The translations under genes were made by a program, and so were the position numbers. From the NCBI GenBank assembly GCA_046537785.1, contig JBKHKD010000002.1, positions 71,082 through 135,081 on the forward strand: a stretch of 64,000 nucleotides of DNA, in the 5' to 3' direction. Under the pieces are notes generated by a model. That model was not told where the DNA came from. It worked only from the letters and a program-made list of their open reading frames with translations, and ran no database searches. Numbering within the stretch: position 1 is the first letter of the stretch; each line of letters opens with the position of its first letter. This document shows, one piece after another, positions 1 to 64,000 of this stretch. The stretch comes from Actinomycetota bacterium. Lineage in GTDB: Bacteria > Actinomycetota > Acidimicrobiia > Spongiisociales > ZC4RG35.

Positions 1-1702
1 GAAACCACTTTTCCCAGTAGGCGTGGTCGGGCAGGTCGGCGTTGGTCAACCCCCGGGCCGCCCCGGTGGCATTGCCTCCGGGTACCCATTCGTCGTTTCT
101 CCATCCGAGGGTGGAGAACGGGACGATCCCGGCGTCGAGCCAGACGTCCCCCACCTCTTCGATGCGGGTGAGCTCGGTGTTGCCGCAGTGGTCGCAGCGG
201 ATGGTGACCCGGTCGATCCAGGGGCGGCGCAGCTCCTCGAGCTGGTCCATACCCGCGGTGGCCTTCGCTGCCAGCTCGCTCTTTGATCCGATGACGGTCA
301 TCTCGCCGCAATCGCAGACGTAGAAGGGCAGGGGGAGGCCGTAGTAGCGCCTTCGGGAGATGTTCCAATCTCCCATGTTGTTGAGCCAGTCGTCCATGAG
401 CTTGCCCATGTAGGGCGGGGTCCAGGCGACCTTCGCGTTGGCGTCCTTCAGGGGTTGTCGGATCTCGTCCACCGAGATGTACCAGTCGTCGGCCACCCTG
501 AAGATGAGAGGGGTGTCACAGCGCCAGCAGTGGGGGTAGGAGTGGGGATATTCGCCCACCTCGACGAGTACGCCCTTTTCTTCGAGGGCGTCGATGATGG
601 GCTGTTTGGCCTCGGTGGTGGTTATCCCGGCGAGCCATCCATATGCGGGGTAGAACTTGCCTTCTCCATCCACCGGGGCGAGGACTGGCAGTCCATGTTC
701 CCGTCCTAGTTCGAAGTCCTCGGCGCCGGCACCAGGAGCGATGTGGACGATCCCCGTGCCCTGCTCCATAGTCACCTCGTCCCAGGGGATGACGAAGTGG
801 TCGACGTCGGCGCCCGCCTCCAGATCCTCGAACGGTGCCCGGTACTTCCAACCCACCAGCTCACTGCCGGGTTTGGTGTCGGTGAACTCCTCTTCGGGGA
901 AGCGCTCCACTGCCACCCAGTCACCGTTCGGACGTTTCCCGTAGGTGTACTCGGGGTGGACCGCGGCGGCGACGTTCGCCGGGATCGTCCAGGGGGTCGT
1001 CGTCCAGATGACCAGCCCTTCCCCGGGGCGGTCGACCAGCGGCAACCGCACCTGGAGGGAGGGGTCGGTCTTCTCTTGATAGACGCCCGACTGCCCGGTG
1101 ATCTCATGCTGGGAGATCGATGTCCCGCATCGGGGGCACCACTCGGTGGCCCGTTCCCCCAGGTAGAGCCAGCCCCGCTCGTGGAGCGTCGCCAGGAATC
1201 GCCAGATGTACTCGATGTTGTTGTCGGCGAAAGTCAGATAGTCGTTGTCCCAGTCCATCCACATGCCGAGACGCTTCGAGCCGCGTCGTAGCTCCTTGAC
1301 TGACCAGGCGACCTTCTCCCGGCATTTGCGGGCGAAATCCTCGAGTCCGTACTCCTCGATCTCCTTCTTCGAGTTGAGGCCGAGATCCTGTTCGACCCCG
1401 ACCTCGATCCACAGCCCCTGACAGTCGAAACCGTTCTGATAGCGCAGGTCCTTGCCCCGGGCCGCCTGATAGCGCTGGATGACGTCTTTGAGGGTGCGTC
1501 CCCAGGCGGTGTGGACACCGAGTGTCTTGTTTGCGGTGACCGGTCCGTCGATGAAGCTGAACGGCTCTGCTCCCTGATTCTTCTCACGGAGCTTTTGGAA
1601 AGTGGCGTTGTCGTCCCACCACTCGAGGATGCGTCGCTCGAGGGCATCGTGGTCCGGCTGGTTCTCCAGTGGTGTGAACACCTGTCTCTCGGTCGGGGCC
1701 AT
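1..1702 (-). CDS. ileS: Isoleucine--tRNA ligase, N-terminal part; the 3' end runs off the window
   Basis: The minus-strand frame reads MAPTERQVF…EWWDDNATFQKLRE…WCPRCGTSISQHEITGQ…CWRCDTPLIF…NISRRRYYGLPLPFYVCDCGEMTVIGS. These are class-I aaRS and IleS zinc-knuckle motifs. ATG is at 1702..1700. The six-frame track does not list it because it has no in-window stop. Confidence 0.85.
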   Translation of the reverse strand, partial: MAPTERQVFTPLENQPDHDALERRILEWWDDNATFQKLREKNQGAEPFSFIDGPVTANKTLGVHTAWGRTLKDVIQRYQAARGKDLRYQNGFDCQGLWIEVGVEQDLGLNSKKEIEEYGLEDFARKCREKVAWSVKELRRGSKRLGMWMDWDNDYLTFADNNIEYIWRFLATLHERGWLYLGERATEWCPRCGTSISQHEITGQSGVYQEKTDPSLQVRLPLVDRPGEGLVIWTTTPWTIPANVAAAVHPEYTYGKRPNGDWVAVERFPEEEFTDTKPGSELVGWKYRAPFEDLEAGADVDHFVIPWDEVTMEQGTGIVHIAPGAGAEDFELGREHGLPVLAPVDGEGKFYPAYGWLAGITTTEAKQPIIDALEEKGVLVEVGEYPHSYPHCWRCDTPLIFRVADDWYISVDEIRQPLKDANAKVAWTPPYMGKLMDDWLNNMGDWNISRRRYYGLPLPFYVCDCGEMTVIGSKSELAAKATAGMDQLEELRRPWIDRVTIRCDHCGNTELTRIEEVGDVWLDAGIVPFSTLGWRNDEWVPGGNATGAARGLTNADLPDHAYWEKWF

Positions 1703-1764
1703 AGAAACCGGGAGGGTAACTGCGTGTATCGCCAAGTCCGTCGGATCGGTTAACTTCGCCCGCC

Positions 1765-2049
1765 ATGGCAGATGCTCCTCTCACGGCCACCGAGGACGGT
1801 GTCTCCATAGCGGTGTGGGTCGTTGCGGGATCGTCGCGGGCGTCCATCGACGGTCTCCACGGTGAAAGGGTGAAGATTCGAGTAACCTCCCCTGCTCGAC
1901 AAGGCAGGGCCAACGACGAGGTGGCGGGCATGCTGGCAGACGCACTGGGCGCCAAGGTGGTGCTCGAGGCGGGAATGCGCAGCCGCTCCAAGACGTTTCA
2001 CGTCTTCATCACCGACGTCGATCATGTCCGGGAGAAACTCGGTCTCTAG
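1765..2049 (+). CDS. DUF167/YggU family protein
   Basis: The 94-aa product contains RVKIRVTSPARQGRANDEVAGMLADALGAKVVLEAGMRSRSK, matching the YggU consensus (V.apP.dGkAN…G..sr.K). Confidence 0.7.
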   Translation: MADAPLTATEDGVSIAVWVVAGSSRASIDGLHGERVKIRVTSPARQGRANDEVAGMLADALGAKVVLEAGMRSRSKTFHVFITDVDHVREKLGL

Positions 2050-2094
2050 GACCGCGGTGTTTGGTAGGGTTCCCCGCCTTTTGTGAGGTGAATT

Positions 2095-2469
2095 GTGGCC
2101 AGAAAACTTGCTAAGAGCACCCTCGAGCGTTTCAGGAAGCGTCTCGAGGCCGAAAAGGAGCGGCTCGAAGAGCTGATCGCGGACTACGAGCGTGATCTCG
2201 AAGAGGCGCGGCTGACGGAGAGCTCCTCCGATCGCAGCCCCGATCCGGGGAATGCGGAGGCGAGCTCGATGAAGCTCGAATACGCCAAGGAGCTGTCGAT
2301 CGAGCAGAACACTCTCGACCTCCTCCGAAAGGCGGAACGCGCCCTCGAGCAGATCGATGCCGGCACGTACGGCACCTGTGAGTCCTGTGGGAAGGCCATC
2401 CCGGTGGAGCGGCTCGAAGTGCTCCCGTACTCGACGCTCTGTGTCGAGTGCGCCGGCCGCGCCACTTGA
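2095..2469 (+). CDS. DksA/TraR-family C4 zinc-finger protein
   Basis: Coiled-coil N-terminus followed by CESCGKAIPVERLEVLPYSTLCVEC, the four-Cys finger typical of DksA/TraR. Confidence 0.75.
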   Translation: MARKLAKSTLERFRKRLEAEKERLEELIADYERDLEEARLTESSSDRSPDPGNAEASSMKLEYAKELSIEQNTLDLLRKAERALEQIDAGTYGTCESCGKAIPVERLEVLPYSTLCVECAGRAT

Positions 2470-2921
2470 TCCGTCGTTATTCTGTCGGACTCGGCATTGC
2501 GGCCGTCCTGGTCGTCGTCGACCTCCTCACCAAGCGCTATGCGGCGCTGAACTTCGAAGGGGATCCCGTCGAGATCATCCCGGGATTCTTCGGTTTCACC
2601 TATCTGGAGAACCCCGGGGGAGCCTTCGGGATGTTCCAGAACGGGGGAGTGGTCATCGGTGTCGCCGCTCTCATCATCACGGTCGTGGTTCTCGTGGCCC
2701 TGGGGATGGAACGGCCGTTGCTCGAGACGGTGGCACTCGGCTTCGTCGTCGGAGGAGCGGTCGGCAATCTCGTCGACCGCTTTGCCCGCGGTCAGGGAAT
2801 CATCGACGGCAGGGTCATCGACTGGATCGAGCTCTGGATCATCCCCACCTTCAACATCGCCGACGCCTCGGTCACCGTGGCGGTCGCCCTGATCCTCGTC
2901 CAGGCATGGCGGACCAGGTAG
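2448..2921 (+). CDS. lspA: Lipoprotein signal peptidase (signal peptidase II)
   Basis: Motifs NPGGAFG, GGAVGNLVDR and PTFNIADASV; four TM segments; 157 aa. The true start may lie slightly downstream, since the ORF overlaps the dksA-like stop. Confidence 0.85.
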   Translation: MRRPRHLIRRYSVGLGIAAVLVVVDLLTKRYAALNFEGDPVEIIPGFFGFTYLENPGGAFGMFQNGGVVIGVAALIITVVVLVALGMERPLLETVALGFVVGGAVGNLVDRFARGQGIIDGRVIDWIELWIIPTFNIADASVTVAVALILVQAWRTR

Positions 2922-3811
2922 AGCTCCAGGTACCCGACGCGCTCGACGGCTCCCGGGTCGACAAGGCGATCGCCGAGTTGTTCGACGTGAGCCGGGCCGT
3001 GGCGTCGGGGGTGGTCGAAGAAGGGGTGCTGGTGGACGGATCGGAGGCAGCTGCTTCGGACAGGGTCCGGGCCGGGCAGGTGATCGTGTGTCGCAGGCCC
3101 AAGGACACCATGCGGCTGGCACCCGAGGCCGTCGACTTCGAGATCGTCTATGAGGACCAATCCGTGATCGTCGTGGACAAGCCTGCCGGTGTTGTCGTCC
3201 ATCCGGGGAGTGGACGCACCTCGGGCACTTTGGCCGCCGGGCTCCTCGACAGGTACCCGGAGCTGGAGGGAGTCGGTGCCGCCGACCGGTGGGGGCTCGT
3301 CCACCGTCTGGACAAGGACACTTCCGGAGTCATCGTCGTGGCACGGACGTCAGTAGCTTTCGACCAGCTCACCGCCGAGCTGCGACGCCGTGAGATCGAA
3401 CGGGTCTACGTGGCTTTGGTGGAGGGTCGGATGAGCGCTCCGACCGGGACGGTCGACGCACCCATCGGCAGGGATCCGTCACGGCCCACCCGGCGCGCCG
3501 TGGTTCCGGGTGGCAAGCACGCCCGCACCCACTACGAGGTGGTCCGTTATTACCAAGAGAGTGACGTTTCTTTGCTCGAGGTTCGACTGGAGACCGGGCG
3601 AACCCACCAGATCAGGGTCCATCTGGCGGCGATCGACCACCCCGTGGCCGGAGACGCCACTTACGGCGCCACGAGACGGGACCTGACTGTCCCCCGCACC
3701 TTTCTCCACGCTGCCAAGGTCGCATTCACCCACCCGACCACGGGCAAACGCCTGGAAGTAGAGGCCCCGCTCCCAGCAGACCTGGCTACGGTTCTGGACC
3801 GGCTGTCCTAA
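2906..3811 (+). CDS. rluD: RluA-family 23S rRNA pseudouridine synthase (RluD-like)
   Basis: S4-like N-terminus, HRLDKDTSGVIVVA catalytic Asp motif and HQIRVHL. The ATG at 2906 overlaps the lspA end. The longer ORF 2357..3811 is an upstream extension overlapping other genes. Confidence 0.85.
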   Translation: MADQVELQVPDALDGSRVDKAIAELFDVSRAVASGVVEEGVLVDGSEAAASDRVRAGQVIVCRRPKDTMRLAPEAVDFEIVYEDQSVIVVDKPAGVVVHPGSGRTSGTLAAGLLDRYPELEGVGAADRWGLVHRLDKDTSGVIVVARTSVAFDQLTAELRRREIERVYVALVEGRMSAPTGTVDAPIGRDPSRPTRRAVVPGGKHARTHYEVVRYYQESDVSLLEVRLETGRTHQIRVHLAAIDHPVAGDATYGATRRDLTVPRTFLHAAKVAFTHPTTGKRLEVEAPLPADLATVLDRLS

Positions 3812-3838
3812 TACCCGATACTCAATACTCTCTACTTC

Positions 3839-4669
3839 GTGACCCAGGAAGACACCACGGCGGCGCCGACCTGTTACCGGCACCCCGACCGTCACACACT
3901 TCTGCGTTGCAGCCGCTGCGATCGACCGATTTGCGCGGCATGCTCGATCGATGCCTCGGTCGGCCAGCGCTGCCCCGAGTGTGTCCGTTCCGAGGGCAGG
4001 CAGAAGGAGATCAGGACCGGCGCCCGCGCCATGTCCCGGGCGGGAGGCGCACCGGCGACGAAGGCCTTCATCGGGATCGCCGTTCTCTTCTGGCTGGGCA
4101 CCAACTTCGGCGGGATGCGTCAGCCGCTGTACGAGCTATTTGCCCAAGCCAACTTCCTGGTCGCCGAGGGAGAGTGGTGGCGCATCTTCACACCCGTTCT
4201 TCTCCACGCCCCCGGTTTTGCCCACATCCTGTTCAACATGTGGGCTCTTTGGGTGCTTGGCCCCCAGATCGAGAGGGGTGTGGGGACCGGACCGTTCGTG
4301 GGTCTCTTCCTGGCTTCGGCCGGGATGGGTGGAGCCTTCATGTACGTCCTGGGCGGCTTGGACGCTCCTATCGCGGTGGGGGCTTCGGGTGCGATCTTCG
4401 GTCTGTTCGGGATCTGGTTCAACTGGGCGGTCCGTCGCCGCAACACGGCGCATGGCCGGATGCTGCTGCGTCAGATCGGGTTCCTGTTGCTCCTGAACGG
4501 TGCCCTCCCGCTCCTCATCCCGAGCATCGCCTGGGAGGCCCACCTCGGCGGTCTCATCGCCGGTTTCGCTATTGGGGAACTCTGGTCGAGGGCCCGGAAC
4601 GAGACGGGACGTTTGGCGGTCACAGTGGCCGTCGCGGGTCTGGCCATCGTCGCGGTATTGGTCTTGTAG
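3839..4669 (+). CDS. Rhomboid-family intramembrane serine protease with N-terminal Cys-rich zinc ribbon
   Basis: N-terminal CYRHP…CSRCDRPICAACS…CPEC, then GASGAIFG (GxSG serine) and AHLGG (catalytic His) across multiple TMs. Confidence 0.8.
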   Translation: MTQEDTTAAPTCYRHPDRHTLLRCSRCDRPICAACSIDASVGQRCPECVRSEGRQKEIRTGARAMSRAGGAPATKAFIGIAVLFWLGTNFGGMRQPLYELFAQANFLVAEGEWWRIFTPVLLHAPGFAHILFNMWALWVLGPQIERGVGTGPFVGLFLASAGMGGAFMYVLGGLDAPIAVGASGAIFGLFGIWFNWAVRRRNTAHGRMLLRQIGFLLLLNGALPLLIPSIAWEAHLGGLIAGFAIGELWSRARNETGRLAVTVAVAGLAIVAVLVL

Positions 4670-4758
4670 GAGGACTTTTCGCGGAGTGGCTGACGCGAGA
4701 GCGGAAGCCATCTATGGTCACTACAGTGCCGGAAACTACACCGTTGTAACTAGGCGAA

Positions 4759-7700
4759 GTGTCCTTCTCTCATCTCCATCTCCACACCGAATACTCCCTC
4801 CTCGACGGTGCGGCGCGGATAGCCGACGTGGTGGGGGCGGCGGCTCGAATGGGCCAGCCCGCAATCGGGATCACCGACCACGGAAATCTCTACGGGGTGG
4901 TCGACTTCGTCAAGGCCGCTCGCCAGCATGACATCAAGCCGGTTATCGGCATCGAGGCCTACTTCACCGACGGTTCCCGGTTCGACCGACCCCCGGCCGA
5001 CCAGAACAAGCGGTATCACATGCTGTTGTTCGCCGAGAACGAGGTCGGGTACCGCAACCTCCTCCAGCTCTCCTCGAAGTCCTTTCTCGAGGGCTACTAC
5101 TACAAGCCCCGGATGGACTACGAGGTGTTGGCGGAGCACTCGGAGGGGATCATCGCCACGTCGGGTTGTCTCGGCGGGATCGTCCCCCAGCTTCTCGGAC
5201 CGGACGCGATGTCGGAGGAGGGCAACAAGGGCACCACCCGTGACTTCGACGCCGCGGTCGCCGCCGCGGCCAGGTTCCAGGACATCTTCGGCCGGGACAA
5301 TTTCTTCATCGAGCTCCAGGACCACGGTCTCGAGGCTCAGGACCGCATCATGGGGGATCTCCTGGATGTGGCGAGACGCATCGACGCTCCGCTGCTGGCC
5401 ACCAACGACGCCCACTACACCCGCAAGGAGGAGCATGACGCCCACGATGCTCTCCTCTGCATCCAGACCGGGTCGCTGCGCAACGAGACGGGTCGGCTCC
5501 GTTTCGAGGGCTCGGAGCACTATCTGAAGACCGCCGAGCAGATGCGCAGTCTCTTCCCCGAGGAGAGCTTCCCCGGGGCATGCGACAACACCCTTTGGAT
5601 CGCCGAGCGGGCCAGTGTCGACCTCGAGTTCGGGAACATCCTCCTGCCCAGCTTTCCCGTTCCCGAGGGCGAGACGGAGGTCACCTACCTGCGGAGACTC
5701 GTCGAGGAGGGCACCCGTGAGCGCTACGGGAGCGAGCCGGGCGCCGACGTCTGGGAGCGGGTCGAGCACGAGCTGAAGATCATCGAGGAGATGGGCTTCC
5801 CCGCCTACTTCCTCATCGTCTGGGACCTCATCCGACATGCCCGGGAGAACGGGATCCGGGTCGGGCCGGGTCGGGGCTCCGCCGCCGGTTCCATCGTCTC
5901 CTACGCGTTGCGGATCACCGACATCGACCCGCTCCGATATGGGCTCATCTTCGAGCGCTTCCTCAATCCCGCGCGCATGTCGATGCCCGACATCGACATG
6001 GACTTCGACGAGCGTTACCGCGGCGAGATGATCCGCTACGCCGCCGAGAAGTACGGCCACGACCGGGTGGCCCAGATCATCACCTTCTCTACGATCAAGG
6101 GGAAACAGGCCATCCGTGACTCGGCCCGGGTCCTCGGCCACCCCTACTCGCTGGGCGATCGCGTCGCCAAGGCAATGCCGCCGTCCATTCTCGGGAAGGA
6201 CCCGACCCTCGACCAGGTGCTCGAGGCACCCGACCCGAACTCACCCTCCGACGTCAAGGACTGGTACGCCAACGCCCACGGGCTCCGGGAGATGTACCAG
6301 TCGGATCCGGGGGTTAGAGAGGTGGTCGACGTCGCCCGCGGGTTGGAGGGGCTGCGCCGCCAGGACTCGATCCACGCTGCCGCGGTCGTCATCGCCCCGG
6401 AGCCGTTGACCAACATCGTCCCCGTCCAGCGCAAGGGGGAGGACGCCGAGGTCGTCACCCAGTTCGAGATGCACGGTGTCGAGGATCTGGGGCTGCTCAA
6501 GATGGACTTCCTGGGCCTGCGCAACCTCTCGATCATCGAACGCTGCCTCGAGTTGTTGGAGGAGAGCACCGGCGAGCGCATCGACATCGACAACATCCCC
6601 CTCGACGACCAGAAGACCTTCGAGCTCCTCCAGAGTGGCAACACCATCGGGGTGTTCCAGATGGAGGGGACAGCCATGCGGGCCCTGATCCGTTCACTGG
6701 CACCGGATACCTTCGACGACGTCATCGCCCTGGTGGCTCTCTATCGGCCCGGTCCGATGGGGGCCGACATGCACAACCTCTACGCCGATCGCAAGAACAA
6801 CAGGGCGCCGGTCGAGGAGCTGCACCCGGCCGTCACCGAGAGCCTGAGCGACACCTATCAGATCATGGTGTACCAGGAACAGGTGATGATGGTGGCCCAG
6901 GACCTGGCCGGTTACTCAATGGCCGACGCCGACAACCTGCGCCGGGCCATGGGCAAGAAGATCAAGTCGGTGATGGACGAGGAGGAGGAGAAGTTCGTCG
7001 CAGGGTGTCTTGCCCAGGGCCACACCGAAGAGACCGCCCGGGAGATGTTCCGGCTCATTGGCCACTTTGCCGGTTACGGATTCAACCGCAGCCATGCCGC
7101 CGGTTACGGCCTGGTTGCCTACCAGACGGCATATCTCAAGGCCCACTATCCGGCCGAGTATCTGGCGTCGCTGCTCACCGCCACGAAACGGGACAAGGAC
7201 CGCACCGCCATCTATCTCAACGAGTGCCGGCAGATGGGCATCGAGGTGCTCGTCCCCGACGTCAACGAGTCGGAGTCCGATTTCACAGTGAGAGACCGCC
7301 GCATCAGGTTCGGCCTGTCGGCAGTGCGCAACGTCGGCGAGGGCGTGGTGGAGAAGATCGCCGAGGCCAGGGAGGATGGACCCTTCGAGTCGTTTCTCGA
7401 CTTCGTCGACCGTGTCGACATCTCGGCTCTCAACCGCCGGACCGTGGAGTCGTTGATCAAGGCGGGTGCGTTCGACGCAATGGGACATTCCCGCAAGGGC
7501 CTGACCCTCATGCACGAGATGATCCTCGACACGACGCTCGAGCGTCGCCGCAACGAAGAGATGGGTCAGTACTCGCTGTTCGCCGGGGAGGAGGCCGGTG
7601 GCGAGGAGAAGGACTTCGAGATCCCTACAGAGGAGTGGGCGCAGAAGACGAAGCTGGCCTTCGAGAAGGAGATGCTCGGGCTATATGTCTCCGACCATCC

Positions 7701-8259
7701 GCTGCTCTCTGTGGGTGCATCACTGGCGTCCGCTACGACATCTACCATCTCCGAACTCGCCGAGCTCAACGACAGGACGTCGGTGGCCGTCGGCGGGATC
7801 GTGGGGACCATCACCAGACGGTGGACGAAGAACGGCGACCCGATGCTGTTCTTCCAGCTCGAGGATCTCGAGGGCTCGATCGAGGTGATCGTCTTCCCCA
7901 AGACGGTCCACGACTTCGGGCATCTGGTGGTGGAAGACGCCGTCGTGGTGGTCTCGGGCCACCTCGACCATCGTGGCGACGACGTGAAGGTGGTCGCCCG
8001 GGAGATCAAGGAGCTGGTAATCCGGGACGACTCGATGGTTCGTCTGGCGGTCCCCGCCCAGCGTCTCACCCCCGAGGTGGTATCCAGCCTCAAGGCGATC
8101 CTGCGGAACCATCCCGGGCCGGCGTCGGTCTTCCTCAACCTCTCCGACAGCGGCGATACCAAGACCCTCAAGCTGGGCGACGACCACAAGGTGGAGCCAC
8201 GCTCGGCCCTCTTCGCCGAGCTCAAGGAGCTGTTGGGCCCCCGCGCCATCCTCAACTAG
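4759..8259 (+). CDS. dnaE: DNA polymerase III alpha subunit
   Basis: 1166 aa. N-terminal PHP domain HLHLHTEYSLLDG, then polymerase core and OB-fold. GTG start. Confidence 0.95.
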   Translation: MSFSHLHLHTEYSLLDGAARIADVVGAAARMGQPAIGITDHGNLYGVVDFVKAARQHDIKPVIGIEAYFTDGSRFDRPPADQNKRYHMLLFAENEVGYRNLLQLSSKSFLEGYYYKPRMDYEVLAEHSEGIIATSGCLGGIVPQLLGPDAMSEEGNKGTTRDFDAAVAAAARFQDIFGRDNFFIELQDHGLEAQDRIMGDLLDVARRIDAPLLATNDAHYTRKEEHDAHDALLCIQTGSLRNETGRLRFEGSEHYLKTAEQMRSLFPEESFPGACDNTLWIAERASVDLEFGNILLPSFPVPEGETEVTYLRRLVEEGTRERYGSEPGADVWERVEHELKIIEEMGFPAYFLIVWDLIRHARENGIRVGPGRGSAAGSIVSYALRITDIDPLRYGLIFERFLNPARMSMPDIDMDFDERYRGEMIRYAAEKYGHDRVAQIITFSTIKGKQAIRDSARVLGHPYSLGDRVAKAMPPSILGKDPTLDQVLEAPDPNSPSDVKDWYANAHGLREMYQSDPGVREVVDVARGLEGLRRQDSIHAAAVVIAPEPLTNIVPVQRKGEDAEVVTQFEMHGVEDLGLLKMDFLGLRNLSIIERCLELLEESTGERIDIDNIPLDDQKTFELLQSGNTIGVFQMEGTAMRALIRSLAPDTFDDVIALVALYRPGPMGADMHNLYADRKNNRAPVEELHPAVTESLSDTYQIMVYQEQVMMVAQDLAGYSMADADNLRRAMGKKIKSVMDEEEEKFVAGCLAQGHTEETAREMFRLIGHFAGYGFNRSHAAGYGLVAYQTAYLKAHYPAEYLASLLTATKRDKDRTAIYLNECRQMGIEVLVPDVNESESDFTVRDRRIRFGLSAVRNVGEGVVEKIAEAREDGPFESFLDFVDRVDISALNRRTVESLIKAGAFDAMGHSRKGLTLMHEMILDTTLERRRNEEMGQYSLFAGEEAGGEEKDFEIPTEEWAQKTKLAFEKEMLGLYVSDHPLLSVGASLASATTSTISELAELNDRTSVAVGGIVGTITRRWTKNGDPMLFFQLEDLEGSIEVIVFPKTVHDFGHLVVEDAVVVVSGHLDHRGDDVKVVAREIKELVIRDDSMVRLAVPAQRLTPEVVSSLKAILRNHPGPASVFLNLSDSGDTKTLKLGDDHKVEPRSALFAELKELLGPRAILN

Positions 8260-8307
8260 ACGGCCGTCTGTAACGCGCTGGCCTAGTGCTCGTCTGGGCT
8301 GCATTCC

Positions 8308-8416
8308 GTCGCGTTTTCCGCCACGCTGTGCAGCGCGGTCGAGGTGCTCGCGGCGGCGTGGTCCTCTGCGCTGCGTTAGGTCGCGTTTTCCGCCACGCGG
8401 TGCAGCGCGGTCGAGG
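8308..8416. repeat. Two 37-bp direct repeats (one mismatch) separated by a 35-bp spacer in the convergent dnaE/HAD intergenic region
   Basis: Unit 1 at 8308..8344 is gtcgcgttttccgccacgctgtgcagcgcggtcgagg. Unit 2 at 8380..8416 is gtcgcgttttccgccacgcggtgcagcgcggtcgagg. Period is 72 bp. Confidence 0.6.
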
Positions 8417-8425
8417 ATCAGCGGC

Positions 8426-9229
8426 TCAGCGGCGCAGGCTTGACCGGGTCAGCTTCGCCAGGGCCGAGGTGTTGCCGTGCTTCCGCCCCAGGGCGTAGGC
8501 GCCGGCGGCGGCACCGACCGAGGCGGCTACAACGCTGCTGAGGGCCACCGCACGCCTCGTCCTCCTGGCGAAGATGACGATCGGCCAGCCCCGTTCATGG
8601 GCAATGCGATCGAGCTCCGAGTCCGGGTTGACGGCGACCGGGTGACCGACCAGTTCCATCATCGGGAGGTCGGAGATCGAATCGGAGTAGGCGTAACAGA
8701 GGTCCAGGTCGTAGCCCCGGTCCGACGCCAGCTTCCCGATGGCCTGGGCCTTGCCCTGCCCGTAGATGAACGGCCCCTCCAGACGTCCGGTGAGATATCC
8801 GTCGACGACCTCGCCCCTGGTGCCGATCGCCCCGGTCATCCCGAGGGATGCCGCCAGGGGCTCGACGATGTCGTGGGGGCTGGCGGAGACGATCCAGGTG
8901 TCCCGATCCGATTCGTGGTGCATGGTGATCAGCTTGCGTGACTCGGGCCGAACCCGGGAGACGAGCTTGGGCAGCACCGCCTGGCCGATTATCTCCAGAT
9001 CGGAGACCGGGACTCCCTCGATTCGGGAAAGGAACTCGGTCCTGATGTCGGTGGTCGATCCGTCCCCCTTGTCCCCGGCCAGGAGATAGGTGAGGGCGGC
9101 GACGGTCCATTTGGCGATGTCCTTTGAGTCGGCCAGACCCTGTCGCCACGCCTCGACGCCGAAGGGGAAAGCCGAGGCACCGGATATCAGGGTCCGGTCC
9201 AGGTCGAAGAATGCGGCTGCGTTTGCCAT
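8426..9229 (-). CDS. HAD-superfamily subfamily IB hydrolase (SerB-like phosphatase fold)
   Basis: N-terminal FFDLDRTL (DxDxT motif I) and the later HAD motifs; 267 aa. Confidence 0.75.
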   Translation of the reverse strand: MANAAAFFDLDRTLISGASAFPFGVEAWRQGLADSKDIAKWTVAALTYLLAGDKGDGSTTDIRTEFLSRIEGVPVSDLEIIGQAVLPKLVSRVRPESRKLITMHHESDRDTWIVSASPHDIVEPLAASLGMTGAIGTRGEVVDGYLTGRLEGPFIYGQGKAQAIGKLASDRGYDLDLCYAYSDSISDLPMMELVGHPVAVNPDSELDRIAHERGWPIVIFARRTRRAVALSSVVAASVGAAAGAYALGRKHGNTSALAKLTRSSLRR

Positions 9230-9256
9230 GGCTATCAGCCTATTTCGTGTCTGTGC

Positions 9257-10288
9257 TCAGGGAAGGAGGTCTGCCCAGGGAAGCCCTTCGGAGTCATCGA
9301 GGAGCCCGGCGAGTCCGGCGAGATCGTGAGGGGGGTTGGGATGCCACGGTACGGTGGCCACCCGGGCCCCGTAGCGGGCGGAGAATTCGTCGCGGGCGTC
9401 GGCCTGGCGGACGGTCTCGGCACTCCACTGCTGGACGACCCGGCCGAACTCCGTCGACAGACCCGGGTCCGGTTCCACTCCTGCCCACTCCTTGGGGAGG
9501 GCTCGGTTGAACACAACGGCAGCCGGGGTGGAAGCGAGATCAGGGAGTTGGCGAAAGAAGCGGACGGCCTCAGCGACCGGCGCCGGGTCGGCCGTGGTGA
9601 TCACCAGAGTGGCCGCGTCTCGCAATACTGTCTCGATCTCGCGTCCCCGGCGGGCAACACCGTCGTAGGTGGTGCGCAGGTCGAGCAGGAACTCCGATAC
9701 CCGCTGGAGCAGGTCGGAGCCGAGGACGGTGTCGGCCACCCGGAGCATCGGCCGGGCGGCGCGGTTGTAGAAAAAGCGGCGGCCGGGGAGTGGCCCACCG
9801 GTGATCCAGCGGAGGAGACGACCGCCGACGAGGTCGGCCATCTGTGCCGGAGCGGTGAAGAAGTCGATCCCTCCTCCGGATGGGGGTGTGTCGACCACTA
9901 CCAGGTCCCAGGCGCGCGCCTGGACGAAGGTGGCCGCCTGGTCGGCAGCGGCGTAGGACTGGGAGGCCGGGAAGTGCTCGGAGGCGGCCCGGAAGAACTC
10001 GTTGTCCGCCAGCCGGGTGGCGACCTCGGGGTCGGCATGACGCATGGCAACGGCGCGCCATGATGCCTGGGAGTCGAGCATCGCCGCCCACAGGTTCTCC
10101 TCGTGCTCGTGGGGCTGTGGTTCGTCGCCGAGGTCCTGGACTCCCAGGGCGGAAGCCAGTCGCCGGGCCGGATCGACGGTCACCACGAGAGTGCGCACGC
10201 CGGCTCGGGACGCCTTGACCCCGAGAGCGGCGGCGACTGTGGTCTTCCCCACACCGCCGGCTCCCGTCACGAGGATGGTCTGCGTCAC
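9257..10288 (-). CDS. ArsA/GET3-family anion-transporting ATPase homolog
   Basis: P-loop ILVTGAGGVGKTTVAAALG and an ArsA-like body. It overlaps the upstream paralog by 4 nt. Confidence 0.8.
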   Translation of the reverse strand: MTQTILVTGAGGVGKTTVAAALGVKASRAGVRTLVVTVDPARRLASALGVQDLGDEPQPHEHEENLWAAMLDSQASWRAVAMRHADPEVATRLADNEFFRAASEHFPASQSYAAADQAATFVQARAWDLVVVDTPPSGGGIDFFTAPAQMADLVGGRLLRWITGGPLPGRRFFYNRAARPMLRVADTVLGSDLLQRVSEFLLDLRTTYDGVARRGREIETVLRDAATLVITTADPAPVAEAVRFFRQLPDLASTPAAVVFNRALPKEWAGVEPDPGLSTEFGRVVQQWSAETVRQADARDEFSARYGARVATVPWHPNPPHDLAGLAGLLDDSEGLPWADLLP

Positions 10289-11130
10289 GTCAGAGCCTCC
10301 AGCTCGTCGCTGATGTGTGCGGCCACCTCCGCGGGGGTGAAGAGCCCGAAGAGGTAGGGGAGGGTGATGGCGGGCGGAAGCTCACGAAGCCACTTTTCCT
10401 GCTCGTCGTTCAGCGAGCGGTGGAGGGTCACCATGTCGCCCACCGGGCCATTCGGCGGGTCGCCGGGACCCACCTTCTCCAGGATCCGGTTGGCGACGAC
10501 GACGGGGTCGCCCACGACGCCGGTCTGTTTCACCCAGTCGATCGTCTCGGCAGTCTCGGTGGTGGGCAGCTCCTCGGCGAGAGTCACGAGCAACAGCTGG
10601 GTTATGTCCGGGTCGCCGAGTGTCTCCGCCATCCACTGCGACTGGCTGCGGATCCGTCCCGTTGTGACCAGTTCGGAGATCGAAGCTGGAGCTCGCAAGT
10701 AGGAGGCGATCTGGCCGGTCGGGGGAGCGTCGACCACGACGAGGTCCCAGCGGTCCTCCCGCACCTCCCAGAGGATCTTGCCGATGGTGACGATCTCGCG
10801 TACTGCGGGTGCGGCCGTCGCCAGGGCGTCGAAGGCACGCGCCATTGCCCCGAACCGGCCCATACCCGGAAGTCGGAGCTGAAGGGAGAGGTACTCCAGG
10901 AGAGCGTCGGAGCGGACGATCTGCATGGCGTGCAGCCCGGGCCGCACCTCGCGCGGTTCGAACTCGAGGGGTCCGGTCCCGAAGTGAGCGGAAAGACCGC
11001 CGCCGGACTCCATCTCCACGGCGAGGATGCGGAGGCCGTGACGTTGTCCCAGCAGGGCCAGGGCCGAGGCGACTGCCGACTTCCCCACGCCGCCCTTACC
11101 GGACACGATCGCCAGGCGCTTGTCGAGCAT
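10285..11130 (-). CDS. ArsA/GET3-family ATPase homolog, tandem paralog
   Basis: P-loop AIVSGKGGVGKSAVASALA and DAPPTGQ switch region; 281 aa. Confidence 0.8.
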   Translation of the reverse strand: MLDKRLAIVSGKGGVGKSAVASALALLGQRHGLRILAVEMESGGGLSAHFGTGPLEFEPREVRPGLHAMQIVRSDALLEYLSLQLRLPGMGRFGAMARAFDALATAAPAVREIVTIGKILWEVREDRWDLVVVDAPPTGQIASYLRAPASISELVTTGRIRSQSQWMAETLGDPDITQLLLVTLAEELPTTETAETIDWVKQTGVVGDPVVVANRILEKVGPGDPPNGPVGDMVTLHRSLNDEQEKWLRELPPAITLPYLFGLFTPAEVAAHISDELEALT

Positions 11131-11149
11131 CAGGAGCCCCGGCTTGTCG

Positions 11150-11368
11150 TCAGTTGTCGCCCTTGAGCGGAATCCTCAGCACCAGGTGGGCGTCGTCGAT
11201 CTCCCAGGATGCGCTGGCGACGAGAGCGAAGTCGGTGTAGTCGGTTTCCGCCTGATTTATGAACTTCTTCCGCTCCTCGCCGGCGACAGGAGGAAGCGGC
11301 CGATCCCGCACCGCCTCGGCGCGTTCTGCATAGCGTTTCAACATGGCATCTACATCGAATTGGGCCAT
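11150..11368 (-). CDS. Small conserved hypothetical protein, first gene of the ArsA-pair operon
   Basis: 72 aa, same strand and 20 bp upstream of the ArsA paralogs. No recognisable motif. Confidence 0.45.
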   Translation of the reverse strand: MAQFDVDAMLKRYAERAEAVRDRPLPPVAGEERKKFINQAETDYTDFALVASASWEIDDAHLVLRIPLKGDN

Positions 11369-11410
11369 GCCCGAACCCTAACCTCGTTCCGCGGGGATCC
11401 CCACGTTCCG

Positions 11411-11551
11411 GGTTGGAACCGCGTACCTCAGGTTGTATGGCTCACATATGAACCGAGAGCCTCGAGAACAACTCGAGGCTCTCGGTTCCATCTTTCTCGA
11501 GGCTGTGGGTTCCGGATATGAGTCACAGAACCTGAGGTACCGGGTTCCACC
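11411..11551. repeat. Composite imperfect palindrome of about 140 bp with a central perfect 17-bp stem and 5-nt loop hairpin
   Basis: 11450..11488 is gaaccgagagcctcgag-aacaa-ctcgaggctctcggttc. A third arm copy, ctcgaggctgtgggttcc, lies at 11497..11514. The outer arms ggttggaaccgcgtacctcaggttgt… and …acagaacctgaggtaccgggttccacc are imperfect inverted copies. Confidence 0.6.
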
Positions 11552-11622
11552 TGGTCGCGCGAGACCGGGAAAAGAAGGGATCGGTCTTACCGGGTGGTGT
11601 CGGGCCCCGGCGGTACGATGGC

Positions 11623-12420
11623 GTGGTGCGGCAATACCACGAGCTTCTCGAGAGGGTTCTGGACGAGGGAACCGAGAAGGGCGACCGGACGGGCACGGGG
11701 ACCCTGTCGGTGTTCGGGCACCAGATGCGGTTCGATCTGACCAAGGGTTTTCCCCTGGTGACCACCAAGAAGGTCCACCTGCGTTCCGTCATCGCCGAGC
11801 TGTTCTGGTTTCTCCGCGGCTCCACCAACGTCGGCTGGTTACAGGAGCGGGGTGTCAGCATCTGGGACGAGTGGGCAGACGACAATGGCGACCTTGGACC
11901 CATTTACGGCTATCAGTGGCGGTCGTGGCCGACTCCGAACGGCGACCACGTCGACCAGATCGAACGGGTGGTCAGCTCTATCAGAGAGAACCCGGACTCG
12001 AGACGGCACATCGTGAGTGCCTGGAACGTCGCCGATGTCGGTGAGATGGCCCTGCCTCCCTGTCACACCCTCTTCCAGTTCTATGTGGCAGACGGACGAC
12101 TGAGCTGCCAGCTCTACCAGCGGTCTGCGGACATCTTCCTCGGCGTTCCCTTCAACATCGCCTCCTACGCCCTCCTCACCCACATGGTGGCCCAGGTATG
12201 CGACCTGGAGGTCGGGGACTTCGTCCACACTCTCGGCGACGCCCACCTCTACCTCAACCATCTCGAGCAGGCCCGTCTTCAGATGGAGCGGGAGCCACGA
12301 GATCTCCCGACGCTCCGTCTCAATCCGGAACGCCGCGCCCTCGACGAGTTCGACATGGACGACGTCGAGGTGCTCGGCTACGACCCGCACCCGGCTATCC
12401 GGGCCCCGATCGCGGTCTAG
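11623..12420 (+). CDS. thyA: Thymidylate synthase
   Basis: Motifs [19 protein letters not shown] and LPFNIASY; 265 aa. Confidence 0.95.
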
Positions 12421-12443
12421 TGGGTTACTAAACCAGGTCACGG

Positions 12444-12911
12444 ATGCGGACCGTGATCGTGGCCGCCGTCGGAAGCAACGGCGTCATCGGCATCGATGAC
12501 CGTCTTCCGTGGAGCATCCCCGAAGACCTCGCCCGGTTCAAACGGATCACCATGGGAGGGGCCCTCGTGATGGGCAGGGCCACCTTCGAATCGATCGGGC
12601 GCCCACTTCCCGGCCGGACCAACATCGTCTTGACGCGCAATGAGGCGTGGAGTCACGAGGGGGTGGAAGTGGCCGGTTCTTTGGATGCGGCCCTAGAGAT
12701 CGCACGAGCCCGCGGCCAGGACGCATTCGTGATCGGCGGGGCGGAGGTCTACCAGACTGCCCTGGACGTTGCCGACATCCTGGAACTCACCGAGGTCGAC
12801 GCCGCTCCGGAGGGCGACACCTGGTTCCCGGCTGTCGACTGGTCGGAATGGCGGGAGACCGCACGAGAGTCACGCGAAGGGTTCAGCTTCGTCACCTACG
12901 AGAGGGCATGA
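12444..12911 (+). CDS. folA: Dihydrofolate reductase
   Basis: IGIDDRLPW, GRATFESIG and VIGGAEVY; 155 aa, immediately after thyA. Confidence 0.9.
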   Translation: MRTVIVAAVGSNGVIGIDDRLPWSIPEDLARFKRITMGGALVMGRATFESIGRPLPGRTNIVLTRNEAWSHEGVEVAGSLDAALEIARARGQDAFVIGGAEVYQTALDVADILELTEVDAAPEGDTWFPAVDWSEWRETARESREGFSFVTYERA

Positions 12912-12938
12912 CCTCGAATCGGAGCTGATTGCTCGGGA

Positions 12939-13250
12939 TTGAGCGCATGTGCTGTTTATCTAAAGGATGTTGTGGCCAAGTTTCTTGTCAGACTCGGAGT
13001 GTTCATCCTGGTGCTGGTGGCCGTCGGTATCGGTGTCGTTCCCATCCTCATCCTCATCGACCTGCTCGACGGGGGCACCGGCTACGGGCTGTGCCCCAAC
13101 GGTCTCGAAGCCTGCGACAAGCCGTACTCGACCGGGGCAGAGATGATCATCATTCTCGGCCTCGGGCTGTTCCTCACCGTTGTCGGTATCCGCCTTCTGA
13201 TACGACTCGCCCGGCGTTTGGACGACGACACCTACCAGGTGAGTCAGTGA
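12939..13250 (+). CDS. Small hydrophobic membrane protein (hypothetical)
   Basis: Two predicted TM helices. The TTG start is uncertain; an in-frame GTG near 12972 is an alternative. Confidence 0.35.
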   Translation: MSACAVYLKDVVAKFLVRLGVFILVLVAVGIGVVPILILIDLLDGGTGYGLCPNGLEACDKPYSTGAEMIIILGLGLFLTVVGIRLLIRLARRLDDDTYQVSQ

Positions 13251-14131
13251 GCGGGAGTCACGGCCTCGGCCTCGCGTGACGCCTCGTCGCGCTGACGGGT
13301 GACTACCACGTAGATGGCGACGACGACCAGCCCGGCTCCGATCCATCCCTGGGTGCCGAGCCTCTCTCCGAGGACCACCCATGCTGTGGCGACACCGAAC
13401 ACCGGCTCGCTGGATAGGACGATGGCGGCGGTGCCGGCACCCACCACGGTCTGTGACCAGATCTGGAGCAGGTAGGCGCCGACAGTCACACCGAGTGCGG
13501 TGAGGGCTATCGCCGGCCACACCGAGCGGTCGGGAATCCCGGGACCCGATTCGAACAGCGCGGACAGTGCTATCGACAGGACGGCAGTGATCGCAAGCTG
13601 AACGGTCGTGAACGGCACCACGGGATGACGGTGGGCGAAGCGGGCCAGGGTGACGATGTGGGTGGCGAAACCGAACGCACACCCGACGGTGAGGAGGTCG
13701 CCGAGCTCGAGACTCAGGCTGTCGACCCCGGTGACGAGGATCAATCCGCCGAAAGCGACGGCAGCGCCTGTCACTACCCACGGACTGGGCGCTCGCCGGG
13801 CCAGGAGCGCGGCGAGAAACGGGGTGATCACCACGTAGAGGCCGGTGATGAGCGCAGAGTTGGCCGCGGTCGTGAACTCGAGGCCGATCGTCTGTAACGC
13901 GTAGCCGCTGAACAAGGCGACGCCGGCCAGAGTCCCGTCGAGCCACAGGCTCTTCCCCTTGGGAATGGCCAGGGTCGCCAGGACGACGGCTCCGATGGCG
14001 AAGCGCCAGGCCACGAAGCTCAGCGGCTCGATGGAGTCGAGAGCGGATTTGACCACCACGAAAGTGGCCCCGAACAGGAACGCGGCGCCGGTCAGGGCAA
14101 GGACTGCCCGGCTCTGTCTGGAAGCAAACAC
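13244..14131 (-). CDS. DMT-superfamily (EamA-like) transporter
   Basis: Ten TM segments with two EamA-like halves. I placed the start at a GTG (14131) to avoid overlap with nth; the track ORF extends to 14230. Confidence 0.65.
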   Translation of the reverse strand: MFASRQSRAVLALTGAAFLFGATFVVVKSALDSIEPLSFVAWRFAIGAVVLATLAIPKGKSLWLDGTLAGVALFSGYALQTIGLEFTTAANSALITGLYVVITPFLAALLARRAPSPWVVTGAAVAFGGLILVTGVDSLSLELGDLLTVGCAFGFATHIVTLARFAHRHPVVPFTTVQLAITAVLSIALSALFESGPGIPDRSVWPAIALTALGVTVGAYLLQIWSQTVVGAGTAAIVLSSEPVFGVATAWVVLGERLGTQGWIGAGLVVVAIYVVVTRQRDEASREAEAVTPAH

Positions 14132-14159
14132 CGGCGGCAGCGTATATACCCTGCCCCGG

Positions 14160-14852
14160 ATGCCAGGGACAAGAGCCGACGGATCCACTCCCACTGCGGC
14201 CGAACGGGGCAAGGCGCGCGCCGTCCTCAACCGTCTCGAGAAGAGATATCCCAGGATGGGGACCGCTCTCGACTACGAGAACCCCTGGCAGCTGTTGGTC
14301 GTGACCGTCCTGTCTGCACAGACGACCGACGAGAACGTGAACAAAGTCGCTCCTGGTCTCTTCGCCCGCTACCCGACGCCCTCCGACCTGGCCGAGGCCA
14401 ACCCCGAGGACGTCGAGAAGCTCATTTTCTCTACCGGTTTCTATCGGCAGAAGACGAAATCGATCATCAGCCTCTCCCGGGATCTCGAGGACCTCTACGA
14501 CGGCGAGGTGCCCACCGACATCGACGACCTGGTGAAGCTCCGTGGCGTGGGGCGGAAGACGGCCTCGGTCGTCCTCGCCGAAGTGTGGGACGTGCCCGCG
14601 ATCGCGGTCGACACCCATGTGAAGCGGGTGGCGGGACGTCTAGGTCTGACCACCGAGACCGACCCCGTGAAGATCGAGACCGACCTCAAGGCGCTGTATC
14701 CCGCCGACGCCTGGTCGGGCCTGTCGATGCGGTTCATCCAGTTCGGTCGTGACGTCTGCGATGCCCGCCGGCCCGACTGTGGCGCATGCGAGCTGTTCAA
14801 TCTCTGCGAGTGGCCGCAGCGGTTTGAGATGGCCGCCAAGAAGACCCGGTGA
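14160..14852 (+). CDS. nth: Endonuclease III
   Basis: HhH-GPD core LVKLRGVGRKTASVVL and a C-terminal 4Fe-4S cluster motif C-x6-C-x2-C-x5-C (CDARRPDCGACELFNLC). Start at internal ATG 14160; the upstream part of ORF 13959 overlaps the transporter. Confidence 0.85.
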   Translation: MPGTRADGSTPTAAERGKARAVLNRLEKRYPRMGTALDYENPWQLLVVTVLSAQTTDENVNKVAPGLFARYPTPSDLAEANPEDVEKLIFSTGFYRQKTKSIISLSRDLEDLYDGEVPTDIDDLVKLRGVGRKTASVVLAEVWDVPAIAVDTHVKRVAGRLGLTTETDPVKIETDLKALYPADAWSGLSMRFIQFGRDVCDARRPDCGACELFNLCEWPQRFEMAAKKTR

Positions 14853-16156
14853 AGTCGCGGTTCCGTCCCACCGACCGGGAGATACTCGGTCTGGCCATAC
14901 CGGCACTGGGCGCCCTTGCCATAGATCCCCTCCTCACCCTGGCGGATACTGCGTTCGTGGCGCGGCTCGGCACCGTGGAACTGGCAGCCCTCGGTGTGGA
15001 CACAGCGATCTTCGGCTTCGCCTTCTTTGCCTTCAACTTCCTCGCTTATGTGGTCACCCCGCTGGTGGCCAGGGCAATCGGGGGTGGCCGGCCGGAGGAG
15101 GCGAGGCGCTGGGTGGGCGACGCCCTGTTTCTCGCTTTGACGCTGGGTGTGACGGTTGCCGTCGTCCTCGAGGTGGCGGCTCCGTTCTTCGTCGATCTGA
15201 TGGGCGCGGGCCCCGACATTGCGGGCCCGGCGGTCGACTATCTGCGCATCAGGGCATTGGCCGCGCCCGCAGTACTCATCGTCACCACGGGACACGGAGC
15301 CTTCCGCGGCCACAAGGACACCCGCACTCCGCTCAGAGTGGCCTTCGGGGTGAACCTGTTGAACCTGGTCCTTGACCCGTTGCTGATCTTCGGGCTCGGC
15401 TGGGGTCTCGAGGGGGCGGCGGTGGCAACCGTGGTCGCCCAGTATTTCGGAGCGGCGTGGTTCCTTCGGCTGATGATGAAGCGGAACATGGCTGCCCGGC
15501 CCCGGGGGCTCACCGAGAGCCTGCCGTCCCTGCTCGACCTGGGGCGAAACGGGGTGCTGCTGACGACACGCACCGGTCTTCTGTTGGCGACGCTCACCAT
15601 CGCCGCCGCCGTGGCTACCAGGCTCGGCCCGGCCGAGATCGCTGCCCACCAACTGGTGGCCCAGGTGTTCCTCCTGTCGGCGTTACTGGCCGACTCGTTC
15701 GCCATCGCCGCCCAGGCCATGGTCGGCGACACCGCCGGCCGCGGCGACATCCTCGAGCTTCATTCACTCAACCGCCGTCTGGTCGGTTGGGGTGTTGTCG
15801 CCGGGTTGATCCTCATGGTCGGTGTCGGACTGGGCAGGTTCGGGTTGGAGTATCTCGCCAGAGAAGAGGTGGTGGGCGCCCTCGCCGTGGATGCCGCCGG
15901 TGTCGTGGCTCTGGCCGAGCCCATCGCTGCGGTCATGTTCGTGGGCGACGGCATCTTTCTCGGTCTGCTCGCTCTGGGGACCATGGTGATCTCGACCGGG
16001 GCCGGGGGAGTTGCGGCCGTCGCCCTCATGCTGTTCACGCCGCTGGGTGACAGTGTCACCGGCATCTGGTGGGCGCTGGCGGTGATGCTCGTCGTGCGGG
16101 GAATCGTCCTCTTGGTGGGCTATCCGAGGTCGGCTCGCACCGCGGTGAGATCCTGA
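14849..16156 (+). CDS. MATE-family efflux transporter
   Basis: 435 aa with 12 TM segments and the MATE repeat pattern. ATGA overlap with the nth stop. Confidence 0.8.
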   Translation: MKSRFRPTDREILGLAIPALGALAIDPLLTLADTAFVARLGTVELAALGVDTAIFGFAFFAFNFLAYVVTPLVARAIGGGRPEEARRWVGDALFLALTLGVTVAVVLEVAAPFFVDLMGAGPDIAGPAVDYLRIRALAAPAVLIVTTGHGAFRGHKDTRTPLRVAFGVNLLNLVLDPLLIFGLGWGLEGAAVATVVAQYFGAAWFLRLMMKRNMAARPRGLTESLPSLLDLGRNGVLLTTRTGLLLATLTIAAAVATRLGPAEIAAHQLVAQVFLLSALLADSFAIAAQAMVGDTAGRGDILELHSLNRRLVGWGVVAGLILMVGVGLGRFGLEYLAREEVVGALAVDAAGVVALAEPIAAVMFVGDGIFLGLLALGTMVISTGAGGVAAVALMLFTPLGDSVTGIWWALAVMLVVRGIVLLVGYPRSARTAVRS

Positions 16157-17364
16157 CCTTTCGTCTCGTCGAGGGTGGCGGTGAGAAGCGCCGCGATCGC
16201 CACGCCGATCGATAGCAGGTAGACGGTGTTGGAGAGGCCGAAGGTGTCAATGGTGTAGATGCCCGAGATGAGCCCGAGGGCAGACCCGACGAGCCCCGAG
16301 TTGCTGGCCGCCGTGTTGGCACTGGAGCGGAGAGGCGTGGGAAACAACTCGGCGCGGTGCGACCCGCCGGAGGGGACGAAGGCGAAGGTGCCGAAGGCTG
16401 ACACCATGGCCGCCACCACGATCACCGGGATGGACGTCGACGAGTAGAGGGCAACCCCGCCCGCGATGGTGAGAAGAAGGCTGACGATCGAGGTCCGCTT
16501 CCGCCCCCACGAGTCCGAGAGGTGGCCGCCGACGAAGAATCCGACGGCTCCCATCGTGCCGCCGAGGAGAAGCACGACGACCGTGTCCCCCGTGCTCATT
16601 CCGACGTCCTGGATCAAACGTTCGGTGGAGAAGGCGGCACCCACTGCGCCATAGGCCGAGGCCAGCAGATTGATGACGATGACCGTCCAGAAACGCTTCG
16701 CCCATGGGCCCGTGGCTAGCTCCCTCCAGTGTCCCCCATCGGGGTCGTCCTCATAGACCCTGGTTTCGGGGACGAATTTCACCAGGAGAGGGAGGAGCAG
16801 GAATCCACCACCCACCAGGAGATGGGGGATGCGCCACGCCTGAGGTCCGCCGTCGGCCAGGGGCAGCACCATTAGGGCAATGCCGCTGCCCAGCGAGACG
16901 GCGGCGCCGAAGAACGAGATCGCATAGGCGCGGATCTTTGGGCTCACCGACTCGGCCAGGATCACCACGCCCAATGCCGACGCCGCAGCAGTACCCGTTC
17001 TGAGGAGCGCATGGAGAAGACCGAACTGCCAGGCCTCCACTACCAGCCCCGCGAAGGAGCCGCCGATCACCACGAGGGTCATGGCGATGAGAAACGGGCG
17101 TCGCCGCCCCCGGTGGTCGCCGAGCCAGCCGATGGGGAGAGCGGCGAATGCGGCGAGCCGGGCCAGGCCCAACATGAGGCTGATCTCGCCTTCGGTGAGC
17201 CCGAGACCCACCCTTGTGAACGGAAGGCTGGCGCTGGCCTGTGACTGGCCGAATCCCTGGATTACGCCTGCGACCCAGATTATGAGGACAATGCGCTTGT
17301 CGAAGGAGGTGAAGCGACCTACCGGCAGGATCGGGTCGAGGGCCCTTCGAAGGACAGATCGCAT
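16120..17364 (-). CDS. MFS transporter
   Basis: 414 aa with 12 TM segments and a GDHRGRRRP-type MFS loop motif. Confidence 0.8.
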   Translation of the reverse strand: MRSVLRRALDPILPVGRFTSFDKRIVLIIWVAGVIQGFGQSQASASLPFTRVGLGLTEGEISLMLGLARLAAFAALPIGWLGDHRGRRRPFLIAMTLVVIGGSFAGLVVEAWQFGLLHALLRTGTAAASALGVVILAESVSPKIRAYAISFFGAAVSLGSGIALMVLPLADGGPQAWRIPHLLVGGGFLLLPLLVKFVPETRVYEDDPDGGHWRELATGPWAKRFWTVIVINLLASAYGAVGAAFSTERLIQDVGMSTGDTVVVLLLGGTMGAVGFFVGGHLSDSWGRKRTSIVSLLLTIAGGVALYSSTSIPVIVVAAMVSAFGTFAFVPSGGSHRAELFPTPLRSSANTAASNSGLVGSALGLISGIYTIDTFGLSNTVYLLSIGVAIAALLTATLDETKGQDLTAVRADLG

Positions 17365-17426
17365 TTAGCGAGCGTAAACACGGCAACTAGGAAGATCGTG
17401 ACGACTTTGACTGTTGGTAGCCAGGA

Positions 17427-18197
17427 ATGTTCGAGAACGTCGCCGACGCAGCGCTGATAGTCCAACTGGTGGTCGCCTTCGGCGCCGGGGTGATCTCATT
17501 CGTGTCGCCGTGTGTGCTACCGCTGCTGCCCGGCTACCTGTCGATGATGTCGGGCTACTCGGCGACCCAGCTCGAAGAGGGTGTGGCTTCGCCGCGCCGC
17601 ATGCTCCGGGTGATCCTCCTCTTCATCCTCGGCTTCACGGTGGTGTTCGCCGCCCTCGGTGCGGGAGCCACTGCGGTCGGTGGCTTCCTCCGCTCCAACC
17701 TTCCCACCCTGACCCGGATAGCCGGTGTGCTGATCATCGTTTTCGGGGCGCTCATGGTGGCGATGGCGGTGTCGAATCGGGGCTTTCTTTCTACGCTCAA
17801 CCAGGAGCGCAAGGTGCATGTCCGCCCCTCCCGACTCGGCAAGTGGGCCCCGCCGGTGATGGGGTCGGCATTCGCCTTCGGCTGGACACCGTGTATCGGG
17901 CCCGTGTTGTCGGCCATCCTGTTGGCGGCGGCCACCAGGGAGACCCTCGGTGAGGGTGTCCTTCTTCTGGTGGTCTACTCCCTGGGGCTCGGCCTCCCCT
18001 TCCTCCTCGCCGGTTTGGGTCTGTTCAAGTTCTTCGGGAAGCTCAAGCCCTATCTACGGCCCATCAACATCGCCTCCGGCGTCCTCCTGTCTCTCTTCGG
18101 GGTCCTCATGGTGACCAACAACGTCGACACTCTCTCTCGCTGGTTCGTCAACGTCTTTGACTCCGTACCCTTCCTGAGAGAGCTCGCGAGGATCTGA
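17427..18197 (+). CDS. ccdA: Cytochrome c biogenesis protein CcdA (DsbD-family thiol-disulfide transporter)
   Basis: FVSPCVLPLLPGYL and a second Cys in WTPCIGP; 256 aa. Confidence 0.85.
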   Translation: MFENVADAALIVQLVVAFGAGVISFVSPCVLPLLPGYLSMMSGYSATQLEEGVASPRRMLRVILLFILGFTVVFAALGAGATAVGGFLRSNLPTLTRIAGVLIIVFGALMVAMAVSNRGFLSTLNQERKVHVRPSRLGKWAPPVMGSAFAFGWTPCIGPVLSAILLAAATRETLGEGVLLLVVYSLGLGLPFLLAGLGLFKFFGKLKPYLRPINIASGVLLSLFGVLMVTNNVDTLSRWFVNVFDSVPFLRELARI

Positions 18198-18198
18198 C

Positions 18199-18975
18199 AT
18201 GCCCTGGATCGCACCTGAACAACCCGACCTGGTCTGGTTCAGCGGGGCGGACGTCCTCCGTTTCCTCAACGACATCATCAGCCAGGAGCTGGGTGACATG
18301 TCCCCGGGGGAGACCCGTCGCTCGTTCCTCCTCGAACCACAGGGGAAGCTCCAGTTTCTCTTGTGGGTGATCCGGACCGAAGACCGCATCGGACTGGTCA
18401 CCGACCCCGGACGGGGCGACGACCTCGCCGGTGCCTTGAACCGTTACCGGATCAGGGTCGACGTCGACGTCACTCCCGAGGAGGAGGACCGGTGGGTCGT
18501 GGTGGGGGACTGCGACGGCTACGACATTTCCTGGCCGGGTGTCGAACGTCATCTCGTCATCGGCTCGAAACCCGACCTGGAGGAGGGTTCCGTCGAGGAC
18601 TACGAGAGGCTCCGGATACAAGCTGGCGAACCGCGATGGGGAGTAGATGTCGACGAGGGGACCATCCCCCACGCATCCGGGCTGGTTCCCGCCAGCGTGG
18701 ATTTCACAAAGGGATGCTTCCTCGGCCAGGAGCTCGTTGCCCGCATCGACAGCAGGGGTGGGAACACTCCCAAGAACCTGTTGCTGATCGAGACCGAAGG
18801 AGGGGTCAACCCCGGTGACCAAGTTGTCGCCGATGGCAAGGAGGTCGGTGAAGTGACTTCGGCTGCGGACGGGACCGGTCTGGCGATGATCAAGCGCTCC
18901 GTCTCGCCGGGAGACAGTGTCGAAGTGAACGGCACAGCGGCCGTTGTTAGAGAACTGCCAGCCAAAACAGGGTGA
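18199..18975 (+). CDS. YgfZ/GcvT-like folate-binding protein
   Basis: The conserved segment DFTKGCFLGQELVARIDSRGG matches the YgfZ signature KGCYxGQE. Confidence 0.7.
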   Translation: MPWIAPEQPDLVWFSGADVLRFLNDIISQELGDMSPGETRRSFLLEPQGKLQFLLWVIRTEDRIGLVTDPGRGDDLAGALNRYRIRVDVDVTPEEEDRWVVVGDCDGYDISWPGVERHLVIGSKPDLEEGSVEDYERLRIQAGEPRWGVDVDEGTIPHASGLVPASVDFTKGCFLGQELVARIDSRGGNTPKNLLLIETEGGVNPGDQVVADGKEVGEVTSAADGTGLAMIKRSVSPGDSVEVNGTAAVVRELPAKTG

Positions 18976-19017
18976 TTTCTCACCGGTTCTTAACAAGTGT
19001 GAGGCCAGACTGAGGAT

Positions 19018-19695
19018 ATGACCGCTAACCCGCGCGCGGTGCTGCTCGTCGAGGACGACGACGCGATAGCGGACATGCTGCGAACGTTCTTCGAGCGCGA
19101 CGGATATCGCTTCCTCCATGCCCTCACCGGCGAAGAGGCTGTGGAGCGTCTTCGGATCCGCCCGGTGTCAGCCGTTCTCCTCGACCTGAATCTGCCCGGG
19201 ATCGACGGCGTGGAGACCTGTCGGAGGATCAGGGAGTTCTCCAATACCCCGGTCATCATGCTCACCGCCCGCGATACCGAGGTCGACAAGGTGCTCGGTC
19301 TCGAGATGGGTGCGGACGACTATGTGACAAAGCCGTTTTCTCCCCGAGAGCTGCTGGCCCGGGTTAAAGCAGTTCTCCGTCGTTCCGAGGAGCCTCCTGC
19401 GAAAGCCCGGATCATCGAGATCTCCGGCTATGAGATCGACAGCGGCAAGCGATCGGTGGCGACTCCATCTGGCGAGGTGATAGAGCCGACTGCCAAAGAG
19501 TTCGACCTGCTCTGGTTCCTCGCCGAGAACGCCGGTCTCGCCCTCAGCCGCAACCAGATCCTCGAAGGGGTATGGGGTTACGAGTATTTCGGCGAGACGA
19601 GGACCGTTGATGTCCACATACGCCAGCTCCGCAAGAAGATCGAAGGCATCCCCATCGAGACCGTTTGGGGCGTCGGCTATCGCCTCGGCGATTGA
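19018..19695 (+). CDS. OmpR/PhoB-family response regulator
   Basis: REC domain (LLVEDDD … LLDLNLPGIDG) plus winged-helix (VHIRQLRKK…GVGYRL). Confidence 0.9.
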   Translation: MTANPRAVLLVEDDDAIADMLRTFFERDGYRFLHALTGEEAVERLRIRPVSAVLLDLNLPGIDGVETCRRIREFSNTPVIMLTARDTEVDKVLGLEMGADDYVTKPFSPRELLARVKAVLRRSEEPPAKARIIEISGYEIDSGKRSVATPSGEVIEPTAKEFDLLWFLAENAGLALSRNQILEGVWGYEYFGETRTVDVHIRQLRKKIEGIPIETVWGVGYRLGD

Positions 19696-19706
19696 GTGAC
19701 CCGACC

Positions 19707-21107
19707 ATGCGTCGCAGACTCTTCTGGACGATCGCCGGTGTGGCTACGGCCACCGGACTGCTCGTGCTGGCGGCGTCTGTGTTTTCCTCTCAGCGGGCCG
19801 CAGTCGATGCCACCTACCGCGAGCTCCAGGTGTCGGCCGAGGAGGCCGTGACCATCATCGACGACTTCCTGGAGAGTGAGGGACGGAGACCGGCAGCGGC
19901 CGTCGACCTGTTGCGCACGATTCAGGGTGACGAGCTCGCCACGCTATTCAGCAGAATCCGACGCAGTGCGGGAGGGTCCGAAATCGGTGTTGCCCTGCTC
20001 ACGAGCGACGGAACCATCCAGTCGGACGCGCCCATCTTCCGACGGGTCGACCTGGCCGGAGAGAGAGTGAGTACGGGAGAGAATCTTCGTACCACGTCAG
20101 AGGACGGCGAGTTGGTGGTGGTGACGCCGACGATCGTGGAGGTGGGATCCAACGAAGTCACCCTCCTGGTCGCCCTTGCCAGGGAGGCTCCGATCGTCCG
20201 TCTCCAGGACCAGGGTCCAAGTCTGGTCGTGCTGATCGCTGGCATCGCCCTGCTCGCCGGTCTCGGCGGCAGGCTGCTCTCTTCCCAGTTGGCGAAGCGT
20301 CTCGAGCCGCTTGCCGATGCCTCGAGACAGGTGGCCTCCGGTGACATGACCGCCAGGGTGCCCGCGGTGGGCGACCCCGACCTCGACCAGGTGGCCGGAG
20401 CGTTCAACGACATGGCGACCGACCTGGAGGCATCCCGGCAGCGGGAGCGGGAGTTCATTCTCGGTGTGGGCCACGACCTGCGGACTCCGCTGACCACGAT
20501 CGGCGGATATGCGGAGGCCTTGGAGCACGGTGATCTGGACCGGGAGGAGCTCGCCCGCATCGGTGGCGTTCTCGGGGTGCAGACCCGTCAGCTGGGCCGG
20601 TTGATCGACGACCTGTCGACGCTCGCCCGCCTGGAGCAGGCGGAGTTCAGCCTGCGGGAGGAGCCGGTCGATGTCGGCGCTCACGTAACAGAGATGGTTG
20701 AAGGGTTCGAGAGGCGGGCATCCGAGCTTGGCGTGGGTCTGAGTGTCGATGCCGATCGCGGTGTCTATCTCGACACCGACCCCGACCGGCTGGGACAGAT
20801 CGCTCAGAACCTGGTGGAGAACGCCCTCCGCCACACCCCGGAGGCCGGCTCGGTGAAAGTGACCGTCCGCGGCGAGCCGGAGGCCGTCGTCATCCGGGTT
20901 GAGGACACCGGGATCGGCATCTCGGAAGAAGACCTGCCCCACGTCTTCGATCGGCACTATGTGGGCAAGCGGCGCTCGATCCACAAAGAGGGGACCGGTC
21001 TGGGTCTTTCCATCGTCAAGGGTCTGGTCGACCAGATGGGCGGCACCGTCTCCGCCGACTCCAACCCCGGCAAGGGGACGACGATCACGGTCCGGTTGGA
21101 CCGATGA
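19707..21107 (+). CDS. Sensor histidine kinase with HAMP domain, partner of the preceding regulator
   Basis: H-box GHDLRTPLTTIGGY and an HATPase_c domain with N/G1/G2 boxes. Start taken at ATG 19707; the track ORF begins at 19665 and overlaps the regulator. Confidence 0.85.
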   Translation: MRRRLFWTIAGVATATGLLVLAASVFSSQRAAVDATYRELQVSAEEAVTIIDDFLESEGRRPAAAVDLLRTIQGDELATLFSRIRRSAGGSEIGVALLTSDGTIQSDAPIFRRVDLAGERVSTGENLRTTSEDGELVVVTPTIVEVGSNEVTLLVALAREAPIVRLQDQGPSLVVLIAGIALLAGLGGRLLSSQLAKRLEPLADASRQVASGDMTARVPAVGDPDLDQVAGAFNDMATDLEASRQREREFILGVGHDLRTPLTTIGGYAEALEHGDLDREELARIGGVLGVQTRQLGRLIDDLSTLARLEQAEFSLREEPVDVGAHVTEMVEGFERRASELGVGLSVDADRGVYLDTDPDRLGQIAQNLVENALRHTPEAGSVKVTVRGEPEAVVIRVEDTGIGISEEDLPHVFDRHYVGKRRSIHKEGTGLGLSIVKGLVDQMGGTVSADSNPGKGTTITVRLDR

Positions 21108-21150
21108 ATCGGGTCGCCCCCTATGCCTCCACCTCCAAATTCCGCAGGTC

Positions 21151-21309
21151 CTACGCAGGCCGGGCCATCGAGGCGGCCTGTTCTTGCGACATCTCCATGT
21201 CGTGAGTCTCCTTGGCGTGTGTCTGTGCCTGGGCCACCACGTCGTCGGTCGATTCCCCATTGATCACCGCGCCACAGGGGCACTCGATCACCTTTGCACT
21301 GTCCGTCAT
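21151..21309 (-). CDS. DUF1059-like small metal-binding protein
   Basis: 52-aa product MTDSAKVIECPCGAVINGESTDDVVAQAQTHAKETHDMEMSQEQAASMARPA. Strong SD (AGGAGG) 7 nt upstream. Not in the ORF track because it is under 60 aa. Confidence 0.55.
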   Translation of the reverse strand: MTDSAKVIECPCGAVINGESTDDVVAQAQTHAKETHDMEMSQEQAASMARPA

Positions 21310-21380
21310 TCCCGTACCTCCTGTCGATGGGATCTTCCGATACCGTATCCATCGAACGTTGGCGTCTGGTTGGAGGCCGA

Positions 21381-22133
21381 TTGGCGTACCGCATCTATCT
21401 GCTTGGAAGGGTCGGCATCGAGTCCGATACGGCCCTGATCGAAGCCGCCGCCTTCCCCGGTCGCCAGGGGCGGCTCGCCTTCGTCTTCCTCGCCAGCGAG
21501 CAGAGCCGTGTCGACCGTCACCGTCTCGCCGACGTGCTCTGGGATGAGGAGCTCCCCGACCAGTGGATGTCGGCGCTGGCCGCCATCACCTCGAAGCTGC
21601 GCAGGGTGCTGACCGACGCCGGCATGGACGGGGCCACGGTCCTCGACGGGAGAGACGGATCCTACGAGCTGCGGTTTCCGTCGGGCACCTGGATCGATCT
21701 CCAGACGGCGATCAACTCCCTCGACCGGGCCGAGGGGTTGTTGCGTCACGACCGGCCGGCGGAGGCATGGTCGGATGCCACCGTCGCCTCGAGCATCTTC
21801 AGGCGGTCGTTCCTCGCCGGCGAGTCGGGGGAGTGGGTGGAGCGGATGAGACGGGACATCCACGAGTACGAGGTGCGGACCTTCGATGCCCTCGCCCGGG
21901 TCTGGCTGGCTCTCAACCAGCCCGCCTCGGCTCTCCACGCGGCGCGGCGGGTGCTCGATCTCGCCCCGTTCCGGGAGTCGGCCCACACCCGGGTGATGGA
22001 GTGCCATCTGGCCGCCGGGGACCGCGCCGAGGCGGTGAGGGTCTATGACCGTCTGCGACAGATGCTGGAGGAGACGATGGGTCTCTCACCCAACGAGCAA
22101 ACCGAGGAGCTGTACGCCCGGGCCTTGGGGTGA
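21381..22133 (+). CDS. SARP-family (OmpR-like DNA-binding plus BTAD) transcriptional regulator
   Basis: YRIYLLGRVGIE…RLAFVFLA…LADVLW winged helix, then a BTAD/TPR-like tail (RVMECHLAAGDRAEAVRVYDRLRQMLEETMGLSP). Start chosen at a TTG preceded by GGAGG; the track ORF starts at 21294. Confidence 0.7.
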   Translation: MAYRIYLLGRVGIESDTALIEAAAFPGRQGRLAFVFLASEQSRVDRHRLADVLWDEELPDQWMSALAAITSKLRRVLTDAGMDGATVLDGRDGSYELRFPSGTWIDLQTAINSLDRAEGLLRHDRPAEAWSDATVASSIFRRSFLAGESGEWVERMRRDIHEYEVRTFDALARVWLALNQPASALHAARRVLDLAPFRESAHTRVMECHLAAGDRAEAVRVYDRLRQMLEETMGLSPNEQTEELYARALG

Positions 22134-22138
22134 ATCGG

Positions 22139-22222
22139 TGCGGGAGGTGGGACTCGAACCCACATGCCCTTGCGGGCAATGGCTTTTGAGGCCATCGCGT
22201 AAACCAGTTCCGCCACTCCCGC
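22139..22222 (-). tRNA. tRNA-Leu(CAA)
   Basis: Hand-folded cloverleaf: acceptor GCGGGAG/CTCCCGC, anticodon stem ATGGC/GCCAT with loop CTCAAAA (anticodon CAA), long variable arm, T-arm GGTTCGAGTCC. CCA is not encoded. Confidence 0.8.
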
Positions 22223-22242
22223 GGAGCCGTCAATTCTATCCG

Positions 22243-23031
22243 TCACCTTTTTGGACCGACAAAGGTGTCGAGGAAGGCCACGTCCTCGCGACGGGCGACC
22301 GAGATATCGCGTGGGGTGGTTTGTGTCCAATGGACGCCAAGCAAGTCCAGGGCATCGGTGAAGATCCCCAGGATGTCGGTCGAGGCATTGGTGAACATGT
22401 ATCGGATGTACCGGTAGCGTTTGATTCCGGACGAGACCTTTCTCGGTACCTCATTGATGTGTCGGTTCCCATCGGAGTGAATCAGACCTCGGATTAGCGC
22501 CTTGGGGTGAGTGGAGATGATCTCTTGCTGCCATGCGACTAGTTCTATGACGCGTTGGTGCTTCCTACCAGGGGCGTGCTGCGGAAAGACGCAGATCCAA
22601 TGCTTCCAGTAAGCAGAGACCTCGACACAGCCCTCCTTGGCGGTGAACCCCACCTCATCAACCCCACGCACGACGACGATGTGGGTGGCGATCTCATCGA
22701 TGATGTCCGGATACTTCAGATCGCAGGCGATCCGTAGCCGGTAGACCCCTCTTGGATGTGGAGACAAACACCCGTCACCCAGATAGACGCCCAGTAAGTA
22801 TGCGTAAGCCTCCTCGTCGATGAAGCCACCTGTGCATCGGAAGCAATTGTCCACATGCATACGGCGTTTCCCGGTCCACTCCTTCGTTCGGCCACCGCTT
22901 CTCGCTTCCAGGCCGACCCGCCAGTCACGGATCGTCCCGCGCGGGATCTCCAGTCTCCTGCCGATCTCGCAGTCGTTGACCCCCTCCTTGATCAGCTCCA
23001 AGGCCTCCTGATACTCCGATTCCGGTCTCAT
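22243..23031 (-). CDS. Free-standing double-motif LAGLIDADG homing-endonuclease-like protein with N-terminal HTH
   Basis: Motif 1 YLLGVYLGDGCL and motif 2 LIRGLIHSDGN, plus an N-terminal HTH (CEIGRRLEIPRGTIRDW). GC content is visibly lower than in the flanking genes. Confidence 0.65.
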   Translation of the reverse strand: MRPESEYQEALELIKEGVNDCEIGRRLEIPRGTIRDWRVGLEARSGGRTKEWTGKRRMHVDNCFRCTGGFIDEEAYAYLLGVYLGDGCLSPHPRGVYRLRIACDLKYPDIIDEIATHIVVVRGVDEVGFTAKEGCVEVSAYWKHWICVFPQHAPGRKHQRVIELVAWQQEIISTHPKALIRGLIHSDGNRHINEVPRKVSSGIKRYRYIRYMFTNASTDILGIFTDALDLLGVHWTQTTPRDISVARREDVAFLDTFVGPKR

Positions 23032-23092
23032 GGCTCGAACGTATCGGGCGGGTGTGACGGAAATGAGGCGGCGCCGATACCCTTAGCCACCC

Positions 23093-23365
23093 GTGAAACT
23101 CGTCCATCGCAGACTGTTCCGGATCAACGAGAAGATCTCCGACCTGGAGCGGGAAGCCGACCAGGTGGCGGCCGAACTCGACTATCACCGGTCGATCAAC
23201 GACGACGCCCAGGAAGACGCGGTCTACGGCAACTCCATCGATCGGGAGGAAGCCAGCCTGACCGCCGCCGACGTCCGTCGGTTCGAGAAAACCCTCGCCC
23301 GTCTCCAAGAGCAGCGCGCCAGGCTGGTGGCCAAACGGGACCGTCTCTTCGACCGCCTCGACTAA
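23093..23365 (+). CDS. Small coiled-coil hypothetical protein
   Basis: 90-aa charged helical protein with no recognisable motif. Confidence 0.35.
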   Translation: MKLVHRRLFRINEKISDLEREADQVAAELDYHRSINDDAQEDAVYGNSIDREEASLTAADVRRFEKTLARLQEQRARLVAKRDRLFDRLD

Positions 23366-23402
23366 AGAACGGGTGTGACTGCCAGGTAGTACCGTCGGGG
23401 GT

Positions 23403-26015
23403 GTGCCGACACTCGCGCTGATCGACGGCAATTCGATCGCCTATCGGGCGTTCTACGCCCTGCCCGAGGACCTGGCCACCAAGTCGGGCCAGGTCACCAA
23501 CGCCGTGTTCGGGTTCACCCGGATGCTGATCCGTCTGATGAAGGACTTTCATCCCGAAGGCGTGGCAGTTGCCTGGGATGTCTCGAGGAAGACCTTCCGC
23601 ACCGAGTCGTACCCCGAGTACAAGGCGAACCGGGAAAAGGCGCCCGACCACTTCCGCAGCCAGCTTCCGCTCATCGATGAAGTGCTCGAGTCCCTCCACA
23701 TCACCCAGCTCAAGGAGGAGGGCTACGAGGCGGATGACATCATCGCCTCGCTCACCCGTGAGGCGGTGGACGACGGCTGGGACGTTCTCATCGTCACCGG
23801 GGACCGGGACGCGTTCCAGCTCGTGGGAGGGCCGGTGAAGGTGCTCTACACCCGCCGTGGAATCAGCGACACGGTCCTCGCCGACAAAGAGTGGATCACC
23901 GAGAAGTACGGGATCTCGCCTTCCCAATACGTCGACTACGCCGCACTCCGGGGAGACAACTCCGACAACCTGCCCGGAGTCCCGGGAGTGGGGGAGAAGA
24001 CTGCCGCCAGGCTGATCTCCGAGTACGGGACCATCGAGGGGGTTTACACCGCCATCGCCGACCAGACTCCCAAGCTGCGGGAGAATCTCGCCGCCCACCG
24101 CGATCAGGTGTTTCTCAACAAGAAGCTGATGGCCCTGGTCGATGATCTCGACGTCCAATACGGCGCCAGCGACCTCGAGACACGGGAGTGGGATCGCAAA
24201 AGGGTCAAGGACCTTTTCGACAGTCTGGAGTTCCACACGATGTGGAACGACCTGGAGGAGGCGCTCCCGTCGACAGGCGGTGCCACCGAGATCCTGGACG
24301 TCGAATGTGAGTTGGTTACCACCGCCGAACGAATTTCCGAACTGGCCGACCGGGAGGAACTGGTCCTCAGTCTGGTCACCGACGCCGGCGAGAACTACGG
24401 CCTGGCGATCTCCACCGGAGATGACGAGGCGGTGGTCGTCCCGTTCGACAGCGCCGAGCCGATCCTCGTGGCGATCAGCGACGGGAAGGTGGCTGTTTCG
24501 GGCCATGACCTGAAGAGCCTCGCCAGGTCACTCCTCGAGATGGGCCACGACCTCACCACACCGGCAATGGACACCGCCCTTGCCTCGTATGTCGTCAACC
24601 CCAGCCAGCGCGACTACGGGCTCGAGGAGATCGCCGAGCGCCTCCTCGGCTTGGAGCTGGTGTCCCCGGACGACGAGGCAGAGGACGGCACCCTTCCCTT
24701 CGACCATGGGCCCGACGCCGACGTCGAGGGGAGACGGGTCGAGGCCACCCGCCGGCTGGTGGAACGGATGCGGAGCGAGCTGAAGGAACGCGACGAGCTC
24801 GACCTTTTCCTCACCTACGAGCTGCCGCTGGTACCGGTCCTCGCCAGGATGGAGCATGCCGGGATAGGAGTCGACCGGGATTATCTGGAGAAGATGGGCG
24901 CCGAGCTGCGGAGCCAGATCGCCGAGCTGGAGAAGAAGCTCCACGAGCTGGCCGGCGAGCCCTTCAACGTGAACTCCACCGACCAGCTGCGCACCATCCT
25001 CTTCGACGAGCTCGGGCTGCCGGTCATAAAGAAGACCTCCACCGGCAAACCGTCGACCGACGCGTCGGTCCTGAAGAAGCTGGACCACCCACTGGTGAGG
25101 ACCCTCCTCGAATACCGCGAGCTGGAGAAGCTCCGCTCCACCTATGTCGACGGATATCTGCCCCTCATCCACCCCGACGGGCGGATCAGGACCCGCTTCA
25201 ACCAGATGGCCGCCACGACCGGCCGTCTGTCGTCCGACAGCCCCAACCTCCAGAACATCCCGGTGCGTTCCGAGTCGGGTCGCACCATCCGCCGGGCGTT
25301 CATAGCCGGAGAGGGCAACGAGTTTCTCGTAGCCGACTACTCCCAGATCGAGCTGAGAGTGCTGGCCCATATGAGCGGGGACCCGTTCCTCATCGAGGCC
25401 TTCCAGTCGGGGCTCGACATCCACACCGCCACCGCCGCCAGGGTGTTCGGTGTCGGCACCGACGACGTCACCGCCGAGCAGCGTCGCCGGGCGAAGATGA
25501 TCAACTTCGGGCTTCTCTACGGGATGGAGGCCTTCGGGCTCGCCGACCGGCTGGGGATCAGCCGGGATGAGGCCCAGGAGCACATCGACGCCTACTTCGA
25601 CCAGTTCCAGGACGTCAAGGAGTACATGGCGTCGGTGGTGACCAGGGCACGCAACCAGGGCTACACGAAGACTCTCTTCGGGCGGAAGCGTTATCTCCCC
25701 GAGCTGAAGTCGGACAACTTCAGGATCCGCCAGATGGGAGAGAGGATGGCGCTCAACGCCCCGGTGCAGGGAACGGCCGCCGACATCATCAAATCGGCGA
25801 TGATCGAGCTCGACCGCATCCTCCGGGAGGAGAAGCTGGCCACCACTCTTTTGCTCCAGATACACGACGAGCTGATCCTCGAAGTCCCCTACGAGGAGAA
25901 GGAAATCGCCGAGAAACTCGTAGTGGAGACCATGGAGGGGGTCGCCGGCCTCGACGTCCCGCTGGTGGTCGACATCGGCTGGGGACCCGATCTCGCCTCC
26001 ATCGACAAGACATGA
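23403..26015 (+). CDS. polA: DNA polymerase I
   Basis: 870 aa with a 5'-3' exonuclease domain (IDGNSIAYRAFYAL) and polymerase motifs (DYSQIELR, QIHDEL). Confidence 0.95.
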   Translation: MPTLALIDGNSIAYRAFYALPEDLATKSGQVTNAVFGFTRMLIRLMKDFHPEGVAVAWDVSRKTFRTESYPEYKANREKAPDHFRSQLPLIDEVLESLHITQLKEEGYEADDIIASLTREAVDDGWDVLIVTGDRDAFQLVGGPVKVLYTRRGISDTVLADKEWITEKYGISPSQYVDYAALRGDNSDNLPGVPGVGEKTAARLISEYGTIEGVYTAIADQTPKLRENLAAHRDQVFLNKKLMALVDDLDVQYGASDLETREWDRKRVKDLFDSLEFHTMWNDLEEALPSTGGATEILDVECELVTTAERISELADREELVLSLVTDAGENYGLAISTGDDEAVVVPFDSAEPILVAISDGKVAVSGHDLKSLARSLLEMGHDLTTPAMDTALASYVVNPSQRDYGLEEIAERLLGLELVSPDDEAEDGTLPFDHGPDADVEGRRVEATRRLVERMRSELKERDELDLFLTYELPLVPVLARMEHAGIGVDRDYLEKMGAELRSQIAELEKKLHELAGEPFNVNSTDQLRTILFDELGLPVIKKTSTGKPSTDASVLKKLDHPLVRTLLEYRELEKLRSTYVDGYLPLIHPDGRIRTRFNQMAATTGRLSSDSPNLQNIPVRSESGRTIRRAFIAGEGNEFLVADYSQIELRVLAHMSGDPFLIEAFQSGLDIHTATAARVFGVGTDDVTAEQRRRAKMINFGLLYGMEAFGLADRLGISRDEAQEHIDAYFDQFQDVKEYMASVVTRARNQGYTKTLFGRKRYLPELKSDNFRIRQMGERMALNAPVQGTAADIIKSAMIELDRILREEKLATTLLLQIHDELILEVPYEEKEIAEKLVVETMEGVAGLDVPLVVDIGWGPDLASIDKT

Positions 26016-26185
26016 CCGACCGGCCAATGGGAGGTTTGCGGGGCGGCAGCTGCCGACCGACCGGCGTCTGTTTGGCCGACTTACGCAGGTCGTGACGGGC
26101 CGAACCGGCGTGGAATCCCGGGAGTGGCGAGAGTCGGCATGGCCCGGGAGACTGGCGGCCAAAGTCGGTCGGCCATCAAAACGGG

Positions 26186-26214
26186 TTGGCGAATGGTCCG
26201 TAGCTGCGTACACT
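26186..26214 (+). promoter_or_regulatory. Candidate sigma-70-like promoter for rpsA
   Basis: TTGGCG – 17 bp – TACACT about 60 bp upstream of the rpsA ATG. Visual match only. Confidence 0.3.
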
Positions 26215-26273
26215 TTCAATGCCTGCCGACCGGTGCGTTGGCAGAGATCTTCCCAAGAGGTAACTACCCACAC

Positions 26274-27788
26274 ATGTCCAACCCCCAAGAGAACGCGTCC
26301 GTAACCGCTCCGGATAACGAGGAGACGGTGGAGGCGCCCGAGACCCCGGCTGCTGACGAGGCCGCCGACGAAGCAGCCACCCCGGAGGAGTCAGTCGACA
26401 CTCCCACCCCCGAGTCTTCAGAGACAGACACCGAGGAGACCCCCGCCGAGTCGAGCGACGACGCCACAGCCGAGACGTCCGGAGACCCGGCCGGCGACTC
26501 CGGCCCCAGGTATCAGGAGCGAGAGGCCCTGGTCGCACCTGACCTGAGCGACCTTCCCGACGACATCGGCGACGACTTCGAGAAGGCCATCGAGGCCACC
26601 GTGCTCGAGTTCAAGGAAGGGGACATCGTCGAGGGGACCATCGTGAATGTCGACTCCGAGGGTGCCCTCGTCGACATCGGTTACAAGTCGGAGGGGTTCA
26701 TCCCCACCCGCGAGCTCTCCATCCGCAACAACATCGACCCCGAGGAGATGGTCTCCGTCGGAGACCGCGTGGAGTCGGTCGTTCTCGACAAGGAAGACGA
26801 CGAAGGCCGTCTCATCCTCTCCATGAAGCGGGCGATGTACGAGCGCGCCTGGGGTCGAATCCAGAAGGTGTCCGATGAGGAAGGCACTGTCGAGGGGACC
26901 GTCATCGAGGTCGTCAAGGGAGGTCTCATCGTCGACATCGGCCTGCGCGGCTTCCTTCCCGCCTCACTCGTCGACCTGAGACGGGTCCGGGATCTCGAGC
27001 CCTTCATCGGGCAGACGATCACCGCCAAGGTCATCGAGCTCGACCGGGCCAGGAACAACGTGGTCCTCTCCCGCCGGGCCCACCTCGAGGAGGCGCTCGC
27101 CGAGGAGCGGAACGAGTTCCTCGACAACCTCCAGGAGGGCGAGATCCGCGAGGGGAAGGTCTCGTCGGTGGTCAACTTCGGGGCCTTCGTCGACCTCGGC
27201 GGCATGGACGGCCTCGTGCACGTGTCCGAGCTCTCCTGGCAACACGTCAACCATCCGGGCGAGCTGGTGAGCGTCGGTGACGAGGTCAAGGTCAAGGTGC
27301 TCGAGGTCGACCGGGACCGTGAGCGCATCTCGCTGTCGATCCGCCAGACCACCGAGGACCCCTGGGATGTGTTCGCCAATGAGAACGAGGTCGGAGACAT
27401 CGTCGAGGGGACAGTCACCAAGACTGTGCCTTTCGGCGCGTTCGTATCGGTCGCCGACGGTGTCGAGGGACTGGTCCATGTGTCCGAGATCGCCATGCAT
27501 CGCGTCGAATCGCCGGAACTGGAGCTCTCCATCGGGCAGAAGGTCCGCGTGAAGATCACCGAAAAGGAAGACGAGCGGCGCCGGGTATCGCTCTCCATCA
27601 AGCAGGCTCTGCCCGACTACAACGAGAGGGCGGCTCAGACCGAGGAGAAGCGGAAGCCCCGCAAGGAGCGCGAGTTCGAGCGGGAGTTCGGTGCTGATGA
27701 TGAGGAAGAGCGTCCGCCGATGCCCGTGGATGCGTCCCTCGAGGCCATTCTCAAAGAACTGAAGGAACGTGGAATCGGTCGCCGGTAG
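26274..27788 (+). CDS. rpsA: 30S ribosomal protein S1 with an extended acidic N-terminus
   Basis: Four S1 repeats (GDIVEGTIVNVD…, GTVEGTVIEVVKGG…, GEIREGKVSSVVNFGAFV…, GDIVEGTVTKTVPFGAFV…). ATG 26274 is preceded by AAGAGG. About 110 aa of E/T/P/A/D-rich sequence precede the first S1 domain. Confidence 0.9.
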   Translation: MSNPQENASVTAPDNEETVEAPETPAADEAADEAATPEESVDTPTPESSETDTEETPAESSDDATAETSGDPAGDSGPRYQEREALVAPDLSDLPDDIGDDFEKAIEATVLEFKEGDIVEGTIVNVDSEGALVDIGYKSEGFIPTRELSIRNNIDPEEMVSVGDRVESVVLDKEDDEGRLILSMKRAMYERAWGRIQKVSDEEGTVEGTVIEVVKGGLIVDIGLRGFLPASLVDLRRVRDLEPFIGQTITAKVIELDRARNNVVLSRRAHLEEALAEERNEFLDNLQEGEIREGKVSSVVNFGAFVDLGGMDGLVHVSELSWQHVNHPGELVSVGDEVKVKVLEVDRDRERISLSIRQTTEDPWDVFANENEVGDIVEGTVTKTVPFGAFVSVADGVEGLVHVSEIAMHRVESPELELSIGQKVRVKITEKEDERRRVSLSIKQALPDYNERAAQTEEKRKPRKEREFEREFGADDEEERPPMPVDASLEAILKELKERGIGRR

Positions 27789-27809
27789 CTTCGATCGATA
27801 TGTCGACCT

Positions 27810-27842
27810 GAGAGCCCCCGGAATCGGAGTTCGGGGGCTCTC
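27810..27842 (+). terminator. GC-rich hairpin downstream of rpsA
   Basis: gagagcccccg – loop – cgggggctctc, an 11-bp perfect stem. No clear U-tract. Confidence 0.45.
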
Positions 27843-28062
27843 TGTAGATGAGGTGCCCGGAGCGTCTTTTCGGTCGGCAGTGGGCCTCGGTGCCCATAGA
27901 TTTGTGGGCCGAAAAACTCAAGACTGGCGTCTTCAGGTCCGACAATCACATGTGTTATCGAACCTGATAAGCAAGGCGGGTGCACGCTCGCCGTTACTAT
28001 GCCCTCTCTCCTCATCGCGGCAAGAGCGATGATCGAAGGAGGGGACAACCGAAGGGGACTCA

Positions 28063-28992
28063 ATGGGTAGGAGAGCAATAGTTCTTCTAGTGGCCTTGGT
28101 TTTGGCCGGATTGGCGGCTTGGGCCGTCTGGAACTTCATGCAGAACGTACGCGGTGAGGCCGAGGCCGGCCAGGAGCAGGTCACGGTTTTCCGCGCCGGC
28201 ACGGGTGGGGTCGCCGAAGGAACCGAAGGCAGCATCCTCCTGTCGGACTTCGAAGGTGGCGGAACACAGATCGTCGAGGGAACCGACGAGGTCGAGGACA
28301 CGCCCCCGGACGCCATCCAGTCCGAAGAGGAGCTTCGTAAGATACTCAGCGAACGCGTCGCGGCCGGCCCGATCTCCGAGCAAGCCATTCTGACCCGCTC
28401 CCAGTGGACCGAGGTGACCGTCGACGTGGAGCCTCTGGCCGATCAGATCGCATCGGGCAACCAGGCGATGACGATCTCGACCAGTGACGTCCAGGGCGTG
28501 AACGGTTTCGTCGAGGCCGGTGACCGGATCAACATGATCATCACCCTCGACATCGAGTTCGACAACATCCCGGTCGACGATGCCCCGGCTCTTCCCGACC
28601 CGGAAGACGAGGAAGAAGCGGAGGAGGAAGAGGAGACCGTCACCATTACCTACACCCGTTATGTGCTCCAGGGGCTCAACGTCCTTGCCGTGGGTCGTGA
28701 CGTCCGTGAAGAGGACGACGGTGACCAGACCGGTGAAATCGATGCCGACCAGGGTGCCGCCGAAGGCGAAGATGGCCAGGAGCAGGAAGGCGAAGAGCAG
28801 CAGGGCAACGACACGGTCTTCACTCTGGAGGTGACTCCGGACCAGGCCGAGCGTGTCGTCTACGCATTCCAGAATGGTTCGATCTGGCTTACCCTGGTGC
28901 CGGAAGATTTTGTTGAGATCGAGTCTGATGGTGTCACGATCGACAACCTGTTCGGGGGAGACCTCGTGGACTCGATCTTCGGAGACAACTAG
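28063..28992 (+). CDS. cpaB: Flp pilus assembly protein CpaB/RcpC-like (SAF domain) with acidic inserts
   Basis: N-terminal TM (AIVLLVALVLAGLAAWAVWNF), a SAF-like region, and a C-terminus VFTLEVTPDQAERVVYAFQNGSIWLTLVP typical of CpaB. D/E-rich low-complexity inserts. Confidence 0.7.
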   Translation: MGRRAIVLLVALVLAGLAAWAVWNFMQNVRGEAEAGQEQVTVFRAGTGGVAEGTEGSILLSDFEGGGTQIVEGTDEVEDTPPDAIQSEEELRKILSERVAAGPISEQAILTRSQWTEVTVDVEPLADQIASGNQAMTISTSDVQGVNGFVEAGDRINMIITLDIEFDNIPVDDAPALPDPEDEEEAEEEEETVTITYTRYVLQGLNVLAVGRDVREEDDGDQTGEIDADQGAAEGEDGQEQEGEEQQGNDTVFTLEVTPDQAERVVYAFQNGSIWLTLVPEDFVEIESDGVTIDNLFGGDLVDSIFGDN

Positions 28993-29010
28993 TTAGAGGA
29001 CAGATTTCTC

Positions 29011-30201
29011 ATGTCAATGGCCGAGCACAACCTCCTGGTCGTCGACCAGGACGACGACTTCGTCGCCAGCGCTAAGGAGCTGTTCGACGGAAGTCTTCCG
29101 GTTGCGCGCTCTCTCGAAGAGGCGAGTCAGACCGTGGCGTCCGGTGACGTCAGGATGATTCTCGTCGGCCCGTCCTACACCTCCGACGAAGCCATGGAAC
29201 AGATCCGTGAGCTCCACAATCAAGACCCGTCCCTGGTCTTGATGGTCGTGGCTGAGGAGGTGACGGCCGATCTGCTCCGCAAAGGCATGCGCTGTGGGGT
29301 CTCGGACGTGATCGAGTCGCCGCTGGACGAGGAGAAGATCGAGGCCGCTATCGAGCAGTTCGCCCACGACGTGCTTCACAGACGTTCGCCAGCGACGGCC
29401 GCACCACAGCCTTCAGGCGAAGAAGAGGGTGCCGAAGGCCGGATCATCACCGTGAGCTCGGCGAAGGGTGGCTCGGGCAAGACCGTTCTGGCAACGAATC
29501 TGGCTCTCGTGCTTCAGCGTCTGCCGGACACGAAAGTGTGTCTGGTCGACGCCGACCTCCAGTTCGGAGACGTCTGTCTGGTACTCCAGCTCGAGCCCCG
29601 CTTCACGATGGTCAACGCGGCCCACGAGTTGCATCATCTCGACGGTGAGCTGCTCGACTCCCTCCTCACCGAACATCCCAGCGGGCTGAAAGTGCTGGCC
29701 GCACCGTTGGAGCCGGCCTTCGCCGACGACATCACCACCGCCGGTCTGATGCAGATGCTCGACATCCTGAAGGAGAACTACGACTACGTGATAGTCGACA
29801 CGGCGGCGATGCTCGACGAGTTGATCCTGTCACTCATTGAGAAGTCCGACGACGTGCTCATGCTCGTCGACATGGACCTGCCTTCAGTCAAAAACGCCAA
29901 GCTCGCGCTCGAGACCCTCCGCCTCCTCAAGTTCTCCACCTCGAACGTGCAGTTGGTGATGAACAGGTCGAACTCCAAGGCCAAGCTGGACAACAAGGAA
30001 ATCGAAGGGGCCCTCAAGATGGAGATTGCAGCGTCGATACCTTCAGATGCGATCGTCGCCGCCTCGGTCAACGAGGGGCGTCCGGTCGTGGAAACGGATC
30101 CAAAATCTAAAGTAGCAAAGGGCTTCGAGTCAGTTGCCGAGCTGATCGCAGGCAAGATTCCAGAAGCCCAGTCAAAGTCCGGATTGTTCGGACGTAAGTA
30201 G
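29011..30201 (+). CDS. cpaE: Flp pilus assembly protein CpaE/TadZ
   Basis: N-terminal degenerate receiver-like domain plus a MinD/ParA-type ATPase. Deviant Walker A IITVSSAKGGSGKTVLATNLA. Confidence 0.8.
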   Translation: MSMAEHNLLVVDQDDDFVASAKELFDGSLPVARSLEEASQTVASGDVRMILVGPSYTSDEAMEQIRELHNQDPSLVLMVVAEEVTADLLRKGMRCGVSDVIESPLDEEKIEAAIEQFAHDVLHRRSPATAAPQPSGEEEGAEGRIITVSSAKGGSGKTVLATNLALVLQRLPDTKVCLVDADLQFGDVCLVLQLEPRFTMVNAAHELHHLDGELLDSLLTEHPSGLKVLAAPLEPAFADDITTAGLMQMLDILKENYDYVIVDTAAMLDELILSLIEKSDDVLMLVDMDLPSVKNAKLALETLRLLKFSTSNVQLVMNRSNSKAKLDNKEIEGALKMEIAASIPSDAIVAASVNEGRPVVETDPKSKVAKGFESVAELIAGKIPEAQSKSGLFGRK

Positions 30202-30215
30202 GGAAGGGGCCAGCA

Positions 30216-31571
30216 TTGCCATCACTATCTGAAAGAGTTGCAGCAGCCCGACAGACCGAGTCGTCAGACACGACCGTCAACAGGAGCGATGCGCTCAGTG
30301 ATTTGCGCGGCCGTCTCCACTTCAAGGTGGTCGAGGAACTCGGACCGACCCTGTACGACAGGGGGATGTCCGACGCCGAGCTTCGTCTCCGCGTGTTGGA
30401 GATGCTCGAGTGGGCGGTCGACCAGGAGCAGGGTCTTCCCCTCACCTCCGCCGACCGGCGCGCCCTCCTCAACGAGATCGCTTCGGACGTACTCGGCTAC
30501 GGTCCCATCGACCCGCTGCTCAACGACCCGGACGTCACCGAGGTCATGGCCAACGGGCCCTACGACATCTACTACGAGAAGAACGGCCGCATCCTGAAGT
30601 CGGATGTCCGGTTCGTGGACGAGACCCACCTGCGGCGCATCATCGACAAGATCGTCGGCCAGATCGGTCGTCGTGTCGACGAGGCGACCCCTATGGTGGA
30701 CGCCCGTCTCCCCGACGGCTCCCGTGTCAACGCCATCATCGCCCCGCTGGCGATCGGCGGGCCGTTCCTGACGATTCGTAAGTTCTCCGTCGACCCGTTC
30801 CAGGAGGCCGACCTGATCAGCTTCGGCACGCTGACCCAGCGTGTCGCCGACTTCCTACGGGCCTGTGTCCGGGGACGTCTCAACATCATCATTTCAGGCG
30901 GTACTGGCTCCGGTAAGACCACCACTCTCAACGTGGTGTCGGCATACATCCCCGGCGATGAGCGCATCATCACCGTGGAGGACGCCGCCGAGCTCCAGCT
31001 CCACCAGGAGCACGTGCTTTCGCTCGAGTCCCGCCCGGCCAACATCGAGGGCAAGGGTGCGGTGGAGATCCGTGACCTGGTGAAGAACTCCCTGCGTATG
31101 CGTCCCGACCGCATCGTCGTCGGTGAGGTTCGTGACGCCGCCGCCCTGGACATGCTCCAGGCCATGAACACCGGTCACGACGGGTCGCTGACCACCATCC
31201 ACTCCAATACCCCTCGTGACACCCTGTCCCGTATCGAGACCATGGTCATGATGGCCGGCTACGACCTGCCGGTCCGGGCCATTCGCGAGCAGGTGTCTTC
31301 GGCGGTCGACCTGATCGTCCACGTCTCCCGTCTCAAGGACGGCACCCGTAGGGTCACCCACGTGACCGAGGTGGAAGGCATGGAGGGCGAAGTCATCACC
31401 CTTCAGGACCTGTTCCTCTTCGACTACGGCATGGGCGTCGACGACGATGGCGTCTACAAGGGTCGCCTCAAGGCCACGGGAATCCGCCCCAGCTTCTCCG
31501 AGGACCTGGAGAACCAGGGCATCCGGCTTCCCGCCGACCTGTTCGACCCCGAGCCGTTCGCCCGCAGATGA
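30216..31571 (+). CDS. cpaF: Tad secretion ATPase CpaF/TadA
   Basis: Walker A GGTGSGKTTTLN, an Asp box, Walker B and a His box (TIHSNTPRDTL). TTG start with a GGGAAGGGG SD. Confidence 0.9.
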   Translation: MPSLSERVAAARQTESSDTTVNRSDALSDLRGRLHFKVVEELGPTLYDRGMSDAELRLRVLEMLEWAVDQEQGLPLTSADRRALLNEIASDVLGYGPIDPLLNDPDVTEVMANGPYDIYYEKNGRILKSDVRFVDETHLRRIIDKIVGQIGRRVDEATPMVDARLPDGSRVNAIIAPLAIGGPFLTIRKFSVDPFQEADLISFGTLTQRVADFLRACVRGRLNIIISGGTGSGKTTTLNVVSAYIPGDERIITVEDAAELQLHQEHVLSLESRPANIEGKGAVEIRDLVKNSLRMRPDRIVVGEVRDAAALDMLQAMNTGHDGSLTTIHSNTPRDTLSRIETMVMMAGYDLPVRAIREQVSSAVDLIVHVSRLKDGTRRVTHVTEVEGMEGEVITLQDLFLFDYGMGVDDDGVYKGRLKATGIRPSFSEDLENQGIRLPADLFDPEPFARR

Positions 31572-33523
31572 AGAAGCTCCTCGCGGTTGTCGCCGCGCTG
31601 TTCCTGGTCGCTCTACCCGCCTGGGGACAGACCGAATCCCAGGAAATCGAGATCGTCGACATCAACGGGTCGCGCTACCCCGAGGGTGGTCAGACCCAGA
31701 TGGTCATCGAGTTCCGCGACTTCGCCGAAGAGCCCGATCCCGAGGCTCTCGAGGTGACCGCCAACGGCGAGCCGGTGTCCGATCTGGTCGTCGAGCCCGT
31801 GGGCGCCTCCGCCGTGCCTGTCGGTGTGGTGCTGGCGATCGACACTTCCGGGTCGATGGAAGGCGAGCCCATAGCTGCGGCCATCAGCGCCGCGCAGAGC
31901 TTCGTCGACCAGGCCAGGGCCGAAGACCGCATTGCCCTGGTCACCTTCAATGATGAGGTGCAGGTTCTCTCCGGTTTCACCAACAACAAGCAGTCCCTCA
32001 ATTCCACTCTCGAGTCGATAACCGCCGAGGGTGAGACCGCATTCAACGACGGGGTAATCCGCGGCATCGAGATGTTCGAGGAACCCGGGGCGTCCAGCCT
32101 TCTCCCCAACATGATCGTTTTGACCGATGGCGAGGACACCGCTTCGGAGTCGTCTCTAGACGATGCCCTGGCGGCCGTCGACGGCACCGACGTACGTACT
32201 TTCTCCGTCGCCCTCGAGGGGTCTGATTTCAACCCCGAGGCTGTGGAGCAAGTGGCTACGGCTGGTGGCGGATTGTTCCTGTCGACACCCGATCCCGAGC
32301 AGCTTTCCCAGCTCTACACCGAGATCAGCCGGGAGATCAGCAACACCCTCGTGGCACGGTTCGTGTCGCCCATCTCGACACCGGGCGAGGTCGACTTCGA
32401 AGTCGGCTACGAGGGGCTGAGCTCGGCAGAGGTCTTCCCCGTCTCGGGCTATGAGGTCACGACTACAACGAGCGAGCCGGGCGAGACGACGACCACCACA
32501 TTGGCCCCATTGACGGGGACTGTCGTGGAGGGTGGGGCCGCACTGCCTCTGGATACTTTGATCCTGATCGGTGCGGCAGGTCTGGGCCTAACGTTGTTCC
32601 TGTTCCTGGTCATCCTGTTTGGCCGGGAGGAGGAAGACGAGCCCGGTCGTTTCGCCGCTCGTCTCCAGGCCTATGGGCGACGTGGCCAGCAGGAAGGGGA
32701 GGAGGAGAGGTCCTTACTGGAGCGCATCCCTCTGCTGAATCGATTCACCCAGGCGGCCGAGGAAGAGGTGCGGAGACGGGGGCTCCTATCCGGAGTCAAC
32801 TCGACGCTGGAGCAGGCAAACATTCCCATGACCGCCGGCGAGGCGATCCTCGGAATGATCGGGCTCTCCGCCGTGGGTGGGATCCTCGTCGGGATCTTCA
32901 ACGGCGCCATCACCGGGGCCATCGCTTTCGGCTTGTTCCTTATGTTGTCGGTGTTCCTGATCCGTTTCGCCGGCTCCCGGGAGAAGAGGAAGTTCGAGAA
33001 TCAGCTGCCCGACACTCTCACCCTCATGTCGACGTCGTTGCGGGCCGGTTACTCGCTGTTGCAAGCTACCGAGGCGGTGTCCAAGGAGTCGCCTAACCCC
33101 ACAGCCCGGGAGTTCGGCCGGGCCATCGCCGAGGCCCGGCTTGGCCGCTCGGTGACTGAGGCGTTGGAGGGGGTGGTGGAGCGGACCCAGTCAGAGGACT
33201 TCCAGTGGGCCGTCATGGCCATCGAGATCCAGCGTGAGGTCGGCGGTAACCTCGCCGAGGTGCTTCAGACCGTGGCCGACACCATGCGGGCACGAAACCG
33301 TCTCAAGGGCGAGATCAGGGCTCTCACTGCAGAGGGACGCATCTCCGCATTCGTCCTTGGGTCACTCCCATTCGCCATGTTTCTGTTCTTGTGGACCTCA
33401 AACCGTGACTATTTGCTTCCGCTGCTAGAGAACACCTTCGGAATCATTGCGATAATCATCGGAGTGATGCTGATGGCCGGTGGGATCTTCTGGCTCAAGA
33501 AGATCGTGGATATCGAGATATGA
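31568..33523 (+). CDS. Signal peptide plus von Willebrand factor A domain fused to a TadB-like inner-membrane platform protein
   Basis: N-terminus: signal peptide MKKLLAVVAALFLVALPAWGQ, then vWA with a MIDAS motif (VLAIDTSGSMEG … LTDGEDT). C-terminal roughly 320 aa: TM plus a GspF/TadB-like domain (PMTAGEAILGMIGL…, QLPDTLTLMSTSLRAGYS…). ATGA-coupled to cpaF. Confidence 0.75.
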   Translation: MKKLLAVVAALFLVALPAWGQTESQEIEIVDINGSRYPEGGQTQMVIEFRDFAEEPDPEALEVTANGEPVSDLVVEPVGASAVPVGVVLAIDTSGSMEGEPIAAAISAAQSFVDQARAEDRIALVTFNDEVQVLSGFTNNKQSLNSTLESITAEGETAFNDGVIRGIEMFEEPGASSLLPNMIVLTDGEDTASESSLDDALAAVDGTDVRTFSVALEGSDFNPEAVEQVATAGGGLFLSTPDPEQLSQLYTEISREISNTLVARFVSPISTPGEVDFEVGYEGLSSAEVFPVSGYEVTTTTSEPGETTTTTLAPLTGTVVEGGAALPLDTLILIGAAGLGLTLFLFLVILFGREEEDEPGRFAARLQAYGRRGQQEGEEERSLLERIPLLNRFTQAAEEEVRRRGLLSGVNSTLEQANIPMTAGEAILGMIGLSAVGGILVGIFNGAITGAIAFGLFLMLSVFLIRFAGSREKRKFENQLPDTLTLMSTSLRAGYSLLQATEAVSKESPNPTAREFGRAIAEARLGRSVTEALEGVVERTQSEDFQWAVMAIEIQREVGGNLAEVLQTVADTMRARNRLKGEIRALTAEGRISAFVLGSLPFAMFLFLWTSNRDYLLPLLENTFGIIAIIIGVMLMAGGIFWLKKIVDIEI

Positions 33524-34455
33524 GCGCCTTCGACCCAATCCTCATCGCCGTTGTGGCCGTCTTCGCCCTGGTCCTGTTCGTGGTCGTCTGGGTGGGGATG
33601 GGTGTTACCCAAGCGCGTGAGGACATGGCCAACCGGTTGGAGCTCTACGGCCGGGACACCGTCGCTGGCGCCCGCGAGGACGAGTTGGCCAAACCTCTGG
33701 CGCAGCGGACTGTAGGCCCTGTCGTCATCAGGTTGGGCAACTTCCTGAAGCGATTCACCCCGGTCGGGTATCTGGAAAAAAAACAGCGCAAGCTGATGCT
33801 CGCGGGCTATCCGGGTAATCTAGATGCTCCGGCATTCACGGTGGTGAAGCTGCTTACCACTGCCCTCGGTCTGGGTGCGGCGTTTGTTCTTATCGATCTT
33901 GGCGCCGATGCGCTCCAGCAGGTCGTGTTATTCGCTTTGCCCATCGCCCTTGGATTCTTCGGACCCGACGCATGGTTAGAACGCAAAGTCGGTGATCGGC
34001 GACAGGCGATGTTGCGTTCACTACCCGACATACTCGACTTGTTAGTGATTTCGGTTGAGGCGGGTCTCGGTTTCGACTCTGCGCTGGCCCGTGTCGTCGC
34101 GACAGTTCCGGGGCCGTTGTCGGAGGAGTTCTACAGAATGCTCCAGGAGACTCGAGTCGGTGTTAGTCGTCGCGACGCAATGAGACACCTCTCGGAACGG
34201 ACCGACCTCGAGGAACTGAGATCGTTCCTCTTGGCCATGATCCAGGCGGAGGCTTTCGGTGTCACCATCGCCAGAGTTCTGCGGGTGCAGGCCGACGAGA
34301 TGCGTGTCAAGAGGCGGCAGCGGGCGCAGGAGAAGGCGTTCGCCGCTCCGGTGAAACTGGTTTTCCCTCTCGTGTTCTGCATCTTTCCGTCGTTGTTCAT
34401 AGTTCTTCTCGGTCCGGCTGCGATCCAGATCGCTGAAGCCTTCGCTTCGACATGA
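33520..34455 (+). CDS. tadC: TadC-like platform protein (GspF-family)
   Basis: 311 aa. TM, then a GspF-like domain (LPDILDLLVISVEAGLGFDSALARV), then TMs. ATGA-coupled. Confidence 0.75.
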   Translation: MSAFDPILIAVVAVFALVLFVVVWVGMGVTQAREDMANRLELYGRDTVAGAREDELAKPLAQRTVGPVVIRLGNFLKRFTPVGYLEKKQRKLMLAGYPGNLDAPAFTVVKLLTTALGLGAAFVLIDLGADALQQVVLFALPIALGFFGPDAWLERKVGDRRQAMLRSLPDILDLLVISVEAGLGFDSALARVVATVPGPLSEEFYRMLQETRVGVSRRDAMRHLSERTDLEELRSFLLAMIQAEAFGVTIARVLRVQADEMRVKRRQRAQEKAFAAPVKLVFPLVFCIFPSLFIVLLGPAAIQIAEAFAST

Positions 34456-35798
34456 CCGGGACGGCCGCGCACGGGGCGCGGCGTCTCTCCATTTCTCATC
34501 TCGCCCTCCTGGTCCCTTGGGTGGCGCTGGTCATCGACGCGTTTCAGCCGATCGGGGACAATTCGTTCCTCTGGCACGTTCGTGCGGGCACCTTGCAGGC
34601 AGGACGCGCAGAAGTTCTCACGTCGGACCCCTTCTCATTCACGATGTCGGGAGAGCCATGGCGTACTCAGAGCTGGCTGGCGGAGCTCCTCTATGGGTGG
34701 GGAGAGAACATGTTCGGATTGGGTTACGTCCCCTACATGATCCTTCTCGTTGGGACGCTCACATTCATTGGCATTGGCCTGCTCGCCTATCTCCACTCGA
34801 GGAGCGTGCCTGCGACCGCGTTTGTTCTGGTTCTGGCTGTCCTGGCCTTGATCAGTTTCCTGGTGCCGCGGCCCGTCATTCTCTCCTATCTTCTCATGGT
34901 GCTGGTGATCCTCGCCTGGGATCAACCGGCCACGCGATGGACAATTCCCTTGCTGTTTTGGATTTGGGCCTCGGTTCACGCCAGTTTCGTCATAGGTCTC
35001 CTATACGTGGGTGTGACGCTCATCATGAGGAAGAATTGGCGTCTGCTTCCCGTAGCGGTGGTTGGTGGGGTGGCAACGCTGGCAACAGCGCACGGTCTCG
35101 GGGTGGTGTCGTTCCTTCTCGACTTCGGGCAGAACAGCGACGTCCTCCAGTATCTGACCGAGTGGCGCGATCCCGAGTTGTTCGAGCCGGTGTTTCTCCC
35201 CTTTGCCGGTTCAATCGTCTTTATTGTCATCGGGGCGTTTCGGGACCGGATCTCGCCCCGCCATCTCTGGTTGTTGGTCCCGTTCCTAGCTCTAGGGCTG
35301 AGTTCGGTCCGTGCCATACCTCCGGCATTTCTCGGCCTGATTCCGCTGGTAGCCATCTCTCTGTCAGGCCTTCAGATTGGCACGCGAGCGGGTCTACGCC
35401 CTCAGCTGGCTGCGATATTTGCCCTCGTGGTTCTGTTCATACCATGGCTGTTGACTTCAGGCACCGGTCTATCCGAAGAACGGTTTCCTCTGGAAGCCAC
35501 TGCGAGTCTGGGCGCCGTGCCCACATTCCACGATGATCGCGTGGGCGGCTATCTGATATGGGCGCTTGGCCCGGACCGGAAGGTCTACATCGATGACCGG
35601 GCCGAGCTCTATGGCGGTCGGATGGCCGAATTCGTTGCTGTGCGGCGCGGGGAGACTCCTTGGGAGCCCGTCTTCGAACGTGATGGAATCGAACAGGCCG
35701 TGCTAGCGAACGGCGAACGGTTGGTGGATGAGCTGCGTTCGTCGGGGTGGATTGAAGTGCACGCCGATGAGCATTTCACGGTCCTTCGCCCAGGGTGA
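34452..35798 (+). CDS. Polytopic membrane protein of unknown function, last gene of the tad operon
   Basis: 448 aa with 10 or more TM helices and a roughly 100-aa soluble C-terminal domain. ATGA-coupled to tadC. No family recognised by eye. Confidence 0.55.
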   Translation: MTGTAAHGARRLSISHLALLVPWVALVIDAFQPIGDNSFLWHVRAGTLQAGRAEVLTSDPFSFTMSGEPWRTQSWLAELLYGWGENMFGLGYVPYMILLVGTLTFIGIGLLAYLHSRSVPATAFVLVLAVLALISFLVPRPVILSYLLMVLVILAWDQPATRWTIPLLFWIWASVHASFVIGLLYVGVTLIMRKNWRLLPVAVVGGVATLATAHGLGVVSFLLDFGQNSDVLQYLTEWRDPELFEPVFLPFAGSIVFIVIGAFRDRISPRHLWLLVPFLALGLSSVRAIPPAFLGLIPLVAISLSGLQIGTRAGLRPQLAAIFALVVLFIPWLLTSGTGLSEERFPLEATASLGAVPTFHDDRVGGYLIWALGPDRKVYIDDRAELYGGRMAEFVAVRRGETPWEPVFERDGIEQAVLANGERLVDELRSSGWIEVHADEHFTVLRPG

Positions 35799-35825
35799 GC
35801 CAGCAAGGCCACGTTGGTGGTGACA

Positions 35826-35860
35826 AGAAAAAGGGGCCCGGCTAAGCGGGCCCCTTTCCG
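35826..35860. terminator. Bidirectional intrinsic terminator between the tad operon and the flp genes
   Basis: aaaaaggggcccg-gctaa-gcgggcccctttcc: a GC stem flanked by an A-tract on one side and a T-tract on the other. Confidence 0.6.
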
Positions 35861-35873
35861 TCTAGTTGGTTGA

Positions 35874-36053
35874 CTACGTCTGGTCGAGACCAGAAGCGAT
35901 GTCACTGAACGTTCCGGACACCTCTTCACCGGCGAGTGCGACGGCGACGAGAGCGATGATGGCGATCAGCACCACGAGTAGAGCGTACTCCACCATGGAA
36001 GCGCCCTTCTCATTGTCCATCCAGGTCTTTACCTTGGTCCACAGAGCAAGCAT
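35874..36053 (-). CDS. flp: Flp-family type IVb prepilin
   Basis: 59-aa product MLALWTKVKTWMDNEKGAS|MVEYALLVVLIAIIALVAVALAG…: Flp motif G/(A)SxxEY followed by a hydrophobic stretch. SD AAGGAGG lies 5 nt upstream of ATG 36053. Confidence 0.75.
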   Translation of the reverse strand: MLALWTKVKTWMDNEKGASMVEYALLVVLIAIIALVAVALAGEEVSGTFSDIASGLDQT

Positions 36054-36147
36054 TGACCCCTCCTTGGGTTGTCGTACATGGGCTTGCAGTGGGCAAATTA
36101 GCCCACAAGTATCCGGAGACAATGGGTCTCCGGAATCATGAGAAATG

Positions 36148-36333
36148 TCAAGGACCGGCTTCCACCAGGCCGGAGCCGATCTCCGAGTAGGTCGAAGAGA
36201 GCTCGGTACCTGCCAGTTCCACTGCCACGAGGGCAACGATGGCTATGAGAACCGCGAGCAGCCCGTATTCGGCCATCGAGGCGCCCCGGTCATCGAATCG
36301 AAGCTTCTGATATAGACGTATCAACAAACTCAA
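36148..36333 (-). CDS. flp: Flp-family type IVb prepilin, tandem paralog
   Basis: …RFDDRGAS|MAEYGLLAVLIAIVALVAVELAG… The TTG start is uncertain by two or three codons. Confidence 0.7.
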   Translation of the reverse strand: MSLLIRLYQKLRFDDRGASMAEYGLLAVLIAIVALVAVELAGTELSSTYSEIGSGLVEAGP

Positions 36334-36409
36334 ACCTCTGTTATTGCTGTTGTCAGCGTAAGACCGAACGCGGGCGTTGCTGATAGGTCGCAGGGCTTAT
36401 TGGTTTCGG

Positions 36410-37048
36410 TCAATGCGGTCGGGCGATTCCGAGCTTGATCGCTTCGATCGCGGCCTGAGTGCGATCACTTACTGCCAGTTTCTGGAATATCGAGGCCAAA
36501 TGATTCTTGACGGTCTTCTGCGATATGTACAGCCGATCGGCCAGCTCGTCGGTGGCAGAGACGCCTATGGCGAGTAGCTGGAGGATTTCCCGCTCCCGCG
36601 GGGTGAGAGAGGCGGCGCCAGGATCGAGTTCCGCTTCCCCGTAGCTCTCCAGCAAGGAGTCGCGTTCCTCGTCATTCAGTTCGATGAGGTTCTGTCCGTC
36701 GGCAACGGCACGGACGGCGGATGCCAGAGTGCCGAGGGGGACAGCCTTGGAGAAGAAGCCGACGGCTCCCGCCTCGACTGCTCGCTTCTTCTGCTCGTCG
36801 TTGGCGTACATGGAGACGACGATCGCCTTGGATCGCCGTCCCAGTTTGGCAATCGTCTCGATTCCGTCTCCGCCGGGCATCTCGATGTCCACGATGGAGA
36901 CCTCGGCGGGCTGGCTCTCCAGAAGGGAATCGAGCTCAGGACCTGAATTGACGACACCCACCACCCTGGCGTCGGGGAGACTGTTGAGAGCCTGACTAAG
37001 GCCTTCAGCAAACAGTTGATGATCGTCGGCGATCATGACTCGAATCAT
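36410..37048 (-). CDS. NarL/LuxR-family response regulator
   Basis: REC domain (IADDHQLF…DIEMPGGDG) plus a LuxR HTH (LTPREREILQLLAIGVSATDELADRLYISQKTVKNH). Start at MIRVMIADD gives a 4-nt ATGA-type overlap with the kinase stop. Confidence 0.85.
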   Translation of the reverse strand: MIRVMIADDHQLFAEGLSQALNSLPDARVVGVVNSGPELDSLLESQPAEVSIVDIEMPGGDGIETIAKLGRRSKAIVVSMYANDEQKKRAVEAGAVGFFSKAVPLGTLASAVRAVADGQNLIELNDEERDSLLESYGEAELDPGAASLTPREREILQLLAIGVSATDELADRLYISQKTVKNHLASIFQKLAVSDRTQAAIEAIKLGIARPH

Positions 37049-38547
37049 CGCGACCCCCATTCAACCGTCACCGCGGTGCCAACCCCCGGCTTTGAGTCGA
37101 ATTTGATGGTTGCACCGATCTTCGACGCTCTTTCCCTCATCCCCATGAGGCCGTAATGGCCCTCAGGCTCGTGTTCGGGGTCGAATCCGACACCGTCGTC
37201 AACGACGGAACAGGAACCGTATGCACGATCGATCTGCCCTGAGATCACCACCATGGTTGCTTCAGAGTGCTGATGGGCGTTGCGGGCTGCTTCGGCGATG
37301 ATCGAGGTCAGGTCTCCGATCAGTGTCGGGCGGGGTGGGCGACGTTCCTCTAAGTCGACGATTACCGGAGGATCGCCATCGAGAGTCGAAGAGGCCTGGA
37401 GTACCCTTGCTGTCAAGGTTGGGCCTGGGGCATTCCGGAGATCTGCAACGGAGGCGCGGACGTCTTCGACCAGCTTGGTGACGTTGGACCGGAGCACCTG
37501 GAGGTCGGCCGCCACCTCGGGGTGGTCGGATTGCTGCATCGCTGTCATGTCGAGTGCGAGGCCCAGGGATGCGAGTGACGGGCCGATCTCGTCGTGCATT
37601 TCCCGGGCGAGCCTGACTCGCTCCTCGGCCACCGCAGACCCGACGATTTCCTGAAGCAGTTGCAGATTGGCGAAAGCGACACTCACAGGGTGGATGATCG
37701 CCGCCACCTGGGCGAGATCGCCAGGGGACATAGCGTGTGGTGTGGTCAGTTCCAGGTTCCCGACCTTTGTGTCGGAAGTGGAAAGCGGTAGGTCGTAGAC
37801 GTGTCCGTTCTCCTCCGGGATTCCACGAGCGGCGAGGACGACTGTCCCTTGGTCTCCTTCGATGGCGAGCTTGCCGGCAGATCCGGGGAAGCGCTCGAGA
37901 ATCGTCTCGAGCGTGTCGGCTCCTACCTCCGTCGCATTGAGGCGCCCCGCCGACACGTCCTCCGAAAGTCGGAGCAGAACACTGTGAATCTCCTCGAGTC
38001 GCTCCAGACGCTTGGTCGCTGACTCCTTTTCCTCGGCCAGGCTGGTGGCCTGCGCGTGGATGTCCTCGAGGAGACGGCGAATGACGCCTACCAATAGGAC
38101 GAAGATCAGATAGAGAGCGATGGCTGGAGCCGTGCCTACGAGCGAATCTCCATTCGCCAGGCTCACGAGAGCTAGGAGCGCTCCGGCCAGAACACCCGTG
38201 GTCAGGCCAGTACGGAGCCCGCCATAGATGGTTGCGAAAACCGGGGGCCCCATAGAGAGGAGCAGGTAGGCGCTGTTGGCGCCTCCGGTGAGAGTCATGG
38301 CGATGAGCACGACCACGGCGCTCAGCAGGCAGATCGCTTCGACTCCGAAACGACGCCAGAACCATGCTTCCGGGATGAGTGTGGTGCCGATAACGTAGGC
38401 GCCCGCGATGCCCATTGCAGCCAGTGATTGGGCGGAACCGCTGCTCTGGACGAGTGAGGAGACGATGCCGACGGTGAGGGCCACCCATTGGCCGATTACT
38501 ACGGTGCGATGGACGCGGGTCTCCCAGGGAGCCGGTGTGGCTAGCAT
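37045..38547 (-). CDS. Sensor histidine kinase (HisKA_3 type) with a multi-TM N-terminal sensor
   Basis: About 6 TM segments, then LAREMHDEIGPSLASL (HisKA_3 H-box) and an HATPase_c domain. Confidence 0.85.
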   Translation of the reverse strand: MLATPAPWETRVHRTVVIGQWVALTVGIVSSLVQSSGSAQSLAAMGIAGAYVIGTTLIPEAWFWRRFGVEAICLLSAVVVLIAMTLTGGANSAYLLLSMGPPVFATIYGGLRTGLTTGVLAGALLALVSLANGDSLVGTAPAIALYLIFVLLVGVIRRLLEDIHAQATSLAEEKESATKRLERLEEIHSVLLRLSEDVSAGRLNATEVGADTLETILERFPGSAGKLAIEGDQGTVVLAARGIPEENGHVYDLPLSTSDTKVGNLELTTPHAMSPGDLAQVAAIIHPVSVAFANLQLLQEIVGSAVAEERVRLAREMHDEIGPSLASLGLALDMTAMQQSDHPEVAADLQVLRSNVTKLVEDVRASVADLRNAPGPTLTARVLQASSTLDGDPPVIVDLEERRPPRPTLIGDLTSIIAEAARNAHQHSEATMVVISGQIDRAYGSCSVVDDGVGFDPEHEPEGHYGLMGMRERASKIGATIKFDSKPGVGTAVTVEWGSR

Positions 38548-38571
38548 GATCGAAGGCTACCGTCCTGCCTC

Positions 38572-39150
38572 GTGACTTATCAGGAGCATCGTTGGATCCT
38601 CAGTGGTGGTCTCGCCTCCGGCAAGAGCCAGGTGAGGCGGTTGCTCGAGGAGCACGGATTTCACACGATCGACGCGGATCGGGTCGGTCACGACGTCCTG
38701 CGATCCGAGGGTCCTGCTTTCGACGAGGTCGTCACTCGCTGGCCCGACATTGTCGCGGACGGCGAGGTCGACCGCCGCGCCCTGGCTGCGGTCGTGTTCA
38801 ACGATCCAGTGGAACTCGCTGCGTTGGAGGCGATTACACACCCTCATATCTTCGACATGATCAATGCCCGGGTGGAGGATGTTGACGAAGCCGTGGTGGT
38901 CGAGGTTCCGGTTCTCGGGCACTCACTTGGCCCCGATTGGCGCAGGATCGTCGTCGATTGCCGGGACGAAATCCGTCTCGAGCGCGCAATCAGCCGTGGA
39001 ATGGCCGCGGCAGATGCTCAGGCGAGGATGGCATCTCAGCCGTCCCGAGCCGAATGGCTTGCGGTGGCGGACGTCGTGCTGCCGAACACCGGCACACTCC
39101 TGGACCTCCGACACACGGTGGACCGATGGACGAGCGTGACAGGTGTTTAG
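38572..39150 (+). CDS. coaE: Dephospho-CoA kinase
   Basis: P-loop GGLASGKS followed by a CoaE-like body; 192 aa; GTG start. Confidence 0.8.
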   Translation: MTYQEHRWILSGGLASGKSQVRRLLEEHGFHTIDADRVGHDVLRSEGPAFDEVVTRWPDIVADGEVDRRALAAVVFNDPVELAALEAITHPHIFDMINARVEDVDEAVVVEVPVLGHSLGPDWRRIVVDCRDEIRLERAISRGMAAADAQARMASQPSRAEWLAVADVVLPNTGTLLDLRHTVDRWTSVTGV

Positions 39151-40655
39151 TCGGGCCCGGCCAGATCGCCTTCGGCAAGTCGGGTTGCAATCGACAAGAC
39201 TCGTTCTGAGGTCACCTGCACCGGCTGGTCTGCTCCGACCAGGAAGCCAACAGGTTCCTTCGGCAGATCGGCGATGACCGTGCACTCCATGATCGCGCGC
39301 ATGGCATAGACATTCGTAGGTTCGTCCGGTCCGTCACATCCTCCGGGAATCCTGTAGGCGAGAAGGGCGCCGAGACGCTCGGCTATGTCGGCGTTGCTCC
39401 AGGTTTCTGAGGGGGACCCGACCTGTCCTCCCTCGCCGGTGCCGTGGTCGCCGGCGATGAGCACGGCGACATCGCGATCCAGGCTTGCAACGACATCCAG
39501 AAGGAGCGAGTCGACACATGAGAGTTGTTGGCGCAGGCGGTGATAGTCATCATCTGAGTCTGGGCGGGTTTCCGTTGCCACCACTTCGCATTTGGAGTCT
39601 ACGACGTACGGGGCATGAGGCAGGAACATGTGGGCGAATACCACATACGGTTCGTCATCGTCGAAGGCGTCGAGATTCGCGAGATGGTCGACTACGGGGA
39701 TGGTGTTGACTGCTGCCATCGAACCGTGTCTCTCCTCGATGATGTCCGCAAAGATGCTGGGCGCTAAGAGGTTCCAGTTGGCTTCACTCAACCAGGAGCT
39801 CTCAAGACATACGTCGGCACGGATACATGTTGACCCATCCCAACCACCCTCGATGTGGATGTATTGGAATCCGGCACTCCGCAGCGTCTCAACGACGAGA
39901 TTCTCTCCCCCGATTATGTCGTAGCTGCTTCGACGGTTACCCCATTGTCCCTTCGGAGAGTCGTCTGCTATCTGGTTTAGTTGAAGGATGCTGGGCACCG
40001 CAAGGCCGGTGAATGTGTTGTGGGACCATGAGACTTCGGGAACCTCGAACCCAGCTTCCATGAGGCCTTCTTGGAGTGGTTCGGTGTCGTGTCCGAACCA
40101 CTGGTCCGCGACCGACAACATGGGATAGCCATCAACGATGAGCACGAGAACATCTTCGACAGCCTCGGTGGGTCTCGCATCGACTGAGGAGTGGGCCTCG
40201 GATAGCGGGTAAGGGACACGGTGCGACACGTGCTGCGTTACGACCTGGAGCGCGGGAGCAAGCAGCGTCAAGGCCAGAATCACAACCACGAGATAGGTGT
40301 TGGTTCGATCCGAAACAGCCCAGTGGAGAAGTGCCCCAACCGCAGCGACCAAGACGAGCCACACGACTCCGGGTACCAGGAGAGTGGTGTGATAGTTGAG
40401 CAGGACGAAGAGGGTCCCGAAGACGATGAATCCGGCCGGGATCTGCCGGACTTCGAACGCGATCAAGGCGAAGAACACCAAAATGCCAATCGCCAACCCG
40501 ATCGACGACGTGAGGAAAACGTCCAAGGGGTTGGCGAGATCCCATGGATTCGCAGCCCAGAAGACGAGCGGCCTATAGAAGCTCCCTGCCACGACAAGCG
40601 AGATTCCCATCCATATCCGCTTTGTCTTCGATCGCTCGCTTCTCACGTTTCTCAT
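39147..40655 (-). CDS. Membrane-anchored alkaline-phosphatase-superfamily enzyme (sulfatase/LtaS/phosphodiesterase-like), paralog 1
   Basis: Four or five N-terminal TM segments plus an extracytoplasmic domain with [28 protein letters not shown] and IAGDHGT. Confidence 0.7.
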
Positions 40656-40705
40656 CCGACTCCATCGTTGAGAATCAGTCTCACCCCCTCGCTACTCTGC
40701 GGAGA

Positions 40706-42712
40706 GTGCCCCGATTCGAAGTGGTATCCGACTTTCAGCCAGCCGGCGATCAACCTAGAGCCATCGACTCGCTCGCCACGGGACTTGAGCGCGGCGACCG
40801 CTATCAGACCCTCCTTGGCATAACCGGGTCGGGAAAGTCAGCAACAATTGCATGGACGATCGAGAGGGTCCAGAAACCCACCCTGGTCCTCGCTCCCAAC
40901 AAGGCGCTGGCGGCACAGCTCGCCAACGAGTTCCGCCAGTTCTTCCCCAGCAACCGGGTCGAGTACTTCGTCTCCTACTACGACTACTACCAGCCGGAGG
41001 CGTACATCCCCCAGACCGACACTTTCATCGAAAAGGACGCCACCATCAACGACGAGATCGACCGGTTGCGTCACTCGGCCACCGCGGGCCTGCTGGTTCG
41101 GGACGATGTGATCATCGTTGCCTCGGTGTCGGCGATCTACGGCCTGGGGTCGCCAGAGCAGTACGAAGGACAGCTGCTAAGGCTCGTCCAGGGCGTCGAG
41201 TATCCGATGCAGGAGGCGATCAAGCGTCTCGTCGACATCCAGTACGAGCGCAACGAGGTGAACCTGGTTAGGGGCAAATTCCGGGTGAAGGGAGACACCC
41301 TGGAGGTCTTCCCTTCCTACGAAGAGACCATCATCAGGGTCCAGTTCTGGGGCGACGAAGTGGAGCGCATCGTCCGGCTCAACCCGGTCACCGGAGAGGT
41401 CGTCGAGGAGATGTCGGAGCTGTTCATCTTTCCGGCCACCCACTACGTGACCGAGCGGGAGCGGCTGCTGCGAGCCATCGCTGGCATCGAGGAGGAGTTG
41501 GAGGAGCGGCTGGTCGAGTTGGAGAAGAGCGGGAAGCTGCTGGAGGCGCAGCGGCTTCGCATGCGCACCAACTACGACCTGGAGATGATGCGGGAGGTCG
41601 GATTCTGCTCCGGCATCGAGAACTACTCACGGCATCTCGACGGTCGTAATCCCGGTCAGGCCCCCTACACCTTGCTGGACTACTTCCCCGACGACTATCT
41701 GACGGTCATCGACGAGTCCCACGTGACGGTGCCTCAGATCGGGGGCCAGTACGAGGGCGACCGTTCGAGGAAGGAAGTGCTGGTCGACCACGGGTTCAGA
41801 CTCCCTTCGGCGAAGGACAACCGGCCGCTTCGTTTCGACGAGTGGCTGGAGCGGGCCAACCAGGTGATCTTCATGTCCGCCACGCCGTCCGATTTCGAGG
41901 TCAGCCATTCCACCCAGGTGGTCGAACAGATCATCAGGCCCACCGGCCTGGTCGACCCCGAGGTGCGGATCAAGCCCACTAAAGGCCAGATCGACGATCT
42001 GCTGGACGAGATCAAGGAGCGTGCCCTCAAGGAGCAGAGGATCCTGGTCACAACCCTCACCAAGAAGATGGCCGAAGACCTCACCGACTACCTGTTGGAG
42101 ATGGGGGTCCGGGCCCGATACATGCACTCGGAGATCGACACCCTGGAGCGTGTCCAGATCATGAGGGAGCTTCGTCTGGGGGAGTTCGACGTGCTCGTCG
42201 GTATCAACCTGCTGCGTGAGGGACTCGACCTACCGGAGGTGTCCCTGGTGGCCATCCTCGATGCCGACAAAGAGGGCTTCCTCCGCTCAGAGACCTCACT
42301 CATCCAGATCATTGGTCGTGCCGCCCGAAATGTCGACGGCCAGGTGGTCATGTATGCCGACGACATAACCGACTCGATGCAGCGCGCCATCTACGAGACC
42401 AACAGGCGTCGGCAGGCGCAGCAGGAGTGGAATGCCGAGCATGGCATCGATCCTCAGACTGTGCGCAAGAGGGTCTCCGACATCCTCGAACTGGTTCAGA
42501 CTGATGCCCCCTCGGCTGATAGACGGAGGAGAGAGGTCGAGAAGCGGGCGCCACTCGATCTCGAGGGAGAGGACCTGGCACGTCTCGTCATGAGTCTCGA
42601 AGAGGAGATGCACGAGGCGGCCAAAGACCTTCGGTTTGAGTATGCGGCTCGATTACGAGACGAGGTGAACGAACTGAAGCGGGAGTTACGCGAGGTAGCG
42701 GAGGCGGGCTGA
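40706..42712 (+). CDS. uvrB: Excinuclease ABC subunit B
   Basis: [20 protein letters not shown], Walker A GITGSGKS, helicase motifs and a C-terminal UVR domain. GTG start 40706; the upstream part of track ORF 40544 overlaps the divergent gene. Confidence 0.95.
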
Positions 42713-42746
42713 GCAGTCCGAAGCGTCGACGGCTGGTCTAACGGTG

Positions 42747-42935
42747 CTAGTTGGATTCGCTCGATGCAGGCTGATCACCATCTGGAATGGGCGCACCATT
42801 CTTCCGCACCTTCGCCCACACTGCTCTCGAACCTTTGCGTACGTACTGCCAGCCAAGCCCGACTGCGGCCAATGCGGCAAGACCAGCTTGGAGCAATGCA
42901 CTCCCCGTTACCGGATCCAGATAACCAAAGACCAT
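42747..42935 (-). CDS. Possible small single-TM protein in a low-GC patch downstream of paralog 2
   Basis: MVFGYLDPVTGSALLQAGLAALAAVGLGWQYV… Only a weak case. Confidence 0.25.
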   Translation of the reverse strand: MVFGYLDPVTGSALLQAGLAALAAVGLGWQYVRKGSRAVWAKVRKNGAPIPDGDQPASSESN

Positions 42936-42957
42936 ATGACACCTCTTCAAACTGCGT

Positions 42958-44532
42958 TCAGCCGGCGTCATTCTGTAGGAAAGGTTCCATCCTGACAATA
43001 GGTCCACCGAACCCCGCCGCGTAATGACGTGTATCGAGTGTCGGGATTGGCTTTCCTGAGAGACACGACATGACCTCCCGGAATATGTTGACGGTAGTGA
43101 TGTCGTCAGGAAGCTCGCCGCGGCACGGCTCAGGAAGGCGGACGGCGCTTATCGTCGAGAATCGTTCTCTCAGTGCCGCATCAGGATTCTTGGAATCTAG
43201 AACCCAGTAGGAGTCTGGTCCGTGATCAGAGAGGATCACTACGATGGCGTCTGGGTCTACCTGACTCAGAAACGCTCGAAGGGTCTGGTTTGCGCATCGA
43301 ACTTGGTCCACCCACGCGTCTCGACGACGTTCCAACTGTTCCTCGGACATGTTTCCATCGTTCATGATGCGACCACCGAGATCAGGGTTGATACGCAAGT
43401 CGCAGTCGGCGTCCAGGAACAGCGGAGGATGTGGCAATGGAATGTGCAAGAAGACGAATTTCGGCGGCCCACGGCGCCAGTCCCTGACGAAGTCGTTCCA
43501 GTGTTCTAGCTGATCGATTCTCGCCAGGTTCAGGGCTGTCGTCGGGTTGTTGGCTTCCGGGTAGAAGAGACCGCCCGCCGGCGTGTTGAGGAGCAGCGCG
43601 TGTCCGGTGATGTCGAGGCCTGGACCAGGCACGCAGATATCGACCTCACCACCGCATTGGTTGTGCCAGTGGTCAGCTTCGGCATGTATGTACGTGTAGC
43701 CATTCGCTTTCAAGAGATTGACCAGGTCATTCTCACCAGCGACTTGACTCGCCAGATATGCGAGGTCTCGATTAGCGAACTCTGCTCCCTCTTGGTGTAC
43801 ATACGACATATTCAAGAGAGCGGGGAGCGAAAAGTGTGTGACTGAGTAATTGGCGACCGACTCGCGGGCGACATCGAATCCCAGGGCTCGGAGGTCATTT
43901 AGGAACGGCTCGTTGTCGTAGCCATAGAGATCTCGAATCACATCGGATCTCCCGTACCCGTCGAGAACTATCAAGACGATGTCTGGCTTCTCGACGAGCG
44001 TTTCGATCTCGATCGGTGTCTGGACACCTACCGATCGTTCCGGAGCCAGGATCGTGCTCGTCGCCGCATACAGCGACAGCGCTCCCGAATATGCCACAGA
44101 AATCACGAAGACGAGAAGCTTGAAGTAGTGCTGGTTGCCATACTTGATTGCCGCTGACAACACGAGTAGGAACACGATTAGGGATGTCGCGGCAGGATCA
44201 AGAGGACCGAAACCCTCTCCAGCGGACCAATGCCAGAAGGAGAGCAGCGTGACAGAAACTGCGGCGAGCGCCCTCCAGCTGGACACATCACGACGGGCAA
44301 ACGGAAGATACAGCCCTGTTGAGATGACGGTGAGTGCGGTACCGATGATGAAAACGCCCTCCACTGAAGCAAGAGCGGCCTGAGTGCCAGTCATGACAGC
44401 CAAGGGGCGATGGAACGACAGGGCGGTCAACTGCAAGAGAGCCCACCAAAGCGAAGGGCGAGCCCGGCTGGTTAATGAAGAGCCAACTCTCGCTGGTGGT
44501 GCGAGAGACTTCCGGTTACCCGCGACAGTCAT
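42958..44532 (-). CDS. Membrane-anchored alkaline-phosphatase-superfamily enzyme, paralog 2
   Basis: N-terminal TM segments; KPDIVLIVLDGYGRSD, SVTHFSLP, FVFLHIPLPHPP and ILSDHGPDS. Noticeably lower GC. Confidence 0.7.
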   Translation of the reverse strand: MTVAGNRKSLAPPARVGSSLTSRARPSLWWALLQLTALSFHRPLAVMTGTQAALASVEGVFIIGTALTVISTGLYLPFARRDVSSWRALAAVSVTLLSFWHWSAGEGFGPLDPAATSLIVFLLVLSAAIKYGNQHYFKLLVFVISVAYSGALSLYAATSTILAPERSVGVQTPIEIETLVEKPDIVLIVLDGYGRSDVIRDLYGYDNEPFLNDLRALGFDVARESVANYSVTHFSLPALLNMSYVHQEGAEFANRDLAYLASQVAGENDLVNLLKANGYTYIHAEADHWHNQCGGEVDICVPGPGLDITGHALLLNTPAGGLFYPEANNPTTALNLARIDQLEHWNDFVRDWRRGPPKFVFLHIPLPHPPLFLDADCDLRINPDLGGRIMNDGNMSEEQLERRRDAWVDQVRCANQTLRAFLSQVDPDAIVVILSDHGPDSYWVLDSKNPDAALRERFSTISAVRLPEPCRGELPDDITTVNIFREVMSCLSGKPIPTLDTRHYAAGFGGPIVRMEPFLQNDAG

Positions 44533-44640
44533 GCGTTTCTATTCTGATAGGGAACCATCAAGGAAACTGGCGATTCGGTCGTTAGAGAGTTTGGTGAGTT
44601 TCGGGATCAGGCCACGTTTGTTGCCAACCAGGGAGATCTG

Positions 44641-45951
44641 ATGGTGGAGCCGAGTCCGACGAACGACGTCGTTTACGTGGCGATGAGTGCAGACATCGTG
44701 CACCCCGGCCACATCAATCTGCTGGACAGAGCCGCTGAGCTGGGCCCGGTCACTGTCGGGCTGCTGACTGACGCAGCGATCGCCAGTTATAAGAGGCTGC
44801 CGCTGATGACTTATGAGGAGCGTCGTGCCGTCGTGGCACAGTTGCGACAGGTGAGTGAATTGATTCCGCAGGAGACCTTGGATTACGAGCCCAATCTTCG
44901 AACCCTGAGGCCGCGTTATGTCGTTCATGGCGACGATTGGCGGGAAGGGGTGCAGGCAAAGGTTCGCCAGCGGGTGATCGAAGTGTTATCCGAATGGGGA
45001 GGCGAGCTAGTCGAGCCCCGCTATACGCCAGGGATCTCCTCGACGAGGGTTCATCAGGCTCTGCTCGAGGTGGGGACCACTCCTGACATTCGCCGACGCG
45101 CCCTTCGCCGGCTTTTGGCCGTGCAGCCGATGACGCGAGTGTTGGAAGCGCACAACGGGTTGACTGGGCTCATCGTTGAACACACCACGGTCACTCAGGC
45201 CGAACGCCAGGTGGGTTTCGACGGTATGTGGCTCTCCAGCCTGACGGATTCGACGATCAAGGGGCGACCGGACACCGAGTACGTGGATCTGACGTCTCGA
45301 AGTGCCACTCTCCAAGAGATCCTCGAGGTCACGACGAAACCGATCCTCTATGACGCGGACACCGGCGGTCTCATCGATCACTTTCAGCTCAAGGTCAAGA
45401 CCCTGGAGCGTCTTGGAGTGTCCGCTGCAGTCATCGAAGACAAGGTCGGGCCGAAGAAGAACTCGCTCTTTGGCACCGATGTCGACCAAACCCAGGACGA
45501 TACCGCCTCGTTCGCTGAGAAGATCCGGGCTGGCAAGGAGGCTCAGGCTACCGAGGATTTCATGGTGATTGCCCGGATCGAGTCGCTGATCCTGGGAAAA
45601 GGTGTGGGCGACGCCCTGGAACGAGCGAGGATCTACGAGGAAGCCGGCGCCGATGCCCTCCTGATTCACTCCCGTGACCCGGACACCTCAGACTTGTTCA
45701 AGGTCCTGGGCGAGCTCGCCGGGTCGATTCCGCTGGTTGCAGTCCCATCTGGCTACTCGCATGTCTACGAGGACGCGCTCTCCCAAGCAGGAGCCTCCCT
45801 CGTCATCTATGCGAACCATCTGTTGCGGGCCGGGTATCCGGCGATGGTCGCCACGGCCAGCTCCATCCTGGAACACGGTCGCGCCAAAGAAGCCGAAGAA
45901 TGCTTACTTCCGATCAGCAACGCTCTCGAGCTCATCCCAGGTAACCGATGA
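44641..45951 (+). CDS. ppm: Bifunctional cytidylyltransferase / phosphoenolpyruvate phosphomutase fusion
   Basis: N-terminal roughly 130 aa TagD-like cytidylyltransferase ([19 protein letters not shown] … VHGDDWREG). C-terminal PEP mutase ([49 protein letters not shown]). Confidence 0.85.
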
Positions 45952-47057
45952 TCGAGGGCCAGGAGGCCATCCGGCTGTTGGAAGGGGCGGGGGCACGACT
46001 GTTCGTCGGAGTGCCCGATTCGCTCATGAAGGGCTTTTGCAGTGCCCTGGGTGACCATCGAGGTCCGGGTCGTCATGTGGTGGCCGCCAACGAGGGAGGG
46101 GCGGTGGCGACTGCGGCGGGCCATTATCTGGCGACAGGACGGCCGGCTGTGGTCTACATGCAGAATTCCGGCTTGGGAAACGCAGCGAGCCCCCTCGTCT
46201 CGCTGGCGAGCCGGCGGGTTTATGGGATCCCGATGCTGCTGATCATCGGATGGAGGGGTGAGCCCGGGACCGTGGATGAGCCGCAGCATGATCACCAGGG
46301 TGATATCACGACTCAGCAGCTCGAGCTTTTGGAGATATCGATATCGGTGGCGGAGCCCGACGACGATGGTTCCGTGTTCGTAGCTGCATACGAGAGGGCC
46401 CTGTCGGGTCAGGTACCCGTGGCAGTTCTGGTCCGCAAAGGAGTATTCGTTCCGCCACCCGAGATCGCTCCCGGTGGCGGATTGACACGGATGTCTGCGA
46501 TGGAGATGCTTCTCCAGCAGCTTCCGACAGACACCGCCTACGTAGCGACAACCGGATACACGGGACGCGAGTTGGCCCTCCTCCGCGCGAAGAGGGAAGA
46601 GAGTTGGTCCTCGGATCTGCTGATGGTGGGATCGATGGGACACGCCGCAGCGATCGCGCTCGGCATCGCCGTAGGGACCCCCGGACGACTCGTTTGCTGT
46701 TTCGATGGAGACGGAGCCGTGGTGATGCATATGGGGACGCTCGCCGCCGTTGGCGCCGAGCAACCTGCGAATCTCCTCCACGTGGTCATGAACAATGGAG
46801 TCCATGAGTCGGTTGGGGGACAACCGTCGGCTCTGAGGGATGCCGACATCCCCGCTTTGGCGCGCAGCTTGGGTTATGTCAGCGCGGAGGTAGCGACAGA
46901 TAAGGACGAATTGGCCAGCGCCGTCGACCGTCTTCACACAGATTCCGGCCCGAATCTGATCGAGGTGAGGATCAGTTCCGGGACGGTGGACGGCTTGCCG
47001 CGACCGTCGAGTCTCCGTGAGCGTGTCGTCGACATGAGGGATTGGTTGAGTGGCTGA
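45948..47057 (+). CDS. ppd: Phosphonopyruvate decarboxylase (ThDP-dependent)
   Basis: 369 aa; ThDP-binding [13 protein letters not shown]…NNG. ATGA-coupled to ppm. Confidence 0.8.
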
Positions 47058-48165
47058 GGTAACCCGAGGCATTGGCGCGCTCGAGACAAGCTTCAGGTCA
47101 GTCGATGGTTCGCCGTGGATCGTGATGAGTGGGAGGACTTCTTTCTCCGCGTCAGGCGCAGAGGCTTCTCTCGAGGATTTCCTCCAATCGGGGGCCAGAC
47201 GCCTGGTTGTCGAAGGGCCGCTTCCGACGACCGACGAGGTCGACCGTCTGGCGGCGGAGGTCGGGTCGAGTAGACCGCGAGCCATACTCGCCGTTGGGGG
47301 CGGACTGGTCATCGACACGATGAAGGCGCTTGCTCTTGCCCTGAGCACAGGAGGGAGTGCGCAGTCATTGCTCAACGGGAGCGCCGTACCGAGCGATGTC
47401 GAGATCCACACAGTTGCTGCCCCCACGACGGCCGGCTCAGGGGCAGAGCGCACGCCATTCGCGGTGCTGTACCACGATGGTGTCAAGCACTCGGTCGACG
47501 ATCCTCGTCTTCTACCGGATCATTCAATAATCGACCCGGCGTTGAGCAGTTCGGCACCTCGCCACGTGGCAGCCTCTGCGGCACTCGACGCTTTGGCTCA
47601 CTCCGTCGAGTCGATGTGGGCATGCCGGTCGACCGTCGAATCTATTGAGGTTGCGGCTCAGGCCCTAGGGCAAATCGTGGACAACATCGAAACTGGCGTT
47701 GTGGGTGAGTCGGCCCCTGCCCGGGAGACCCTCATGTATGCGGCTTCGGACGCGGGCTCCGCCATCGCGGTGTCGAGGACCACCGCGGCCCACGCCCTCT
47801 CGTACCACCTCACCGCTCGACATGGCGTACCTCATGGCCACGCCGTGGCGCTCATGTTGGGACGGGTCATTGCTTTCAACGGTGAAGTCGACGAGTCAAC
47901 CGTGCTTGATCAGCGCGGTCTGGCCCACGTAGCGTCCGTCGCAGCGCGGATCTCTGCTCTTCTCGGCATCGATGAACCGGTCGACGCCCCAGAGCGATTG
48001 CGTGACCTCGTCGCATCGCTGGGTTTGGCGCCGCGAGCGGATGAGGCGGCAGGCGCCATGGTCGATAGGGAGCGATGGATGACTGAAGTGAATGAGCAGC
48101 GACTCGGCAACAATCCACGACGTATCAACCGTGACGATCTATTAGCAATCGTGTGTGACGCATGA
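47050..48165 (+). CDS. Group III iron-containing alcohol dehydrogenase, putative phosphonoacetaldehyde reductase (PhpC/FomC-like)
   Basis: Fe-ADH fold (AVGGGLVIDTMKA … His-rich metal ligands ALAHSVESMWACRSTVESIEVAAQALGQIVDN…AAHALSYHLTARHGVPHGHAV). The GTG start overlaps ppd. Confidence 0.7.
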   Translation: MAEVTRGIGALETSFRSVDGSPWIVMSGRTSFSASGAEASLEDFLQSGARRLVVEGPLPTTDEVDRLAAEVGSSRPRAILAVGGGLVIDTMKALALALSTGGSAQSLLNGSAVPSDVEIHTVAAPTTAGSGAERTPFAVLYHDGVKHSVDDPRLLPDHSIIDPALSSSAPRHVAASAALDALAHSVESMWACRSTVESIEVAAQALGQIVDNIETGVVGESAPARETLMYAASDAGSAIAVSRTTAAHALSYHLTARHGVPHGHAVALMLGRVIAFNGEVDESTVLDQRGLAHVASVAARISALLGIDEPVDAPERLRDLVASLGLAPRADEAAGAMVDRERWMTEVNEQRLGNNPRRINRDDLLAIVCDA

Positions 48166-49316
48166 GAAAACTTCTCGAGCGCACCCGTCTGGCCATGGCG
48201 GAATCCAACAACATGGGCAAGTTGCTCACCCTCCCCAATGATGACCGTGCGGTCGTTGTCTACGCCGAAGATACGTTTAGCTACATCCAGCTCAAGGGAT
48301 ACCTGCGTGCCCTCTGGGTGAACCACGGGGTGCCTTATCAATACGTGACCTCGGCTCCCGATGATCCTCTTCTCGAAGATCCTCCCCCCGGGGCCACCAC
48401 CTGGTTCATTCGCGAACAACTGGCACGGATGATGAGCTCACTCGAGTGTGGCATCTTCATCACAACCATGCCCGATCTGGGAAACTTCCAGGTTCCCCGG
48501 CCGAAGTCTGGGAGGGCTTTGTATGTCTTCCACTCGCTCAACAGCACTCATACCGCCTATCGCTCTGGCGCATTCGACAACTATGACCAATTCATGTGCA
48601 CGGGACCGCATCACATCGAGGAGTTGGGTCGACTGCGGCCCGACTCGAATCCGGTGCTTTCTGAGGTGGGCTACTACAAGCTCGACCTGATCAGGGAAGA
48701 ACACGCAGATTGGCTTGAACGTGACGCGATCGAGGAGGATCTCGTCCTCCTTGCCCCATCGTGGGGGCGCCATAATCTTCTCGAGGCACACGGAAGTGAG
48801 ATCATCGCCTCGCTGGTAACTTCCGGTTTCCGGGTGATCGTCCGGCCCCATCCGCAATTCTTTCACTCGCTCTATCCCGAAGGCGCCGGGGTGATCGGGC
48901 GCCTCCAAGAGGAGTTTGGCGTCGACCATTCGGTCGAATTCGAGCTCAACATCGACTCTCAAGACTCATTCCATCGCAGCGCCCTGATGATCAGCGACTG
49001 GTCCGGTGCCGCCTACGAGTACGCGCTGGGGACACATCGGCGGGTCCTGTTCATCGATACCCCACAGAAGATCTTCAACCCGGGCTGGGAGCAGATCGGT
49101 CTCGCCAGCTTCGAGGGAGAGATGCGAGACCAGGTGGGTGAAGTGCTGGCCACCGATTCGGTGCATTCCACCGGGAACGTTGCCTACGACGTGATCCGAC
49201 GAAGCCGCTACTCCCGCTCCGACCTCGCGGAATTGGCGAGCCAAAAAATCTTCAACCTGGATGAGAGCGCCAGGGTCGGTGCCGAAGTAATCGCAGATAC
49301 CCTCTCTCGCTCATGA
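48162..49316 (+). CDS. TagF/TagB-like CDP-alcohol phosphotransferase family protein
   Basis: LLAPSWG (compare the TagF YAPTWR motif), VIVRPHP and ISDWSGAAYEYA (compare DYSS). ATGA-coupled upstream and downstream. Confidence 0.6.
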   Translation: MRKLLERTRLAMAESNNMGKLLTLPNDDRAVVVYAEDTFSYIQLKGYLRALWVNHGVPYQYVTSAPDDPLLEDPPPGATTWFIREQLARMMSSLECGIFITTMPDLGNFQVPRPKSGRALYVFHSLNSTHTAYRSGAFDNYDQFMCTGPHHIEELGRLRPDSNPVLSEVGYYKLDLIREEHADWLERDAIEEDLVLLAPSWGRHNLLEAHGSEIIASLVTSGFRVIVRPHPQFFHSLYPEGAGVIGRLQEEFGVDHSVEFELNIDSQDSFHRSALMISDWSGAAYEYALGTHRRVLFIDTPQKIFNPGWEQIGLASFEGEMRDQVGEVLATDSVHSTGNVAYDVIRRSRYSRSDLAELASQKIFNLDESARVGAEVIADTLSRS

Positions 49317-50860
49317 CTTTCCGAGACCCGGATCTGTCCGTGCCTCCGCGGCGGCTTCACTGGGTGGACTTTGCCCTCATCGCGATACCGGCCTTCCAAT
49401 TGCCACTTTTGGTCGTCGCTGAGAATGGTATCGGTATTGGACATCCGGAGCTTCTGTTGTTCTTCGGCGGTCTGGTATGGGGGTTAGGAGCGCTCATTCT
49501 CGTTGTCGTGCGCCGGCTCGGTGTCCCTGGCTCGGTCTCGGTACTCGGAGCGTGGCTCTGTGTCTACCTGTTCATGAACACTGGGGCGATTCCCGATAGG
49601 TTCGGATATCCACTCGGGCTGCTCGTGACTCTCGGGACTCTCACCATCTTGCTCTATCTGGTGTCTCAGAGGCCAGAGATCCGTAGTCGGCTCGTCCTAG
49701 GTCTAGCGAGTGTCCTGCTGCTGGCCGAGATACTCATCACCGGGTATGCGACCTTCGCCGACTTTGGGGAAAGTCGGGTCGCTTCTAGTCCGAGCTCGGT
49801 CGACGTCGAACTCGAGCAGAAGCCCGACGTGGTGATGATCATTGCGGACGCTTACGCGGGCGTAGATGGCTTGAGTCGATATTTCGACGTCGATTCACGA
49901 GTGAAGAACACGTACTCGATGAGCGGATTCTGGGTTCCAGACTTGGCATTCTCTCCATACGCAAGTACCGACACCGCACTCTCGACGATGCTGGACATGA
50001 GCTATCCCCTTACTGCCGGACCGGGCATAACTCGTGCGACAAGGCGGGATCTGTACAGGCTGATCGGAGGCGACAACCGCGTGGTCGATGTCTTTCGACA
50101 AAACGAATACCAGGTCACCATGATCGAATCCGGTTGGAGCGGATCGACCTGTGGTGATGTGATCGATACCTGTCCGAGCCCATTTATCGATGAGAGTGTT
50201 TATATCATGCTCGCCGAGACTTGGATTGGCGATCTCGTCCTAGACAGGTTTGGCTACGCGTTCACGGTGGGTACTCGGTCGTCGATGTCATGGCTGGATG
50301 ACAATCTCGTCGAACTGGCGACCGACGAGAAGCCGGACTTCGTTTTTGCCCATCTCGGTATACCGCATCCACCAATGTTCCTCGACTCGGATTGTGAGCT
50401 GCAGGTGACCCCGGACCGGAACGGTGTGACCATGCAGCGACGAGACGTTCCAACCGACGACAGGAAGAAGCTCTATCTCGAGCAGGCAGCGTGTGTCGAT
50501 TCGTTCGTCACGTCACTCGCCGACTCATTGCCGAATGATGTTGTGTTGATACTGACCGGCGACCATGGGACCGACTCGCACCACCAACTGGCAGAGCATC
50601 CGGAGGATTGGTCGACTGACATGATTCGCGAACGATTGAACACGATGTTTGCCTTTCGCGGTCCCGAGGAATGCCGACCGCCCGAGCCCGTTCTCACGGC
50701 CGACCTCTTCCGGCATCTGTTCACCTGCCTGAGTGACGAATCATTGCCGGTGCCACCGCAACAGTTGTACATCTATGCCGCTCTGGAGATCGATGGGGCA
50801 CCCTCACCGATCGTCGAGGTGGAGCCATCGGTGATCGCTGAACTTGTCGGTGGGAGCTGA
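49313..50860 (+). CDS. Membrane-anchored alkaline-phosphatase-superfamily enzyme, paralog 3
   Basis: N-terminal TM segments; KPDVVMIIADAYAGVDG, FVFAHLGIPHPPMF and ILTGDHGTDS. Last gene of the phosphonate operon. Confidence 0.7.
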   Translation: MTFRDPDLSVPPRRLHWVDFALIAIPAFQLPLLVVAENGIGIGHPELLLFFGGLVWGLGALILVVVRRLGVPGSVSVLGAWLCVYLFMNTGAIPDRFGYPLGLLVTLGTLTILLYLVSQRPEIRSRLVLGLASVLLLAEILITGYATFADFGESRVASSPSSVDVELEQKPDVVMIIADAYAGVDGLSRYFDVDSRVKNTYSMSGFWVPDLAFSPYASTDTALSTMLDMSYPLTAGPGITRATRRDLYRLIGGDNRVVDVFRQNEYQVTMIESGWSGSTCGDVIDTCPSPFIDESVYIMLAETWIGDLVLDRFGYAFTVGTRSSMSWLDDNLVELATDEKPDFVFAHLGIPHPPMFLDSDCELQVTPDRNGVTMQRRDVPTDDRKKLYLEQAACVDSFVTSLADSLPNDVVLILTGDHGTDSHHQLAEHPEDWSTDMIRERLNTMFAFRGPEECRPPEPVLTADLFRHLFTCLSDESLPVPPQQLYIYAALEIDGAPSPIVEVEPSVIAELVGGS

Positions 50861-51289
50861 AGAGCTTGGACTTGACCACGGCGGTCTGACGTAAGGGCGC
50901 TACCTAGGGCACGCGGTCTACAAGATCCATCCGGATCATAGGTTCCCCCTGTCGCATGGGGTGTCTGCCGGGAGATACCCATCCCTTTGGGCGACCTGAG
51001 CAATAGGACGGCCACCCGGCGGATCGGTTCACACAGGATCCTCCGGCCAGCTGGCGTCAGCGGAGCGTTAGCGCGCATGACAAGCCTCCTTTTGGGTGTT
51101 GGTTGCGTGCAAGCACCGCACAACCAGGGAGGCTCAAACCCTCACAACGTCAACAACCTCTCTTAATCAGAACACCTAGCCGTTCTTGAGCGTGAGCCCG
51201 GGCTGTGGACAGGAGTGCAGGAAGCGGGATTGCTTCATGGGTGGAAGAGTCCTTTGGAAACAAGGGTTCCCGTTCGATAATGACGAGTT

Positions 51290-52672
51290 GTGAACAAGTT
51301 GTCCGTCCTCATGCCCGTCTACAACGAGTCGCGCACCTTGCGGACGATTGTCGCCAAGGTGCTTGCCTCACCGGTCGACGCTGAGATCGAGTTGGTCTGT
51401 GTAGATGATTGCTCGAAAGATGATTCTCTTGCGATTCTTCACGAGCTGGCAGAGGCCGATTCCCGGATCAGGGTCATTGCCCAGTCGGTGAACTTGGGCA
51501 AGGGCAAAGCGATCCGTACCGCTATCGGGCACATGACCGGCGATGTCGGGATCATCCAGGACGCCGACTTGGAGTATGACCCGAATGAGTACCCGCTCGT
51601 TCTGGCGCCGCTCCTGGAAGGACGAGCCGACGCAGTGTACGGCTCCCGGTTCGCCTCCAGCGAGCAGCGTCGTGTCCTCTTCTTCTGGCACGCGCTAGGC
51701 AACAAGCTGCTCACGCTCATGTCGAATATGGCCAACGACCTCAATCTCACCGACATGGAGACCTGCTACAAGGCGGTTCGCGCCGACGTTCTCAAGGAGC
51801 TTCGACTCACCAGCGACCGGTTCGGGCTTGAGCCGGAGATCACCGCTCGCCTCGCCCAGTGGGGCGCCCGTATCTACGAGGTGCCGATCAGTTATCACGG
51901 ACGCACCTACGCCGAAGGCAAGAACATCGGTTGGAGAGACGGAATGGAAGCACTCTGGCTCATCTTTAAGTTCCGGCTTCTCGACACTCGAGCGACGAAC
52001 GAAGACTCGGTCGTCACGAGGCAGAGCCTGGGGAGTGCCCCCCGCTTCCGCCGCTGGATCCTGTCATCGTTTGACGACTACCTGAGAGACACCGTGCTCG
52101 AGATCAATGCCGGGCCGGGGCACACTACTAGCCATCTGCTCGACGCAAGGAGACTGATCGTCTCTGATGAGGAGCTGGTCCACGTCGAATCGCTGCGTCG
52201 TCGTTTCGGTCACTTGGAGAACGTCGAGGTGATGACGAGCGAAGAGTTGGATCACTCAGACGTGCGGGTCTCGTCGGCTCTGGTGTTCGACGGGTTACAA
52301 CGTGCCGGCGAGCCCAAGGAGTTCTTGGCCTCGGTAGCGTCTCATGTCGAGTCGGGCGGTCATGTTCTCATCCAGGTGCCCGCGGGCCCTGAGCTCTTCG
52401 GACCCACCGACAGGGCCGCTGGGCATGTGAAACGCTTCGACCGCCAAGATATCGAAGATGTCGTTCGCGCCGCCGGGTTGGAGCTCGTGGATATTGCCGA
52501 GGTGAACCGTCTCGGAGCCCTCGGCTGGAGGCTCCATCATTGGCTGGGGAAGGGGCGCATCACGACGTCGGAGGCTCGTCTCTTCGACCTCCTGGTTCCG
52601 CTGGTACGCTCGCTCGACCCCATCTTCCCCGGCCGTGGCCTCAGTCTGCTGGTGGTGGCTCGATCGCCTTGA
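51290..52672 (+). CDS. GT2 (DPM1/GtrB-like polyprenyl-phosphate glycosyltransferase) fused to a C-terminal class-I SAM methyltransferase-like domain
   Basis: LSVLMPVYNE, CVDDCSKD and IQDADLEYDP (GT-A DxD), then VLEINAGPGHTT, a Rossmann-type MTase motif I. Confidence 0.7.
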   Translation: MNKLSVLMPVYNESRTLRTIVAKVLASPVDAEIELVCVDDCSKDDSLAILHELAEADSRIRVIAQSVNLGKGKAIRTAIGHMTGDVGIIQDADLEYDPNEYPLVLAPLLEGRADAVYGSRFASSEQRRVLFFWHALGNKLLTLMSNMANDLNLTDMETCYKAVRADVLKELRLTSDRFGLEPEITARLAQWGARIYEVPISYHGRTYAEGKNIGWRDGMEALWLIFKFRLLDTRATNEDSVVTRQSLGSAPRFRRWILSSFDDYLRDTVLEINAGPGHTTSHLLDARRLIVSDEELVHVESLRRRFGHLENVEVMTSEELDHSDVRVSSALVFDGLQRAGEPKEFLASVASHVESGGHVLIQVPAGPELFGPTDRAAGHVKRFDRQDIEDVVRAAGLELVDIAEVNRLGALGWRLHHWLGKGRITTSEARLFDLLVPLVRSLDPIFPGRGLSLLVVARSP

Positions 52673-52743
52673 CCGAAGTCCCTGTGGAACGGGCGCTCAG
52701 GCTCAAGTCGGCCTTGCCCCTGCCGATGGCATAACAGAGTCCT

Positions 52744-53484
52744 TTGCGTTGGGAGCACGCAATGTATCGAAATCTGAGAGTCATGGGCTTAGTACCTGTG
52801 CTCGATGAGGAGAAGAAGGTCGGTCTCGTTCTCGAGCGAGTCCCCACCGACGTCGTCGACCTGACCCTGGTGATCGATGACGGATCGACCGACGCCTCAG
52901 CTCAGGTAGCGCGCTCCAAAGGTGCCAAAGTGATCGAACTCGGGGCCACTGTCGGTGTCGGAGCAGCGATCAGGACCGGGTTCCAGTACGCGATCGCAGA
53001 AGGGTTCGATGTGGTCGTCGTGATGGCGGGAAATAACAAGGACTCCCCGGAGGAGATCCCGCTGCTCTTGGACGAATTGACCGATCGCCCGGCGGACTTG
53101 GTTCAGGGCTCCAGATGGTCGGGCGATGCTAGTGACTTCGGAGAGATGCCGGCCTATCGCAAGGTGGCCACACGCCTTCACCCGATGCTGTTCAATCTCA
53201 TCTCCCCCGTCAAGCTGACAGACACGACCAACGGCTTTCGGGCTGTCCGTACCAGCCTCCTCGCCGATGAGGACCTGAATCTCGATCAGAGCTGGCTCGA
53301 CGACTACGAACTCGAGGTCTATCTGCTCTATAGGGCGGCCCAGCTCGGGTACGAGCTCTCCGAGGTCGGCGTCACCAAGAGATACCCTCCGAAGGCATTG
53401 GGGCAGACAAAAATGAAGCCGATATCGGGATGGTGGTCGATCCTTCGTCCGCTGGTTCTGCTGGCCGTACGGCTCAAGAGGTGA
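52744..53484 (+). CDS. GT2 family glycosyltransferase (DPM1-like)
   Basis: LVIDDGSTD and VVVVMAGNNKDSPEE…LVQGSRW. Confidence 0.75.
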   Translation: MRWEHAMYRNLRVMGLVPVLDEEKKVGLVLERVPTDVVDLTLVIDDGSTDASAQVARSKGAKVIELGATVGVGAAIRTGFQYAIAEGFDVVVVMAGNNKDSPEEIPLLLDELTDRPADLVQGSRWSGDASDFGEMPAYRKVATRLHPMLFNLISPVKLTDTTNGFRAVRTSLLADEDLNLDQSWLDDYELEVYLLYRAAQLGYELSEVGVTKRYPPKALGQTKMKPISGWWSILRPLVLLAVRLKR

Positions 53485-53499
53485 GGAAGTGACTCGAAA

Positions 53500-54531
53500 A
53501 TGATGACAGGAATCGGAGTCGTGGGTGCCGGTCATTGGGGTCCCCACCTGATACGAAACTTCAACGATCATCTGTCCAGTCAGGTCCTCTGGGTAGCGGA
53601 GAGGGATGAGCGTCGCAAGAAGGGCATCTCGGAACGGTTTCCGGGGACGGCAGTCACTGCTGATGTGGATGAGATTCTGTCGGATGACCGGGTCGATGCC
53701 GTCATCGTGGCGACACCGACTTCTACCCACGCTGCGATTGTTCAAGATGCGCTGGAAGCCGACAAGCACGTACTAGTGGAAAAGCCCATCGCCTATGGTC
53801 TTGAGGACTCCATCGCCCTTTGCGAGATGGCCGACAGCCGAGGTCTCACGTTGATGGTGGGGCACGTGTTCCTGTTCAACCCAGCGTTCCGTGCCGCACG
53901 GGATTACATCCACCGGGGCGACTTGGGGCTCATCAGATACCTGTCAATGGTTCGTACCAATCTGGGTCCGGTTCGCACCGACGTGAACGCTGCTTGGGAC
54001 TTGGCCAGCCACGACGTTTCCATCGCGAACTATTGGCTGGATGCGCTGCCTAAGAGTGTCAGTGCAAGAGGAGGGAGTTGGCTGAACGAAGGGATCGACG
54101 ACGTCGTCTTTGCGACTCTCTCCTATCCGGATGATGTGCTCGTGCACATCGAAGCTTCGTGGCTGAATCCGAGAAAGCGACGTCTGGTGGCGGCTATCGG
54201 GTCTGATCGCATGTTGACGGTGGACGACATGGATCTGAACGAGCCAATTCGCCTTTATGACAAGGGGGTCCTAGAGCGCCCGAAGGAGGACTTCTCTGAT
54301 ACCTTCGCCGGTTTCCGCAATCAGATCAGAGAGGGAGAGGTGCGTATCCCCCATGTCACCGGAGGCGAGCCCTTGCGAACCGAGTGTGACGAGTTTTTGC
54401 GCCGCATCGCGGGCAGCGATGACACCCTTTCCGATGGATGGGAGGGAGCACGGGTCGTCGCGGTACTCGACGCGATTGACCGATCGATCGTTGAGGGCGG
54501 TGCCTCCATCGTCGTGGAGAAGATTCGATGA
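53500..54531 (+). CDS. Gfo/Idh/MocA-family NAD(P)-dependent sugar oxidoreductase (WbpB-like)
   Basis: GIGVVGAGHWGPHLIRNF Rossmann motif plus a Gfo/Idh/MocA C-terminal domain. Confidence 0.85.
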   Translation: MMTGIGVVGAGHWGPHLIRNFNDHLSSQVLWVAERDERRKKGISERFPGTAVTADVDEILSDDRVDAVIVATPTSTHAAIVQDALEADKHVLVEKPIAYGLEDSIALCEMADSRGLTLMVGHVFLFNPAFRAARDYIHRGDLGLIRYLSMVRTNLGPVRTDVNAAWDLASHDVSIANYWLDALPKSVSARGGSWLNEGIDDVVFATLSYPDDVLVHIEASWLNPRKRRLVAAIGSDRMLTVDDMDLNEPIRLYDKGVLERPKEDFSDTFAGFRNQIREGEVRIPHVTGGEPLRTECDEFLRRIAGSDDTLSDGWEGARVVAVLDAIDRSIVEGGASIVVEKIR

Positions 54532-55631
54532 AGGTTCCCCTGGTCGATCTGGCCTGGCAACACCGGCAGATCGCGGATGAGGTCGAGCGGGGCCTGCATG
54601 AGGTGATGGAGACCACTGCCTTCATTCACGGGCCACAACTACATTCGTTCGAGGAGGCGTTCGCGTTGTTTCTCGGAGTCGAGCACTGTGTCGGTGTGGG
54701 GAGCGGGACCGATGCCCTCGAGTTGACGGTGAGAGCCCTCGACATCGGGCCCGGAGATGTCGTTGTGGTCCCGGCCAACAGCTTCATCGCCAGCGCCCTC
54801 GGCATCCTCCGGGCCGGAGCCGACGTCGTCCTGGTCGATTGCCATCCCGACACCTACCTGATGGACGTGGCGCGGGTGGCCGACCTCATCGACTCCAAGG
54901 TGAGGGCGATCATGCCCGTCCATCTCTACGGTCAGATCGCGCCGATCGAGGACATGCCCGACTTGCCTGAGAGGGTGGTGGTCATCGAGGATGCCGCGCA
55001 ATCGCAAGGAGCCACCCGTAACGGGGAAGGGTCAGGCTCGTTCGGTGTGGCGGCTGCGACGAGCTTCTATCCCGGTAAGAACATCGGGGCCTACGGCGAC
55101 GGGGGGGCGGTGCTGACGGACGATGACGCCCTCGCCGCCCAGGTGAGGAAGTTGGGCAACTGGGGGTCGGCCGAGAAGTACCACCATCCCGAGTTGGGGT
55201 TCAACTCCCGACTCGACACCGTTCAGGCGGTCATCCTCCAGGCGAAGTTAAGCCGCCTCGCGGAGTGGAACGGGATGCGCCGCGCCGCCGCCGAGTGGTA
55301 TCGAGAGGCTCTCCACGACGTGGAGAAGGTGTTGCTTCCACTCACACTGGAGGGGAACGAGCACATCTGGCATCTCTTCGTGATTCGGGTACCAAACCGG
55401 GATGCGGTGTTGGCGCGGTTACATGGGCGTGGTGTGGGCGCCGGCATCCATTATCCGGTTCCAATGCACCTCCAGGGAGCGCTATCTGATCTGGGCTATC
55501 GCAGAGGTGACTTTCCGGTAACAGAGAGAGTTGCCGGTGAGATCCTTTCACTGCCCATCTACCCGGGCATCACCGAAGCCCAGCAACAGTACGTGGTCGA
55601 GTCCCTGAAAGAGGCATTGGCGTTCTCCTGA
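54528..55631 (+). CDS. DegT/DnrJ/EryC1/StrS-family PLP sugar aminotransferase (WbpE-like)
   Basis: VPLVDL…, GVGSGTDAL and the family Lys region; 367 aa; ATGA-coupled. Confidence 0.9.
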   Translation: MKVPLVDLAWQHRQIADEVERGLHEVMETTAFIHGPQLHSFEEAFALFLGVEHCVGVGSGTDALELTVRALDIGPGDVVVVPANSFIASALGILRAGADVVLVDCHPDTYLMDVARVADLIDSKVRAIMPVHLYGQIAPIEDMPDLPERVVVIEDAAQSQGATRNGEGSGSFGVAAATSFYPGKNIGAYGDGGAVLTDDDALAAQVRKLGNWGSAEKYHHPELGFNSRLDTVQAVILQAKLSRLAEWNGMRRAAAEWYREALHDVEKVLLPLTLEGNEHIWHLFVIRVPNRDAVLARLHGRGVGAGIHYPVPMHLQGALSDLGYRRGDFPVTERVAGEILSLPIYPGITEAQQQYVVESLKEALAFS

Positions 55632-55632
55632 C

Positions 55633-56199
55633 ATGGCCACGGACTATTTCGCCCACCCCACTGCTCTGGTCGAGACCGACGACGTCGGTTCGGGGAGCAG
55701 AGTCTGGGCTTTTGCCCACGTGATGGAAGGTGCGATCCTAGGACGGCATTGCAAGGTCGGAGACCATTCGTTCATTGAGGGCGGTGCGTCGCTGGGTGAT
55801 CGTGTGACTGTCAAGAACGGGTGTCTCATCTGGCACGGAGTACACATCGGCGACGATGTCTTCGTTGGTCCGAATGTCGTGTTCACCAACGACATGAGAC
55901 CTCGGGTTCGGTATCAGACGACTTCTCAGGAATGGCTGGACACCGAGGTAGGGGAGAGAGCTTCAATCGGGGCGAACTCGACGATCCTCTGCGGAATCCG
56001 CATCGGACGCAACGCGATGGTCGGGGCGGGGTCCGTCGTAACCAAGAGTGTGAAAGACCACGCCATGGTCGTGGGCAATCCGGCCCGACAGGTCGGCTGG
56101 GCGTGTGACTGCGGTGAGTCTCTCGATGGGGACCTTACATGTGCGGCATGCGGCCGCTTCTATCGAAAGGGCTTGAAGGGTTTGGAGGAAATCGAATGA
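55633..56199 (+). CDS. Hexapeptide-repeat (left-handed beta-helix) sugar N-acetyltransferase (WbpD-like) with C-terminal Cys4 ribbon
   Basis: Hexapeptide repeats (IGDDVFVGPNVVFTND…) and a CDCGESLDGDLTCAACGRFY tail. Confidence 0.8.
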   Translation: MATDYFAHPTALVETDDVGSGSRVWAFAHVMEGAILGRHCKVGDHSFIEGGASLGDRVTVKNGCLIWHGVHIGDDVFVGPNVVFTNDMRPRVRYQTTSQEWLDTEVGERASIGANSTILCGIRIGRNAMVGAGSVVTKSVKDHAMVVGNPARQVGWACDCGESLDGDLTCAACGRFYRKGLKGLEEIE

Positions 56200-57299
56200 A
56201 GCGATCGCTTGCTCTCCTGGCCCTCGTGGCCATGATCCTCAGCGCATTGGTGGTCGTTCGGCTCTTGGCGCTTCACGATTTCAACCCGACCACGACGATC
56301 AAGTTCGGCGAAGTCTTCGAAGAGCACAACGAGTATGCCGAGGAGTTGCTCGGTGAGGTGGTTCTTGCTCCTGAGGCCGGCCACGATGGCAAGTTCTTCT
56401 TCTCTCAGGCGATGGATCCGTTCTATCTGGAGCCTGAGGATCATGCGATCTATCTGGATCGCCCGAGTTACCGGGCGCAGAGGATGGCTTATCCCACCTT
56501 GGCCTCTTTGGGAGGGACTCTGGGGGCGCTTGGCACCGCTTGGGGTTTGATCGCGGTCAACATTGTGGCGATGGTGGTTGGCTCGGTGTATACGGGCCTC
56601 GCCGCCACCCGAATGAATCTGTCTCCATGGTTTGGCCTCGCCTTTCTCTTCAATCCAGGGATGATCGTCGAACTCGGCATCGACGGCGGTGGGGTAGTGG
56701 CCATGGCGGGGATGATGGCCGGCGTCTATTACATGCTCCAGGATCGAGTCTGGCTTGCTGCCGTTGCCCTCTCCATCGCGGCATTGGCCCGTGAGACGAT
56801 GCTCATCGCGGCGATAGGGCTGGCAGCCTTCATCCTCTTCCGCTGCCGAAGACTGGAGTGGAAGCTGGCGATGCCCGTAACCGTCGTTGGTGCTTGGTGG
56901 GTATACGTCCGCGCGCGACTCGACGAAGCGCTCGCCCAGGACACCCAGGCTCTGGCCCTCCCGTTTCAGGGTATTGCCGGAGCCTTCCGAGGGTGGGTGA
57001 GTTCGTCCGGAGATGCTCTCGACCTCGTGGTCGGATGTGTCGTTCTACTGGTCGCGCTTATGGTGGTCGTCCGGTCGGCAATATCACCCACTGCTCTCGG
57101 TTGGGCGGCGGCAGGCTTTGCCCTACTTGGCGTGATACTCTCCGAACCGGTCTGGGCAAAGTGGTTTGACTCGACCCGAGCCCTCGCCCCTGTTCTCACC
57201 GCCTACATCCTGATGGTGCCTGCCACCTCGCGGACCACCGCCACTCCTGAGGAGTTGCGTGAGTCGGAGATTCCCCTCTCCTCATCATCTTCGTCTTGA
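56196..57299 (+). CDS. Polytopic membrane protein, paralog A (possible GT-C-like glycosyltransferase or polymerase)
   Basis: Signal/TM MKRSLALLALVAMIL, then a periplasmic loop with GHDGKFFFSQAMDPFYLEPEDHAIYLDRPSYRAQRMAYP, then about 8 TM segments. ATGA-coupled to the acetyltransferase. Confidence 0.55.
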   Translation: MKRSLALLALVAMILSALVVVRLLALHDFNPTTTIKFGEVFEEHNEYAEELLGEVVLAPEAGHDGKFFFSQAMDPFYLEPEDHAIYLDRPSYRAQRMAYPTLASLGGTLGALGTAWGLIAVNIVAMVVGSVYTGLAATRMNLSPWFGLAFLFNPGMIVELGIDGGGVVAMAGMMAGVYYMLQDRVWLAAVALSIAALARETMLIAAIGLAAFILFRCRRLEWKLAMPVTVVGAWWVYVRARLDEALAQDTQALALPFQGIAGAFRGWVSSSGDALDLVVGCVVLLVALMVVVRSAISPTALGWAAAGFALLGVILSEPVWAKWFDSTRALAPVLTAYILMVPATSRTTATPEELRESEIPLSSSSSS

Positions 57300-57348
57300 T
57301 GCGTGAGTCAGGCATCGACAGGTCCGCCCATAGAGAGTCGGGTATCGC

Positions 57349-58452
57349 ATGACGTCCAATACGCCCGCGGGGCGCGTTCGAGGAGTGTTGGTGCTGGTTG
57401 CTCTGGTTGGGATCCTGTTGCCCCTGATGAGCGTCTTTAACGTACTCGAGCAGACAGGTTGGGACCCTTCGATACTCGTGTCCTTCGGTGAAGATGCCAG
57501 CCCCACGACCGAGTATGGAAAGGAGCGCCTCGGAGACGTCTCCCTCCGGGCGGGCCAAGGCCACGACGGCAAGTTCTTTTTCGTCCAGGCCAACGATCCG
57601 TGGGTGCTTGACCCCCAAGCCAACGCAATGGTCCTTGACCGTCCTCTTTACCGCAGCCAGCGAATGCTCTACCCAGTGCTGGCCGGTGGGGCGGGTTTGT
57701 TCGCGCCTGGGATGATCGTCTGGTCGATGCTGATCTTGAACCTGCTCGCCATGGGAGTGGGCACCTGGGTGGTTAGCCTCATCGCCATGGAGATGGGTGG
57801 CTCGCCTTGGGGTGGCCTCGCCTTCGCCTTGAACATCGGCTTCTTCAGCGAGATCAACATCGGGGGGGCAGGCGTCGTAGCGGCGGTCGCAGCCTTCGGC
57901 GCGGTGCTGATGTTTATGCGTCGTCGGACCGCGGCCGGGGTCGGTCTGCTCGTTGCAGCCGTTCTGGCTCGCGAGGCAATGTTGATTGCCGCTGCCGGAA
58001 TCGCCTTCTGGTTGTGGCTGAGGGGCCGACGCAAGCCGGCGATGATGACCGCCCTAATCCCGGGTCTTTGCGTCATCGCATGGGCCGGGTATTTGCGGCT
58101 CCGGATACGGGACGGTGCCGTCGCCTCTGAGGTGCAGGAGATCGGCTGGCCGTTCGTCGGCTTCGTCGAGGCCTTCGAGAGTTGGGTCGGCGACCCGATC
58201 GATCTGGCCGTCGGAGTCTCCATGATGTTGCTATTCGTCCTGTTCGCCCGTCGTGTTTTCATGAGCGGACACGTCGTGGGATGGGCGTTCCTAGGCTTTG
58301 TGTTTCTGGGTGTGGTATTCACCGAACAGGTTTGGCACTCGTACTTCGACATCACCCGGGCAGTGGCGCCCATCATCACGTCGTTCGTGCTACTGGTGTT
58401 TGTCGGAACCCGACACCACGACAGGCCACTGACTGCTTCAAAAGCCAAATAG
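57349..58452 (+). CDS. Polytopic membrane protein, paralog B
   Basis: Same architecture; loop GHDGKFFFVQANDPWVLDPQANAMVLDRPLYRSQRMLYP. Confidence 0.55.
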   Translation: MTSNTPAGRVRGVLVLVALVGILLPLMSVFNVLEQTGWDPSILVSFGEDASPTTEYGKERLGDVSLRAGQGHDGKFFFVQANDPWVLDPQANAMVLDRPLYRSQRMLYPVLAGGAGLFAPGMIVWSMLILNLLAMGVGTWVVSLIAMEMGGSPWGGLAFALNIGFFSEINIGGAGVVAAVAAFGAVLMFMRRRTAAGVGLLVAAVLAREAMLIAAAGIAFWLWLRGRRKPAMMTALIPGLCVIAWAGYLRLRIRDGAVASEVQEIGWPFVGFVEAFESWVGDPIDLAVGVSMMLLFVLFARRVFMSGHVVGWAFLGFVFLGVVFTEQVWHSYFDITRAVAPIITSFVLLVFVGTRHHDRPLTASKAK

Positions 58453-59625
58453 GGCACAGTCGAGATTAGCTGTTCCTATTCCTGCGCAGTCAGCGATGAA
58501 AATATATGAGAATTGAAGGAATATAGATACGAAGCCAGCGATATATATGAGAGTTCGGTATACCAGATCGGAGTGCGCCGCACGGCACGAGACTAGCCCC
58601 ACCGGGGTAAGAAGTGCAACTGCTTCGATAGCATAGCGATATCCATAGGGAAGCCCTCCCGAACTTCTGTTTAAGGTGACGTGGACGAGCAAATACAGGG
58701 CAGCTGCAAGCGGAGTCCATTTCACCCAATGCTCCTGAGCAGACCAGGCCTTGGGTAACAATAGCAAAGCTATTAGTAGCCATAAAGACCAGATAAGAAC
58801 GCCGTAGCGGGGTGAAAAGAGGGCAGTCCATAGATTCGGCAGGAACTCCGGCGCTCGTTCAGCTGACCCCAACGCTCCAGGTTGCCCACCACCGTACGCT
58901 GCCAAAGGGTTGAACGAGCCCCACAAGATTCGATTGTATGTGACGAGTAATAGGGCTCCGACGAAGGAGGGAATGCCTAATCGGATGAGCGGATGCCACG
59001 ACCGTCGGCTCCAACCGATACCGAGTCCAATGACAGCGACTATTACCGCGATGGGAGGGCGAATGAGGATCCCGATTCCAAATGCGATGCCTGCCCACCA
59101 AAGCCGAAGTTCTGTCAAGGCCCACACCCCCATGGCTACAGCGAGGACTGCTGGTCCATGCGGCCAGATCTGATCAGCCGCTATCGACCATATTGGGGTC
59201 CCCAAGCCCACCAGGACGAGAGTGGGCATGCCAAGCTTGGGATCGATCTTGATCATCGACTTTGCCAGAACCAGGACGGCTATGGCTGATGTAATGACGG
59301 CTAACAGGGTGGCAGGCCAGACAACGAACTCGGTAACTAGGGGCGATACCAGGGCGTACGCCAAGGCAGTCAGCCCAACCAACCCAGGCGCCCGATTGCT
59401 GTAAAGCCCTCCGATCTCAGCTTCGTATACCCACGGTCCTTGCGTGATTGTTTGTGAGAGGTCGAGATCTCCATGCTCCACCAGATGCCATGCAGGGAAG
59501 GCAGTTGCTATGGAATCTGCAGTCTGGGATGCCTGATTCCACGACGCCGATAGAGCGAACAGGAGTGTGAGCAGGAGCCATCCGGCCCACAACGATCGGC
59601 GCATCGAGGGGAGTGTGGCAGTCAT
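58438..59625 (-). CDS. Polytopic membrane protein, GT-C-like (hypothetical)
   Basis: About 10 TM segments. Start chosen at an internal ATG (MTATLPSMRRSLWAGWLLL…) to avoid antisense overlap with uvrA. Confidence 0.5.
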   Translation of the reverse strand: MTATLPSMRRSLWAGWLLLTLLFALSASWNQASQTADSIATAFPAWHLVEHGDLDLSQTITQGPWVYEAEIGGLYSNRAPGLVGLTALAYALVSPLVTEFVVWPATLLAVITSAIAVLVLAKSMIKIDPKLGMPTLVLVGLGTPIWSIAADQIWPHGPAVLAVAMGVWALTELRLWWAGIAFGIGILIRPPIAVIVAVIGLGIGWSRRSWHPLIRLGIPSFVGALLLVTYNRILWGSFNPLAAYGGGQPGALGSAERAPEFLPNLWTALFSPRYGVLIWSLWLLIALLLLPKAWSAQEHWVKWTPLAAALYLLVHVTLNRSSGGLPYGYRYAIEAVALLTPVGLVSCRAAHSDLVYRTLIYIAGFVSIFLQFSYIFIADCAGIGTANLDCALFGF

Positions 59626-59754
59626 CGGAGGGACATAAAAGCGCGTGATCTCTTCCGACGACCGACATATCAGTCGTGCAGTTGTTAGGATCAGAACATG
59701 TGTTCGAAGGTGATGCGCATTACACTTGCGTAACTTCCGACCACCAGGCGAGCT

Positions 59755-62577
59755 TTGTCCACCGAATCGATACTCATCAGGGGCGCCCGTGAGCACAACC
59801 TCAAGGACCTCACGGTCGAGCTGCCCCGTGAGAAGCTGATCCTCTTCACGGGGATCTCCGGATCCGGGAAGTCGTCTCTGGCCTTTGACACCATCTATGC
59901 CGAAGGCCAGCGCCGTTATGTCGAGTCGCTTTCCGCGTACGCCCGGCAGTTCCTCGGGCAGATGGACAAGCCCGACGTCGACTTCATCGACGGGCTATCG
60001 CCAGCGATATCGATCGACCAGAAGACGGCATCACGGAACCCGCGGTCGACGGTGGGCACCGTCACCGAGGTCCACGACTACCTCCGCCTCCTCTACGCCA
60101 GAATCGGCACCGCCCACTGTCCCAACGACGGGACACCGGTGGAAAGACAGACACCCCAGCAGATCGTCGACCGGATCCTTGAGCTGGAGGAGGGGACCAA
60201 GTTCCAGGTGCTTGCACCCGTGGTGCGCGGCCGCAAAGGCGAGTACGAGGGGCTGTTGAAGGAGCTGAGCGAGAAGGGCTTCGCCCGGGCCCGCATCGAC
60301 GGGGAGGTGCGAGACCTCACCGAGGACATTCGCCTCGACCGCTACTACCAGCACACGATCGAGGTCATCGTCGACCGTCTCGTGCGCAAAGACGGGATGG
60401 AGCAGCGGCTCACCCAGTCACTGGAGACGGCGCTGTCGCTCACCGAAGGCGTCGCCGACATCGAGATCGTCGACGGCTCCACGCTCACCTTCTCCCAGCA
60501 CCTGGCCTGCTCGGAGTGCGGGCTGTCCTTCGAGGACCTCCAGCCCCGCAACTTCTCATTCAACAGCCCCTACGGGGCGTGCCCTGAGTGCTCCGGGATC
60601 GGCACCAGGTTCCAGGTCGACGCCGACCTGGTGATCGCCGACCCCGACCTGGCGCTCAGCGAAGGCGCCATCCCCATGTGGTCTTCCAACCGAATGCGCT
60701 ACTACCACCGGCTGCTCAACGGTCTGGCGGGGGCCCTCGGGTTCTCCATGGACACGCCGTGGAAGGACCTGTCTGAGGACATGAGGGAGAAGATCCTCTA
60801 CGGGCTGGGCGAGGAGAAGATCACCGTGGAGTACACCAACAGGTTCGGGAGGAAGCGCCGCTGGGACGCCAACTTCGAAGGAGCCATTCCGTTCCTCAAC
60901 AGGAGGCACGAGTCGGCCGAGACGGACAACGCCCGGGAGTACTACCAGGAGTTCATGGCCGAGGTGCCCTGTGATGCATGTAACGGCGGGCGCCTCAACC
61001 CTATCTCGCTTGCGGTCACCATCGAGGAGCGCAACATCGCCGAGGTCTCCGACCTCAGTCTTGCCGAGGCACACGAGTTCTTCGATCGGTTGGAGCTGTC
61101 GGAGCGTGACGCCCACATCGCCGAGCGGGTGCTGAAAGAGATTCGGTCGCGGATCAAGTTCCTCCTCGACGTAGGTCTCGACTACCTGACTCTGTCCCGC
61201 TCGGCCGCCACGCTCGCCGGGGGCGAGGCGCAGCGGATCCGTCTCGCCACCCAGATCGGGTCCGGCCTCGTGGGTGTCCTCTACATCCTGGACGAGCCCT
61301 CGATCGGCCTCCACCAGCGAGACAACAAACGGCTCATCGAGACCCTGCTCCGTCTCCGCGACCTGGGCAACACGCTCATAGTGGTGGAGCACGACGAGGA
61401 AACGATCAGGGTTGCCGATCACATCGTCGACATCGGCCCGGGCGCAGGAGAGCACGGCGGGCACGTCGTAGTGCAGGGAACACTCGAAGACGTGAAAGAC
61501 AACTCCGACTCGCTCACCGGGGACTATCTGGCGGGGCGTCGTCAGATCGAGACCCCGCTGCTCCGTCGACAGGGAAATGGGAGCTCCATCAACGTTTTCG
61601 GCGCCTCAGAGCACAACCTGCAGGGGATCGACGTCGAGTTCCCTCTCGGCGTCTTCACCGCCGTCACCGGCGTGTCAGGGTCGGGAAAATCGACACTGGT
61701 GGAGGAAATCCTCTGGAAGACCCTCGCGGCCAAGGTGAACCGGGCCAGGGTCGTGCCCGGGCGGCACAAGAAGATCGAGGGCATCGACCTCATCGACAAG
61801 GCCATCGACATCGACCAGTCGCCCATCGGACGGACACCACGTTCCAACCCGGCCACATACACCAAGGTCTTCGATCACATCAGGAGTCTTTTCTCCCAGA
61901 CCCAGGAGGCCCGGGCCCGGGGTTACAAGCCGGGACGGTTCTCCTTCAACGTCTCCGGAGGGCGCTGCGAGGCCTGCAAGGGGGACGGGACCATCAAGAT
62001 CGAGATGCACTTCCTCCCCGACGTCTACGTGCCCTGCGAGGTGTGCGGGGGGAAGCGGTACAACCGGGAGACCCTCGAGATCCTGTGGAAAGGGCACAAC
62101 ATCTCCGACGTTCTCGAAATGTCCGTCGAGGATGCCCTCGAGTTCTTCGAGAACCAGCCCAAGATAATCCGGGTGCTCCAGACCCTCTACGACGTTGGTC
62201 TCGGCTATATCCGGCTCGGCCAGCCGGCGACGACACTGTCCGGTGGCGAAGCGCAGCGGATCAAGCTGGCGTCGGAGCTGGGCAAGCGTTCGACGGGCAA
62301 GACCCTCTACATCCTCGACGAGCCGACCACGGGCCTCCACTTCGAGGACATCAGGAAGTTGTTGCAGGTGCTGCAGCGTCTCGTGGACGCCGGCAACACA
62401 GTCATCGTCATCGAGCACAACCTCGACGTGGTGAAGTCGGTCGACCACATCATCGACCTCGGGCCCGAAGGGGGCAGCGGGGGAGGGCGGATAGTGGCCA
62501 TCGGCAGTCCCGAGGAAGTGGCCTCCGTCACCGAGAGCTACACCGGCAAATTCTTGCGGGAGATGGTGGGTACTTAG
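59755..62577 (+). CDS. uvrA: Excinuclease ABC subunit A
   Basis: 940 aa with two ABC ATPase modules ([25 protein letters not shown]), zinc fingers (CxxC) and YARQF. TTG start. Confidence 0.95.
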
Positions 62578-62624
62578 GCCGGCCAATCCATGGCCCGGCA
62601 CGGGAACACGATGAGAATGGGAGC

Positions 62625-63587
62625 ATGACCCGCAAGCACCGTCTTGAGATAGCGCTGGTCGTGCTCATCGTCATCACGGCCGCCTTCTACCTGCGATGGG
62701 ATGTGATCCCTTCCTTCCCCGAACGCCACGTCGATGCGTTCGAGGAGAACTACGAGGTTGACGTCGGTGATCCGGGACGCTGGTTCTCTGCCTGGGCGTT
62801 GGGAGACGGGCAGGCCTACGCACTGATCGGCGTTGACCCGACCGGTCGTACTCTCGCACAGAGGATTCCGGAGGCTGGCTATCGGTTCGCCCGGGCCGGA
62901 TATGGGTGGGCGGTTTGGGCAGTTGCGCTGGGCCAGCCCGACGTCGTGCCTTACGTCCTGGCCGCCGTTGGTGCGCTCGCTGTCATGGGTGTCGTGTTCC
63001 TGGCGATCCGACTTCGCGATCGTCTGGGTCCTCGCTCATGGTTGATAGTCCTCAACCCAGCGTTGTATATCGGATTTGCTGCTGACACGTCCGAACCCAT
63101 GGGGATCCTCCTACTCGCGGCGGTGTTGGCAGGCCGGGGATGGTTGGCTGCCGGCCTCATCGGATTGACGCGCCCAACGTTCCTGGTGGCACTCTGGGGC
63201 CGGCGCAGACACCTTGCCACCGGGGTCGCCGCCGCCCTCGCTCTCGCCTTCTACAGCTTCCTGGCGTTTGGAGTCGACGCGATGATCCCATCAGGTGGTC
63301 GCCTCGGGCTCCCACTCCACGCGTATTTGCAACACCTCAGTGTCGGCGGGCTCCTTCTTGCGATTGCCGCCATCGGCACTTTGGCGATCGGGGTGAGAGT
63401 CCGGGACTGGGCCTGGATCCTTGCTGGGACGTTTGTCCTCTGTTTCGGCCTCGACGTTCTCCGGGATCCGGTCAACGCCTGGAGAGCCGCCGGCTTTCTC
63501 CCAGTCCTCTGGGCCTTTGGAGTCCACTATCGAATCGGCTCGAAGGGATCGCTTCAACCGGAACCGACAGCTGCCGATGTAGCCTGA
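62625..63587 (+). CDS. Hypothetical polytopic membrane protein
   Basis: 320 aa with about 8 TM segments. Start at internal ATG 62625; track ORF 62043 is an upstream extension overlapping uvrA. Confidence 0.5.
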   Translation: MTRKHRLEIALVVLIVITAAFYLRWDVIPSFPERHVDAFEENYEVDVGDPGRWFSAWALGDGQAYALIGVDPTGRTLAQRIPEAGYRFARAGYGWAVWAVALGQPDVVPYVLAAVGALAVMGVVFLAIRLRDRLGPRSWLIVLNPALYIGFAADTSEPMGILLLAAVLAGRGWLAAGLIGLTRPTFLVALWGRRRHLATGVAAALALAFYSFLAFGVDAMIPSGGRLGLPLHAYLQHLSVGGLLLAIAAIGTLAIGVRVRDWAWILAGTFVLCFGLDVLRDPVNAWRAAGFLPVLWAFGVHYRIGSKGSLQPEPTAADVA

Positions 63588-63609
63588 GAGCGTTTTGGAA
63601 GGCAACCCG

Positions 63610-64000
63610 ATGTTCGACATGCGTAGAACCGCCCTTGGTGGGTTTCAGGAGTTTGAGGGCAAGCACGCCGTAGTTCTCGGTGGTGCCGGCTTCCTCGGCT
63701 CCCACGTGTGCACCTGGCTCCTCTACTCGGGTGCCCAGGTCACCTGTCTCGACAACCTGATCACCGGGAACGCCGGCAACGTGACCCACCTGATGGGCGA
63801 CAAGAGATTCCGCCTCATCGACTACGACGTCACCGACTACATGCATGTCCCCGGCGACGTCGACTACGTCCTCAACTTCGCCTCCCCTGCGTCGCCCGTC
63901 GACTATCTCAAGTGGCCGATCCACACTCTCAAGGTCGGCGCTTTCGGCACTCACAAAGGCCTGGGGCTGGCGCTCGACAAGGGAGCCACTTTCATGCTCG
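63610..64000 (+). CDS. NAD-dependent epimerase/dehydratase, UDP-glucuronate decarboxylase-like; N-terminal part, 3' end outside the window
   Basis: VVLGGAGFLGSHVCTWLL…VTCLDNLITGN…RFRLIDYDVTD, the UXS/RmlB-type Rossmann N-terminus. Partial CDS: no in-window stop; 3' end runs off the window. Confidence 0.8.
   Translation, partial: MFDMRRTALGGFQEFEGKHAVVLGGAGFLGSHVCTWLLYSGAQVTCLDNLITGNAGNVTHLMGDKRFRLIDYDVTDYMHVPGDVDYVLNFASPASPVDYLKWPIHTLKVGAFGTHKGLGLALDKGATFML

Follow-up and report, generated by a model that had tools for sequence, protein, structure and literature searches.

Organization of the locus

The window, a 64,000-nt stretch of DNA from an Actinomycetota bacterium (GCA_046537785.1, contig JBKHKD010000002.1, positions 71,082–135,081 of the forward strand), contains a five-gene operon at positions 44641–50860, with all genes on the + strand. 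The gene order is: a cytidylyltransferase-PEP mutase fusion, a phosphonopyruvate decarboxylase, an iron-type alcohol dehydrogenase (Fe-ADH), a TagF-fold transferase and a membrane-anchored enzyme of the alkaline phosphatase (AlkP) superfamily. The initial annotation described five translationally coupled genes with overlaps of 4–8 nt, and the open reading frame coordinates and junctions bear this out: successive genes overlap by 4, 8, 4 and 4 nt, and the junction sequences are, in order, cgATGAtc, GTGGCTGA, gcATGAga and tcATGAct. The operon is real; the locus is not a product of chance, because its open reading frames are long, the profile matches are strong and the synteny is conserved in other genomes.

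Upstream of the operon is a 108-nt divergent intergenic region (positions 44533–44640), which is presumed to carry the promoter of both the operon and an upstream paralogue of gene 5. No sigma-70-like consensus site was found in this segment, and the frequency of such sites across the whole region is not above chance.

Genes 1–3: predicted synthesis and activation of 2-hydroxyethylphosphonate

Gene 1 (positions 44641–45951, + strand) encodes a predicted bifunctional protein of the Fom1 type, with a 2-hydroxyethylphosphonate (HEP) cytidylyltransferase at aa positions 9–144 and a PEP mutase (Ppm) at aa positions 155–435. These regions match PF01467 (53.6 bits) and PF13714 (164 bits), and the NCBIfam equivalog for PEP mutase, TIGR02320, gives 353 bits, which is above its cut-off (319.55). 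The C-terminal domain was expected to carry the PEP mutase catalytic residues, and the Ppm motif EDKxxxxxNS (as defined in PMC6697681) is present at aa 266. The cytidylyltransferase domain has HPGH at aa 21. An alignment of aa 9–144 with the cytidylyltransferase domain of Fom1 (PDB 5x3d) shows 95 identical residues out of 136 (70%, E-value = 1e-60). Formation of CMP-HEP from HEP and CTP is reported for the Fom1 domain, according to the account of Cho 2017 given in PMC6697681. The high identity supports the proposal that the fused domain activates HEP with CMP.

Gene 2 (positions 45948–47057, + strand) is a phosphonopyruvate decarboxylase (Ppd), with Pfam TPP_enzyme_N/C matches and 395 bits for the equivalog TIGR03297 (cut-off 312.5). 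Gene 3 (positions 47050–48165, + strand) is a group III Fe/Zn alcohol dehydrogenase (Fe-ADH, PF00465; ADH_Fe_C, PF25137), a predicted phosphonoacetaldehyde reductase in the role of PhpC/FomC. The closest curated family is the phosphonate-associated TIGR03405 (Phn_Fe-ADH), although the score of 145 bits is well under the cut-off of 423.7; the metal-site D/H motifs align with those of solved Fe-ADHs. With Ppm and Ppd both above equivalog cut-offs, the proposed route from PEP via phosphonopyruvate and phosphonoacetaldehyde to HEP is supported, and the predicted steps from PEP to HEP and CMP-HEP are backed by strong homology.

Gene 4: a TagF-fold transferase

Gene 4 (positions 48162–49316, + strand) has no Pfam or NCBIfam match at E ≤ 0.01. 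The Pfam families predicted at the outset were found in the operon (PF13714, PF01467, TPP_enzyme_N/C, Fe-ADH, and PF00884 at 28.4 bits) except for PF04464, against which gene 4 scores 11.1 bits, under the gathering score of 22.1. As there is no profile match, a likeness to TagF had to come from structure and a bridging alignment. The AF2 model has a pLDDT of 94, and in a Foldseek search of the PDB the top 12 matches are all TagF (E-value ~1e-12), the next GT-B matches being at 5e-8 or above. With a canonical PF04464 protein as the bridge, H124 and H230 of gene 4 align with the catalytic H444 and H584 of TagF. The assignment as a TagF-like transferase is therefore supported by both the Foldseek matches and the two histidines.

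Motifs invariant in the gene 4 family are YxFHSLNSxH, APSW, RPHP and SDWSGA. An invariant Asn-Ser is present where TagF has its glycerol-binding Pro-Leu loop, and the donor loop is unlike that of every characterised TagF-like enzyme. The protein (384 aa) consists of the GT-B domain alone, whereas teichoic-acid polymerases have a further domain at the N-terminus; PMC10901376 describes both how TagF works and this domain rule for polymerases of the family. Addition of a single unit is thus more likely than the building of a polymer. Fold, catalytic residues and gene linkage together point to transfer of HEP, and gene 4 is a predicted CMP-HEP:acceptor 2-hydroxyethylphosphonyl transferase.

Gene 5 and its paralogues

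Gene 5 (positions 49313–50860, + strand, 515 aa) has a match to the Sulfatase family (PF00884, 28.4 bits, cut-off 25) and an architecture of the EptA/LtaS type. Five to six N-terminal membrane helices precede the catalytic domain, there are six invariant Cys residues, and the metal and nucleophile columns are conserved. The top Foldseek matches are full-length EptA, PbgA and MCR-1.

Two paralogues are encoded on the − strand. The first (positions 42958–44532, 524 aa, PF00884 at 41.7 bits) is divergently transcribed and is 28% identical to gene 5 (E-value = 1e-43); a counterpart is kept at the same divergent position in related loci L004/L006, L007, L026 and L036. The second (positions 39147–40655, 502 aa) is membrane-anchored, lies on the far side of uvrB and is 24% identical to the first (BLASTP, E-value = 1e-30). 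In an alignment with family A2 it shows all of the conserved positions (the D, T, H..PH.P and DHG columns and the six Cys), and it has about four hydrophobic helices at its N-terminus; its matches to PigN and Phosphodiest are faint only.

The nucleophile column is Thr/Ser, and the C/SxPxR formylglycine motif is absent. This combination is typical of transferases of this architecture (EptA, LtaS, MCR-1), while the fold alone does not tell LtaS/EptA types from sulfatases. The location of the gene 5 catalytic domain after the membrane helices, together with the six conserved Cys, indicates that it is extracytoplasmic, and direct use of CMP-HEP is therefore impossible. This rules out the earlier proposal of an LtaS-like enzyme that uses a CMP-activated donor. 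Structural relatives with this architecture take membrane-lipid head groups as donors, and gene 5 is a predicted extracytoplasmic HEP (phosphonyl) transferase.

Flanking genes

A GT2 glycosyltransferase resembling polyprenyl-phosphate-sugar synthases and fused to a SAM methyltransferase domain (positions 51290–52672, + strand, PF00535 and PF13489) lies downstream of gene 5. Its best NCBIfam models, AglJ, PgfS, ArnC and PpgS, are all under cut-off. The fusion is found directly after the cassette in close relatives (L004–L008, L025, L036). It is followed on the + strand by a second GT2 of similar type (positions 52744–53484, PF00535; AglJ, PpgS, DPhHxTase-like) and by three genes assigned by Pfam and NCBIfam to a 3-acetamido sugar nucleotide: a GFO/WbpB-like 3-dehydrogenase (53500–54531), a DegT/WbpE-like aminotransferase (54528–55631) and a hexapeptide/WbpD-like acetyltransferase (55633–56199). 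Two paralogous polytopic membrane proteins come next (positions 56139–57299 and 57349–58452, + strand), 41% identical to each other, with 6–9 hydrophobic segments each. They resemble the AZOBR_p60025-like "cell surface glycopolymer formation" family (NF046093, 128 and 103 bits, under the cut-off of 150), and close relatives keep a single copy after the GT2-methyltransferase gene. The last gene before uvrA (positions 58438–59796, − strand) encodes a polytopic protein of 452 aa with about six hydrophobic segments and no Pfam or NCBIfam match; its position suggests that it may be part of the system. The remainder of the window consists of housekeeping genes.

The glycan genes listed in the initial annotation are thus present, but related loci have neither the WbpB/E/D-like trio nor the second GT2, and the trio is accessory and specific to this window. 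The cassette's only companions are the GT2-methyltransferase fusion and the AZOBR_p60025-like protein, in close relatives only. A glycan may be the acceptor of HEP. As proposed, the window has neither a transaminase for aminoethylphosphonate (AEP), its sole aminotransferase being the DegT-type sugar enzyme, nor, in the locus and the major open reading frames scanned elsewhere, antibiotic tailoring genes.

Related loci in other genomes

A motif-based scan with one genome per species, which would miss divergent relatives, shows the gene 4 family at 31 loci in about nine lineages, all in metagenome-assembled genomes (MAGs) of uncultured organisms. The family adjoins the cytidylyltransferase-ppm, ppd and adh genes in 26 of the 31, and the other five are all cut by contig ends. 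At least 24 of the 31 loci have the dehydrogenase gene after ppm-ppd. In 22 of the 31, and in 12 of the 15 with at least ~8 kb on both sides, the cassette has a membrane-anchored PF00884 gene as a neighbour, and this role is filled by two different subfamilies across phyla. The two transfer enzymes, genes 4 and 5, are an uncharacterised but widely conserved pair.

Proposed pathway and alternatives

The interpretation first put forward is partly supported. The operon very probably serves to make HEP, to convert it into a CMP-activated form and to link it to the cell envelope. Ppm would convert PEP to phosphonopyruvate, Ppd would decarboxylate this to phosphonoacetaldehyde, the Fe-ADH would reduce the latter to HEP, and the N-terminal domain of gene 1, which is of the Fom1 type, would join HEP and CTP into CMP-HEP, a phosphate-phosphonate anhydride isosteric with a CDP-alcohol. 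At the inner face of the membrane, the TagF-fold enzyme would use H124 as base, like H444 of TagF; an acceptor hydroxyl would attack the phosphonate P of CMP-HEP, giving CMP and acceptor-O-P(O)(O-)-CH2CH2OH. By analogy, the acceptor may be a lipid or a lipid-linked sugar that serves as a membrane-bound carrier. This core, up to TagF-like transfer to a membrane-bound acceptor, is likely to be correct. Pfam and NCBIfam profiles show neither another cytidylyltransferase nor CDP-glycerol genes in the locus, which favours it.

After a flip across the membrane, the three paralogues of the EptA/LtaS/GacH type may accept HEP on a conserved Thr, which is T219 in gene 5, and donate it on the outer side to one or more final envelope polymers. 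HEP would thereby become ester-linked to the cell envelope through its phosphonate group. In this lineage the GT2-methyltransferase and AZOBR_p60025-like proteins probably supply or build the polymer. We give the whole scheme, core plus extracytoplasmic relay, a probability of about 0.5.

A single transfer step is a weaker but serious candidate. In the cytoplasm, the TagF-like enzyme would transfer HEP straight to a lipid-linked glycan precursor, which would then be exported by ordinary routes. The AlkP enzymes would not be HEP transferases; they would act in hydrolysis or remodelling (phosphonate-ester trimming, phosphorus recycling) or would transfer ordinary lipid head groups. The cassette has no sulfatase-fold gene nearby in L016, L027 and L029, which have long flanks, and in the archaeal-looking L038, so that the AlkP partner is frequent but not obligatory; in L003 the cassette adjoins additional sulfatase-fold genes and a gene for a PhnD-like phosphonate-binding protein, a hint of turnover or uptake. 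Against this, two unrelated membrane-anchored PF00884 subfamilies recur beside the cassette across phyla, in this operon translational coupling joins the TagF-like gene to one of the AlkP genes, and the nucleophile column is transferase-like.

It is rather improbable that the pathway ends in a membrane lipid (phosphonolipid or glycolipid) with HEP as its head group, and not in a decorated polysaccharide, the lipid being made by esterification of HEP to a lipid hydroxyl by the TagF-like enzyme. TagF-like enzymes do work on membrane-bound acceptors (PMC10901376), the minimal cassettes of distant phyla (L001/L009, L016, L027) have no glycosyltransferase nearby, and in L039 a gene resembling CDP-alcohol phosphatidyltransferases comes after the cytidylyltransferase-ppm/ppd/adh core, a lipid-type solution. 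However, the frequent extracytoplasmic AlkP-type partner suggests an additional transfer step, the cassette is fixed beside GT2-methyltransferase and glycopolymer-formation genes in this lineage, and HEP has been found on actinomycete exopolysaccharide and marine high-molecular-weight polysaccharide (PMC8942020, PMC9381506).

HEP has a free hydroxyl, so that chain formation from CMP-HEP by the TagF-like enzyme is conceivable; the resulting poly(2-hydroxyethylphosphonate) would be the C-P counterpart of a poly(glycerol phosphate) teichoic acid, with the AlkP-type enzymes as LtaS-like extenders or ligases. This is very doubtful, as gene 4 is a bare GT-B domain lacking the polymerases' additional domain (PMC10901376) and no report of such a polymer was found in the literature consulted.

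A diffusible phosphonate product, fosfomycin-like or other, with the transferase-like genes serving another pathway, is highly improbable: genes 1–3 do form the Fom1, Fom2 and FomC set of Streptomyces, with the 70% identical cytidylyltransferase, but neither the radical-SAM/B12 methyltransferase (Fom3), epoxidase (Fom4), FomD, MpnS/HepD, NRPS, ATP-grasp nor resistance genes were found in the locus and the major open reading frames scanned elsewhere in the window, and the TagF-like gene, part of the operon, is inherited together with genes 1–3 across phyla. Equally improbable is a TagD-like fused domain serving an ordinary glycerol-phosphate unit built by the TagF-like enzyme, with HEP handled separately. 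PF01467 does include TagD, and the domain matches TIGR01518 at 1.8e-9 and TagD structures at 1.8e-7, but its match to the HEP-specific Fom1 domain is at 1e-60, and Asn-Ser replaces the glycerol-binding loop (PMC10901376).

Comparison with known systems

The early steps of the Streptomyces fosfomycin pathway (Fom1-Fom2-FomC) use the same three enzymes, a PF01467-Ppm fusion, Ppd and Fe-ADH, with CMP-HEP as an intermediate (PMC6697681). In the present locus, which lacks Fom3, Fom4 and FomD, CMP-HEP is the predicted donor for group transfer and not a transiently protected intermediate.

In the Glycomyces exopolysaccharides (phosphonoglycans), HEP is described as esterified to polysaccharide and the pepM cluster as including a PhpC-type dehydrogenase (PMC8942020, PMC13576164). 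The gene 4 family was found in MAGs only and not in Glycomyces and the other genera of HEP-phosphonoglycan producers, within the limits of the motif scan noted above. The clusters of these producers are CP001778 and KJ125437. Their HEP exopolysaccharides reportedly (Yu, 2014) contain O-methylated sugars and an HEP-glycerol ester, which would fit a GT2-methyltransferase fusion and a TagF-type enzyme.

PntC and LicC-LicD (AEP and phosphocholine tailoring) share the logic of nucleotidyl activation of a small head group, frequently by a Ppm fusion protein, followed by transfer to a surface glycan (PMC6697681). The present system has PF01467 and not PF12804, HEP and not AEP, and a TagF-fold plus an AlkP-type enzyme instead of LicD.

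Gene 4 shares the GT-B fold and both catalytic histidines with the CDP-polyol phosphotransferases TagF/TagB/TarL of wall teichoic acid and TagF-like capsule polymerases, TagF being the best match. It keeps their motifs GY..D, AP(S/T)W and (S/T)D(W/Y)S, as well as the logic of a monotopic membrane enzyme with CMP as leaving group (PMC10901376). It differs in having an invariant NS(x)H in place of the polyol-binding PL/GAF loop, in lacking the polymerase N-terminal domain, and in its predicted donor, a CMP-phosphonate.

Gene 5 shares a helical N-terminal membrane domain and an extracytoplasmic sulfatase-fold domain with EptA/MCR-1, LtaS/LtaP, GacH, BcsG, EptC and the non-catalytic PbgA, with structural matches to all of these; a Thr at the nucleophile position and the DH metal motif are shared as well. 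GacH puts glycerol phosphate on wall polysaccharide, and is the nearest functional analogy for gene 5.

Published work already covers HEP phosphonoglycans, Fom1-type formation of CMP-HEP and the finding that nucleotidyl activation of phosphonates predominates (PMC8942020, PMC6697681, PMC13576164). The chemistry predicted for the operon is thus known, and its uncharacterised part is the pair of transfer enzymes.

Organization of the locus

The phosphonate locus lies in a metagenome-assembled genome (MAG) labelled Actinomycetota bacterium (locus tag ACLFWH_01890), on a contig of 188 kb. The initial annotation described five forward-strand open reading frames at positions 44641–50860 of the window as an operon, and these are present as described: a fusion of a cytidylyltransferase (CyT) domain with PEP mutase (Ppm) (gene 1, 44641–45951), phosphonopyruvate decarboxylase (Ppd; gene 2, 45948–47057), an Fe-type alcohol dehydrogenase (Fe-ADH, adh; gene 3, 47050–48165), a TagF-like protein (gene 4, 48162–49316) and a membrane enzyme of the alkaline-phosphatase (AlkP) superfamily (gene 5, 49313–50860). 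Successive genes overlap by 4, 8, 4 and 4 nt, with the junction sequences ATGA, GTGGCTGA, ATGA and ATGA. The Pfam families predicted for the operon were matched in the case of PF01467, PF13714, the TPP domains, Fe-ADH and PF00884, but PF04464, predicted for gene 4, was below threshold.

A 559-aa antisense open reading frame (45807–47486, minus strand) spans ppd and adh, and similar frames lie opposite ppd in two other loci. The 559-aa frame was rejected as a gene and is considered a spurious artefact of high-GC DNA. Greedy open reading frame calling chose it and, both in the window and for some of the related loci, lost ppd and adh; the tblastn table is the reliable count.

The block is bounded by uvrB (40544–42712) and uvrA (59755–62577). 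Upstream of gene 1, and divergent from it, is a 524-aa paralogue of gene 5 (42958–44532, minus strand; 28% identity, E = 1e-43), and a third AlkP-type paralogue is found beyond uvrB (39147–40655, minus strand). The third paralogue overlaps the listed uvrB open reading frame by 112 nt; the listed uvrB start, the first possible one, is probably too far upstream.

A 429-nt non-coding gap (50861–51289) separates the operon from a gene encoding a GT2 glycosyltransferase–methyltransferase fusion. The gap has no Rfam match, and its single promoter-like site (51254–51281) is at chance level. Promoter and terminator scans of the locus gave sites no commoner than in shuffled sequence, and Rfam and tRNA scans of the locus found nothing. 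The GT2-methyltransferase gene is followed, in order, by a second GT2, a GFO/WbpB-like dehydrogenase, a DegT aminotransferase and a hexapeptide acetyltransferase, then by a pair of polytopic paralogues of the AZOBR_p60025 “cell surface glycopolymer formation” type and by one more polytopic protein. For both GT2 proteins the best NCBIfam models are polyprenyl-phosphate-sugar synthases (AglJ, PpgS, ArnC), all below cut-off.

The remainder of the window encodes housekeeping proteins (DnaE, PolA, S1), a Tad pilus locus and two-component systems. The Tad/Flp-type pilus genes (28063–35798) include RcpC/CpaB, a ParA-like ATPase with a receiver domain, a T2SSE ATPase, a VWA-T2SSF fusion (31568–33523), a second T2SSF protein and a 448-aa polytopic protein without a family match. 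A response regulator of the LuxR type overlaps a HisKA_3 histidine kinase by 16 nt (36410–38547, minus strand); the same pair adjoins the phosphonate locus in a related contig (L036).

Predicted synthesis and activation of 2-hydroxyethylphosphonate

Gene 1 displays a PF01467 cytidylyltransferase domain at aa positions 17–139 (53.6 bits; cut-off 21) and a PF13714 domain at positions 156–410. The protein passes the NCBIfam PEP mutase equivalog TIGR02320 (353.4 vs 319.55 bits). The catalytic motif of PEP mutase, EDKxxxxxNS, is found in its C-terminal domain at positions 266–275; this motif distinguishes Ppm from its isocitrate-lyase relatives (PMC6697681).

The PF01467 domain is N-terminal to Ppm and has an HxGH motif (HPGH at aa 21). 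It is identical at 95 of 136 positions (E = 1e-60) to the solved cytidylyltransferase domain of Fom1, an early enzyme of the Streptomyces fosfomycin pathway (PDB 5x3d), and matches other PF01467 structures more distantly (ECT, 2e-15; the glycerol-3-phosphate cytidylyltransferase TagD, 1.8e-7). The Fom1 domain is reported to form CMP-HEP from 2-hydroxyethylphosphonate (HEP) and CTP, and fusions with PF01467 are found in 23.6% of Ppm proteins (PMC6697681). Close homologues of gene 1 carry the JGI name [quoted passage not shown]. A protein-database search with the Ppm fusion for a cultured carrier yielded metagenomic sequences only.

Gene 2 passes the phosphonopyruvate decarboxylase equivalog TIGR03297 (395.4 vs 312.5 bits) and has the TPP domains PF02775 and PF02776. 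Gene 3 is a group III Fe-ADH (PF00465 and PF25137) whose metal-site motifs align with those of solved Fe-ADHs. It had been assigned as the phosphonoacetaldehyde reductase, and the fold, metal site and synteny agree with this, but the equivalog TIGR03405 (Phn_Fe-ADH) gives 145.2 bits, far under the cut-off of 423.7, yet is the best-scoring NCBIfam model. PhpC-type enzymes are reported to be very divergent (PMC13576164). The stronger argument for the reductase role is position, since an ADH directly follows ppm-ppd in every complete related cassette, an arrangement seen in at least 24 of the 31 loci.

Homology, including the identity to the Fom1 domain, supports the proposed route from PEP to HEP and the activation of HEP by the fused domain. 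The predicted conversion of PEP to phosphonopyruvate, phosphonoacetaldehyde, HEP and CMP-HEP by the products of genes 1–3 is well supported at the sequence level.

Conservation of the gene cluster in other genomes

A motif-based scan for the TagF-like family of gene 4, using one genome per species, yielded 31 loci, all in MAGs. These belong to Acidimicrobiia, other Actinomycetota, Gaiellaceae, Acidobacteriota/Terriglobia, Planctomycetota, Vulcanimicrobiota, Xenobia, Myxococcota, Chloroflexota and one Alphaproteobacterium. The CyT-Ppm fusion is found beside the TagF-like gene in 25 loci by tblastn with the window proteins, and in one more (L021) by clustering; Ppd and ADH are also present in nearly all of these. 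The five TagF-like loci that lack the fusion are all cut by a contig end.

Two loci display the CyT-ppm/ppd/adh core with a different transferase. On an archaeal-looking contig (L038, 8001–12849) the core is followed by a canonical PF04464 protein, and in an exopolysaccharide locus (L039, 8001–12521) by a CDP-alcohol phosphatidyltransferase-like protein. Hence the system is modular, a CMP-HEP core being combined with an exchangeable transfer module.

Close relatives (L004/L006, L008, L025 and L036) share the position between uvrB and uvrA and retain the AlkP gene in divergent orientation, together with the GT2-methyltransferase and a single AZOBR-like gene. The shared placement indicates that the phosphonate/glycan block is a stable feature of the lineage and not a recent island. 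The surroundings of the operon had been interpreted as a glycan locus; the two GT2, WbpB/E/D-like and polytopic genes of the window agree with this, but the WbpB/E/D-like genes and the second GT2 are missing in these relatives.

Additional neighbors were seen in individual loci. In five loci of Acidimicrobiia/Actinomycetota (L013, L015, L017, L019 and L020), a polytopic DUF6020 membrane protein is encoded close to the TagF-like gene, and in L013, L019 and L020 immediately downstream of it (e.g. L019, 11357–12985). In an Acidobacteriota MAG (L003), a PhnD-like phosphonate-binding protein (2824–3744) and several extra sulfatase-fold genes adjoin the cassette, which hints at phosphonate uptake or turnover alongside synthesis.

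Gene 4, a TagF-fold protein

Gene 4 has no Pfam or NCBIfam match at E ≤ 0.01; PF04464 gives 11.1 bits (E = 0.18) against a gathering threshold of 22.1. Its homologues are numerous and mostly unannotated; some have weak or faint precomputed PF04464 matches and a few are named as CDP-glycerol glycerophosphotransferase family. For many, the JGI name is “YidC/Oxa1 family membrane protein insertase”, which appears to be a propagated misannotation, as the gene 4 protein has no predicted membrane helix. PDB sequence searches with gene 4 and with the family profile gave nothing usable.

The relationship to TagF rests on a predicted structure and on a bridge through the canonical PF04464 protein of L038. 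The AlphaFold model, for which 31 family members were used (pLDDT 94), was compared with the PDB by Foldseek. Ranks 1–12 are all Staphylococcus epidermidis TagF (E ~1e-12) and the next matches are at 5e-8 or above, so that TagF leads other GT-B enzymes by more than four orders of magnitude. The bridge protein matches TagF by phmmer (E = 5e-28) and the gene 4 family profile by hhalign (E = 2.7e-5, probability 74.5%).

Residues H124 and H230 of gene 4 are invariant in the family. By way of two histidines in the bridge (WHG and R(x)H) they correspond to TagF H444, the catalytic base, and H584, a second conserved histidine (PMC10901376); confidence in this assignment is moderate because the alignment is transitive. 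The gene 4 motifs VGYYKLD, APSW and SDWSGA align, through the same bridge, to GYPRND, APTW and TDYSS. The loop that follows the histidine differs, H124-S-L-N-S in gene 4 vs H444-G-T-P-L in TagF. Residues that bind the polyol follow the catalytic histidine in known enzymes, P447 and L448 for glycerol in TagF and GAF for ribitol in TarL (PMC10901376). Neither PL nor GAF is found in gene 4, where Asn-Ser is invariant within the family motif YxFHSLNSxH.

Thus the TagF-like label holds for the fold and both catalytic histidines, but not for Pfam-level membership in PF04464 or for the polyol loop. On the basis of the model, gene 4 is predicted to be a phosphotransferase that releases CMP, as TagF does, but whose donor pocket is altered. 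The protein (384 aa) consists of a bare GT-B domain and one N-terminal helix (aa 2–22), whereas polymerases of the TagF-like family have an extra N-terminal domain (PMC10901376); transfer of a single unit is therefore more likely than polymerization.

Gene 5 and its paralogues

Gene 5 barely passes the Pfam Sulfatase family PF00884 (28.4 vs 25 bits). Its model (pLDDT 90) displays six N-terminal helices (aa 12–149), in agreement with hydropathy, and then a sulfatase-fold domain; full-length EptA, PbgA and MCR-1 rank first in Foldseek, although the fold does not by itself distinguish EptA/LtaS-type transferases from sulfatases. The family alignment conserves D179, T219 (Thr or Ser in at least 90%), H347, P-H352-P, D417-H418-G and six cysteines; T219 is the candidate nucleophile, and D179 and D417-H418 are candidate metal ligands. 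Exactly six cysteines are found in the C-terminal domain of all three window paralogues, and these are invariant in the family.

A role of the AlkP-type enzymes as formylglycine sulfatases was rejected, as the C/SxPxR motif, which formylglycine sulfatases and phosphonate monoester hydrolases carry at the nucleophile position, is absent from the catalytic domain of all three window paralogues. The C/S-x-P-x-R pattern is matched only at aa 9 in gene 5 and, in the paralogue at 39147, at aa 488.

By its topology and the six cysteines, the catalytic domain of gene 5 lies outside the cytoplasm, and it therefore cannot reach cytoplasmic CMP-HEP. Direct transfer of the CMP-activated head group by this enzyme, as the initial annotation had it, is thus not borne out. 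In enzymes of the EptA, LtaS and GacH architecture, a head group is taken from a membrane lipid and passed on outside the membrane.

Proposed pathway and alternatives

The main reading of the locus is that HEP is made, converted to CMP-HEP and transferred by the TagF-like protein to a membrane-bound acceptor; a probability of about 0.8 is assigned to it. CMP-HEP is isosteric with a CDP-alcohol. An acceptor hydroxyl would attack the phosphonate phosphorus and CMP would leave, i.e. the TagF reaction with a C–P bond in place of the C–O–P bridge, so that gene 4 may load HEP on the acceptor at the inner face of the membrane. The AlkP-type paralogues may then form a phosphonyl-Thr intermediate and in this way shift HEP to envelope polymers on the outer side of the membrane. 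In charge and geometry, a phosphonate monoester is similar to the phosphodiester substrates of AlkP-type enzymes, and the polymer in this lineage would probably be supplied by the GT2-methyltransferase and the AZOBR-like proteins. With this relay included, the full statement has about an even chance of being correct.

A membrane-anchored PF00884 protein adjoins the cassette in 22 of the 31 loci (12 of the 15 with long flanks), and is of the window's type or of a second, better-scoring subfamily (PF00884, 60–128 bits). This association and the full-length matches to EptA are consistent with a relay. A one-step decoration, in which the AlkP enzymes would be hydrolases or remodelling enzymes, is a somewhat unlikely but serious alternative. 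An HEP-lipid as the end product would share the membrane-bound acceptor with the main reading, but the AlkP-type neighbors and glycan genes speak against it; this appears improbable. Synthesis of poly(HEP), a teichoic acid analogue, would agree with the TagF fold but not with the bare GT-B domain of gene 4, and is very improbable.

Least weight is given to two further readings. A diffusible antibiotic would share the Fom1-type early steps, but a fosfomycin-like cluster was rejected, as tailoring genes are lacking: Fom3, Fom4, FomD, HepD/MpnS and ligases are found neither in the 28–64 kb region nor among the larger open reading frames of 1–28 kb, and these include no radical-SAM methyltransferase, epoxidase or class-V (PhnW-type) aminotransferase either. 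The initial annotation had likewise not favored an antibiotic, and the lack of enzymes acting after HEP or CMP-HEP agrees with this. A CDP-glycerol role of the fused cytidylyltransferase domain, for which the distant match to TagD might speak, was rejected in view of the 70% identity to Fom1, and is scarcely credible. The reported lack of an aminoethylphosphonate (AEP) transaminase also holds, no class-V type being found among these genes; the DegT gene was rejected for this role, as it belongs to a sugar-aminotransferase family and is absent from related cassettes.

Relation to known systems

The HEP product itself will not surprise a specialist. HEP on an actinomycete exopolysaccharide has been published (Yu 2014, as cited in PMC8942020 and PMC13576164), as have the formation of CMP-HEP by Fom1-type enzymes and the frequent fusion of nucleotidyltransferases with Ppm (PMC6697681) and the presence of sulfatase-like genes near phosphonate clusters (PMC8942020, PMC9381506). 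The step from a nucleotide-activated phosphonate to a cell-surface molecule has been called enigmatic (PMC6697681). In the literature searched, which did not reach the primary phosphonoglycan-cluster reports, no description was found of a TagF-fold family whose donor loop is remodelled and which is tied to an HEP core across phyla, nor of the recurrent pairing of a TagF-like protein with a membrane AlkP-type enzyme. The gap may in part be one of coverage.

The locus and its 31 relatives provide two testable candidates for the transfer steps: a small soluble TagF-fold protein and a membrane enzyme of the EptA/LtaS type. Each is conserved alongside a Fom1-type CMP-HEP synthase and is amenable to in vitro study with accessible substrates. 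If the assignment is false, the locus is a sound, unremarkable new phosphonoglycan or phosphonolipid cluster; if it is true, the YxFHSLNSxH family would become a metagenome marker of HEP-decorated envelopes. Esters of HEP and methylphosphonate on marine polysaccharide make up a sizeable reservoir of organic phosphorus in the sea (PMC9381506); the relay, if true, could be where some of the HEP esters of environmental high-molecular-weight organic phosphorus originate.

It is tentatively suggested, with the odds against it, that the YxFHSLNSxH TagF-fold family and its membrane AlkP-type partners are the missing “phosphonyl tailoring” transferases. They would act in a two-stage relay, in which a cytoplasmic TagF-like enzyme makes a lipid-linked phosphonate from CMP-HEP and EptA/LtaS-like enzymes then pass the phosphonyl group, by covalent-Thr transfer, onto envelope polymers outside the cell. 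Such a relay would represent a teichoic-acid-style pathway rebuilt on a C–P compound, in at least nine lineages of mostly uncultured bacteria.

Follow-up and report, generated by a model that had tools for sequence, protein, structure and literature searches.

The closest described counterpart of the gene considered here is Fom1, from the fosfomycin pathway of Streptomyces wedmorensis, whose cytidylyltransferase (CyTase) domain, in the account of Cho et al. (2017), makes CMP-HEP from CTP and 2-hydroxyethylphosphonate (HEP) and is available as a structure (PDB 5x3d); this cytidylylation is transient and belongs to a small-molecule antibiotic pathway. The architecture is widely catalogued, with PF01467 fused to 23.6% of 1485 RefSeq phosphoenolpyruvate (PEP) mutase (Ppm) enzymes that carry EDKxxxxxNS (Rice et al. 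2019, PMC6697681). The same inventory covers the PntC-Ppm fusions (LicC-like, PF12804), represented by the 2-aminoethylphosphonate (AEP) cytidylyltransferases Ari1348 and Tde1415 and located in cell-surface tailoring clusters, and it calls the post-activation steps of phosphonates “enigmatic.” HEP attached to exopolysaccharide has been described for Stackebrandtia nassauensis and Glycomyces sp., whose clusters, as reported by Yu et al. (2014), contain a PhpC-type alcohol dehydrogenase.

The window analyzed here, 64,000 nucleotides of contig JBKHKD010000002.1, stems from an uncultured Actinomycetota metagenome-assembled genome and carries a CyTase-PEP mutase fusion with exactly the architecture of the PF01467-Ppm class, to which it adds one more member without architectural difference. 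The preliminary description had presented this architecture as noteworthy, a view that its earlier cataloguing does not bear out. The fusion is like Fom1 in its domain order (N-terminal PF01467, then C-terminal PEP mutase), in its identical HxGH, GDDW, and YTPGISST motifs, and in the predicted supply of HEP by an adjacent phosphonopyruvate decarboxylase (Ppd) and Fe-alcohol dehydrogenase (Fe-ADH). With PntC-Ppm, it shares the activation of a phosphonate by a nucleotidyl domain fused to Ppm, whereas PF12804 is unrelated to the HxGH domain PF01467 and the characterized PntCs prefer AEP, HEP being expected here. The proposed product class is that of the HEP-phosphonoglycan actinomycetes, a likeness drawn by published description rather than by cluster sequence, and unlike those producers, the present locus is known from genes alone.

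The fusion gene and its two domains

The gene, its domains, and their motifs are as follows.

44641..45951, plus strand: Fom1-type CyTase-PEP mutase gene, 436 aa (ORF with PF01467 and PF13714; TIGR02320 above cut-off; matches to PDB 5x3d and 1m1b; three assemblies)
44665..45072, plus strand: cytidylyltransferase domain, aa 9-144 (69.9% identity to the Fom1 CyTase crystal construct 5x3d; invariant residues; model)
44701-44712, plus strand: HxGH motif, H21-P22-G23-H24 (HPGHINLL)
44929-44940, plus strand: GDDW motif, G97-D98-D99-W100 (GDDWREG)
aa 128-135, plus strand: YTPGISST motif, Y128-T129-P-G131-I-S133-S134-T
45097..45948, plus strand: PEP mutase domain, aa 153-436 (37% identity to mussel 1m1b, E 3e-40; 13 active-site residues; TIGR02320 at aa 155-435)
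45436-45465, plus strand: EDKxxxxxNS motif, E266-D267-K268...N274-S275

The reading frame opens with ATG, with a Shine-Dalgarno sequence (GGGAG) 5 nt upstream, and at the sequence level it is confirmed as a single uninterrupted polypeptide in which a cytidylyltransferase is fused N-terminally to a PEP mutase. Given an intact and identical 436-aa ORF in three independent assemblies and both domains in all 120 of the 120 best database relatives (423-482 aa), a sequencing or assembly frameshift was rejected, including the possibility that the gene is split in other assemblies. Full-length relatives number thousands across bacteria and archaea in the database search, and some of them already carry names for the two-domain type.

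In the N-terminal domain, aa 17-139 match PF01467 (CTP_transf_like; 53.6 bits, cut-off 21, E 3e-14). The domain is also matched by TIGR00125 (53 bits against 27.7), and it aligns with the Fom1 CyTase (5x3d) at an E-value of 4e-62 with 95 of 136 residues identical. Its YTPGISST segment, spelled with the same letters in Fom1 in the 5x3d alignment, fits the C-terminal CyTase motif (R/Y)TxGIS(T/S)T. Across 38 relatives of 61-86% identity, neither domain varies in its catalytic motifs, with H21, G23, H24, K51, R52, D98, D99, W100, Y128, T129, G131, S133, and S134 all unchanged on the CyTase side. This invariance, combined with 70% identity to an active crystallized domain, rules out a non-catalytic N-terminus, and a LicC/PntC-type domain was likewise rejected, with no PF12804 match at E <= 0.001 in Pfam.

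TagD, the glycerol-3-phosphate cytidylyltransferase (1coz), can be aligned with aa 16-102 so that the two GDDW motifs coincide (E 2.6e-8), and since the Fom1 CyTase aligns at 4e-62, Fom1 rather than TagD is by far the closer relative. TagD is like the present domain in superfamily, HxGH, and GDDW; it is a distant kin, however, and the present domain differs in its expected phosphonate substrate and in its fusion to Ppm. Orthology with TagD was rejected (TIGR01518, 37.7 bits, cut-off 165.4), leaving superfamily kinship only.

In the C-terminal domain, PF13714 (PEP_mutase) covers aa 156-410 (164 bits, E 6e-48); the domain also exceeded the cut-off of the equivalog TIGR02320, “phosphoenolpyruvate mutase” (353.4 bits against 319.55). 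The scores for PF01467, PF13714, and TIGR02320 lie far above anything that chance would give. All 13 mapped active-site residues of the mussel enzyme are kept (S46, L48, D58, D85, D87, E114, D115, K116, K120, N122, S123, R159, and H190). By these sequence criteria, the domain is a genuine PEP mutase, predicted to convert PEP to phosphonopyruvate.

The structural model of the fusion places strands and helices across aa 11-144 and gives the linker a pLDDT of about 64. Because the global confidence of the model is only moderate (pTM 0.71), inter-domain geometry is not readable from it.

The observation of a CyTase-PEP mutase fusion is thus confirmed as real, with PF01467, PF13714, and TIGR02320 in one ORF, and the HPGHINLL, GDDWREG, and EDKxxxxxNS signatures named in the preliminary description are all found in it. 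The label “TagD-like” used there holds for the HxGH superfamily (TagD/CCT/ECT) and fails for TagD itself. Judged by its sequence, the protein is a Fom1-type bifunctional enzyme of a known and widespread kind, not a new one; its class is catalogued, the prototype has been characterized in both structure and biochemistry, and the fusion itself adds nothing new.

The operon and the predicted route to CMP-HEP

Five genes from 44641 to 50860, each overlapping the next by 4-8 bp, form a translationally coupled operon in which the fusion gene is followed by four others.

45948..47057, plus strand: phosphonopyruvate decarboxylase, Ppd (overlapping the fusion gene by 4 bp; TIGR03297; 76/80 related loci)
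47050..48165, plus strand: group III Fe-alcohol dehydrogenase, probable phosphonoacetaldehyde reductase (PF00465 and PF25137)
48162..49316, plus strand: TagF/TagB-like GT-B transferase, 384 aa, candidate CMP-HEP phosphonyl transferase (family Pfam matches, fold, hhalign, position)
49313..50860, plus strand: membrane protein with a C-terminal alkaline-phosphatase/sulfatase-superfamily domain, 515 aa, last gene of the operon (PF00884, 28.4 bits; N-terminal TM-like segments)

In the proposed pathway, the C-terminal domain of the fusion would first convert PEP to phosphonopyruvate, which Ppd would carry irreversibly to phosphonoacetaldehyde; the Fe-ADH would then yield HEP, and the N-terminal HxGH domain would combine HEP with CTP to give CMP-HEP and pyrophosphate. 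The decarboxylase passes the cut-off of its equivalog (TIGR03297, 395.4 bits, cut-off 312.5), and among the 80 closest related loci, Ppd accompanies the fusion in 76 and the Fe-ADH adjoins it in 74. The best NCBIfam match of the dehydrogenase is TIGR03405 (Phn_Fe-ADH) at 145 bits, well under the equivalog cut-off of 423.7, so that HEP formation is read from context. We infer HEP as the expected CyTase substrate because of the approximately 70% identity to the Fom1 CyTase together with the adjacent Ppd and Fe-ADH, and the nucleotide-linked phosphonate foreseen in the preliminary description is accordingly the predicted product. The channelling that it read into the fusion is not supported: the mutase product is phosphonopyruvate, HEP would arise only after two separately encoded enzymes, and direct channelling is not implied because the fused domains would catalyze the non-consecutive steps 1 and 4. 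As a link between these two steps, the fusion is more likely to serve co-expression, stoichiometry, or assembly.

The best-surviving alternative, which we still consider unlikely, is that the CyTase activates a phosphonate other than HEP, such as AEP or a HEP derivative (e.g., 1,2-dihydroxyethylphosphonate or methylphosphonate). PF01467-Ppm fusions occur also in AEP-transaminase clusters (GCF 743), the dehydrogenase falls below its phosphonate equivalog cut-off, and a gene for a DegT-family aminotransferase is found 8.5 kb downstream. That aminotransferase, however, best matches nucleotide-sugar transaminases, neither a class-V AEP transaminase nor a HEPD/MpnS-like soluble oxygenase was found among the scanned ORFs of the island, and both the identity to the HEP-specific Fom1 CyTase and the recurrent adjacency of the Fe-ADH favor HEP.

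The TagF-like transferase and the glycan-assembly genes

The fourth gene of the operon encodes the candidate consumer of the activated phosphonate. On the 384-aa protein itself, PF04464 scored 11.1 bits against a threshold of 22.1 (E 0.18), while 32 of 35 members of its family matched this model at E <= 0.01 (best 7.5e-10). An AlphaFold model (pLDDT 94.1) is predicted to adopt the TagF-type GT-B fold, with TagF chains occupying ranks 1-12 of the PDB fold search (E 1e-12 to 3e-11, TM 0.60-0.62) and other GT-B folds following at E 1e-7 or weaker. An hhalign comparison of the family with a canonical PF04464 protein, at a probability of only 73% (E 3e-5), aligned four motif blocks (FHS/WHG, APSWG/APTFRE, RPHP/REHH, and SDWSGAA/SDYSGAW), in which the family-invariant H124 (FHS) and H230 (RPHP) fall on the WHG and REHH of that canonical protein. 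In TagF, the catalytic histidines are H444 and H548, and PDB entry titles name variants at both. Sequence and profile searches of the family against PDB sequences gave noise only, and the link to TagF therefore rests on family-level Pfam matches, the fold search, and hhalign.

TagF (3l7i) and a TagF-like capsule polymerase with CMP (8a0c), which use a CDP/CMP-linked donor, share the GT-B fold and are the best structural matches of the 384-aa protein. Unlike TagF, to which it is about 12% identical, this protein lacks the extra N-terminal region, the S. epidermidis TagF being 721 aa long, and its predicted donor is a CMP-phosphonate (one P-O-P anhydride and a C-P bond) rather than CDP-glycerol. 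In 20 of the 80 loci, and only in those 20, which span many phyla, a member of the family is found at a constant place behind the HEP genes; in other loci, the same slot is taken by LicD, canonical PF04464, or PF04464-Stealth phosphotransferases. From this conserved position, we infer a CDP/CMP-activated donor with release of CMP, and by analogy, a role as CMP-HEP phosphonyl transferase is plausible. Within the limited literature covered, no link between PF04464/TagF and Ppm clusters was found.

Around and beyond the operon lie further membrane and glycan-assembly genes.

42958..44532, minus strand: membrane alkaline-phosphatase/sulfatase-superfamily paralogue, 524 aa, divergently transcribed (PF00884, 41.7 bits; TM segments)
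51290..52672, plus strand: GT2 glycosyltransferase fused to a methyltransferase domain (PF00535 and PF13489; syntenic homologue in related locus L001 57% identical)
52744..53484, plus strand: GT2 glycosyltransferase (PF00535; best NCBIfam matches AglJ, PpgS, and dolichyl-phosphate hexose transferase, i.e., polyprenyl-phosphate sugar synthases, all below cut-off)
53500..55631, plus strand: sugar-nucleotide modification pair, GFO/IDH/MocA dehydrogenase plus DegT-family aminotransferase
53500-54531, plus strand: GFO/IDH/MocA dehydrogenase (PF01408; best NCBIfam match UDP-GlcNAc 3-dehydrogenase, below cut-off)
54528-55631, plus strand: DegT-family aminotransferase (PF01041, 350 bits; best NCBIfam match PseC-type transaminase, below cut-off)
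56139..58452, plus strand: two tandem polytopic membrane proteins of a “cell surface glycopolymer formation” family (NF046093, AZOBR_p60025; multiple TM segments)

The tandem membrane proteins matched NF046093 at E 3e-37 and 1.5e-29, both below its 150-bit cut-off. Three paralogous proteins that combine TM segments with PF00884 are encoded within or beside the operon; the products of 42958-44532 and 49313-50860 share 28% identity (E 9e-44), and the former gene is syntenic in the related loci L001 and L002. For its 524-aa product, the PDB sequence search returned noise only and NCBIfam gave no match.

These paralogues could be the true transferases, and they underlie a second alternative, in which CMP-HEP would lead to a phosphonolipid with a HEP headgroup or to a lipid-linked intermediate, and the paralogues would move HEP to an extracytoplasmic acceptor. 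Their N-terminal TM block followed by an alkaline-phosphatase-superfamily domain recalls the layout of LtaS/EptA, and one of their genes shows translational coupling with that of the TagF-like protein. Sulfatase-family genes have also been noted in the literature in clusters assigned to phosphonolipids. We regard this lipid route as decidedly unlikely, given that such paralogues co-occur with the fusion in just 4 of the 80 loci, that sequence searches link them to no protein of known structure or function, and that neither a CDP-alcohol phosphatidyltransferase nor another lipid-synthesis gene was found among the ORFs scanned in the island.

Proposed fate of the activated phosphonate

Most likely, the TagF-like GT-B transferase would perform the fifth step of the proposed pathway, moving the hydroxyethylphosphonyl group from CMP-HEP to a glycopolymer hydroxyl with release of CMP, a step modeled on the use of CDP-glycerol in teichoic acid synthesis. 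Synthesis of the acceptor glycopolymer would fall to the glycosyltransferases encoded downstream, the dehydrogenase and aminotransferase that modify sugars, and the membrane proteins. We assign a probability of roughly 70% to this five-step reading as a whole, that is, a Fom1-type enzyme in an operon that attaches HEP to a cell-surface glycopolymer via CMP-HEP. Decoration is read from the neighbors, namely the TagF-like transferase, the glycosyltransferases, the sugar-modifying pair, and the glycopolymer-formation membrane proteins, and from the finding that no fosfomycin tailoring genes were detected: Fom3 (radical-SAM), Fom4/HppE, and FomD/DUF402 did not appear among the scanned ORFs (including every one of 200 aa or more from uvrB to uvrA, and all lying beyond window position 26000), on which basis a fosfomycin-type cluster (fom1-4, fomA-D) was rejected.

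The weakest alternative, a fosfomycin-like small-molecule pathway in which CMP-HEP is a tailoring handle later hydrolyzed to a free phosphonate, would be exactly the mode of Fom1, with its closely similar CyTase, but is very improbable next to glycan-assembly neighbors, without a Fom3-type B12/radical-SAM methyltransferase or the other two Fom proteins among the scanned ORFs, and with LicD, TagF, or Stealth phosphotransferases filling the same slot in related loci of many phyla. As the genomic context differs from that of Fom1, with glycan-assembly genes as the partners, cytidylylation here is probably donor activation rather than a transient handle. The suggestion in the preliminary description that the fusion marks macromolecule decoration therefore stands for this locus through its neighbor genes, while the fusion by itself is an unreliable marker because the prototype Fom1 cytidylylates transiently for a small-molecule antibiotic. 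The fusion does serve as an annotation anchor, identifying the island between uvrB and uvrA as a HEP/CMP-HEP phosphonate locus whose product most likely decorates a cell-surface glycopolymer. Phosphonoglycans play a part in phosphorus cycling, and they may also help to protect against grazing or phage.

As a lead with some mild novelty, the locus offers only the TagF-like neighbor, not the fusion. We tentatively propose, at slightly less than even odds, that the ~380-aa family serves specifically to transfer the hydroxyethylphosphonyl group from CMP-HEP to cell-surface glycans, within a portable four-gene module (CyTase-Ppm, Ppd, Fe-ADH, and transferase) spread across many bacterial phyla. If so, the fusion enzyme would still be of a known type, and the new part would be the HEP-attaching transferase, a candidate that makes the “enigmatic” post-activation step directly testable.

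The family has 688 database relatives, mostly annotated as “hypothetical” or misannotated as “YidC/Oxa1 insertase,” and some homologues carry the NCBI name “CDP-glycerol glycerophosphotransferase family protein.”

A coupled operon opened by a cytidylyltransferase-PEP mutase fusion

Five genes at 44641-50860 each overlap their neighbour by 4-8 bp, pointing to a single operon with translational coupling.

Genes of the phosphonate operon
44641-45951, +: cytidylyltransferase (CyTase)-PEP mutase fusion, a single 436-aa ORF and first gene of the operon
45948-47057, +: phosphonopyruvate decarboxylase (Ppd), TIGR03297 395 bits against a cut-off of 312.5
47050-48165, +: group III Fe-alcohol dehydrogenase (Fe-ADH), best NCBIfam match TIGR03405 (phosphonate Fe-ADH) at 145 bits, far under the cut-off of 423.7
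48162-49316, +: TagF-like protein of 384 aa, without a Pfam match above threshold
49313-50860, +: membrane protein of 515 aa with a sulfatase/alkaline-phosphatase-superfamily domain

The fusion starts with ATG, with GGGAG 5 nt upstream, and its translation carries all the motifs quoted in the preliminary description: HPGH at residues 21-24, GDDW at 97-100 and EDKxxxxxNS at 266-275. PF01467 (cytidylyltransferase-like) matches aa 17-139 with 53.6 bits against a gathering score of 21, PF13714 (PEP mutase) matches aa 156-410 with 164 bits, passing its curated cut-off, and the PEP-mutase equivalog TIGR02320 of NCBIfam covers aa 155-435 with 353.4 bits against 319.55. The two-domain architecture, an HxGH CyTase fused N-terminally to a PEP mutase, is thus confirmed far beyond chance.

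A catalytic N-terminus is indicated by the comparison with PDB 5x3d, a 160-residue chain entered under the name 'phosphoenolpyruvate phosphomutase', to which the domain is identical at 95 of 136 residues (69.9%, E = 4e-62). From the description of the fosfomycin-pathway prototype Fom1 in Rice et al., we take this chain to be the crystallised Fom1 CyTase domain. HxGH, GDDW and YTPGISST are the same in both, and H21, G23, H24, K51, R52, D98, D99, W100, Y128, T129, G131, S133 and S134 are invariant in 38 aligned relatives (61-86% identity). The C-terminal domain shares 37% identity with the mussel PEP mutase structure 1m1b and keeps all 13 mapped active-site positions (S46, L48, D58, D85, D87, E114, D115, K116, K120, N122, S123, R159 and H190). 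In the AlphaFold model (mean pLDDT 83, pTM 0.71), the CyTase domain spans approximately residues 10-144, followed by a linker with pLDDT of about 64 and a first mutase helix from residue 148. The gene is not split in other assemblies, the identical 436-aa ORF being found in three independent ones (two Logan runs and NCBI GCA_046543195.1). A word-indexed protein search returned at least 8000 scored relatives, the best 120 of which are all 423-482 aa long with both Pfam domains.

The proposed likeness to TagD holds at the superfamily level, where TagD aligns with E = 2.6e-8, but not at the equivalog level, and a TagD ortholog was rejected (TIGR01518, 37.7 bits against a cut-off of 165.4). A LicC-like PntC type was likewise discarded because a Pfam match to PF12804 is absent.

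In the fusion inventory of Rice et al. 2019 (PMC6697681), 23.6% of 1485 RefSeq PEP mutases with the EDKxxxxxNS motif have a PF01467 fusion, a class 'exemplified by the Fom1 CyTase'. The N-terminal domain of Fom1 transfers cytidylyl from CTP to 2-hydroxyethylphosphonate (HEP), yielding CMP-HEP (PMC6697681), and a review of fosfomycin gives the same reaction. At least 586 fusion-encoding loci occur in a scan of species-representative genomes, in hosts that include Acidobacteriota, Gammaproteobacteria, Patescibacteria and DPANN archaea. The database entry for this exact protein reads 'MAG: phosphoenolpyruvate mutase [Actinomycetota bacterium]', and several relatives are named 'phosphoenolpyruvate phosphomutase / 2-hydroxyethylphosphonate cytidylyltransferase' in JGI. 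The fusion is one more ordinary example of an enzyme class that is known, catalogued and in part characterised. Reduced-genome CPR bacteria (Patescibacterial loci L018, L040 and L045) and DPANN archaea (Nanoarchaeota/Woesearchaeota loci L034, L044 and L067) also have full-length fusions, at 57-61% identity; the match in L034 takes 1733 nt for 432 aa, which suggests an insertion or frame break there.

Proposed HEP activation and a candidate phosphonyl transferase

Among the 80 closest loci, the fusion is accompanied by Ppd in 76 and by Fe-ADH in 74, so the usual partners of this subfamily are genes for HEP formation. By similarity and context, HEP is the probable substrate of the N-terminal domain. 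In the proposed pathway, the C-terminal domain would convert PEP to phosphonopyruvate (step 1), Ppd would form phosphonoacetaldehyde (step 2), Fe-ADH would reduce this to HEP (step 3), and the N-terminal domain would combine HEP with CTP to give CMP-HEP and PPi (step 4); in step 5, the TagF-like transferase would use CMP-HEP on a hydroxyl acceptor, freeing CMP. Since the fused domains catalyse steps 1 and 4, which are not consecutive, the fusion does not imply channelling as had been proposed, and likelier reasons for it would be co-expression, stoichiometry or assembly.

The TagF-like protein itself scores below threshold against PF04464 (TagF/TagB CDP-glycerol glycerophosphotransferase; E = 0.18). 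It has 688 database relatives, many of them with a precomputed PF04464 match or called 'CDP-glycerol glycerophosphotransferase family protein' by NCBI, and 32 of 35 aligned family members scanned singly match PF04464 (best E = 7.5e-10). Its predicted structure is of high confidence (pLDDT 94.1, pTM 0.91), and in a PDB fold search ranks 1-12 are TagF chains (E = 1e-12 to 3e-11, TM 0.60-0.62), generic GT-B enzymes appearing only from E ~1e-7; the matches also include a CMP-bound TagF-like capsule polymerase. Profile comparison with the canonical PF04464 protein of the related locus L012 gave a probability of 73% (E = 3e-5), with aligned blocks FHS/WHG, LLAPSWG/LYAPTFRE, VRPHP/LREHH and MISDWSGAAYEY/MVSDYSGAWVDY, and H124 and H230 are invariant across the family alignment. 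By profile search, the family is present in 20 of the 80 loci, usually 2.2-2.3 kb beyond the fusion gene end, straight after Ppd and ADH, and otherwise immediately upstream, in hosts including Acidobacteriota, Chloroflexi, Acidimicrobiia, Myxococcales, Bacteroidales, Ignavibacteria, Cloacimonadota and Desulfobotulus. Taken together, family matches, fold, motif alignment and conserved position suggest that the protein would transfer hydroxyethylphosphonyl from CMP-HEP to a hydroxyl acceptor with release of CMP. This candidate CMP-HEP phosphonyl transferase is the sole lead with some novelty, no description of the neighbour in that role having been found within the literature searched, to which this absence is limited. 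In JGI, many family members bear the name 'YidC/Oxa1 family membrane protein insertase', which looks like a propagated mis-annotation, because the window protein lacks transmembrane-like segments and is modelled with a GT-B fold.

Where sampled loci lack this family, its slot is taken by LicD-family phosphotransferases, by canonical PF04464 enzymes (213 bits in L012), by a PF04464-Stealth fusion or by glycosyltransferases. One HEP-activation cassette appears to be paired with differing transferase classes by lineage. LicD-family enzymes follow Ppd and ADH in seven Alteromonadales loci (L013, L015, L016, L020, L038, L041 and L050) and occupy this slot in two of Bacteroidales (L064 and L069). 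In Stenotrophomonas mori (L011:13300-16455), a PF04464 TagF-like region combined with a complete Stealth (CR1-CR4) capsule phosphotransferase stands straight after the HEP genes, and a similar protein lies at L006:11240-14956; both, of ~1050-1240 aa, are another candidate CMP-HEP consumer.

Glycan genes and the probable destination of the phosphonate

Genes downstream of the operon
51290-52672, +: GT2 (aa 5-171) fused to a class I methyltransferase (aa 266-400) in a single ORF
52744-53484, +: second GT2, best matches polyprenyl-phosphate sugar synthases
53500-54531, +: GFO-family dehydrogenase, best match UDP-GlcNAc 3-dehydrogenase
54528-55631, +: DegT-family sugar aminotransferase
56139-57299 and 57349-58452, +: tandem paralogous polytopic membrane proteins, NF046093 E = 3e-37 and 1.5e-29
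58438-59796, -: convergent 452-aa membrane ORF without a family match

Several NCBIfam matches of the genes at 51290-58452 lie under curated cut-offs, including those of the tandem membrane proteins to NF046093 ('AZOBR_p60025 family cell surface glycopolymer formation protein'), which score 128 and 103 bits where the cut-off is 150. Exopolysaccharide bearing HEP in ester linkage is known from Stackebrandtia nassauensis and Glycomyces, and this precedent, with the glycan-gene neighbours, supports decoration of a macromolecule by HEP in the window. The fusion alone, proposed earlier as a marker of such decoration, cannot serve as one because Fom1 itself belongs to an antibiotic (fosfomycin) pathway. 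As a whole, the preliminary interpretation was largely correct.

A rival, less probable lipid route, in which the phosphonate may be transferred, trimmed or remodelled outside the membrane, would involve the operon's 49313-50860 product and its two paralogues.

Paralogues outside the operon
39147-40655, -: membrane protein, sulfatase/alkaline-phosphatase superfamily
42958-44532, -: membrane protein, sulfatase/alkaline-phosphatase superfamily

These three proteins of ~500-525 aa, with pairwise E of 9e-44 and 1e-30, lie around uvrB and the phosphonate operon, and their layout, an N-terminal transmembrane block and a C-terminal sulfatase/alkaline-phosphatase-superfamily domain, is reminiscent of LtaS, EptA and similar lipid-dependent head-group transferases. 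Only 4 of the 80 closest loci have them together with the fusion, and neither PDB nor NCBIfam yielded an informative sequence relative. A fosfomycin-like pathway, the setting of Fom1, is unlikely, since no radical-SAM, HppE or DUF402 gene was found among the ORFs scanned, which include all those of 200 aa or more from uvrB to uvrA, window positions 1-26000 lying outside the scan.

Genomic setting

The phosphonate and glycopolymer block (42958-59796) lies between uvrB (40544-42712) and uvrA (59755-62577). Its G+C of about 0.57-0.63 is somewhat lower than the 0.62-0.68 of the window's first 22 kb, and it may therefore be a variable or acquired surface-glycan island. The uvrB-sulfatase-fusion synteny is common to the window and the related locus L002, and a 57% identical GT2-methyltransferase homologue occupies the same position in locus L001. 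In the uvrB ORF (+), UvrB models match from aa 57, 56 codons past the listed start, and the ORF runs into the 5' end of its divergent neighbour at 39147-40655; translation probably begins further downstream, near 40712. A Tad/Flp-type pilus operon at 28063-35798 (+) encodes RcpC/CpaB, a receiver-domain ParA/CpaE-like ATPase, a TadA-type T2SSE ATPase, a 651-aa von Willebrand A and T2SSF (TadB/C) protein, a second T2SSF protein and, last, a 448-aa ORF without a Pfam match.

Follow-up and report, generated by a model that had tools for sequence, protein, structure and literature searches.

A divergent TagF-like protein of an Actinomycetota phosphonate operon as a predicted CMP-2-hydroxyethylphosphonate:acceptor transferase

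The fourth gene of a phosphonate operon from an Actinomycetota bacterium encodes a soluble GT-B protein that resembles TagF in fold and motifs. We propose, on comparative support and with a confidence somewhat above even, that this protein is a CMP-2-hydroxyethylphosphonate (CMP-HEP):acceptor phosphonyl transferase, which would place HEP on a cell-surface molecule. A TagF-type enzyme acting on the CMP-phosphonate of the operon was also the reading preferred in the first-pass annotation, and it is supported, at the comparative level, by the type of cytidylyltransferase in the operon and by the gene neighbourhood across several phyla. The stretch of DNA that was analysed, 64 kb long, is referred to as the window, and its relevant features are the following.

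42958..44532, minus strand: second membrane-anchored sulfatase-fold protein with about three transmembrane segments, divergent from the operon (PF00884, 41.7 bits; transmembrane scan)
44641..45951, plus strand: fusion of a Fom1-type cytidylyltransferase (residues ~9-144) and a PEP mutase, Ppm (~153-436) (PF01467 and PF13714; TIGR02320, 353 bits, above cut-off)
45948..47057, plus strand: phosphonopyruvate decarboxylase, Ppd, phosphonopyruvate to phosphonoacetaldehyde (TIGR03297, 395 bits, cut-off 312.5)
47050..48165, plus strand: Fe-ADH, of PhpC/FomC type by context (PF00465 and PF25137)
48162..49316, plus strand: focal gene, divergent TagF-like soluble GT-B protein, predicted CMP-HEP:acceptor 2-hydroxyethylphosphonyl transferase (fold, motifs, neighbourhood)
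49313..50860, plus strand: EptA/MCR-1/PbgA-like membrane enzyme with about five N-terminal transmembrane helices and an extracytoplasmic alkaline-phosphatase/sulfatase-fold domain (PF00884, 28.4 bits; transmembrane scan)
51290..59796, no single strand: probable acceptor-glycan genes, lying between the operon and uvrA (domain and transmembrane scans)

Fold and motifs of the focal protein

The focal open reading frame starts with ATG, encodes 384 residues on the plus strand and has exactly the span given in the first-pass annotation. That it is a real gene follows from the 688 homologues found by a word-indexed search and the 997 matches at E≤1e-30 that a profile retrieved from 1.84 billion representatives; the family thus has about 1,000 strong relatives as counted at 50% clustering. 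The protein is 100% identical in sequence to NCBI MFP3881051.1 ('hypothetical protein ACLFWH_01890', from an Actinomycetota MAG), and it is soluble, with no hydrophobic segment in the scan.

The description 'TagF-like' holds for remote homology and fold only, because the thresholds of the established families were missed. No Pfam or NCBIfam family threshold was reached by the focal protein: PF04464 (Glyphos_transf) gave 11.1 bits (E=0.18) against a gathering score of 22.1, and no other Pfam family matched at E≤10. Within the family, PF04464 was matched by 51 of the 51 members at E≤1 (best 1.8e-12). Individual scores were 28.6 bits for L065, 60.5 bits for L128 and 35-45 bits for natural fusions. 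Searches of PDB sequences with the focal protein, with an above-threshold relative and with a 40-sequence profile returned no match to TagF; a broader 51-sequence profile was the sole one to reach TarL (E=0.35), and TagF was reached at the sequence level by none of the family profiles. No characterised transferase for CDP-glycerol or CDP-ribitol was found to be an orthologue; strong orthology to a CDP-glycerol transferase clade, together with polyol-phosphate genes elsewhere in the genome, had been named beforehand as what would speak against the phosphonate reading.

The AF2 model of the focal protein (pLDDT 95.3) consists of two Rossmann domains in the GT-B arrangement and terminal helices, and nothing more. 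When this model was compared with known structures by Foldseek, the top nine matches were all TagF (8e-13 to 1.6e-11) and the next GT-B protein followed at 4e-8, a gap of four to five orders of magnitude. Moreover, hhalign of the family to a canonical PF04464 protein gave a probability of 89.5% (E=2e-6). Identity between the focal protein and TagF is just 11-12%. The focal protein showed neither the domain match nor a hydrophobic segment expected of a classical, polytopic CDP-alcohol phosphotransferase (PF01066).

The conserved motifs of the focal protein, APSWG (198-202) and SDWSGAAYEY (278-287), together with a histidine between them, can be placed on those of the characterised enzymes. The family-profile alignment pairs RPH230P with KMH433P of TarL and SDWSGAAxEY with SDYSSLIYEY, while hhalign to the canonical PF04464 protein pairs APSWG with APTWR, His with His and SDWSGAAYEY with SDYSGIWVDY. 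The histidine of the canonical protein aligns in turn with RMH584 of TagF, whose other motifs in the alignment are APTWR and TDYSSVMFDY. Both TarL H433 and TagF H584 are essential for catalysis (PMC10901376), and H230, which is invariant across 51 sequences, is on these alignments their equivalent in the R/K-x-H motif of the C-terminal domain. Invariant in the family are, among others, F123-H124, A198-P199-x-W201, R228-x-H230-P231, D279-x-S281-G282 and K303; the invariance of E286 is confined to the 40 closer homologues, some distant members having Asp.

The invariant H124 lies directly after strand 116-122 of the model and is preceded by Phe in the focal clade and by His, Gln, Asn or Phe in distant members. 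It may correspond to the histidine that acts as base at the end of a strand in TagF (W443-H444) and TarL (W299-H300), although the N-terminal domain gave no sequence alignment to either protein. We regard H124, as the base, and H230 as candidate catalytic residues. Three residues after H124, Asn127 is shared by each of the 11 clade-A members, and the 40 others of that comparison have Val, Ile or Ala; among close homologues, 38 of 40 have Asn. It was rejected as a determinant of HEP specificity and is treated here as a clade signature, because L147, L157 and L161, all in HEP contexts, carry Val or Leu at this position.

Donor genes and their neighbourhoods

The focal gene belongs to a translationally coupled operon of five genes, in the order PntC-Ppm fusion, Ppd, Fe-ADH, focal gene and EptA-like membrane enzyme. 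Coding sequences overlap at all four junctions, by ATGA between Ppm and Ppd, between the Fe-ADH stop and the focal start and between the focal stop and the EptA-like start, and by 8 nt between the Ppd stop and the GTG start of Fe-ADH. Promoter, terminator and Rfam searches of the operon region gave nothing over background.

The three upstream genes are those recognised in the first pass (CTP_transf_like+PEP_mutase fusion, phosphonopyruvate decarboxylase and Fe-ADH). The fusion carries the signature EDKxxxxxNS in the alignment, which is the motif of true PEP mutases (PMC6697681). Its N-terminal domain matches the cytidylyltransferase domain of Fom1 (PDB: 5x3d) at 209 bits (E=1e-60), with near-identity over 136 residues, against only 33.7 bits for TagD (PDB: 1coz) and 37.7 bits for TIGR01518, whose cut-off is 165. 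Since the Fom1 domain is reported to make CMP-HEP (as cited in PMC6697681), the domain in the fusion is predicted by homology to activate HEP as CMP-HEP; the suggestion that it makes CDP-glycerol instead, raised as an alternative in the first-pass annotation, is argued against by the same scores. The best NCBIfam match of Fe-ADH is TIGR03405 (Phn_Fe-ADH) at 145 bits, under its cut-off. Of 80 metagenome loci, 66 have this gene alongside PntC-Ppm/Ppd. It is predicted to reduce phosphonoacetaldehyde to HEP.

Genes for another kind of donor were not seen nearby. A six-frame phmmer search of the window found no second cytidylyltransferase, NTP_transf_3 or TagF-like open reading frame, queries of the PF01467 and NTP_transf_3 types matching the Ppm fusion only. 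Pfam scans of 30 open reading frames between 19.6 and 64 kb of the window revealed no polyol-phosphate genes. A CDP-polyol supply by TagD, or by TarI and TarJ, was likewise not found within the 64 kb, as had been noted before, and the LicD domain was absent among the operon and downstream genes scanned.

The association with HEP genes recurs in relatives. Among the fetched loci with at least 40% identity and enough flank, PntC-Ppm/Ppd/Fe-ADH adjoin the homologue with two exceptions, L020 and L021 (39-43% identity), which have no ppm within 8 kb on each side and within 2.7 kb upstream, respectively; L013, a truncated contig, was set apart from this count. The HEP-linked loci span Actinomycetota, Acidobacteriota, Planctomycetota and Terriglobia, and two of them (L003, L015) consist solely of the genes for the Ppm fusion, Ppd, Fe-ADH and the TagF-like protein. 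The HEP-linked focal clade was recovered in 200 of 200 neighbour-joining bootstraps. A single clade of all ppm-associated members was rejected (0/100 bootstraps); the association with ppm has arisen, or been exchanged, several times.

More distant relatives adjoin MpnS-type (methylphosphonate-synthase) clusters, a Cj1418/1417/1416-like phosphoramidate pathway or AEP-type genes, and most of the distant members are in phosphoramidate-type contexts. The family at large is not specific to phosphonates; gene neighbourhoods kept across several phyla tie the focal clade to Ppm/Ppd/Fe-ADH.

In a reciprocal metagenome scan, no neighbour of Fom1-type Ppm clusters recurred more often than the focal family, core genes aside. 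The family was present in 13 of 80 HEP loci and in 6 of the 30 with enough flank; together with three canonical PF04464 proteins, a TagF-type gene of any sort occurred in 9 of these 30 clusters (~30%). Other HEP clusters have LicD, or glycosyltransferases only, and LicD was found in other HEP or AEP loci such as L120 and L084. The partnership between HEP clusters and TagF-type genes is not obligatory. We dropped the view that a TagF-like gene is the standard consumer of CMP-HEP and, given these counts, narrowed the claim to one of several alternative transferases, the most recurrent one.

Membrane partners, proposed pathway and alternatives

The gene that overlaps the focal stop encodes a membrane enzyme whose AF2 model (pLDDT 88.9) has EptA (PDB: 5fgn, 1.5e-9), PbgA and MCR-1 as its best Foldseek matches, at TM-scores of only ~0.4; no solved structure was matched at the sequence level. 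Six of its residues, D179, E272, H347, H352, D417 and H418, are invariant, and T219 nearly so. Its earlier description as LtaS-like needs correction: the closest folds are EptA, MCR-1 and PbgA, whose general architecture is the same. We consider it a candidate for transferring the phosphonyl group at the outer face. Homologues of the second sulfatase-fold protein (42958-44532) are kept beside the cluster in the closest loci (L001, L004-L007, L024).

The region 51290-59796 encodes a GT2+methyltransferase protein, a GT2 resembling polyprenyl-phosphate-sugar synthases, a GFO_IDH dehydrogenase, a DegT aminotransferase, a hexapeptide acetyltransferase and three polytopic membrane proteins (two on the plus strand and one on the minus strand). 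These genes, linked to the operon by adjacency only, probably serve the acceptor glycan. The GT2+methyltransferase gene follows the focal homologue in the same six loci, L001, L004-L007 and L024.

On these grounds we propose the following path. Ppm would convert PEP to phosphonopyruvate, Ppd would convert phosphonopyruvate to phosphonoacetaldehyde, Fe-ADH would reduce the latter to HEP and the Fom1-type domain would turn HEP into CMP-HEP. The focal enzyme, a peripheral or cytoplasmic GT-B protein, would consume the CMP-HEP that its three upstream neighbours supply. In a mechanism modelled on TagF and TarL, the hydroxyl of a membrane-associated acceptor could be deprotonated by H124, the candidate base, and CMP would depart aided by H230, giving a phosphonate mono-ester, acceptor-O-P(O)(O-)-CH2CH2OH. 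As acceptor we favour an intermediate that is linked to a lipid and lies at the membrane's inner face; it may then be used by the EptA-like enzyme, and possibly by its paralogue at 42958-44532, so that HEP would end up on a surface glycan made by the downstream glycosyltransferase genes.

More broadly, we put forward as a tentative proposal that the focal gene is part of a widespread, previously unrecognised module that decorates envelopes with small P-X groups. A cytoplasmic TagF-like enzyme would load a CMP-linked group on a membrane carrier, and a YidC-like domain and an EptA-like sulfatase-fold enzyme would export the group and install it on the surface. The donor would be CMP-HEP in this operon; for relatives, the gene contexts suggest CMP-methylphosphonate, CMP-AEP or cytidine diphosphoramidate.

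The strongest competing explanation, which we think unlikely without being far-fetched, keeps the same donor and chemistry but takes as acceptor a sugar of an undecaprenyl-linked or soluble glycan in the cytoplasm, with no lipid relay and with the sulfatase-fold proteins serving hydrolysis or another decoration. A direct transfer of this kind has a parallel in FtaD, which modifies GlcNAc directly on the final glycoconjugate, and it would suit both the glycan genes downstream of the operon and the four HEP loci (L003, L008, L012, L015) that have no sulfatase-fold gene in the DNA fetched. Against it speak the overlap of the focal stop with the EptA-like start and the presence of sulfatase-fold genes in 35 of 83 loci, in phosphonate and phosphoramidate contexts alike. 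Natural fusions in the family also join YidC(-like), TagF-like and sulfatase domains in a single chain, and one of them, P0262, has seven hydrophobic segments, an odd number, between its TagF-like and sulfatase domains. We favour the lipid relay.

An improbable alternative is that the enzyme is a polymerase. As HEP bears a phosphonate as well as a hydroxyl, each unit drawn from CMP-HEP would be joined to the hydroxyl of the one before, and the chain would be poly(2-hydroxyethylphosphonate), a phosphonate analogue of poly(glycerol phosphate). Fe-ADH accompanies ppm in nearly all fetched loci of the focal clade, and the product would thus keep its hydroxyl; the EptA/LtaS-like partner recalls lipoteichoic acid synthesis; and TagF and TarL are themselves polymerases, which add each unit to the hydroxyl at the end of the chain (PMC10901376). 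However, TagF-like polymerases are reported to carry an additional N-terminal domain (PMC10901376) that is absent from the 384-residue focal protein, a bare GT-B, and the donors of MpnS- and phosphoramidate-type relatives offer no hydroxyl for extension. Moreover, poly(HEP) was not found in the literature surveyed, which does mention HEP on polysaccharides.

It is still less probable that the focal protein is a sugar-nucleotide GT-B enzyme, i.e. a glycosyltransferase or a UDP-GlcNAc 2-epimerase-like protein, that serves the downstream glycan genes and leaves the phosphonate untouched. None of the 51 family members matched a glycosyltransferase or Epimerase_2 family of Pfam, and all matched PF04464. 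The APxW, RxH and SDxSG..EY motifs align to TagF, TarL and the canonical PF04464 protein, TagF is well ahead of other GT-B proteins in Foldseek, and the link to genes for CMP-P(X) donors holds without nearby glycan genes in L003 and L015.

Least probable of all is an ordinary CDP-glycerol or CDP-ribitol phosphotransferase, supplied with CDP-polyol from elsewhere in the genome or by the Ppm-fused domain and making a teichoic-acid-like polymer that is merely capped or decorated with phosphonate: the TagF-like fold and motifs, the label 'CDP-glycerol glycerophosphotransferase family protein' that NCBI gives to some relatives, the weak TIGR01518 match of the PF01467 domain and the 64-kb span of our gene survey leave it some room, but the far better match of that domain to Fom1 than to TagD, the lack of TagD-, TarI- and second TagF-like open reading frames among the frames and 30 ORFs scanned, the absence of orthology to TagF or TarL and the joint travel with Ppm/Ppd/Fe-ADH across phyla, twice as those four genes only, argue against it.

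Significance and comparison with known systems

CMP activation is reported to be the prevailing logic of phosphonate biosynthesis in bacteria, and the steps after activation have been called 'enigmatic' (PMC6697681). The transferase candidates named in the literature surveyed are of the LicD type, and TagF or glycerophosphotransferases are not mentioned in the main texts of PMC6697681 and PMC8942020. For this step the focal protein offers an expressible candidate of 384 residues with predicted catalytic residues, from a family that, in many environmental bacteria, adjoins methylphosphonate-synthase homologues and a phosphoramidate pathway like that of Campylobacter. A 2022 review calls the glutamine kinase of this pathway C. 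jejuni-specific (PMC9561416). If transfer of HEP is confirmed, the donor range of TagF-like enzymes would grow to C-P compounds, and the family would provide a genomic handle on phosphonate- and phosphoramidate-decorated surfaces; if it is refuted, the focal gene would be an ordinary TagF-like transferase in a surface-glycan locus. Should the wider module be true, the family would be the missing transferase for HEP and methylphosphonate esters, YidC paralogues would act outside protein insertion, and phosphoramidate decoration would extend past Campylobacter.

Among known enzymes, the focal protein is close to the CDP-polyol phosphotransferases of the TagF, TarL and TagB type (PF04464; PDB: 3L7I, 8VA1). 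The focal protein shares with them the GT-B fold, with TagF as best neighbour, and the APxW, RxH and SDxSG..EY motifs in the same order. In TagF and TarL the acceptor hydroxyl attacks the phosphorus attached to CMP, and CMP leaves (PMC10901376); the same chemistry, with CMP as leaving group, is predicted for the focal enzyme. It differs from them in its low identity, in falling below the Pfam gathering score, in a candidate base preceded by Phe ('FH') where they have Trp ('WH') and in lacking the N-terminal polymerase domain. Genes for CDP-glycerol or CDP-ribitol are not near it, and its predicted donor, CMP-HEP, has a C-P bond.

With enzymes of the EptA/MCR-1/LtaS type, a phospho-headgroup passes from a lipid to an acceptor at the outer face. 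The membrane partner resembles these enzymes in its transmembrane helices, sulfatase-fold domain, conserved Asp/His metal ligands and near-invariant Thr, and differs in the lack of a sequence match to solved structures and in its low TM-scores.

The early fosfomycin pathway of Streptomyces has a fused cytidylyltransferase-Ppm, Fom1, with a very close cytidylyltransferase domain, and reaches CMP-HEP in the same way, through Ppd and an Fe-ADH. There, a radical-SAM enzyme C-methylates CMP-HEP, and hydrolysis follows at a later step. Genes for such methylation and hydrolysis are absent from the operon, where transferase-like and membrane sulfatase-fold genes follow instead.

The Pnt pathway (Rice et al. 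2019, PMC6697681) shares with the operon a Ppm-cytidylyltransferase fusion and a CMP-phosphonate, followed by transfer to a cell-surface glycan. Characterised PntCs belong to PF12804 and are specific for AEP, with LicD-like transferases proposed, whereas the focal operon combines a PF01467 cytidylyltransferase of the Fom1 type, HEP and a TagF-like candidate transferase.

The closest functional precedent, likened by description only, is FtaD (CD0244) of Clostridioides difficile, a TagF-like CDP-N-methylthreonine:GlcNAc phosphotransferase (bioRxiv 10.64898/2026.02.12.704994). The statement in the first-pass annotation that enzymes of the TagF family normally use CDP-glycerol or CDP-ribitol is thus too narrow. 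Like the enzyme that we propose, FtaD transfers a non-polyol phospho-group to a glycan; its donor is a CDP-amino acid that forms a phosphodiester, with no phosphonate involved, and its acceptor is the O-GlcNAc of flagellin.

The operon and its predicted donor

The open reading frame at 48162-49316 begins with ATG on the forward strand and encodes 384 residues. Its product matches NCBI MFP3881051.1 ('hypothetical protein ACLFWH_01890') residue for residue; that entry comes from a 188-kb contig of an Actinomycetota metagenome-assembled genome (MAG). The gene is the fourth in a five-gene operon whose coding regions overlap at all four junctions, as ATGA at three of them and by 8 nt between the genes for phosphonopyruvate decarboxylase (Ppd) and Fe-ADH.

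Genes of the operon and of the island around it
40544-42712: uvrB, one flank of the phosphonate/glycan island
42958-44532, reverse: second membrane sulfatase-fold gene, divergent, upstream of the operon
44641-45951, forward: fusion of CTP_transf_like and PEP mutase domains (PntC-Ppm; TIGR02320, 353 bits, above cut-off; PEP mutase motif present)
45948-47057, forward: Ppd (TIGR03297, 395 bits)
47050-48165, forward: Fe-ADH (best NCBIfam match the phosphonate-cluster Fe-ADH TIGR03405, below cut-off)
48162-49316, forward: TagF-like gene under study (remote homology and fold)
49313-50860, forward: protein with about five N-terminal transmembrane segments and a sulfatase-fold domain (domain and transmembrane scan)
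59755-62577: uvrA, other flank of the island

That a TagF-like gene sits between Fe-ADH and an LtaS-like gene had been proposed in the first-pass annotation, and the open reading frames and neighbouring domains agree with it after two corrections. The term TagF-like holds for fold and remote homology, but the protein falls under the Pfam and NCBIfam thresholds; the neighbour has the architecture expected of LtaS, but a structure search of its model makes EptA-like the more precise name.

Past the operon, the island carries glycan genes: a GT2+methyltransferase gene, a GT2 gene, a GFO_IDH dehydrogenase, a DegT aminotransferase, a hexapeptide acetyltransferase and three polytopic membrane proteins. 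The dehydrogenase (best match UDP-GlcNAc 3-dehydrogenase), aminotransferase and acetyltransferase are consecutive at 53500-56199; together they resemble a pathway to a 2,3-diacetamido-2,3-dideoxy sugar, which may be part of the acceptor glycan. The EptA-like gene is separated from the GT2+methyltransferase gene by a 430-bp gap (50861-51289), the probable boundary of the operon; nothing in the gap matches Rfam, and its only promoter-like site, at 51254-51281, is weak. Bracketing by uvrB and uvrA recurs in related loci (L001/L005, L007 and L024), one of them labelled an Acidobacteriota MAG, and in L001 uvrA is apparently split into two open reading frames. Elsewhere in the window, downstream of polA and rpsA, a Tad/Flp pilus set at 28063-35798 (RcpC/CpaB, ParA-like ATPase, T2SSE ATPase, VWA+T2SSF protein and T2SSF protein) is unrelated to the present finding.

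The N-domain of the PntC-Ppm fusion matches the N-terminal domain of Fom1 (PDB 5x3d) with 209 bits (E=1e-60) and is near-identical to it over 136 residues. The fused cytidylyltransferase of Fom1 reportedly converts 2-hydroxyethylphosphonate (HEP) and CTP to CMP-HEP (PMC6697681). Because a Fom1-type cytidylyltransferase is present together with Ppm, Ppd and Fe-ADH, CMP-HEP is the expected activated product of the operon. TagD scores just 33.7 bits (1coz) and 26.4 bits (2b7l) against the same N-domain, and the TagD model TIGR01518 gives the fusion 37.7 bits for a cut-off of 165. When all six frames of the window were searched by phmmer with PF01467-type, NTP_transf_3-type and focal queries, none of these showed a second copy. 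Domain scans of 30 open reading frames between 19.6 and 64 kb, which comprise DNA repair, Tad pilus, two-component and glycan genes, found no polyol-phosphate genes, as had been remarked from the sequence alone. The alternative put forward at that stage, that the cytidylyltransferase makes CDP-glycerol and the locus builds a poly(glycerol-phosphate), is very improbable, because the domain is Fom1-like rather than TagD-like and no genes for a polyol phosphate turned up in the window, the 64 kb of the genome that the analysis covered.

In our view it is probable that the TagF-like protein takes CMP-HEP as its donor and passes the HEP group to a hydroxyl of an acceptor. We propose that it would do so by the TagF/TarL mechanism, a phosphonate replacing the polyol phosphate. 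This predicted function comes from comparative genomics and structure prediction, both of which support the CMP-phosphonate-specific reading preferred in the first-pass annotation.

Relation of the protein to TagF and TarL

The protein has no Pfam or NCBIfam match at E<=0.01, and its sole Pfam match at E<=10 is PF04464 (Glyphos_transf), where it scores 11.1 bits and the gathering threshold is 22.1. Searches of PDB sequences with the protein or with a 40-sequence family profile did not find TagF. The remote relationship of the family to TagF is nevertheless solid. When 51 family members were scanned singly, all 51 matched PF04464 (best E=1.8e-12) and no other family was consistent. The AlphaFold model, built with 40 homologues as input, has very high confidence (pLDDT 95.3, pTM 0.91); in a Foldseek search of the PDB, Staphylococcus epidermidis TagF takes ranks 1-9 (8e-13 to 1.6e-11), and the first non-TagF GT-B protein follows at 4e-8. 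As to membership of PF04464, the protein thus lies below the score but has the fold, the second catalytic histidine and the C-terminal motifs.

Two segments of a 51-sequence family profile align with TarL (E=0.35), with ..vvRPHP.. opposite ..FKMHP.. and ..dlmisDwSGAAleyA.. opposite ..DLLISDYSSLIYEYA.. in TarL. The same profile was aligned by hhalign with a canonical PF04464 member from another HEP cluster (locus L108; 229 bits to PF04464), giving 89.5% probability and E=2e-6; the alignment pairs APSWG with APTWR, the histidine of RPHP with that of RGHL, and SDWSGAA with SDYSGIW. The L108 protein in turn aligns with TagF (3l7i) at E=2e-23, which locates TagF W443-H444 in IQTWHG and H584 in LLRMHY. 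A study of TarL describes two invariant, essential histidines, one being the base (TagF H444/TarL H300, preceded by a tryptophan) and the other lying at the alpha-phosphate (TarL H433) (PMC10901376). These three alignments, taken with the histidines of the TarL study, identify H230 at the sequence level as the counterpart of TagF H584 and TarL H433. H124 is invariant and directly follows strand 116-122 of the N-terminal Rossmann domain; the residue before it is phenylalanine in the focal clade. It is the obvious candidate for the catalytic base, and we keep it as a candidate since the N-terminal domain gave no alignment to TagF.

Two database labels touch on these comparisons. PDB entry 3l7m, titled 'TagF, H548A', departs from the wild type 3l7i at His584 (LLRMHY to LLRMAY), while residue 548 of TagF is the arginine of APTWR; the title seems to be H584A with two digits swapped, an error relevant to the mapping of catalytic residues. 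Many stand-alone homologues (P0028, P0034, P0053 and others) carry the JGI label 'YidC/Oxa1 family membrane protein insertase' while having no transmembrane segment, and the label was probably carried over from fusions of YidC with TagF-like domains. The focal protein likewise has no hydrophobic segment.

Genomic company of the family

The focal clade travels with phosphonate genes. PntC-Ppm, Ppd and Fe-ADH adjoin all three distant homologues found on long contigs (52, 44 and 45% identity). With each GTDB species represented by a single genome, a scan gave 191 relatives, of which the best 80 were fetched; in tblastn searches with the window's proteins, the three HEP genes adjoin every homologue at least 40% identical except on one truncated contig, in L020 and in L021 (upstream flank just 2.7 kb). 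The taxa represented by these loci are Acidimicrobiia and other Actinomycetota, Acidobacteriota/Terriglobia and Planctomycetota, and in two of the loci (L003 and L015) the four-gene module stands alone, with no glycan or sulfatase genes nearby. In a neighbour-joining tree the protein groups with L004 through L019, all of Fom1-type context, at 55% bootstrap, and support rises to 200/200 once L020, L022 and L023 join. Overall, 26 of 83 loci have ppm no more than 8 kb away, which is far from chance because the gene is reported in only ~5% of bacterial genomes (PMC8942020).

The reciprocal scan, a metagenome search with the window's PntC-Ppm fusion as query, returned 80 loci, with Ppd in 72 and Fe-ADH in 66. 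After these core genes the focal-type TagF-like family is the commonest neighbour cluster (13/80) and immediately follows Fe-ADH in 8 of its 13 loci. A DegT aminotransferase cluster comes next (9/80), and canonical PF04464 proteins (cluster c5) are third (7/80 in L087-L166, immediately after Fe-ADH in four). Among the 30 well-flanked loci, six have the focal type and three the canonical type; other Ppm loci carry genes for LicD, GT1, WbsX or Wzx in their stead. HEP clusters thus include TagF-type enzymes repeatedly but not as an obligatory step, and the partnership is not universal. Because canonical PF04464 proteins occur in other Fom1-type clusters, as at L108:4659-5915 beside PntC-Ppm, Ppd and Fe-ADH, HEP clusters have recruited a second TagF lineage independently of the first, so that such enzymes arose in them at least twice.

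Relatives at 32-37% identity mostly lack ppm. About 37 of their 57 loci share a conserved block of a sulfatase-fold membrane protein, a ~1,020-aa PPDK_N + PEP-utilizers protein (NCBIfam PRK05849, 890 bits, above cut-off), a Peptidase_C26/GATase amidotransferase (best match 'gamma-glutamyl-CDP-amidate hydrolase', 119 bits, below the model cut-off), an NTP_transf_3 protein and the TagF-like gene, often with a YidC-domain protein and a formyltransferase-like protein. Judged by its domains, the block resembles the Cj1418, Cj1417 and Cj1416 set, which in Campylobacter produces the cytidine diphosphoramidate used for the O-methyl phosphoramidate of the capsule (PMC11800397). The glutamine kinase was termed C. 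jejuni-specific in a 2022 review (PMC9561416). The hosts here include the cultured strain Pseudomonas canadensis Feb-92 (block at L065:1219-12438), SAR86, Solirubrobacterales, Dadabacteria and Phycisphaerae, which suggests phosphoramidate surface decoration well outside Campylobacter. Similar blocks occur in L025, L026, L028, L030-L038, L041, L042, L045, L049, L052, L054, L061-L066, L069, L073-L076, L079 and L080.

Four further relatives (in L023, L040, L048 and L053) belong to clusters that also encode Ppd, Fe-ADH, a stand-alone NTP_transf, a Ppm fusion (Ppm-NTP_transf_3 in L053) and a 453-473-aa protein. The L053 copy of the latter matches methylphosphonate synthase of N. maritimus (6b9s) with 300 bits and HEP dioxygenase (6b9r) with 219 bits, and the family may also handle methylphosphonate; this cluster spans L053:1902-9107. 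A fusion protein, P0262, follows LicD, LicD, Aminotran_5 and NTP_transf_3 genes, an aminoethylphosphonate-type context. Across all these contexts, the adjacent genes supply, or plausibly supply, a phosphorus compound linked to CMP whose phosphorus bears a small group (hydroxyethyl, methyl, aminoethyl or amino), and by analogy a TagF-type mechanism would accept such donors in place of CDP-glycerol.

Partner proteins, acceptor and known systems

The protein encoded at 49313-50860 has no sequence match in the PDB. For its model, built on 21 sequences with a pLDDT of 88.9, the nearest structures are full-length EptA (1.5e-9), PbgA/YejM and MCR-1; the Asp/His ligands are invariant in its family and one threonine is near-invariant. 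Of 83 loci, 35 have sulfatase-fold genes along with the TagF-like gene, in phosphonate and phosphoramidate contexts alike. When 1.84 billion representatives were searched with the profile, 3,470 matched at E<=1e-3 (997 at E<=1e-30), among them natural fusions: P0253 (1207 aa) joins Sulfatase, YidC (60KD_IMP) and TagF-like domains, P0262 (1326 aa) joins YidC, TagF-like and Sulfatase domains, several others combine YidC with a TagF-like domain, and one combines a TagF-like with a formyltransferase-like domain (P0253, P0262, P0258, P0277, P0278, P0294 and P0230; loci L084-L086). Because seven hydrophobic segments lie between them, the TagF-like and sulfatase domains of P0262 would be on opposite sides of the membrane. 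For an envelope-decoration system to have its own YidC paralogue is unexpected.

Working at the outer face of the membrane, EptA- and LtaS-type enzymes transfer headgroups from lipid donors. We therefore favour a relay: inside the cell the TagF-like enzyme would load HEP onto a membrane carrier, and outside it the sulfatase-fold enzyme would install the group; the acceptor and the role of the EptA-like partner, like that of H124, are what we infer from these comparisons. Direct modification of a glycan with no relay is less likely but conceivable, since L003, L008, L012 and L015 are without any sulfatase gene and the TagF-like FtaD has been shown to modify a glycan directly (bioRxiv 10.64898/2026.02.12.704994). 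Polymerisation to poly(HEP) is chemically possible since HEP retains a hydroxyl, but we find it improbable, as TagF-like polymerases are said to have an additional N-terminal domain (PMC10901376) that the focal protein lacks, and the donors of its relatives also count against it.

The protein represents a divergent TagF-like lineage with a predicted C-P donor. TagF and glycerophosphotransferases are unmentioned in the main texts of PMC6697681 and PMC8942020, and full-text searches within the literature covered found no publication that joins phosphonate to either. The gene is a candidate, concrete and easy to test, for a step that is poorly understood, and the methylphosphonate- and phosphoramidate-linked relatives and the fusions with YidC and sulfatase domains form a wider lead. 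For the Pnt pathway, LicD-like transferases have been proposed (PMC6697681, PMC8942020), whereas the candidate here is TagF-like. The closest functional precedent is FtaD, which is TagF-like as is the focal protein, uses a CDP donor and transfers N-methyl-phosphothreonine to GlcNAc in vitro (bioRxiv 10.64898/2026.02.12.704994).
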